From contig JBDREN010000237.1 of NCBI GenBank assembly GCA_043819795.1, forward strand, positions 1 through 16,680: a stretch of DNA of 16,680 nucleotides, given 5' to 3'. The stretch comes from Elusimicrobiota bacterium (GTDB taxonomy: Bacteria; Elusimicrobiota; Elusimicrobia; UBA1565). Each line of letters begins with the position of its first letter. The first letter of the stretch is position 1. The notes below the pieces were generated by a model. That model saw only the letters and a list, made by a program, of their open reading frames with translations. It made no database searches and was not told where the DNA came from. The position numbers and the translations under genes were made by a program. This document shows positions 1 to 16,680 of the stretch, one piece after another.

Positions 1-3000
1 CACGTGCGGACCTCCGGCCTGGGCGTGGAGCCCTACGGCGACGACCCCGCGCCGCTCCAGCTGCGGATCGCCGAGGGCGGGACGATCAACCTGCACGGCA
101 GCTACTGCGACGCGGGGCTGTGCGTGGGCCAAGACGCCGACATCGTGATCCAGGACGGGCACACCTACACGGTGAGCGTGCCCGGCGGCCAGGTGACCGA
201 CAGCGAGACGCCGGGCTCGACGGCGCTCCTGTTCGCCTTCGACTTCCACTATATGGACGTGGCGCTCAAGACGGTGGACATGGCCGGCGAGCCCTTGCCG
301 GGGGCCGTCTTCACCTGCGTCGAGGGATTCGGCCTGCCGCCACACGAGCCCTACCCCAGCCCGCAGACGGTCCACATGGCCGACGGCGGCTCGATCTGCG
401 TGGGCGGCGAGTACCACGACCTGGGCCTCGGCGTGTCCAACGGCCAGTGGCGCGAGGTCGCGCAGGGCCATACCTACACCATCAACACGCACACGAACGA
501 GCTCATCTCGGACGAAGCCACTCCCGGGGCGACCGAGGTGCGCTTCGCCTTCGACTTCCACTACATGGACGTGGCGCTCAAGACCGTGGACATGACCGGC
601 GAGCCCTTGCCGGGGACCGTATTCGCCTGCGTCGAGGGCTTCGGGCTCTCGGTCAACGAGCCCTACCCCAGCCCGCAGACGGTCCACATGGCCGACGGCG
701 GCTCGATCTGCGTGGGCGGCGAGTACTATAACCTGGGCCTCGGCGCGTCGAACAGCCAGTGGCGCGAGGTCTTCCAGGGCCACACCTACACCATCAACAC
801 GCACACAGGCGAGCTCATCTCGGACGAGGCCACGCCCGGGGCGACCGAGGTGCGCTTCGCTTTCGATTTTCAGCCCCTCGACCTCATCGTGGACACGGTC
901 GACTCCTCGGGCGCCCACCTGCCGGGCGACATAGAGCTGCGCACGCCGGGGCTGAACATGGAGCCGGGCACGTACCCCGCGCCGATCGAAGTCCGCATCG
1001 CCGACGGCGGGTGGATCGACCTCAAAGCGCACTACTGCGACGCGGGGCTGTGCATGAGCCAGAAGGCCAACCTCATGGTCCAAGGCGGGCACACCTACAC
1101 GGTGAACGTACCCGGCGGCGAGGTGACCGACCGCGAGACCCCGGGCTCGACGGCCGTCCTCTTCGCCTTTCATTTCCAGTACCTCGACATCCTCCTGGAC
1201 GCGGTCGACGCCTCGGGCACCCACCTGCCGGGCGACATAGAGGTGCGCACGCCGGGGCTGGGCATGGAGCCGGGCACCTATCCCGCGCCGGTCAATCTGC
1301 GGATGGCCGACGGCGGCAACATCGACCTCAAAGCGCACTACTGCGACGCAGGGCTCTGCATGAGCCAGAAGGCCAACCTCATGGTCCAGGGCGGGCACAC
1401 CTACACGGTGAACGTGCCCGGCGGCGAGGTGACCGACCAGGAGACCCCGGGCTCGACGGCCGTCCTCTTCGCCTTTCATTTCCAGTACCTCGACCTCCTC
1501 CTGGACGCGGTCGACGCCTCGGGCGGCCACGTGCCGGGCGACATTGAGGTGCGCACGCCGGGGTTGAGCGTGGAGCCGGGCACCTACCCCGCGCCGGTCG
1601 AGCTGCGGATGGCCGACGGCGGCAACATCGACCTCAAAGCGCACTACTGCGACGCGGGGCTCTGCATGAGCCGGAAAGCCAACCTCACGGTCCAAGGCGG
1701 GCACACCTACACGGTGAACGTGCCCGGCGGCGAGGTGACCGACCAGGAGACCCCGGGCTCGACGGCCGTCCTCTTCGCCTTCGACTTCCTCTACATGGAC
1801 GTGGAGGTGGCGACGGTGGACATGGAGGACGAGCCATTGCCGGGGACCGTCCTCGCCTGCGCCGAGGGCTTCGGACTGCCGGTCGACGAGCCCTACCCCA
1901 GCCCGCAGATGGTCCACATGGCCGACGGCGGCTCGATCTGCCTGGGCGGGAGATACTCTGACGAGGCTATCGACGTTTCGAAGGCCCGGTGGCTCAATGT
2001 CCAGCAGGGCCGGACCTACCGCATCGACATGCGGACCGGCGAATCGACCTCGGAGTCTACGCCGTCGGCCACGCGAGTCCTGTTCGTGGCTCCTATCGAG
2101 CCCGAGCCGCCCTGCGGTCCGCCCCCGGCGGGACTCGTGAGCTGGTGGCCCGGGGAAGGCGACGCCTCCGACATCCAGGGCGGAAACGACGGAAGGCCGG
2201 TGAACGGCGCCGCCTTCGCCCCCGGCAAGGTGGGCCAATCCTTCGGCTTCGACGGGGCGGACGACGGCGTATTCATCGCCCGATCCGACAGCCTCGACCT
2301 GACGCAGGAGATGACCCTGATGGCCTGGATCAAGCCGGCGCGGCTGGACATCGGCCGACAGACCCTTTTCGGGGCGGACTGCGACCTGAGCGGCACGTGG
2401 GAGTTCGTCCTCGACGTGAACAGCCTGGGGTTCCATTACGTGAACATGGCGGATATCGTCTCGCCGGGGCCGGGGCTCGGCGATACCGACTGGCATCATG
2501 CGGCCGTCGTGCGCGGCGGCTCCTCCGGGAATTGGACCTATACCTTCTACATCGACGGGCAGCTCGACGGCGCGACGGCCCACGACGGCGATCTCGTCTC
2601 CCGCAACAGCGGCACGCTGCTGGGGCTGGGAAGAAACGGCGCCGCCTCGTTCGGCGGCCTCATCGACGAGGCCGCGGTCTTCGGCCGGGCCCTCGCGGCC
2701 GAGGAGATACAGGCCGTCTTCGCGGCCGGCGGCGCGGGGATGTGCCAGCCGCCGCCCCACGTCCTCACGACCTCGCTTCCGGACGGGGCCGTGGGGGAGC
2801 CGGCCTCGATGCGGGTCCGGGCTGCGGGAGGCGCGCCTCCCTTGAGCTTCGGCCTGGCCGCCGGCGCCCTGCCGCCCGGCTTGGAGCTGAGCGCGGAGGG
2901 GCTGTTCACCGGCGCCCCGACCCAGGCGGGGAGCTTCACCTTCACCGTCCAGGTCCTGGACGCCGCCGGGTCGACGGACAGCCGGGAGTTGAACCTCGTC

Positions 3001-4188
3001 ATCCTCCAGCAACGCCCCTGCGCCGCGCTCGAGGCCGGGGTGGCGGGCTGGTGGCGCGGGGAAGGGAGCGCCGCCGACGAGGTCCCGAACGGGAGCGACG
3101 GAACGCTCCGCAACGGCGCGGACTTCGCGTCGGGCAAGGTCGGCCAGGCCTTCAGCCTCGACGGGATCGACGACCACGTCGACATCCCCCGGTCGCCGGC
3201 TCTCCTTGACGTGACCCAGGACATGACCTTGACGGCCTGGATCAAGCCCGACCGCCTCGATATCGGCCGCCAGACCGTCATCGGGGCCGAGGACGGCCTG
3301 ACCGGCGCCTGGGAGATGGCCCTCAACGGCCACAGGCTGGAGTTCCGCCATCTGGATGTGGAGGATATCGTCTCCGCCGGGCCCGGGCTCGGCGACACCG
3401 AATGGCATCATGTCGCCGTCGTGCGCGGCGGATCCTCCGGGGACTGGGAGTATTCCTACTATGTCGACGGGCGGCTCGACGGCGTCGCGAGCCGCGGCGG
3501 CGACCTCGTGCCCCGCGACACCGACACGCTCCTGGGGCTGGGGAGGGACGGCGCGTTCCCGTTCGGCGGCCTCATCGACGAGGCCGCGGTCTTCGGCCGG
3601 GCCCTTTCGGCCGAAGAGATCCAGGCCGTCTTCGCCGCGGGCGCCGCGGGGATGTGCCCCGAGATCAACCAGCTGCCCGTCGCGGAGGCCGGGCCGGACC
3701 GCGCGGCGCTGGCCGGCATCGCGGTCGCCTTCGACGGGTCGGCATCGGCGGATCCCGACGGGGAGATCGTGAGCTTCGACTGGGACTTCGGCGACGGCGC
3801 GGCGGGCGCCGGGCCGGCGGCCAGCCACGTCTATCCATCCGCGGGCATCTTCGCGGTCACGCTGACGGTCTCGGACGATGACGGCGCGACCGGGACGGAT
3901 ACCGCCATCGTGACGGTGCGATCGCCCGACCAGGCCATCGCGGACCTCGCCGCCGAAGTCTCGGCCCTCGCCCTGCCGGCCGGGACTTCGCAGTCGCTCC
4001 GATCCAAGCTCGTCGCCGCCATGAGCTCGGCGGACAAGAAAAAAGACACGGCGGCGAGGGGACAGCTCCAGGCGTTCATGAACGAAGTGCGGGCCCAGCG
4101 GGGCAAGCGCCTCACGGCGGATCAGGCCGACGCCCTGCTGGCCGCGGCCGGCGAGATACTGGCTTCCCTTGAGGCGCTGAACCCGTAG
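1..4188 (+). CDS. Giant repetitive secreted/surface protein, 5'-truncated by the window: tandem ~100-aa repeats, LamG-like domain, Ig-like (He_PIG-type) domain, second LamG-like domain, PKD domain, C-terminal helical (FIMAH-like) domain
   Basis: Open frame from the window edge, starting mid-repeat, to TAG at 4186-4188. LamG-like blocks (GLVSWWPGEG...GKVGQSFGFDG...WHHAAVV...FYIDGQL...GLIDEAAVFGRAL) lie at ~2113-2745 and ~3019-3657. An Ig-like segment (GALPPGLELSAEGLFTGAPTQAGSFTFTVQV) lies at ~2752-3010. A PKD domain (FDGSASADPDGEIVSFDWDFGDG...VTLTVSDDDG) lies at ~3667-3920. The helical tail (SLRSKL...ARGQLQAFMNEVRAQRGK) lies at ~3925-4185. Confidence 0.85.
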   Translation, partial: HVRTSGLGVEPYGDDPAPLQLRIAEGGTINLHGSYCDAGLCVGQDADIVIQDGHTYTVSVPGGQVTDSETPGSTALLFAFDFHYMDVALKTVDMAGEPLPGAVFTCVEGFGLPPHEPYPSPQTVHMADGGSICVGGEYHDLGLGVSNGQWREVAQGHTYTINTHTNELISDEATPGATEVRFAFDFHYMDVALKTVDMTGEPLPGTVFACVEGFGLSVNEPYPSPQTVHMADGGSICVGGEYYNLGLGASNSQWREVFQGHTYTINTHTGELISDEATPGATEVRFAFDFQPLDLIVDTVDSSGAHLPGDIELRTPGLNMEPGTYPAPIEVRIADGGWIDLKAHYCDAGLCMSQKANLMVQGGHTYTVNVPGGEVTDRETPGSTAVLFAFHFQYLDILLDAVDASGTHLPGDIEVRTPGLGMEPGTYPAPVNLRMADGGNIDLKAHYCDAGLCMSQKANLMVQGGHTYTVNVPGGEVTDQETPGSTAVLFAFHFQYLDLLLDAVDASGGHVPGDIEVRTPGLSVEPGTYPAPVELRMADGGNIDLKAHYCDAGLCMSRKANLTVQGGHTYTVNVPGGEVTDQETPGSTAVLFAFDFLYMDVEVATVDMEDEPLPGTVLACAEGFGLPVDEPYPSPQMVHMADGGSICLGGRYSDEAIDVSKARWLNVQQGRTYRIDMRTGESTSESTPSATRVLFVAPIEPEPPCGPPPAGLVSWWPGEGDASDIQGGNDGRPVNGAAFAPGKVGQSFGFDGADDGVFIARSDSLDLTQEMTLMAWIKPARLDIGRQTLFGADCDLSGTWEFVLDVNSLGFHYVNMADIVSPGPGLGDTDWHHAAVVRGGSSGNWTYTFYIDGQLDGATAHDGDLVSRNSGTLLGLGRNGAASFGGLIDEAAVFGRALAAEEIQAVFAAGGAGMCQPPPHVLTTSLPDGAVGEPASMRVRAAGGAPPLSFGLAAGALPPGLELSAEGLFTGAPTQAGSFTFTVQVLDAAGSTDSRELNLVILQQRPCAALEAGVAGWWRGEGSAADEVPNGSDGTLRNGADFASGKVGQAFSLDGIDDHVDIPRSPALLDVTQDMTLTAWIKPDRLDIGRQTVIGAEDGLTGAWEMALNGHRLEFRHLDVEDIVSAGPGLGDTEWHHVAVVRGGSSGDWEYSYYVDGRLDGVASRGGDLVPRDTDTLLGLGRDGAFPFGGLIDEAAVFGRALSAEEIQAVFAAGAAGMCPEINQLPVAEAGPDRAALAGIAVAFDGSASADPDGEIVSFDWDFGDGAAGAGPAASHVYPSAGIFAVTLTVSDDDGATGTDTAIVTVRSPDQAIADLAAEVSALALPAGTSQSLRSKLVAAMSSADKKKDTAARGQLQAFMNEVRAQRGKRLTADQADALLAAAGEILASLEALNP
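4..2100 (+). repeat. Intragenic tandem array of two related module types: partial B, A, A, B, B, B, diverged A
   Basis: A units begin YMDV at ~250, ~562 and ~1792 (312-nt period for the adjacent pair). B units begin Q(P/Y)LD at ~871, ~1177 and ~1483 (306-nt period). Adjacent same-type copies are nearly identical in DNA. Both types share ADGGxI, QGxTYT and TPGxTxVxFAFxF. Confidence 0.92.
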
Positions 4189-4243
4189 CCGGCCTTTGCG
4201 CCGGACGATACTCGCGCCTTCCCAAGGGCCGGCGAGAGCCAGG

Positions 4244-4270
4244 GGAAGCGGCGATCCGTCGCTTCCTTCA
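4244..4270 (+). terminator. Possible intrinsic terminator after the giant protein gene
   Basis: GGAAGCGGCG-ATC-CGTCGCTTCC forms a 10-bp stem with one G.U pair. It is followed only by TTCA, so the U-tract is weak. Confidence 0.4.
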
Positions 4271-4376
4271 TGATCGGCGGCCCATAATCACGATACCTGC
4301 GATTCAACGCGCCCAATAGGTTTCATAAGTCGCAGCCTGACGCCGCCGTTTTCTTGTCGTCGAGGGGGGCGGTTTC

Positions 4377-4387
4377 TGTGGTATAAT
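4377..4387 (+). promoter_or_regulatory. Extended -10 sigma70-type promoter of the transglycosylase gene
   Basis: TGTG-G-TATAAT at 4377-4387 is a consensus extended -10. It lies 8 nt before the GTG at 4396, with no Shine-Dalgarno in between. Confidence 0.75.
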
Positions 4388-4395
4388 ATACGCGG

Positions 4396-5301
4396 GTGGT
4401 CAGAACAATCAGCCGTTTGTTTCTGGTCTGGACGTTCTTAGCAACAACCTCGAGTACGGCTCAATCCCAGACCCTGGAAGGCGCCAAGGTCCCGCAAGGG
4501 GACGGCTCTCGGCGCCCGCTTCTGCTTGCCCAGCTGCCCCTTCCCGCCGGGAGCTTCGATTGGACGCGGCTGAACCGTCTCTTCGACGCGTCCAAAGCGC
4601 GCGAGCCGCTCAAGAAGGACGCCCCCGACGGGGCCGTCAAGAGGCCGGCGCGGCCGGCCGCGCCCAAGGCCCCGGAGCGGCGCTTGGTGCGCGGCAGGCT
4701 CAAGCAGACCCGCCATCCGCTCGTCGTCCCCACGCCGAAGGCCACGGAAGCGTACCGGCGCACGTTCGGGTACCTGATGGCGCGGCCGGACAAGACGGAC
4801 CGCTTCGACGAGATCATCCTGAAATACGCCTACAAGTTCGAGCTCGACCCGCGCCTCCTGAAGGCCATCATGGCCGCCGAGTCGGAGTTCAACCGCTTCG
4901 CCCGCTCGCCGGTGGGAGCGCGCGGCCTGATGCAGGTGATGCCGCGGACCGCCGCGTCCATGGGAGTGCCCGGCAACCGGCTGACCGACCCCGTGCAGAA
5001 CGTCCGGGCCGGAGCCAGCTACCTCGCCCATCTATTCAGCAGGGTCTGGCGGCGCTACAAGCTCAAGGGGGTCCGCTTCCAGGACGCCCCGCTTTGGGTG
5101 GTGCAGCGGGTCTTGGCGGCCTACCACGCCGGGCCCCGGTTCCTCTACAAGAACCGCTGGTTCCGCTCGACGCGCCACTACGTGCGCAAGGTCCTGCTCT
5201 TCTACCAGTCCGGCGTGACCGACATCCGGCGCCTGCCGGATGAGAAGCGGCAGGTCACGGAGATGACGATCATCCCCTCGTCTTCGGGCTCGTTCCGCTA
5301 G
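4396..5301 (+). CDS. Exported lytic transglycosylase (SLT domain, GH23-like)
   Basis: N-terminal signal peptide (ISRLFLVWTFLATTSSTAQS). SLT motifs: LDPRLLKAIMAAES (catalytic Glu), SPVGARGLMQVMPRTA, DPVQNVRAGASYL, LAAYHAGP and TRHYVRKV. Confidence 0.92.
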   Translation: MVRTISRLFLVWTFLATTSSTAQSQTLEGAKVPQGDGSRRPLLLAQLPLPAGSFDWTRLNRLFDASKAREPLKKDAPDGAVKRPARPAAPKAPERRLVRGRLKQTRHPLVVPTPKATEAYRRTFGYLMARPDKTDRFDEIILKYAYKFELDPRLLKAIMAAESEFNRFARSPVGARGLMQVMPRTAASMGVPGNRLTDPVQNVRAGASYLAHLFSRVWRRYKLKGVRFQDAPLWVVQRVLAAYHAGPRFLYKNRWFRSTRHYVRKVLLFYQSGVTDIRRLPDEKRQVTEMTIIPSSSGSFR

Positions 5302-5303
5302 TC

Positions 5304-5346
5304 CGCAACGGAGCGGGATTCCCGTCGCGAATCCCGCTCCGTTGCG
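5304..5346 (+). terminator. Strong stem-loop directly after the transglycosylase stop (terminator or REP-like element)
   Basis: CGCAACGGAGCGGGATTC (5304-5321) and GAATCCCGCTCCGTTGCG (5329-5346) form a perfect 18-bp stem with a 7-nt loop. No long U-tract follows. Confidence 0.7.
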
Positions 5347-5350
5347 TTGC

Positions 5351-5380
5351 TGGACACCGCTTCCGGCAAATTCCTACCAT
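5351..5380 (+). promoter_or_regulatory. Putative sigma70-type promoter of the flavin reductase-like gene
   Basis: -35 TGGACA (5351-5356), 18-nt spacer, -10 TACCAT (5375-5380). Confidence 0.5.
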
Positions 5381-5391
5381 TACAGCATCTT

Positions 5392-5433
5392 GGATTTTTG
5401 AGAAGATTTCCATGGAAATCTTCTCAAAAATCC
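5392..5433. repeat. Perfect 42-bp AT-rich palindrome with no spacer
   Basis: GGATTTTTGAGAAGATTTCCA|TGGAAATCTTCTCAAAAATCC; the two 21-nt halves are exact reverse complements. Confidence 0.95.
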
Positions 5434-5451
5434 GCTTCCAGACCGCGCTCC

Positions 5452-6060
5452 ATGGAACTCGAGCCCGACGACCTGTCCACCGGCGACCGCTACAAGCTGA
5501 TGACCTCGGTCATCCAGCCTCGCCCGATCGCCTGGGTCTCCACCCAGGACAAATACGGCTGCAACAACCTGGCGCCCTTCAGTTTCTTCACCGGGATCAC
5601 GGCCAAGCCCATGACGCTGTGCTTCGCGCCGGCCCTCGACGGCGAAGGGAGGAAGAAGGACACGCTCGTCAACATCGAGGCGACCGGCGCGTTCGTCGTG
5701 AACGCGGCCACCGAGGCCACCGCCGGCAAGATGGTCCAGACCTCGGCCGCCTATCCGTACGGCGTCGACGAGTTTAAGAAGGCGGGCCTCACCCCGGAGC
5801 GCAGCCTCTTGGTCGATCCCCCGCGAGTGAAGGAGTCCCCGGTCAGCCTCGAATGCAAGCTCGACCGGGTGCTCGAGATCTCCAAGGGACCGATGGGAGG
5901 CAACCTGGTGATCGGCACCGTCGTCTACGTCCGGATCCACGACGCGCTTTGGAAGCAAGGGCGCGTCTCCCACCGGGACCTGAAAGCCGTCGGCCGCCTC
6001 GAGGGCCGGTGGTACTCCCGCGTCACCGACGACCTCGAGATCCCCTGGCCCAAGATCTAG
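5452..6060 (+). CDS. Flavin reductase-like FMN-binding protein (DIM6/NTAB, flavoredoxin-like family)
   Basis: Motifs YKLMTSVIQPRPIAWVST, NLAPFSFF, KDTLVNIEATGAFVVN, PPRVKESPVSLECKL and VGRLEGRWY. Family similarity begins at ATG 5452 (MELEPDDL), not at the ORF-track start 5347. Confidence 0.9.
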   Translation: MELEPDDLSTGDRYKLMTSVIQPRPIAWVSTQDKYGCNNLAPFSFFTGITAKPMTLCFAPALDGEGRKKDTLVNIEATGAFVVNAATEATAGKMVQTSAAYPYGVDEFKKAGLTPERSLLVDPPRVKESPVSLECKLDRVLEISKGPMGGNLVIGTVVYVRIHDALWKQGRVSHRDLKAVGRLEGRWYSRVTDDLEIPWPKI

Positions 6061-6557
6061 GCGGTTCCCTCGGAGAGCAGGCCGCGCCCGCGCGTGCGCA
6101 GCCAGCGCCGGTGGGCCTTGTGGTCGGGGCACCAACGCTCGACCAGCCTCCAGAAATCCCGGGAATGGCTCATCTCCAGAAGGTGGGCCAGCTCGTGGAC
6201 GACGACGTAGTCGAGGACCTCCGGCGGCGCGAGGGTCAGCCGCCAGTTGAAGTTCAGGTTCCCCTTGGCCGAGCAGCTCCCCCAGCGCGTCCGCTGGTCC
6301 TTCACGCGGACCTTCCCGTAGCCCACGCCCATGACCCGGCTCCAGTCCTCGACCCGCGACGCCAGGACCGACGCGGCGCGCCGCCGCTCAGTCGCGTGGC
6401 GGGGCCGCGCCCGGCCGGCCGGCCTCGTCACGGGCCCGAATCCTTCGCCGGGGCGGGGGAACAAGCCCGGCAGCCCGCCGCGAAGGTCCGTCAGGAAGCG
6501 GCGGACCTCCTCGACGAGCCGGGCGGTCCGCTGCCTGCCGGCTCCGAAGAGCTGCAC
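6057..6557 (-). CDS. YgjP/DUF45-like zinc metallopeptidase-family protein (M48/SprT-like)
   Basis: Motifs VKDQRTRWGSCS, LNFNWRL, DYVVVHELAHL (HExxH) and HSRDFWRLV. The probable start is GTG 6557, 7 nt after a TACAAT box. The stop overlaps the convergent gene's stop in CTAG 6057-6060. Confidence 0.85.
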   Translation of the reverse strand: MQLFGAGRQRTARLVEEVRRFLTDLRGGLPGLFPRPGEGFGPVTRPAGRARPRHATERRRAASVLASRVEDWSRVMGVGYGKVRVKDQRTRWGSCSAKGNLNFNWRLTLAPPEVLDYVVVHELAHLLEMSHSRDFWRLVERWCPDHKAHRRWLRTRGRGLLSEGTA

Positions 6558-6564
6558 GGCATGG

Positions 6565-6570
6565 ATTGTA
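6565..6570 (-). promoter_or_regulatory. Putative -10 box for the metallopeptidase gene
   Basis: TACAAT on the - strand, 7 nt upstream of the in-frame GTG at 6557. Confidence 0.55.
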
Positions 6571-6611
6571 GCCAATCCGAGAGGGCGGGAGAAGAGCTCC
6601 CCCGTGAAGAC

Positions 6612-6640
6612 TTGAAAAATTAATATATGCGGGCTACCAT
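6612..6640 (+). promoter_or_regulatory. Sigma70-type promoter of the rotor/stator operon
   Basis: -35 TTGAAA (6612-6617), 17-nt AT-rich spacer, -10 TACCAT (6635-6640), in the divergent intergenic region. Confidence 0.7.
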
Positions 6641-6641
6641 T

Positions 6642-6662
6642 GGAGGAATCCTGGATTCCTCC
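6642..6662. promoter_or_regulatory. Operator-like inverted repeat over the predicted transcription start
   Basis: GGAGGAATCC-T-GGATTCCTCC is a perfect 10-1-10 palindrome immediately after the -10 box. Confidence 0.6.
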
Positions 6663-6718
6663 GGAAATTCCCGCCGAAATCTCCGGAAAGTCCCGTCCAT
6701 CGAAGTCTCGGAGCGAGG

Positions 6719-8365
6719 ATGAGCCGACTTCACGCGGCCTTGCCGCTGACACTATGCTTCCTGTGGCTGCTTCCGGCACCAGGCCGCGCGGCCTCGGCTC
6801 CCCATACGTCCAGCGAGCTGGAGGCACTGATCGCATACGAGAACTCGTTGGAGGACCGCTTGCAGGCGGCCCTCCGCAAGGAGTTCCACACCGACGATGT
6901 ATTCGTCGTCGTCAAGGTCGATCTGCAGAAGAAGACCGAGAAGCAAGCCGAAGAGATCATGCCCGGCGTGCCGATCCCGGCCTCGGCCAACGCGCCGCCC
7001 GTGACGCGGTGGGTGGTCAGCGAGATGTGGGCCAAGGTCTTCATCCGCCAGGGTATCACCGAGGACGAGAAGAAGATCATCGAGGATACGGCCAAGCATG
7101 TGGTGGGTCTGGGTCCCCAGAGCGTGCATGTCGTGGTGAAGGACACCATCAGGCAGCCGACGGTCGAGCCGGACTCCCCCTACGCCGCCTTCTGGAATCC
7201 CGCCTGGCTGCTCTCGCTCTCGTGGCTGCTCATCATCTGCGTGGCGCTCGGCCTGATCTTCATCCGGTTCCTCGCCCCTCTTCTGGGGGTGATCCGGGAC
7301 ATGACCGCCGCCCGGGCCGGCGCCGGGCAGCGGGAGGCGGCCAAGACTGACGCGCAAGCCGCGGAGCGGCTCGCGGCCCTGGAGGAGACGCCCGAGCTCC
7401 AGCGAGCCGCGGCCGAGACCGACGGGGGGGCCGGGGAGAACCTGCCGTTCTCGTTCGTCCGGGAGCGCCACGTCCCCATGATCAAGTTCCTCTTGAGGCG
7501 CGCCCAGCCGCGCACCGCGGCCGTGGTCGTGCACTACCTGCCGCCGCGGCTGGCGGCCGGCGTCCTGTCCGAGCTCGATCCCGGGGCGCGCCAGGAGGTC
7601 GTCGGGCACATGCGCAAGGTCGTACAGCTCGACGAGGCCAACGTGCGGGCCATCGAGCGGGCCCTGCGCTCGCGGATCGACTACCTCATGGGCGGCGAGG
7701 ACAAGCTGGCGGAGATCCTCGACGAATCCCCGACGAGCCTGCAGGAGGAGCTGCTCGAGGCGGTGGGCACGAAGGACCCGGCGCTGGGCCGGCGCCTGGG
7801 CCTGAGGATCGTGCGTCTCGAGGACCTGGCCCTGCTCGGGCCGGCCGACTTCAAGCTCCTCACCCAGCGCGTGCCCCTGCCAAGCCTGGCGGCGGTCCTA
7901 AAGCACTCCAAGGAGCTCGCGGACCGGATCCTTCCCAAGCTCACGGGAGGCTTCGGCGAGCGCCTCAGCGAGGAGATCGAGCTCACCGGCGAGCTGCCGC
8001 CGCCCCGCCTCGCGGCCCAGCAGAGCCGCGTGCTCCGCGCTCTGTCCCGGCTCGTGCGCGAGGGCCACGTGGTCCTCAAGAAGGAGACGCTTGGCTATAC
8101 CGAGACCGAAGCCGAGGCCGAGCCGGCCGGTGTGGAGAGCCTTCCGCCTCCGGTCGCCGCGGGCGACGCGGGGGAGGGGCCGGCCCCGGAGCCTTTGGCC
8201 GCGCCCGAAGCCGGCGGCGAGGCCACGGCCGACGCGCCGGAGCTCGTCGACGAGAAGGCCCTGCCGGCTCCTCCGAAGAAACCGCCGGAGGAACACGGCG
8301 GCGGACCCGTTGAGAAGCGCGCCGCCCGCGGCGAGGGCGGCGTGAGCGAAGACACCCCCGCATAG
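6719..8365 (+). CDS. Membrane-anchored FliG-like rotor protein: signal peptide, FliF-ring-like periplasmic domain, TM helix, FliG middle and C-terminal domains, acidic Pro/Ala tail
   Basis: Signal peptide ending PGRAA. Periplasmic part (YENSLEDRLQAAL...VFVVVKVDL...MPGVP...AKVFI...IIEDTAKHVVGL...SVHV) has a FliF RBM3-like pattern. TM helix at ~7205-7295. FliG-M-like segment (PFSFV...LLRRAQPRTAAVVVHYLPPRLAAGVLSEL...VRAIERAL) from ~7445. Gly-Gly linker at 7691-7696. FliG-C-like segment (GGEDKLAEIL...DPALG...LEDLALL...LAAVLK...EEIELTG...QSRVLRALSRLVREGHVVL) to ~8080. It lies directly upstream of motA. Confidence 0.8.
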   Translation: MSRLHAALPLTLCFLWLLPAPGRAASAPHTSSELEALIAYENSLEDRLQAALRKEFHTDDVFVVVKVDLQKKTEKQAEEIMPGVPIPASANAPPVTRWVVSEMWAKVFIRQGITEDEKKIIEDTAKHVVGLGPQSVHVVVKDTIRQPTVEPDSPYAAFWNPAWLLSLSWLLIICVALGLIFIRFLAPLLGVIRDMTAARAGAGQREAAKTDAQAAERLAALEETPELQRAAAETDGGAGENLPFSFVRERHVPMIKFLLRRAQPRTAAVVVHYLPPRLAAGVLSELDPGARQEVVGHMRKVVQLDEANVRAIERALRSRIDYLMGGEDKLAEILDESPTSLQEELLEAVGTKDPALGRRLGLRIVRLEDLALLGPADFKLLTQRVPLPSLAAVLKHSKELADRILPKLTGGFGERLSEEIELTGELPPPRLAAQQSRVLRALSRLVREGHVVLKKETLGYTETEAEAEPAGVESLPPPVAAGDAGEGPAPEPLAAPEAGGEATADAPELVDEKALPAPPKKPPEEHGGGPVEKRAARGEGGVSEDTPA

Positions 8366-8378
8366 GAGAGACCCGCGC

Positions 8379-9164
8379 ATGGACCTGATGACCGTCCTCG
8401 GCAGCCTCTGCGGCTTGGGCGTGATCTTCTACATCCTCATCGCCCAGGACCTCGCGGAGTTCCTCCTCAACACCCACGCCTTCGTCCTCATCTTCGGCGG
8501 AACGGCCGGCGCGGTCATGATCAGCTACCCCTGGTCCGCCCTCAAAGAGGTCCCCAACGCCGTGTGGATGATGCTCTTTCCGCACAAGCGGCCCCCGTCC
8601 GCCGTGCTCGTCCAGGCCTTCATCCGTCTGGCGGAGAAGGCGCGCCGCGACGGCGTCGACTCCCTCGAGCCCGAGATGGCCGGCCTCCCGCACCCCTTCA
8701 TGCAGGACTGCCTGCAGATGATCCTCGACGGCCTCGACAAGGAGACGATCGAGGACCGCTGCGAGCGCGACATCCTGGCCACGCGGCAGCGCCACCAGCA
8801 GGTGAGCACCGTCTTCCGCTCGGCCGGCACCTACTCCCCCATCTTCGGCCTGCTAGGGACCCTGATCGGCGTCGTGGAGGTACTGCGCACGATCGAGGAG
8901 CCCACGAAGATCGCCTCCTCGATGGCGGTGGCGATGACGGCCTCCTTCTACGGGATCTTCGCGGCCAACTTCCTGTTCTTGCCGATCGCCAACAAGCTGG
9001 CATTCTATTCCGACGAGGAGGTCCTCAACCGGGAGCTGATCTCCAAGGGCAGCATCTCCCTGCAGCAGGGCGAGGCCCCCTGGCTGCTCTCGAAGAGGCT
9101 TGAGGCCTACCTCTCGTTCCACCTGCGCCGTGCCGGCGCGAAGAACTACAAGGCCCGCGCATGA
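8379..9164 (+). CDS. motA: Flagellar-type stator A subunit (MotA/PomA family)
   Basis: SD AGGAGAG. Four hydrophobic segments. Motifs IFGGTAGA, LAEKARRDGVDSLE (the Arg and Glu used in rotor contact), PFMQDCLQMILDG, YSPIFGLLGTLIG, MAVAMTASFYGIFAANFLFLPIANKL and LQQGEAP. Confidence 0.93.
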   Translation: MDLMTVLGSLCGLGVIFYILIAQDLAEFLLNTHAFVLIFGGTAGAVMISYPWSALKEVPNAVWMMLFPHKRPPSAVLVQAFIRLAEKARRDGVDSLEPEMAGLPHPFMQDCLQMILDGLDKETIEDRCERDILATRQRHQQVSTVFRSAGTYSPIFGLLGTLIGVVEVLRTIEEPTKIASSMAVAMTASFYGIFAANFLFLPIANKLAFYSDEEVLNRELISKGSISLQQGEAPWLLSKRLEAYLSFHLRRAGAKNYKARA

Positions 9165-9183
9165 CCCGTCCGGGGCGGAAGCC

Positions 9184-9855
9184 GTGATACCGTTCTTCCA
9201 CCGGATGGCCCCGGCCACGATGGAGGAGAACCCCCTCTGGCTGGTCGTGCTCTGCGACCTGATGACGAACCTCATGCTGTTCTTCCTCGCCATGTTCGCC
9301 CTCACCCAGGGCGCCATCGCCGAAAGGGAGAGGACCTTCGAGGTGACCGGCATCATCGAGATGCCGGAGGCGCGCCTGCCCGAGAGGTTCCCCGAGTTCC
9401 GGGCGCCGGCGGCCGCCGAGGCCCTGGAGAGGCTGTTCCAAGAGGAGGGCCGGGCGATCGTCGTTATCGATGCGAAGCGCGAGAACGCGATCCGGGTCCG
9501 CCTGCTGGACCGCATCCTGTTCCGGAGCGCCGAAGCGGACCTCAGCCCCGCGGCGGAGCGGGCGATCAGGCTCCTGGCGGGGGTGCTCAGGGAGATCCCC
9601 AACGAGATTGTGGTCGAAGGCCATACCGACGTGGTGCCGATCGTGTCCGGACAGTTCGATAGCAACTGGGAGCTCTCGGTGGCGCGCTCCTACGCGGTGA
9701 TCGAACGGCTCATGCGGGAAGGCGTCGAGCCCGAAAGGCTCGTGGCGGCCGGCTACGGCGAGCACCACCCGGTCGCGCCGAGCGATACGCGCGCGGGCCG
9801 CGAGCGCAACCGGCGCGTCGAGATCGTCATCCTTAGAGAGGAGGAGCGGACGTGA
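9184..9855 (+). CDS. motB: Stator B subunit (MotB family) with OmpA-like peptidoglycan-binding domain, copy 1
   Basis: TM segment WLVVLCDLMTNLMLFFLAMFAL carries the conserved Asp. Also ILFRSAEADL, IVVEGHTD, SNWELSVARS, AGYGEHHP and NRRVEIVI. The start is uncertain: GTG 9184, ATG 9205 or ATG 9220. Confidence 0.88.
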   Translation: MIPFFHRMAPATMEENPLWLVVLCDLMTNLMLFFLAMFALTQGAIAERERTFEVTGIIEMPEARLPERFPEFRAPAAAEALERLFQEEGRAIVVIDAKRENAIRVRLLDRILFRSAEADLSPAAERAIRLLAGVLREIPNEIVVEGHTDVVPIVSGQFDSNWELSVARSYAVIERLMREGVEPERLVAAGYGEHHPVAPSDTRAGRERNRRVEIVILREEERT

Positions 9856-10529
9856 GTCCGAAAGCCGGCCGCCACGCGGCGATCTCCTCCCTTAAAGGGG
9901 ACGGCCTGCCGACCTCGCTCTGGATGGTCCCCTACGCGGACCTCATGTCGGCGTTGATGATCCTGTTCCTCGTGTTGTTCGCGGCCTCCTACGGGAAGGC
10001 ATCCTTCAAGTTCCTCGAGCGGGCGAAGAAGATCGTGGAGCAGGTGGGCAAGGCGGAGGTCGAGGCCGCCGCCCCGGGCGGCCCGATCGTCGGCGCGATC
10101 GAGGACGAGATGGACCGCCTCGCGCTCAAGGACTTCGGCATGCGCGTCACCTCGCGCTACATCCACCTGACGTTGCCGTCGCCGGTCCTCTTCCGCATGG
10201 GCTCGGCCAGGCTCACCCCCTCGGCAAAGCGCTACCTCATGCCGCTCGGGCGCGTGATCGCCAAGTTCCCCAACCCGGTGCTCGTGGCCGGCCATACCGA
10301 CGACCTGCCCATCCGCGGCGGGTCCCACAATACGAACTGGGAGCTCTCGGCCGCGCGCGCCTTCTCGGTGATCGATTTCTTCGTCCAGCGCGGCCTGCCG
10401 CCCTCGCGGTTCCAGGCCCGCGGCTACGGGGAGTACCGGCCGGTGGACACCAACGAGACCGCCGACGGCCGGCGCAACAACCGCCGCATCGAGATCCGCC
10501 TGGTCCGCGAGGCGCGCAAGGAGCCATGA
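9852..10529 (+). CDS. motB: Stator B subunit (MotB family) with OmpA-like peptidoglycan-binding domain, copy 2
   Basis: GTGA overlap with the previous stop and SD GAGGAG. TM segment WMVPYADLMSALMILFLVLFAAS. Also VLFRMGSARL, VLVAGHTDD, NWELSAARA, RGYGEYRP and NRRIEI. Confidence 0.92.
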   Translation: MSPKAGRHAAISSLKGDGLPTSLWMVPYADLMSALMILFLVLFAASYGKASFKFLERAKKIVEQVGKAEVEAAAPGGPIVGAIEDEMDRLALKDFGMRVTSRYIHLTLPSPVLFRMGSARLTPSAKRYLMPLGRVIAKFPNPVLVAGHTDDLPIRGGSHNTNWELSAARAFSVIDFFVQRGLPPSRFQARGYGEYRPVDTNETADGRRNNRRIEIRLVREARKEP

Positions 10530-11446
10530 GGGAGCTCTCCGCCTACCTGCTGGCCCTGGTGCTTTGCGCGGCCCCGCTGTTCGCGGTGAGGCCCGAGAGC
10601 GCCTCCGCCCCCTCGACGGGAGGAGAGCGCGGGCAAGCAGACGCCTCGGAGGATGTGACCGGAGAGGAGCTTAAGGAGCGCTACGACACCGCCCTGCGCC
10701 ACTACGGTTCGGGCGACTATAGCAAGGCCATCCTCCAGTACACCGAGATACTCAAGCTCGATCCCCGGCAGAAGAGGGCCGATGAGATGATCCGCAGGGC
10801 CCGCGAGCGGATCGCCCAAAGGGACAAGGAGCTGGCCCTGTTCGGGCACGTCCGCGCCGGGGAGTACCAGAAGGCCCTCGTGGCGCTGCAGCCGCTGTTG
10901 GACGGCGACCCCGGGCATCCGCTCTACAAGAGGCTGCAGGAGCGCCTGGAGGACGTGATCGAGGTCTGCGGCCCCAAGGCCCCGGAAGGCAGGGCCTGGC
11001 GAGCGGCGAAGAAGGGGCTGGCCGGGCTCCTGGGAGCTGAGGAGGACCTCCAGCTCGCCTACGACGCGCTCCGCCACGCCCGGGACATCGAGCCGGACGA
11101 GGCGCGTTTCGCGAGGTTCATCAAGCTCGCGCTCGAGGTCAAGCCCGGCCTGGCGCAGGACAAGATCACCCCGGGGATGACCTTGCTGGAGTACCTGCGC
11201 GCCGTCGCGCTCGAGCACATCTACGACGGAAAGTATCACCTGGCCGTCCGGGTGCTGACCCGGGCCTTGGCCTTCGAGCCCGACGACCTCGTCTGCCTCA
11301 AACGGCTGGGCTCCGCGTACTACGCGCTCAAGCGCTGCGCCAAGGCCGCGGAGGCCTGGGACAAGGCGCTCCAGAGCGCCCCCGCCGACGCCAAGATGAA
11401 GGAGTTCCTCGAACGCGCGCGGCGCTGCGCGCAAGAGCCCCGGTAG
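10526..11446 (+). CDS. Exported tetratricopeptide-repeat protein
   Basis: ATGA overlap with the motB2 stop. Signal peptide (LSAYLLALVLCAAPLFA). TPR-like units: ALRHYGSGDYSKAILQYTEILKLDP, IYDGKYHLAVRVLTRALAFEPDD and LKRLGSAYYALKRCAKAAEAWDKALQSAP. Confidence 0.85.
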   Translation: MRELSAYLLALVLCAAPLFAVRPESASAPSTGGERGQADASEDVTGEELKERYDTALRHYGSGDYSKAILQYTEILKLDPRQKRADEMIRRARERIAQRDKELALFGHVRAGEYQKALVALQPLLDGDPGHPLYKRLQERLEDVIEVCGPKAPEGRAWRAAKKGLAGLLGAEEDLQLAYDALRHARDIEPDEARFARFIKLALEVKPGLAQDKITPGMTLLEYLRAVALEHIYDGKYHLAVRVLTRALAFEPDDLVCLKRLGSAYYALKRCAKAAEAWDKALQSAPADAKMKEFLERARRCAQEPR

Positions 11447-11451
11447 GCCTA

Positions 11452-12213
11452 CTACTTCTTCTTCTCTCTCAGTTTGAAGCGGAACGTCTTCTTCTTGCCG
11501 CCCTTCTTGTATCTGAGCTTGAGCTCCAGCTCTTTTTGGTCGCGCCGCATCTTCTGGGCGCGCTCGAGGAGCCTCTCGATCCGCTTCGGACGGATACCCT
11601 TCTGCCAGACCTCGCGGTCCTCCTTGCCCATCTTCCGGGGCGCCTCCGGAGCGTCGGCGGCGCTGGCGACGCGCGTCACTTGGCCGGCCGTGAGGGCCTG
11701 CCGGCCGTGTTCGTTGAACACGTCCGCGTGCCCTTCGTAGACCTTGACGTCGAGGCGCCCGCTGATCGCCGCGTCCACCTCGGTGCCCCGCACGGAGACC
11801 ACGGCCAAGGGCGTGCCGATCCTGACCTGGGCCCTTCGGTGGAGCATGCGCGTCCACACCTGGCCGATCTTGAAGGCGACCACTGCGGGCAGGGACCCGG
11901 TGCCTCCGTCCTTCACCTCGAAGACCGTCTTCTCGTTGAGACGGATCTCCACGCCGGAGAGCAGCGCCAGGGAGGCCAGATCTCCCCTGCGCGTCTCTAC
12001 GACGTCGCCTTGGCGGAGGAACATCCCCACATCGAGGGGCACGGGCTTCGGGCTGTCGGGCCGCTTCAGCTGCGGCGCGCCCTCGACGGCGACGGCCACG
12101 CCCTGCACCGGCCGGTCGGCCGCCGCGGCGACCCGCGACCCGCAAAGAAGGCCGGCCGCGAGGGCCAGGGCCCCGGCTAGATACGCTTTAGGCGGGATCG
12201 ATCGGGCATCCAT
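11452..12213 (-). CDS. Exported FecR-domain protein with Lys-rich C-terminus (paralog 2)
   Basis: Signal peptide ending RVAAAA. FecR-like motifs LRQGDVVET, EIRLNEKT, IGTPLAVVSVRGTE and VKVYEGHADV. Confidence 0.82.
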   Translation of the reverse strand: MDARSIPPKAYLAGALALAAGLLCGSRVAAAADRPVQGVAVAVEGAPQLKRPDSPKPVPLDVGMFLRQGDVVETRRGDLASLALLSGVEIRLNEKTVFEVKDGGTGSLPAVVAFKIGQVWTRMLHRRAQVRIGTPLAVVSVRGTEVDAAISGRLDVKVYEGHADVFNEHGRQALTAGQVTRVASAADAPEAPRKMGKEDREVWQKGIRPKRIERLLERAQKMRRDQKELELKLRYKKGGKKKTFRFKLREKKK

Positions 12214-12218
12214 GATCT

Positions 12219-12629
12219 CTACTCCTGGCCCGCGCCGAGGCTTTCCAGGGCCTCGGCCGCGCGGCGGCGCACCTCGGGACTCTCCTCACCCAGCTTGCGG
12301 CGCAATGGACCCACGGCCCTCGCGTCCCCGAGCCGGCCCAGGGACTGCGCCGCGTTGATCACGACCGCGGCCTCGGGATCGTCCAGGGCCCGGATGAGCG
12401 GCTCCACGGCGCGCGCGTCCCCCCTCAGGCCCAGCTGGTGCGCGGCGTGCGCGCGCTCGAAGAGCTTGCCGTCCCCGAGCCTGGCGAGCTCCCGCGCGAG
12501 CGGGTCCTCCGCGCCGAAGAGCCTCACCTCGGGGACATGCAGCCCCAGCGTCCATCCCGCGCCCACGCAGGCCGCGGCCAGAAGCGCCAGGCCGGCCCTG
12601 CGCAGCGGCGTCTCTCGGGGTCCCCTCAT
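12219..12629 (-). CDS. Small HEAT-repeat (PBS lyase/HEAT_2-like) protein with N-terminal membrane anchor or signal
   Basis: Hydrophobic N-terminus (AGLALLAAACVGAGWTLGL). Repeats AAHQLGLRGDARAVEPLIRALDD, AAQSLGRLGDARAVGPL and VRRRAAEALESLG. Confidence 0.85.
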   Translation of the reverse strand: MRGPRETPLRRAGLALLAAACVGAGWTLGLHVPEVRLFGAEDPLARELARLGDGKLFERAHAAHQLGLRGDARAVEPLIRALDDPEAAVVINAAQSLGRLGDARAVGPLRRKLGEESPEVRRRAAEALESLGAGQE

Positions 12630-12650
12630 GGCCGTGATGGCGTCCGCATC

Positions 12651-12659
12651 ATGCTAGCA
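12651..12659 (-). promoter_or_regulatory. Possible internal extended -10 promoter for the HEAT and FecR genes
   Basis: TG-C-TAGCAT on the - strand in the 40-nt intergenic gap, 21 nt upstream of ATG 12629. There is no correctly spaced -35. Confidence 0.35.
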
Positions 12660-12669
12660 AAGCCCCCCG

Positions 12670-14637
12670 TCAAAAGGAATACGAATAGCGCGTCGCCACG
12701 GTCAGCTCGCTGGCGTCCTGAGAGGTCTGGATCTTGTCCTGGATCTTGTTGTAGCCGAGACCCAAAGTCAGGCTCGAGCGCTGGCTCTGCGCCCAGGTGA
12801 ACTCGGAGTTGAGCGCCGTATCCTGCCTGTCGGCCGGAAACGCGGGCGAGGTGTTCTCGCTCTTGGTCAGCGTGGCCCAGAACTGAATGGTCCAGTCCGC
12901 GCTCAGGCGCTTGGCCAGGCTCGGCGAAACCGTCAGCGAGGTGCGCGTGGAGCCGTCGGCCTTGTCCTTGGTCTGCGACCGCGTTATCCCGAACGAGGCG
13001 TTGACGGCGCGCGGCAGAAAGAAGTTCGAGGAGAGCGCGACCGTGTTCGTGTCCAGGTCGTCGGCCAGCTTGTTGTTGTCGGTGAACCGGCTGTTCTGGA
13101 CGCTCAGCGACACGCTCTGGCGGCCGAAGCTGTGCGCGACCCCGAAGCCGGCGGTCGTGGTCTGGTTGTCGAGCGCGGTCGCGGGCTTGCCCTTGGCCGT
13201 GTTCAGCGAGAGCGAGAGGCTCAGGCTCGTCGCGGCCGGGAGCTGGAACGCGTGGCTCGTGGCGATGTACCGCTGCGTGGTCGTGACCTTGGCCGGGTCG
13301 TTGTCGAGGTTGTCAATATACTGGTTCAGCGACAATGAGAGGGTGTACCAGGAGGCCGGGAACAAGCCCAGCGACCCGTTGTACGTCATGCGGTCGCCGA
13401 CGACCGCCGGCGAGCCGAAAGCGACGAAGTCCGACCCGGCCCGCTGCAGGTACGTCCGAAGCTTGAAGATCTTGCGCTCCCACCGGAACTCGCCCTTGTA
13501 CGCCGTGTCCTTGACCCCGGGCTGGCTCGTGTCGGCATAGTACGTGTTGAGCTGGTAGTCCACCAGCACCTTCATGCGCGGCCGCGGGTCCCACGAGAGC
13601 CCGAGGCCGTAGCCGCCGTTCTTCTGGGGAACGAGGGTCGGCCCGCGGAAGTTGGCCGAGTCGGGATCGGTGTTGAGCGACCCGCTCTCATCGGCGCTCA
13701 GGAAGTAGTTGACCGAGAGCTTGACGTTGGCCGGCAAGCTCCTGGCGCACTCCGCCGCGTAGAGCGTCCGGGCGAAGCGGCCGTTGGCCGTCTGCGTGCC
13801 CGGCTGGGACTCGATCGTCTGCCCGCCGAGCACGGACCATTCCCAGGGCCCCTTCTTCTGCTCGAGCCATACGCCCCGCATCCCCTGGCCGTTGAGCGAG
13901 AGCTCGCTCAAAGTCGGGGAGATGTCCCCCCCGTAGACCGTGCCCCAGGGCGCGTAGTAGGTGAAGAGGAGGATGAAGGGGTCGAAGACGTCGCCGGGCT
14001 CGTGCAGGATGTAGGCGTTGAACAGATACGAGGAGTCCTTGATCTTGCCGACCGTGTTGAACGTCGTGGCGCCCGAGTGCTCGCTCCAGGCGTCGCCGCT
14101 CGCGTTCTTGTAGGAGACCGTCACGTTGCCCTCGACGCGGTAGTCCACGGGCTTGGGCGGCTCGGGGATCGGCTTGGCGAGGATCTGGAACGGCTTGAAA
14201 TCGGAGTCCACCAGCGTCTGGCCGTCCTTGATGAGGAGGACGCGGTAAAGCCGCCGCCCGACCATCGTCGCGGGGACGCGGAAGGGAAGCGAGATCGACG
14301 CCACGCCCCCCGGAGCCACGCTGTCGCGCGGGGAGACCTGGTCGGTCCTCCCCACGAGCTTCTCTTCGATCTCGTAGACATACGCGACCCAGTAGTAGCT
14401 GCCGGCCGCCCACGCCTGCGCCCCGGTGTTCACGACCAGAGCCTGCAGCGCGACCGTGTCCCCGGCGTGGACGGGATCCGGCGCGGGGAGCGTGAACTGA
14501 AGGCTCGCCGAGTCGGCGGCGCGGGCGGGCGCCGGAACCGCCAAGCCGATAGCGAGCGCGCACAGGCAAGCCGACATCCGGGGACGGGCCCCTGGTGTCG
14601 ACTTGCCGCGGGCGTCGGTGGCGTGGCTGTCGCGCAT
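12670..14637 (-). CDS. Putative outer-membrane beta-barrel protein with N-terminal Ig-like domain
   Basis: Signal peptide (ACLCALAIGLAVPAPARA; alternative start ATG 14577). Ig-like N-domain (VHAGDTVALQALVVNTGAQAW...VAPGGVASISLPF). Pro linker PIPEPPKP. Then ~490 aa of alternating amphipathic strands rich in S/T/N/Y/G, ending in the beta-signal-like VATRYSYSF. Confidence 0.78.
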   Translation of the reverse strand: MRDSHATDARGKSTPGARPRMSACLCALAIGLAVPAPARAADSASLQFTLPAPDPVHAGDTVALQALVVNTGAQAWAAGSYYWVAYVYEIEEKLVGRTDQVSPRDSVAPGGVASISLPFRVPATMVGRRLYRVLLIKDGQTLVDSDFKPFQILAKPIPEPPKPVDYRVEGNVTVSYKNASGDAWSEHSGATTFNTVGKIKDSSYLFNAYILHEPGDVFDPFILLFTYYAPWGTVYGGDISPTLSELSLNGQGMRGVWLEQKKGPWEWSVLGGQTIESQPGTQTANGRFARTLYAAECARSLPANVKLSVNYFLSADESGSLNTDPDSANFRGPTLVPQKNGGYGLGLSWDPRPRMKVLVDYQLNTYYADTSQPGVKDTAYKGEFRWERKIFKLRTYLQRAGSDFVAFGSPAVVGDRMTYNGSLGLFPASWYTLSLSLNQYIDNLDNDPAKVTTTQRYIATSHAFQLPAATSLSLSLSLNTAKGKPATALDNQTTTAGFGVAHSFGRQSVSLSVQNSRFTDNNKLADDLDTNTVALSSNFFLPRAVNASFGITRSQTKDKADGSTRTSLTVSPSLAKRLSADWTIQFWATLTKSENTSPAFPADRQDTALNSEFTWAQSQRSSLTLGLGYNKIQDKIQTSQDASELTVATRYSYSF

Positions 14638-14698
14638 GGTGTCTTGACGGTCTTGGACCTTCGAGGGAATCCCCGCGGGAGCCCTCCGAAAAGCCGCT

Positions 14699-15484
14699 CT
14701 ATTTTTTCTTCTTGAGCCTCAGGTTGAGCTCCTTCTCCTCGCCGCCTTTCCCCTTGTACTTGAGCTTGAGCATGCGGGTCCGCCCGGACTCCTCGTGCAG
14801 CCGCTTGAGCTTCTTGTCCACGTCCTTGGGGGAGAGAGCGTCCTGCCAGCTCCCGTACTCCCCCGCCTCGAGCTTCCGCGCCGGCTGAGGCGCCTGGCCG
14901 GCCCCGGCCACCTGCGTGGTCATCCCGGCCTGCAGCGACTGCCGCCCGTGGTCGTTGGAGACGTCCACGTGGCCTTCGTAGACTTTGACCGTCATCCTTT
15001 CCTGTATGTCCACGTCCGCCTCCGTCCCGCGGACCGAGGCGACCGCCAGCGGCGTCCTGACCTGCATCCCGGCCCGGCCATGCAGGAGCCGGGTCCATAT
15101 CTGGCCGGCCCGCGAGAACACGCTGGTCGCGCTGCGGCCGCCCCCCGACTCGACGAGGAACTCGGAGCTCTCGTTGATGCGCATTTCGGCCCCGCCGATG
15201 AAGGCGATGGCCGCCCGCTCGCCCGCGCCCGTCTTCACGAGGTCCCCGTCGTAGACGAACTTATTGAGCTTCAGGCGCCTGAACTTACCCTCGCCCCCGC
15301 GCCGGACCATGGGCTTGCCCTTCACGTCGATGACGACCCCGGCCACGATGTCGCCCTTGGACGCCGCGGCCGCCGGCGCGGGCGCCGCCGCCGAGGCCGA
15401 CAAAACGGCCAGCGCCGCCAGGACGGCCAAGGCGCACGGGCTCCGCCGCGCCCCGGCCGGAACGCTTCCTCTCGTGTTCGTCAT
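14699..15484 (-). CDS. Exported FecR-domain protein with Lys-rich C-terminus (paralog 1)
   Basis: ATG 15484 overlaps the upstream TGA (ATGA) and has SD GGGAGG. Signal peptide (CALAVLAALAVLSASAAA). Motifs VYDGDLVKTG, EMRINESS, VRTPLAVASVRGTE and VKVYEGHVDV. Confidence 0.85.
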   Translation of the reverse strand: MTNTRGSVPAGARRSPCALAVLAALAVLSASAAAPAPAAAASKGDIVAGVVIDVKGKPMVRRGGEGKFRRLKLNKFVYDGDLVKTGAGERAAIAFIGGAEMRINESSEFLVESGGGRSATSVFSRAGQIWTRLLHGRAGMQVRTPLAVASVRGTEADVDIQERMTVKVYEGHVDVSNDHGRQSLQAGMTTQVAGAGQAPQPARKLEAGEYGSWQDALSPKDVDKKLKRLHEESGRTRMLKLKYKGKGGEEKELNLRLKKKK

Positions 15485-16680
15485 GGCGTCTTCCTCCCGA
15501 TGCGTTTGAATTCGACGGCCAGCTCCGTGGCCGGGATGACTCTCAGGCGATAGGGCGCTTTCCCGCGCGCGGCCTCCCGCTTCCCCCCGGGCGCGCCGCG
15601 CACGACCAGGCGGTAGCGGACGACCAGCCCCTCCTGGGTCTCGTGGATCTTCTGTATCTCGACTTGCTCCGCCCCGTCGCCGCTGCCGGCGATGACGCCG
15701 ACCACCATGAACGTGCGGAAATCCACATCCGGCACCTTCCGGTCGCTGATCTGGCGCCAGAGGCGCCTGAACTGCTTGGGCGTGTAAACCTTGACCTCCG
15801 TCACCAGCTTCGAGACCGGGTCCGTGAACCCGCTCCACTCGAGCCTGGACTCGGGCCCCTTCGCGGGCGGAGCCTCCAGGACCGGGGGCGGGGGCGCCAG
15901 GGCATAGACCACCGGCTCGGCTCCGGGCTCCGGAGTCGTCAGCGCCACCTCCACGTTGCCCTTGCGCAGCTCGGCGAGCAGCTCCTCGAGCTCGCCCGCC
16001 GTCAGCGGCGGCTCGATGCCGGCGATCTCGTACTCGTCGAAGCCGAGGCCCTGCTCCTCGAGGACCTCCTTGACGCCCTCCCAGGCCTCCTCCTCGGTCA
16101 GCTCATCGGGCGGCTCCGGGGGCGCGGCGACCGCGACCGGCAGGCCGGGGGCCAGCGGGTAGATCACCGGCGAGGATCCGGGCTCCGGAGTCGTCAGCGC
16201 CACCTCCACGTTGCCCTTGCGCAGCTCGGCGAGCAGCTCTTCGAGCTCGCCCGCCGTCATCGGCGGCTCGATATCGGCGATCTCGTACTCGTCGAAGCCG
16301 AGGCCCTGCTCCTTGAGGGCCTCGCGGACCTCTTCCCAAGCCTCCTCCTCGGGCAGGGCGTCGGCCACAACGGGAACGGGCATCGGCCTCACATCGGGCA
16401 CCAGCACGTAGACCGGCGGCGGGCCCCCGGGCTCCGGACCCGTGAACGTCACGTCCACCCGGCCGTCCCGCAGCTCGGCGAGCAGATGCTCGAGCTCCTC
16501 GCGCGTCAGGCCGCGGTCCAAGCCCTCGAGCTCGTAGTCGTCGAGCTCGAGCCCCTGCTCCTTGAGGGCCTTGCCGATGTCCTCCCAGAGCTCCTCTCGA
16601 TCCATCTCTTCCAGCGGCGGACCGGGGGGCGCGGCCACCGGCGGGCCCGCCGGAGGCGGGGCGCCGGGCGCCGGCGGGGC
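15481..16680 (-). CDS. Pro-rich, acidic-repeat protein with C-terminal PrcB-like domain, 5'-truncated by the window
   Basis: The frame stays open to the window edge (APPAPGAPPPAGPPV...). Three Glu-rich repeats. The C-terminal FRRLWRQI...VPDVDFRTFMVVGVIAG...VEIQKI...LVVRYR...APYRLRVIP resembles the PrcB C-terminal family. Confidence 0.72.
   Translation of the reverse strand, partial: APPAPGAPPPAGPPVAAPPGPPLEEMDREELWEDIGKALKEQGLELDDYELEGLDRGLTREELEHLLAELRDGRVDVTFTGPEPGGPPPVYVLVPDVRPMPVPVVADALPEEEAWEEVREALKEQGLGFDEYEIADIEPPMTAGELEELLAELRKGNVEVALTTPEPGSSPVIYPLAPGLPVAVAAPPEPPDELTEEEAWEGVKEVLEEQGLGFDEYEIAGIEPPLTAGELEELLAELRKGNVEVALTTPEPGAEPVVYALAPPPPVLEAPPAKGPESRLEWSGFTDPVSKLVTEVKVYTPKQFRRLWRQISDRKVPDVDFRTFMVVGVIAGSGDGAEQVEIQKIHETQEGLVVRYRLVVRGAPGGKREAARGKAPYRLRVIPATELAVEFKRIGRKTP
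15895..16610 (-). repeat. Three intragenic acidic repeats of ~83-85 aa
   Basis: Unit EEAWEE(V/I)xxxLxEQGLxxDxYE...TxxELExLLAELRxGxVxVxxTxPEPGxxPxxY. Periods are 255 nt (15941 vs 16196) and ~249 nt. The last two copies are near-identical in DNA. Confidence 0.9.

Follow-up and report, generated by a model that had tools for sequence, protein, structure and literature searches.

To our knowledge, every characterised FliG ring turns a flagellum. The gliding motor AglR/AglQ/AglS of Myxococcus works with no flagellum and pairs a single A subunit with two distinct B subunits; it is TolQR-like and acts through a TonB-like transducer. In non-flagellated Elusimicrobiota, homologues of motAB, flbD and fliG have been noted, and the cited part of that work calls their role unclear (10.1101/2022.07.08.499144). 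The window analysed here is a contig of 16,680 nt from an Elusimicrobiota genome (90.3% complete, 241 contigs) with the following features:

6612..6640, + strand, sigma70-like site TTGAAA-17-TACCAT, 9/12 consensus bases, weak
6719..8365, + strand, fused rotor gene, 548 aa
8379..9164, + strand, MotA gene, 261 aa, flagellar (PomA/MotP-like) type
9184..9855, + strand, MotB1 gene, 223 aa, TM with Asp25, OmpA-like domain
9852..10529, + strand, MotB2 gene, 225 aa, TM with Asp30, OmpA-like domain
10526..11446, + strand, TPR protein gene, 306 aa, exported
11452..12213, - strand, exported protein with FecR domain, a second copy where most relatives carry a single one
12219..12629, - strand, small HEAT-repeat membrane protein
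12670..14577, - strand, predicted outer-membrane barrel of ~26 strands, preceded by an Ig-like domain at the N-terminus, chain without plug, single copy
14699..15430, - strand, FecR-domain exported protein, recurrent neighbour of the barrel
15481..16680, - strand, 'U1' conserved exported protein, C-terminal part

The five forward genes are co-directional and follow each other with gaps of 13 and 19 nt and then two 4-nt overlaps, so that the ORF calls reproduce the tight linkage described in the first-pass annotation. MotB1 starts with GTG at 9184, the same start position as in homologues. Of the sigma70-like promoter claimed there, the site itself is present, but it has to be rated weak since the window contains two sites of this kind versus 0.6 +/- 0.7 expected by chance. 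An Rfam search yielded no element anywhere in the window, and the leader repeats (6640-6695) are short and not above chance level. Pfam assigns FliG_M (E 3e-11) and FliG_C (E 2e-8) to the first ORF, MotA_ExbB (E 1e-24) to MotA, MotB_plug and OmpA to both MotBs and TPR to the fifth ORF. Rod, hook, flagellin, export and chemotaxis families are all absent from the 14 window proteins scanned, which agrees with the earlier statement that the window holds no flagellar structural, export or che genes.

The N-terminal part of the rotor consists of a predicted signal peptide (~1-24), a FliF RBM3-like domain (27-143) and one TM (164-182). The C-terminal part comprises FliG_M (256-321), FliG_C (349-453) and a disordered tail (458-548). 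Structures of rotor and barrel were compared using VIA-align. The RBM3 domain matches FliF 6SCN (residues 228-435) with Z 11.7 and rmsd 2.1 over 97 positions, and 8Z5V with Z 11.7 as well, while the FliG part matches FliG 1LKV with Z 12.4; the proposed FliF/FliG fusion is thus backed by both folds. RBM1, RBM2 and the two-TM arrangement of FliF are missing, RBM3 beginning at residue 27, and no FliG_N was found above cut-off. Against TIGR00207 the rotor reaches 52 bits, below the 227-bit cut-off. YscJ_FliF_C matches 58 of 82 members of the rotor family, and a single TM lies between RBM3 and FliG in 74 of the 82 rows.

Functional residues were counted over 42 operons, leaving aside L052 (same contig as L020), L018 (ends within the rotor), L084 and the two other operons of the genome, which belong to a different subtype; the MotB counts additionally omit L078 (mis-split ORF). 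The torque-helix positions K264, R281, D288, D289 and R297 correspond to K395, G411, E418, E419 and P in the window. Across the operons the D289 equivalent is E in 37/42 and the K264 equivalent K or R in 40/42, while R281 is never retained (R in 0/42, G in 37). In MotA of the window R89 (=R90), E97 (=E98) and D117 (=PomA D114) are found. The R90 equivalent is R or K in 41/42 operons and the equivalents of PomA D114 and of P173/P222 are kept in 42/42, E98 in only 4/42. The R281/E98 charge pair is assigned mainly to torque in the cited part of PMC4030992. According to ORF lists of phylum relatives, two flagellar MotAs of the phylum likewise have Q at E98 and a flagellar FliG retains R281, hence only the loss of R281 is specific. 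Judged from the alignments, the motor has lost one of the two charge pairs that canonically join rotor and stator, which speaks against strong torque.

MotA matches 9LU9 (E 2e-45) and PomA (E 9e-37), and together with MotB_plug and OmpA in both MotBs this bears out the flagellar-type stator proposed at first pass. T161, A188 and S189 of MotA correspond to PomA T158, T185 and T186. Among the 42 operons these Na+-type threonines appear as T in 42/42 at the first position, as A (26), T (14) or G (2) at the second and as T (24) or S (18) at the third; H+ stators carry A at both 158 and 185 (PMC10374538). MotA is nearest to flagellar A subunits, and the MotBs have plug/linker and OmpA-like domain, which at sequence level places the stator in the FIT class as given in the cited part of PMC12505986, where AglRS is named too. 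In a quick tree MotB1 and MotB2 form two separate, anciently distinct lineages. The TM Asp is invariant in MotB1 (D in 41/41), and MotB2 has D in 25, N in 15 and T in 1 of 41. Since MotB2 is without the ion-binding Asp in 16/41, the sequences suggest that MotB1 and MotB2 pair as a heterodimer.

Searches of the 90.3% complete genome returned no match for the export gate (FlhA, FlhB, FliP/Q/R; positive controls matched), for rod, hook and flagellin, or for FliM/FliN, CheW and MCP, so the flagellum-free setting claimed for the operon extends to structural, export, switch and CheW genes across the assembly. Five rotor fusions are present, including the one in the window, and two sister operons are preceded by a gene for a giant CTD protein and one for a PorV-like-TPR protein. 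The rotor family occurs in 55/151 phylum genomes and FlhA in 4/151. No other flagellar genes were found across 128 rotor loci, which are related and partly redundant, such that counts over loci overstate independence. The gene order is conserved in non-flagellated genomes and the operon shows no decay; neither confinement to full flagellar sets or export genes nor pseudogene decay was observed.

The first-pass annotation regarded the bounding genes as unrelated, which does not hold for the convergent side: the barrel and FecR-domain genes are a conserved partner of the operon, travel with it and are often co-directional with it. The barrel lies beside 42/46 well-flanked operons with a free TPR gene and beside 0/6 PorV-TPR-fused loci; four of the 46 free-TPR loci have no barrel nearby. 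The rotor is also present in each of the 29 genomes whose barrel is full-length, and three genomes of the same order (G090, G148, G150) have neither the barrel nor this rotor subtype. In G059 and G125 the barrel is present and a high-scoring rotor of the window's subtype absent. The HEAT-repeat gene gave no tblastn match at nine tested loci (L013-L021) and, as it is not kept beside the operon there, is probably a passenger. The N-terminal part of U1 and an upstream T9SS-CTD protein are located at the end of contig C217, given a putative C217-C237 join.

The predicted structure of the barrel has a pLDDT of 89 and resembles MtrB (6R2Q_B; Z 22.4, rmsd 4.3, 11% identity). It has ~26 strands and matches no NCBIfam or Pfam family, PorV and PorP included; neither the barrel nor the TPR profile found an informative match in PDB or Pfam. 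In the sister operons, PorV-like barrels are fused at their C-terminus to a domain of the family to which the TPR protein belongs. Its profile detects six other members in the genome at 53-145 bits over 121-206 positions, the next generic TPR scoring 27 bits. This homology makes the suggested role of the exported TPR protein as an adaptor plausible.

Besides a SprA-like translocon, the genome encodes 26 PorV-like barrels, and 40 of its proteins bear a CTD. The SprA-like gene (contig C134, ~1800 aa) has E 8e-42 but 143 bits versus a family cut-off of 200 bits, and a profile built from the relatives' SprA-like proteins matches only SprA in PDB (E 1e-35). PF14349 missed this gene, which was detected by the relatives' profile. 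The first SprA blank was hence a false negative, and the blanks for GldM (0/151 genomes) and GldN (0/1 genome), both searched with no positive control, may be so too. PorV_fam is over cut-off in three of five barrels scanned and TIGR04183 in three tails. A CTD gene is found no more than two genes away from 22/26 PorV-like genes, versus 94/3587 other genes. With this context, the conserved barrel-FecR partner and four more rotor paralogues, the operon is not the stand-alone, self-contained machine it was first taken for.

We propose that the five-gene unit acts as an ion-driven motor for T9SS-like surface cargo, serving surface motility or adhesin movement, and assign this reading a probability of roughly 45%. 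The fusion would polymerise into a ring via RBM3 and FliG M/C. MotA5 with a MotB1/MotB2 heterodimer would anchor on peptidoglycan and engage the FliG helix via the retained R90-D289-type pair. Output would be one-directional, as FliM/FliN and CheW are absent, and probably of low torque. The TPR protein may link ring and 26-strand barrel, much as its fused counterpart in sister operons would link to PorV; the load would be a surface protein with a CTD that the SprA-like translocon exports. It counts against a cargo motor that no GldJ/K/N-like track or ring was identified. Moreover, six genes score over cut-off for the PilT family, so pili could account for surface motility. The barrel is not PorV-like and most closely matches a porin that serves as electron conduit (11% identity); its cargo role is a prediction. 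A more specific and doubtful version is that in free-living Elusimicrobiota a single-chain FliF-FliG ring, turned by MotA5-B1-B2 and geared by TPR to barrels holding giant T9SS-secreted proteins, spins or translocates a one-polypeptide appendage instead of a flagellum. If true, the flagellar torque core works without export apparatus and pairs with a T9SS without GldLM.

Alternatively, the motor might power export, release or loading of particular very large CTD proteins (or of the barrel's partner), doing for some cargo the work of GldLM in Bacteroidota, and move no cell. The T9SS-like inventory with no GldM found in 151 genomes, operons beside giant cargo genes and several motor paralogues per genome are in line with this, though no positive control accompanied the search for GldM. 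However, in the small-genome families f4 and f12 SprA is retained in 80/89 genomes and a (partial) rotor match occurs in 1/89, hence general secretion is independent of the motor, and we consider this role unlikely. Because these families keep SprA almost entirely without the motor, the motor appears to be an accessory and not the core secretion engine; its absence there is the pattern expected of a dispensable, lifestyle-linked function. A core energiser of secretion had been considered as well and was lowered by the distribution of SprA and PorV.

The ring might also not rotate at all and instead dock on, open or read the stator, reporting surface contact or barrel load to two-component signalling. 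As the charge pairs are assigned in the cited part of PMC4030992, the docking pair is retained and the torque pair lost. One rotor paralogue carries a fused histidine kinase, two are surrounded by kinase and response-regulator genes, two have no motAB next to them, and a c-di-GMP riboswitch precedes one sister operon. Yet the window operon comes without kinase or regulator, all MotA and MotB1 channel residues are invariant and FliG M and C are both retained, making such a sensor quite improbable. A motor that has nothing to do with T9SS-like cargo but assists type IV pili, envelope remodelling or prey contact would fit the PilT-family genes, a lytic transglycosylase gene recurring near several operons, and twitching or gliding as raised in the cited part of 10.1101/2022.07.08.499144; we give it little chance, for the recurring neighbours are barrel, FecR, PorV-like and CTD genes, with no pilus cluster among such neighbours at 49 loci. 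A relic of a lost flagellum, or a flagellum partly missing from 241 contigs of a 90% complete assembly in a phylum with 4/151 flagellated relatives, is already contradicted by the distribution and hardly worth considering, as MotA is intact and 66-73% identical in seven named Elusimicrobiota loci, dozens of FlhA-less genomes carry the motor, in the flagellated G060 the stator is another one and FliG is of the ordinary kind (355 aa), and the fusion is without RBM1/2.

Compared with the flagellar motor core, the unit shares the RBM3 fold, FliG M/C, a flagellar-type MotA, the MotB TM Asp with OmpA-like domain and the R90/D289-type pair. It differs in being one chain with signal peptide and one TM, without RBM1/2, FliM/N, rod, export gate and filament, in the loss of R281, in two MotB lineages and in its TPR and outer-membrane barrel partners. 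A flagellum-free rotor-stator unit makes testable whether ring and stator alone yield torque and what the flagellar motor core can do apart from the export apparatus; a four-gene motor allows easy expression and imaging. What the genome shares with the T9SS and gliding machinery of Bacteroidota (GldLM, GldKN, SprA, PorV, SprF/SprB) is a SprA-like translocon, PorV/PorQ-family barrels that pair with CTD proteins of types A and B, and an ion motor that gene order links to them. In contrast, GldM and GldN were not found here (no positive control), the SprA-like protein does not reach the family cut-off, MotAB and a FliG ring make up the motor and the window barrel is not PorV. It thereby becomes testable what powers T9SS-like systems that lack GldLM, or what purpose these serve. 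The likeness of the barrel to MtrB, the 26-strand porin of the Mtr complex and its best structural match, is probably one of barrel size only, and no multiheme partner is among its recurring neighbours. The homologues of 10.1101/2022.07.08.499144 are from the same phylum and gene families, with flagellar structure noted as absent; the cited part of that account is without the FliF-FliG fusion, the operon, two MotB types, the TPR/barrel link and SprA. A natural MotB heterodimer, one chain often without the ion-binding Asp, would offer a direct test of the two-site stepping model of 5:2 motors. Like the Agl motor, the unit is flagellum-free and has two kinds of B subunit for one kind of A subunit, but its stator is flagellar-type with OmpA-like domains and its rotor is FliG.

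The five linked open reading frames claimed by the first-pass annotation are borne out at their junctions, where spacers of 13 and 19 nt precede two 4-nt overlaps:

6719-8365, +, rotor (ORF1), a FliF-RBM3/transmembrane (TM)/FliG M+C fusion
8379-9164, +, MotA
9184-9855, +, MotB1
9852-10529, +, MotB2
10526-11446, +, exported TPR protein (ORF5)

A promoter-like site matches at 9 of 12 bases, two such sites being found where 0.6 are expected. The order rotor-motA-motB-motB-TPR, whose conservation was to be checked, recurs in eight of nine close-relative loci, the ninth ending within the rotor gene. Named ORF1 relatives belong to Elusimicrobiota, with two exceptions, a Nitrospirota locus and an unclassified bacterium. 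In one variant locus, L058 (G031:C15), motA and motB1 are separated by an additional TPR-family gene. The left part of the window encodes a partial repeat-rich surface protein (1-4188; two LamG, Ig, PKD and FIMAH domains), followed by genes for an SLT transglycosylase, a flavin-reductase-like protein and a YgjP-like metallopeptidase (4396-6557), each near the operon in 2-3 of the nine close relatives, probably as local synteny. A 21-bp hairpin (95%) at 5304-5346 follows the SLT gene; at 5392-5433 a perfect palindrome of 42 nt precedes the flavin-reductase-like gene.

The proposed absence of flagellar genes extends to the whole assembly (4.99 Mb, 90.3% complete), in which FlhA, flagellin, FliP, FliM/N and CheW families were unmatched and control families did match. 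Across 128 loci no other flagellar genes were seen, and che genes at one. Among 44 queries from E. coli covering flagellum and chemotaxis, the only ones with a match were motA, motB, fliG, fliI, fliA, cheY, cheB, cheA and fliO; the best fliI matches lie on the contig bearing the ATP synthase operon and the fliO match is marginal (E 0.009). All five FliG_C genes of the genome are long frames of one shared layout, three of them with motAB. Among 151 phylum genomes the rotor profile occurs in 55 and FlhA in 4; in two of the 55 (G060 and G102) the match is limited to FliG_C, and G060 has an ordinary FliG of 355 aa. The five-gene unit is real, conserved and not flagellar.

A family scan places FliG_M and FliG_C domains in ORF1. 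In its AlphaFold model (pLDDT 72.9, pTM 0.39) residues 27-143 match FliF RBM3 (6SCN; Z 11.7, rmsd 2.1 over 97 residues) and residues 240-458 match FliG. Judged by sequence, the N-terminal stretch looks like a signal peptide, and RBM1/2 have no space in the chain. Aligned family members show FliG_C in 82/82 cases, YscJ_FliF_C in 58/82 and a single TM separating the RBM3 and FliG parts in 74/82. A profile search returned 235 clusters at E≤1e-30; similar fusions are found among Atlas entries, Balneolota being the commonest recorded phylum, which serves as a lead only.

Interface residues were counted in 42 operons with two MotBs. MotA has R/K at the R90 equivalent in 41/42, D at that of PomA D114 and both prolines in 42/42, and E at that of E98 in 4/42. 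At the equivalents of PomA T158, T185 and T186 it shows, respectively, T in 42; A in 26, T in 14 and G in 2; and T in 24 and S in 18, a mixed picture for the coupling ion, as H+ stators carry A at both 158 and 185 (PMC10374538). The rotor has K/R at the K264 equivalent in 40/42, E at that of D289 in 37/42 and R at that of R281 in none of 42. According to the available text of PMC4030992, the R90-D289 pair acts in stator positioning and the E98-R281 pair in torque. R281 is kept in a flagellar FliG of Elusimicrobiota; two flagellar MotAs of the phylum also carry Q at E98, hence the MotA change alone means little. The channel Asp (41 operons) is D in 41/41 MotB1; MotB2 shows D in 25, N in 15 and T in 1. 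In a quick tree of 87 rows, MotB1 and MotB2 each require 3 label changes versus 28 in shuffles, and on these sequences they are separate old lineages. As an Asn-bearing MotB2 could hardly power a stator alone, the stator likely contains a B1/B2 heterodimer. The FlbD-type operon L084 (G007:C3) shows an independent recent motB duplication with Gly at the Asp column in one copy. Stator classes follow the accessible text of PMC12505986.

The operon had been described as bounded by unrelated genes, which does not hold: the convergent gene at 12670-14577 (-), a predicted outer-membrane barrel, is an overlooked partner. Among 55 well-flanked loci (≥4.5 kb upstream and ≥5.5 kb downstream), which like all loci behind the barrel and rotor counts are related and partly redundant, 46 have a free TPR and 42 of these the barrel gene. 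A PorV-TPR fusion ahead of the rotor is found in 6/55 and other layouts in 3/55, the barrel gene occurring in 0/6 and none of 3, respectively. The barrel gene is co-directional upstream, co-directional downstream or convergent at 12, 2 and 12 genome loci and at 4, 1 and 36 metagenome loci. The rotor family is present in each of the 29 genomes that have a full-length barrel, and 27 of these also belong to the 29 genomes whose rotor match reaches E≤1e-60. The single-copy barrel gene found no match in family profile scans; its model (pLDDT 89) combines an Ig-like domain with about 26 strands (manual count), the best structural match being MtrB (Z 22.4, 11% identity). FecR-domain, U1 (a conserved exported protein) and CTD genes are frequent after it. 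The U1 N-terminal part and a CTD gene lie at the end of contig C217, which would adjoin the window's contig, C237, and join both U1 parts.

With the ORF5 TPR profile, six other proteins of the genome score 53-145 bits, the next of 59 matches reaching 27 bits. Of the six, five form the C-terminal domain of a PorV/PorP-like barrel and one adjoins a rotor paralogue; the free TPR is hence a barrel-less form of a domain normally attached to a barrel, and we infer that it may bind the 26-strand barrel or the rotor. Three PorV/PorP-like barrel+TPR genes of this TPR family (G000:C66:350-2347, C172:9665-11692 and C158:5814-7796) lie beside CTD cargo, with no motor genes within the stretches read; their products are possible clients of the motors.

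The genome holds further rotor loci. Sister operon L092 (G000:C218:33000-48000) comprises a >12,270-aa CTD protein, a c-di-GMP-I riboswitch (L092:4153-4232, 63 bits), PorV-like+TPR, a rotor with C-terminal TPR, a coiled coil, FlbD, motA, motB and a lipoprotein-like gene. L093 (G000:C56:9500-22500) comprises a 6602-aa CTD protein, PorV-like+TPR, a rotor fused to a histidine kinase (with a signal-peptide-like stretch internal to the chain), a coiled coil, motA, motB and response regulators, and is followed by the ATP synthase operon. Two rotor paralogues, L097 (G000:C214) and L098 (G000:C220), are without neighbouring motAB; one adjoins a TPR gene near groESL, one sits among kinases and response regulators, and the C220 copy misses the torque-helix charges.

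In this genome, purpose-built profiles assign a CTD-like tail to 40 proteins and detect 26 PorV-like genes, labels backed by NCBIfam in a sample of 16 proteins. A CTD gene lies within two genes of 22/26 PorV-like genes versus 94/3587 other genes. A single-copy SprA/Sov-like protein of ~1800 aa is encoded at L192:6953-12523 (G000:C134:12952-18525), and SprA-like genes frequently adjoin recurring housekeeping genes. SprA-like matches occur in 142/151 phylum genomes, PorV_fam in 144/151 and MotB_plug in 62/151; GldM gave 0/151 in a search where no positive control matched. A T9SS-like system thus appears to be phylum-wide, outside Bacteroidota. The small-genome families f4 and f12, presumably gut-associated lineages, have SprA-like matches in 80/89 genomes and rotor matches in 0/45 and 1/44 (partial). 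Secretion therefore exists without the motor, which counts against the motor as core energiser and for an add-on function.

Our preferred reading, to which we assign a probability of about 0.45, is that the ring and heterodimeric stator would generate modest torque in one direction, that the TPR would hand it on to the outer-membrane barrel, and that this barrel would carry secreted surface proteins. That the motor instead aids export of special cargo seems rather unlikely. What speaks most clearly against a strong rotary motor is the loss of the E98-R281-type pair; a sensor ring without rotation is nonetheless unlikely, the MotB1 Asp being invariant. An accessory of a pilus or the envelope is improbable, even with six PilT genes in the genome. 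A relic is scarcely credible.

Free-living Elusimicrobiota with motAB, flbD and fliG and without flagellar structure are mentioned in the accessible part of 10.1101/2022.07.08.499144, which calls the role unclear. The text of 10.1101/765248 lacks motA, fliG, T9SS, PorV and gliding, that of 10.1101/2023.11.21.568195 lacks T9SS, PorV, MotA and FliG, and that of PMC13277936 lacks "Elusimicrob" and "fusion". Titles and abstract openings, mostly of literature outside subscription, describe neither the fusion nor the operon, and the five-gene unit is apparently undescribed as a system. On present tests it is no member of the Bacteroidota T9SS motor; it would function as the flagellar torque core does, yet outside the flagellar system.

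Follow-up and report, generated by a model that had tools for sequence, protein, structure and literature searches.

A natural FliF-FliG fusion with stator genes in Elusimicrobiota: a likely flagellum-derived envelope motor without the FliM switch

Organization of the locus

The window, the whole stretch of 16,680 nucleotides of an Elusimicrobiota contig that was analysed here, carries a gene for a fusion of FliF and FliG parts, followed on the same strand by motA, two different motB genes and a gene for a tetratricopeptide repeat (TPR) protein, with intergenic gaps of 13, 19, -4 and -4 bases, respectively (Table 1). A single weak sigma-70-like site was found at 6612-6640 (0.2 +/- 0.5 in shuffles), and Rfam gave no match inside the window at the gathering score. 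The best NCBIfam models for the stator genes of the window are flagellar, all scoring below their cut-offs, and the stator is of the flagellar type, with MotA and with MotB carrying the membrane Asp and the OmpA domain. The cassette is adjoined by genes for FecR-domain proteins, an outer-membrane barrel and a CARDB/PrcB-like exported protein; the latter continues on the contig C217, as judged from a 26-base contig overlap, where it is preceded by a protein with a type IX secretion system (T9SS)-type C-terminal domain. This exported protein contains three near-identical acidic repeats (15484-16638, reverse strand). The SLT gene stands upstream in three related loci as well.

Table 1. Genes, domains and motifs of the window (positions are those of the window)
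Feature	Position	Strand	Basis
LamG/PKD/Ig surface protein, repeat-rich	4-4188		
SLT transglycosylase	4396-5301		
Flavin reductase-like gene	5347-6060		
YgjP-like gene	6057-6836		
FliF(RBM3+TM)-FliG(M,C) fusion gene, 548 aa	6719..8365	+	ORF translation, Pfam, phmmer, model, VIA
Signal peptide, likely cleavable, in place of FliF TM1-RBM1-RBM2	6719..6790	+	By eye, sequence and alignment
RBM3-type FliF ring-building motif, periplasmic, with short collar insertion	6794..7147	+	Model, VIA
Single membrane helix, FliF TM2 equivalent	7211..7288	+	Hydropathy
FliG middle domain and helix MC	7445..7690	+	Pfam FliG_M, 43.8 bits
AQPR (residues 262-265), column of FliM-binding EHPQ	7502-7513	+	Translation, phmmer, alignment
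Gly-Gly linker (residues 325-326), retained	7691-7696	+	Translation, alignment
FliG C domain	7697..8083	+	Pfam FliG_C, 34.9 bits; VIA
IVRL (residues 364-367), column of MFxF hinge (RIVRLEDL, 7805-7828)	7808-7819	+	phmmer, alignment
Torque helix	7949..7975	+	phmmer register to FliG
motA, flagellar type	8379..9164	+	MotA 191.7 bits versus TolQ 17.7; below MotA cut-off of 340
motB1, OmpA domain, membrane Asp at 9256-9258	9184..9855	+	Start inferred from orthologues
motB2, OmpA domain, membrane Asp at 9939-9941	9852..10529	+	
TPR protein, likely signal peptide	10526..11446	+	
FecR-domain protein, second copy	11452..12213	-	
HEAT-repeat gene	12219-12629		
Outer-membrane protein, predicted Ig-like domain and large beta-barrel	12670..14577	-	
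FecR-domain protein	14699..15484	-	
Conserved exported protein, C-terminal part (CARDB / PrcB-like in orthologues)	15481..16680	-	

The gene order fusion-motA-motB-motB-TPR was found in 22/22 related loci examined (in one of them, L049, overlapping frames swap two labels in the count), with intact frames at 18-48% identity, and downstream of the cassette FecR, CARDB-type and CTD proteins are frequent. Of these 22 loci, 20 contain the barrel gene; 12 of the 22 were selected for having barrel and fusion on one contig, and the kin are not independent; a fairer hand count over the 28 barrel-bearing genomes places a FliG match within 4 kb of the barrel in 20, the other eight showing no close link, several of them at contig ends. 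The barrel gene, which in the window lies on the strand opposite to the fusion, precedes it on a common strand in 6 of the last 12 loci, immediately in 5. The barrel is likely to be a dedicated partner of the cassette. Its structure model (pLDDT 67.8, from 8 sequences) matched generic large barrels only, with a best TM-score by query of 0.40.

Domain architecture of the fusion

The FliG_M and FliG_C domains of the fusion exceed the Pfam cut-offs and were also identified by Foldseek and VIA, the C domain matching 1qc7_A with Z 11.0 (rmsd 2.9, 99 aligned). In the predicted model (mean pLDDT 74.7), residues 30-140 form an alpha-beta-beta-alpha-beta domain, for which VIA gave Z 10.5 (rmsd 2.1, 95 aligned) to RBM3 of Salmonella FliF (227-437, 6scn_K), the other ring-building motifs scoring Z 9.6 (PrgK, within 1 Z of FliF), 9.1 (EscJ) and 7.9 (SpoIIIAG). 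Pfam YscJ_FliF_C has no match in the window's own fusion, while the other four paralogues of the genome all have weak ones. Hydropathy windows above 1.6 start only at residues 157-177. A FliG_N match of 16.4 bits, below the cut-off, was placed on the M domain, and, by the alignment gaps, flagellar FliG has 5-9 more residues in the linker that precedes Gly-Gly. The residues 456-548 are an acidic, proline-containing tail with a column conservation of 0.06, compared with 0.43-0.46 for the domains, among which FliG-CC (0.45) is on a par with the others.

The chain order of signal peptide, RBM3, membrane helix, flexible linker, FliG M and FliG C is, therefore, that of a natural FliF-FliG deletion fusion, and not that of a separate FliG with its N domain on a full FliF (RBM1-3, two membrane helices). 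A flagellar fliG as the identity of the gene was rejected in view of this make-up and the searches of the genome, in which no flagellar export gate, filament or FliM was found. The domain scores are well below the fliG cut-off (51.8 versus 226.7 bits).

Flagellar genes in the source genome and the phylum

In the source genome (90.3% complete, 241 contigs), the profile searches, each with positive controls, gave no match to FliM, FliMN_C, FlhA (FHIPEP), flagellin, the N-part of FliF (YscJ_FliF), CheW or CheC. The same genome contains five FliG_C copies, all of them such fusions and three with motA/motB. The paralogue at L009:3531-8481 (C214) has diverged strongly; it is accompanied by TPR and coiled-coil genes but by no motA/motB, and it adjoins groES/groEL-like genes. 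Its gene order is repeated in three relatives.

Across the Elusimicrobiota phylum, FliG_C was found in 57/151 genomes, most of the misses coming from two large families, f4 (0/45) and f12 (1/44). Among the 56 other FliG-positive genomes, FliMN_C occurs in 4 and FlhA in the identical 4, CheW in 13 (none was found in 43, nor in the 3 other genomes of the source genome's family). In 53 of the 56, a FliG_C match falls within a reading frame of 487 aa or longer, which agrees with the fusion, this figure being read from the search output and not from frames confirmed one by one; only 2 of those 53 genomes carry FliMN_C/FlhA. The paralogous FliG sets number up to six per genome. Among the related loci, five of the six labels are Elusimicrobia or unlabelled bacterium and one is Nitrospirota; the protein relatives that carry organism names belong to Elusimicrobia, and the ESM Atlas contains similar FliF_C-FliG clusters, most commonly from Cloacimonadota, Bdellovibrionota and others, which may serve as a lead.

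In a tree of 49 of the 51 locus proteins (those covering the region with over 170 residues, the P proteins being left out), the fusions are separate from four flagellar FliGs and the window-type proteins are set apart on one side of a branch, both with support 100/100; the tree has no outside root and so gives no direction of origin.

Switch motifs

A preliminary description of this DNA, made by manual alignment, had placed AQPR in the column of the FliM-binding motif EHPQ and IVRL in that of the MFxF hinge, with the Gly-Gly linker kept. This alignment proved correct, since phmmer against solved structures pairs the same residues with EHPQ and MFVF of T. maritima FliG (E 2e-16). The roles given there for EHPQ (FliM binding) and MFxF (directional switching) also agree with the accessible text of PMC11853002, PMC6680979 and PMC11673145. 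In one alignment of 114 relatives, the full-length matches drawn from 166 proteins, exact EHPQ is absent (0/114), with His in its column 2 once and Gln in its column 4 six times; the complete MF.F is found in 4, its second Phe in 54 and the Gly-Gly in 104.

However, the change of EHPQ alone does not prove that FliM is missing, because the FliGs of true flagellar clusters in two genomes (G102, G060) also lack it (ESPG, EIPG), with FliM/FliN and FlhA nearby. In another genome (G062), a flagellar FliG with EHPQ occurs together with fusions without it. One short contig (L016 of G121) carries a flagellar-type FliG with both EHPQ and MFVF in a genome without a FliMN_C/FlhA match and is maybe misbinned.

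The further proposal that the rotor has no FliM/FliN C-ring is supported by the genome searches and not by the motif loss alone. That of a rotor free of CheY control stands for the canonical CheY-FliM route, but single-domain receiver proteins (e.g., L007:5285-5659) are encoded in the genome. What the preliminary description overlooked is the larger point, the FliF-FliG fusion in a flagellum-free genome: the decay of the motifs is a side effect, and the system itself is the main finding. One-way rotation would be plausible in this genome; the flagellar FliGs without EHPQ in G102 and G060 and the chemotaxis clusters beside the paralogous operon in G052 and G149 count against this step.

Rotor-stator residues

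In E. coli, MotA R90 and E98 form charge pairs with FliG D289 and R281, respectively (PMC6680979; bioRxiv 2021.01.07.425829, as far as accessible); the Glu98-Arg281 pair is likely involved in torque, according to the accessible part of PMC6680979, and the substitution R281C in FliG abolishes motility, according to that of bioRxiv 2021.01.07.425829. In the phmmer register, the torque helix of the fusion has Gly411 at Arg281 and Glu418-Glu419 at Asp288-Asp289. The Arg281 column holds Gly in 104/114 and Arg in none of the relatives, the Arg being retained in 4/4 flagellar FliGs aligned over it, and the Asp289 column holds Glu in 107/114.

With the MotA register fixed by the 8-residue spacing of R90 and E98 in the cited papers, the window MotA has both equivalents, Arg89 (8643) and Glu97 (8667); the R90 position is K/R in 22/22 loci and the E98 position is acidic in 2/22, the window's own MotA being one of the two. 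Hence, of the two flagellar charge pairs, only R90-D289 is retained and E98-R281 is gone, in rotor and stator alike, a pattern consistent with a genuine rotor-stator contact that has been altered. The loss of the torque-tied Glu98-Arg281 pair counts against rotation.

The membrane Asp of MotB1 is present in 22/22 loci, while the corresponding position of MotB2 is Asp in 14, Asn in 7 (L075, L077, L079, L080, L081, L082 and L085, where the first MotB keeps its Asp) and Thr in 1, and this difference suggests an unequal MotB1/MotB2 pair. In one locus of the main paralogous type (L053), there are also two MotBs, one without Asp.

Paralogous operons and T9SS-like genes

Upstream of the main paralogous type of operon are genes for a giant CTD protein and for a PorV-like barrel that ends in a TPR tail; coiled-coil genes, in some cases with flbD, stand downstream. 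In the source genome, frames of 12,270 aa (C218:1-36810) and 6,644 aa (C56:19552-39483), each with a T9SS-type C-terminal domain, lie directly upstream of paralogous motor operons. The TPR tail of the PorV-like barrel of C218 is 27.9% identical over 197 aa to the TPR protein of the window. The motor operon of C218 has a c-di-GMP-I-GGC riboswitch in its leader (L006:7153-7232). FlbD stands before motA in 5/29 mapped loci, which points to a flagellar origin. Full chemotaxis clusters adjoin the paralogous (PorV-fusion) operon in two genomes, both without FliMN_C: in G052, cheW, R, B, A, C and D follow it directly in the same orientation (L046:489-11360), and in G149 a matching cluster precedes it (L048:1-7684). 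In another locus (L008:10136-12622), a single frame encodes a histidine kinase and a FliF-FliG paralogue, joined by a stretch that resembles a signal peptide; kinase and paralogue are separate genes in L047 and L071. Small exported proteins consisting of a T9SS-type sorting domain alone are encoded before the PorV-like gene in L054 (12343-12729) and four other loci.

The T9SS is generally regarded as restricted to Bacteroidota or the FCB group. The source genome encodes PorV-family shuttles (6 matches, 6 above the cut-off) and CTD-like C-terminal sorting domains on 22 proteins, recognized by an HMM built here (the Pfam/NCBIfam sorting-domain scores of homologues are below cut-off), as well as an SprA/Sov-like protein of 1857 aa (L073:3953-9526, on C134) beside lptF/lptG-like genes. 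The latter matches TIGR04189 with E 8e-42 and 142.6 bits at a cut-off of 200, and a homologue from G007 gave no sequence match to solved structures. GldM was found in 0/57 genomes and GldN in 0/5, no control genome giving a match either. The SprA-like gene occurs in 141/151 genomes of the phylum, including 44/45 of f4 and 35/44 of f12 (79/89), the families almost wholly without FliG; because it persists where the fusion is absent, the motor appears to be accessory and not the general drive of the translocon.

Proposed mechanism and alternative explanations

The observed domain make-up, gene order, missing genes and residue pattern would be best explained, with a fair probability, if the fusion formed a membrane ring turned by the MotA/MotB stators, whose motion is passed to the outer-membrane barrel and surface proteins. 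The system is, then, likely to be a flagellum-derived envelope motor without the FliM switch that acts on surface proteins rather than turning a flagellum. RBM3 would very probably build the periplasmic ring, with FliG M/C polymerising beneath the membrane and the covalent link replacing FliG-N. A MotA pentamer on a MotB1/MotB2 pair, anchored to peptidoglycan by the OmpA domains, probably docks on FliG-C through Arg89-Glu419 and drives the ring. Presumably without a rod, the open periplasmic face may act through the TPR protein on the barrel and the CTD-bearing surface proteins for the movement of adhesins, such as gliding, or the positioning of very large surface proteins, this output and its purpose being, taken together, an even bet. 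If the ring turns, EHPQ and MFxF may have drifted as no FliM binds them, and it seems marginally probable that the ring rotates in a single default direction, with expression as the main means of control.

Rotation as such, and in one direction only, is what we infer, and the same genes might instead form a static scaffold or load sensor, in which the ring docks and positions the stators without turning and their engagement signals contact with a surface, or load on the envelope, to kinases, FecR proteins or c-di-GMP circuits. This would account for the loss of the torque-linked Arg281/Glu98 pair on both sides, the second MotBs without Asp in 8/22 loci, the histidine kinase found in one frame with, or next to, two paralogues (L008, L007), the FecR proteins beside the window cassette and the riboswitch ahead of the C218 operon. 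However, the constancy of the MotB1 Asp, the MotA basic residue and the FliG acidic residue, and the conservation of FliG-CC at the level of the other domains speak against it, and a pure sensor has no need for up to six paralogous sets per genome; the static reading is unlikely. Less likely still is a rotor that is switched or clutched without FliM by a response regulator, a CheC-fold protein or a c-di-GMP effector acting directly on FliG or MotA: the widely kept Gly-Gly and second Phe, the chemotaxis clusters adjoining the paralogous operon in G052 and G149 and the CheW of some FliG-positive genomes fit it, but CheW and CheC have no match in the source genome, and CheW was found neither in the other genomes of its family nor in most FliG-positive genomes.

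That the module is the general energiser of T9SS-like secretion, replacing PorL/M and PorK/N, is improbable and was rejected: the SprA-like protein, PorV matches and CTD-like proteins of the source genome suit such a role, but the translocon gene persists in f4 and f12 without the motor. A decaying flagellar relic, or flagellar genes missing from the assembly, might be suspected from the incomplete genome and the low domain scores against the fliG model. However, the intact and diverged frames in a fixed order, the expansion of paralogues, the separation from flagellar FliGs in the tree and the coexistence in G062 of both kinds of protein leave this a very slight chance, and the relic, too, was rejected.

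A bolder and distinctly tentative extension of the rotating-ring explanation is that the injectisome would be mirrored here by a flagellum-derived machine which retained the motor and dropped the export apparatus, with a switchless one-chain ring turning one way on an asymmetric MotA5-MotB1-MotB2 stator and moving adhesins via dedicated barrels. In that case, a motor of a new type, for gliding or for handling the cell surface, would exist throughout free-living Elusimicrobiota and probably in further phyla; its asymmetric stator has a single ion-binding Asp in several lineages.

Prior descriptions and significance

FliG is treated as a part of the flagellum only. The occurrence of many motAB, flbD and fliG homologues in non-flagellated Elusimicrobiota was noted by Uzun et al. 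(bioRxiv 2022.07.08.499144), who called their role unclear; the accessible text of that work does not mention the fusion or the operon, nor do the accessible parts of PMC12199754, PMC12505986, PMC13277936 and PMC12204202 describe the fusion or the cassette, and bioRxiv 765248 gave no match for the terms gliding, T9SS and motA. Literature searches, the scope of which excluded most subscription papers and the bioRxiv supplements (Fig. S2 of Uzun et al.), retrieved no description of either, and only the remark that such genes occur without flagella was found in print. According to the accessible part of PMC12199754, rotor genes without filament genes are present in 11% of non-motile species, and the use of half a motor was asked; the cassette is a concrete candidate answer to this question.

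A natural minimal rotor of one ring protein and a stator would make it testable which contacts torque needs, what the default direction is without FliM, and whether a 5:2 stator works on one ion site. The annotation of fliG/motAB alone should not be used to label these genomes as flagellated.

Comparison with known systems

The system fits no tested family in full. With the flagellar motor core, it shares the RBM3 fold, FliG M and C, the Gly-Gly, a flagellar-type MotA, MotB with the membrane Asp and OmpA domain and, in some paralogous loci, the order FlbD-motA-motB; the flagellar MotA5B2 stator is of the FIT type (PMC12505986, accessible part). It differs in that a single chain combines FliF and FliG and lacks RBM1/RBM2 and FliG-N, in that no FliM, FliN, export gate or filament was found, in the loss of the Arg281/Glu98 pair, and in having two distinct MotBs with outer-membrane barrel and TPR partners. 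A Salmonella FliF-FliG fusion without FliG-N (fliFG d-f) can carry torque and is CW-biased (PMC6445934, accessible part). In both, FliF is joined straight to FliG and FliG-N is absent, but fliFG d-f is a laboratory mutant with RBM1-3, FliM, FliN and a whole flagellum, whereas the protein described here is natural, shorter and alone.

A type III injectisome is not represented, neither the SctV/FlhA gate nor the SctJ ring being found (FHIPEP 0, YscJ_FliF 0 in the source genome). The T9SS/gliding machinery of Bacteroidota, with SprA, PorV, CTD cargo and GldLM on GldKN, is resembled by the SprA-like, PorV-like and CTD-like proteins of the genome, also beside the paralogous operons. In Bacteroidota gliding, a 5:2 motor works a ring, which is the same principle; however, the motor and ring are here flagellar in origin, and the ring is predicted in the inner membrane. 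In the Agl-Glt system of Myxococcus, one A subunit (AglR) works with two B subunits (AglQ, AglS) and with TPR and outer-membrane barrel partners. The cassette likewise combines one A and two different B subunits with TPR and barrel partners. AglR is a generic TolQ-like transporter in the accessible part of PMC12505986, whereas the MotA of the window scores far higher with the flagellar model than with TolQ (Table 1). Unlike the TolQ/TolR-type motor of Agl-Glt, the cassette unites a flagellar-type MotA, a MotB anchored by an OmpA domain and a ring protein with FliG domains.
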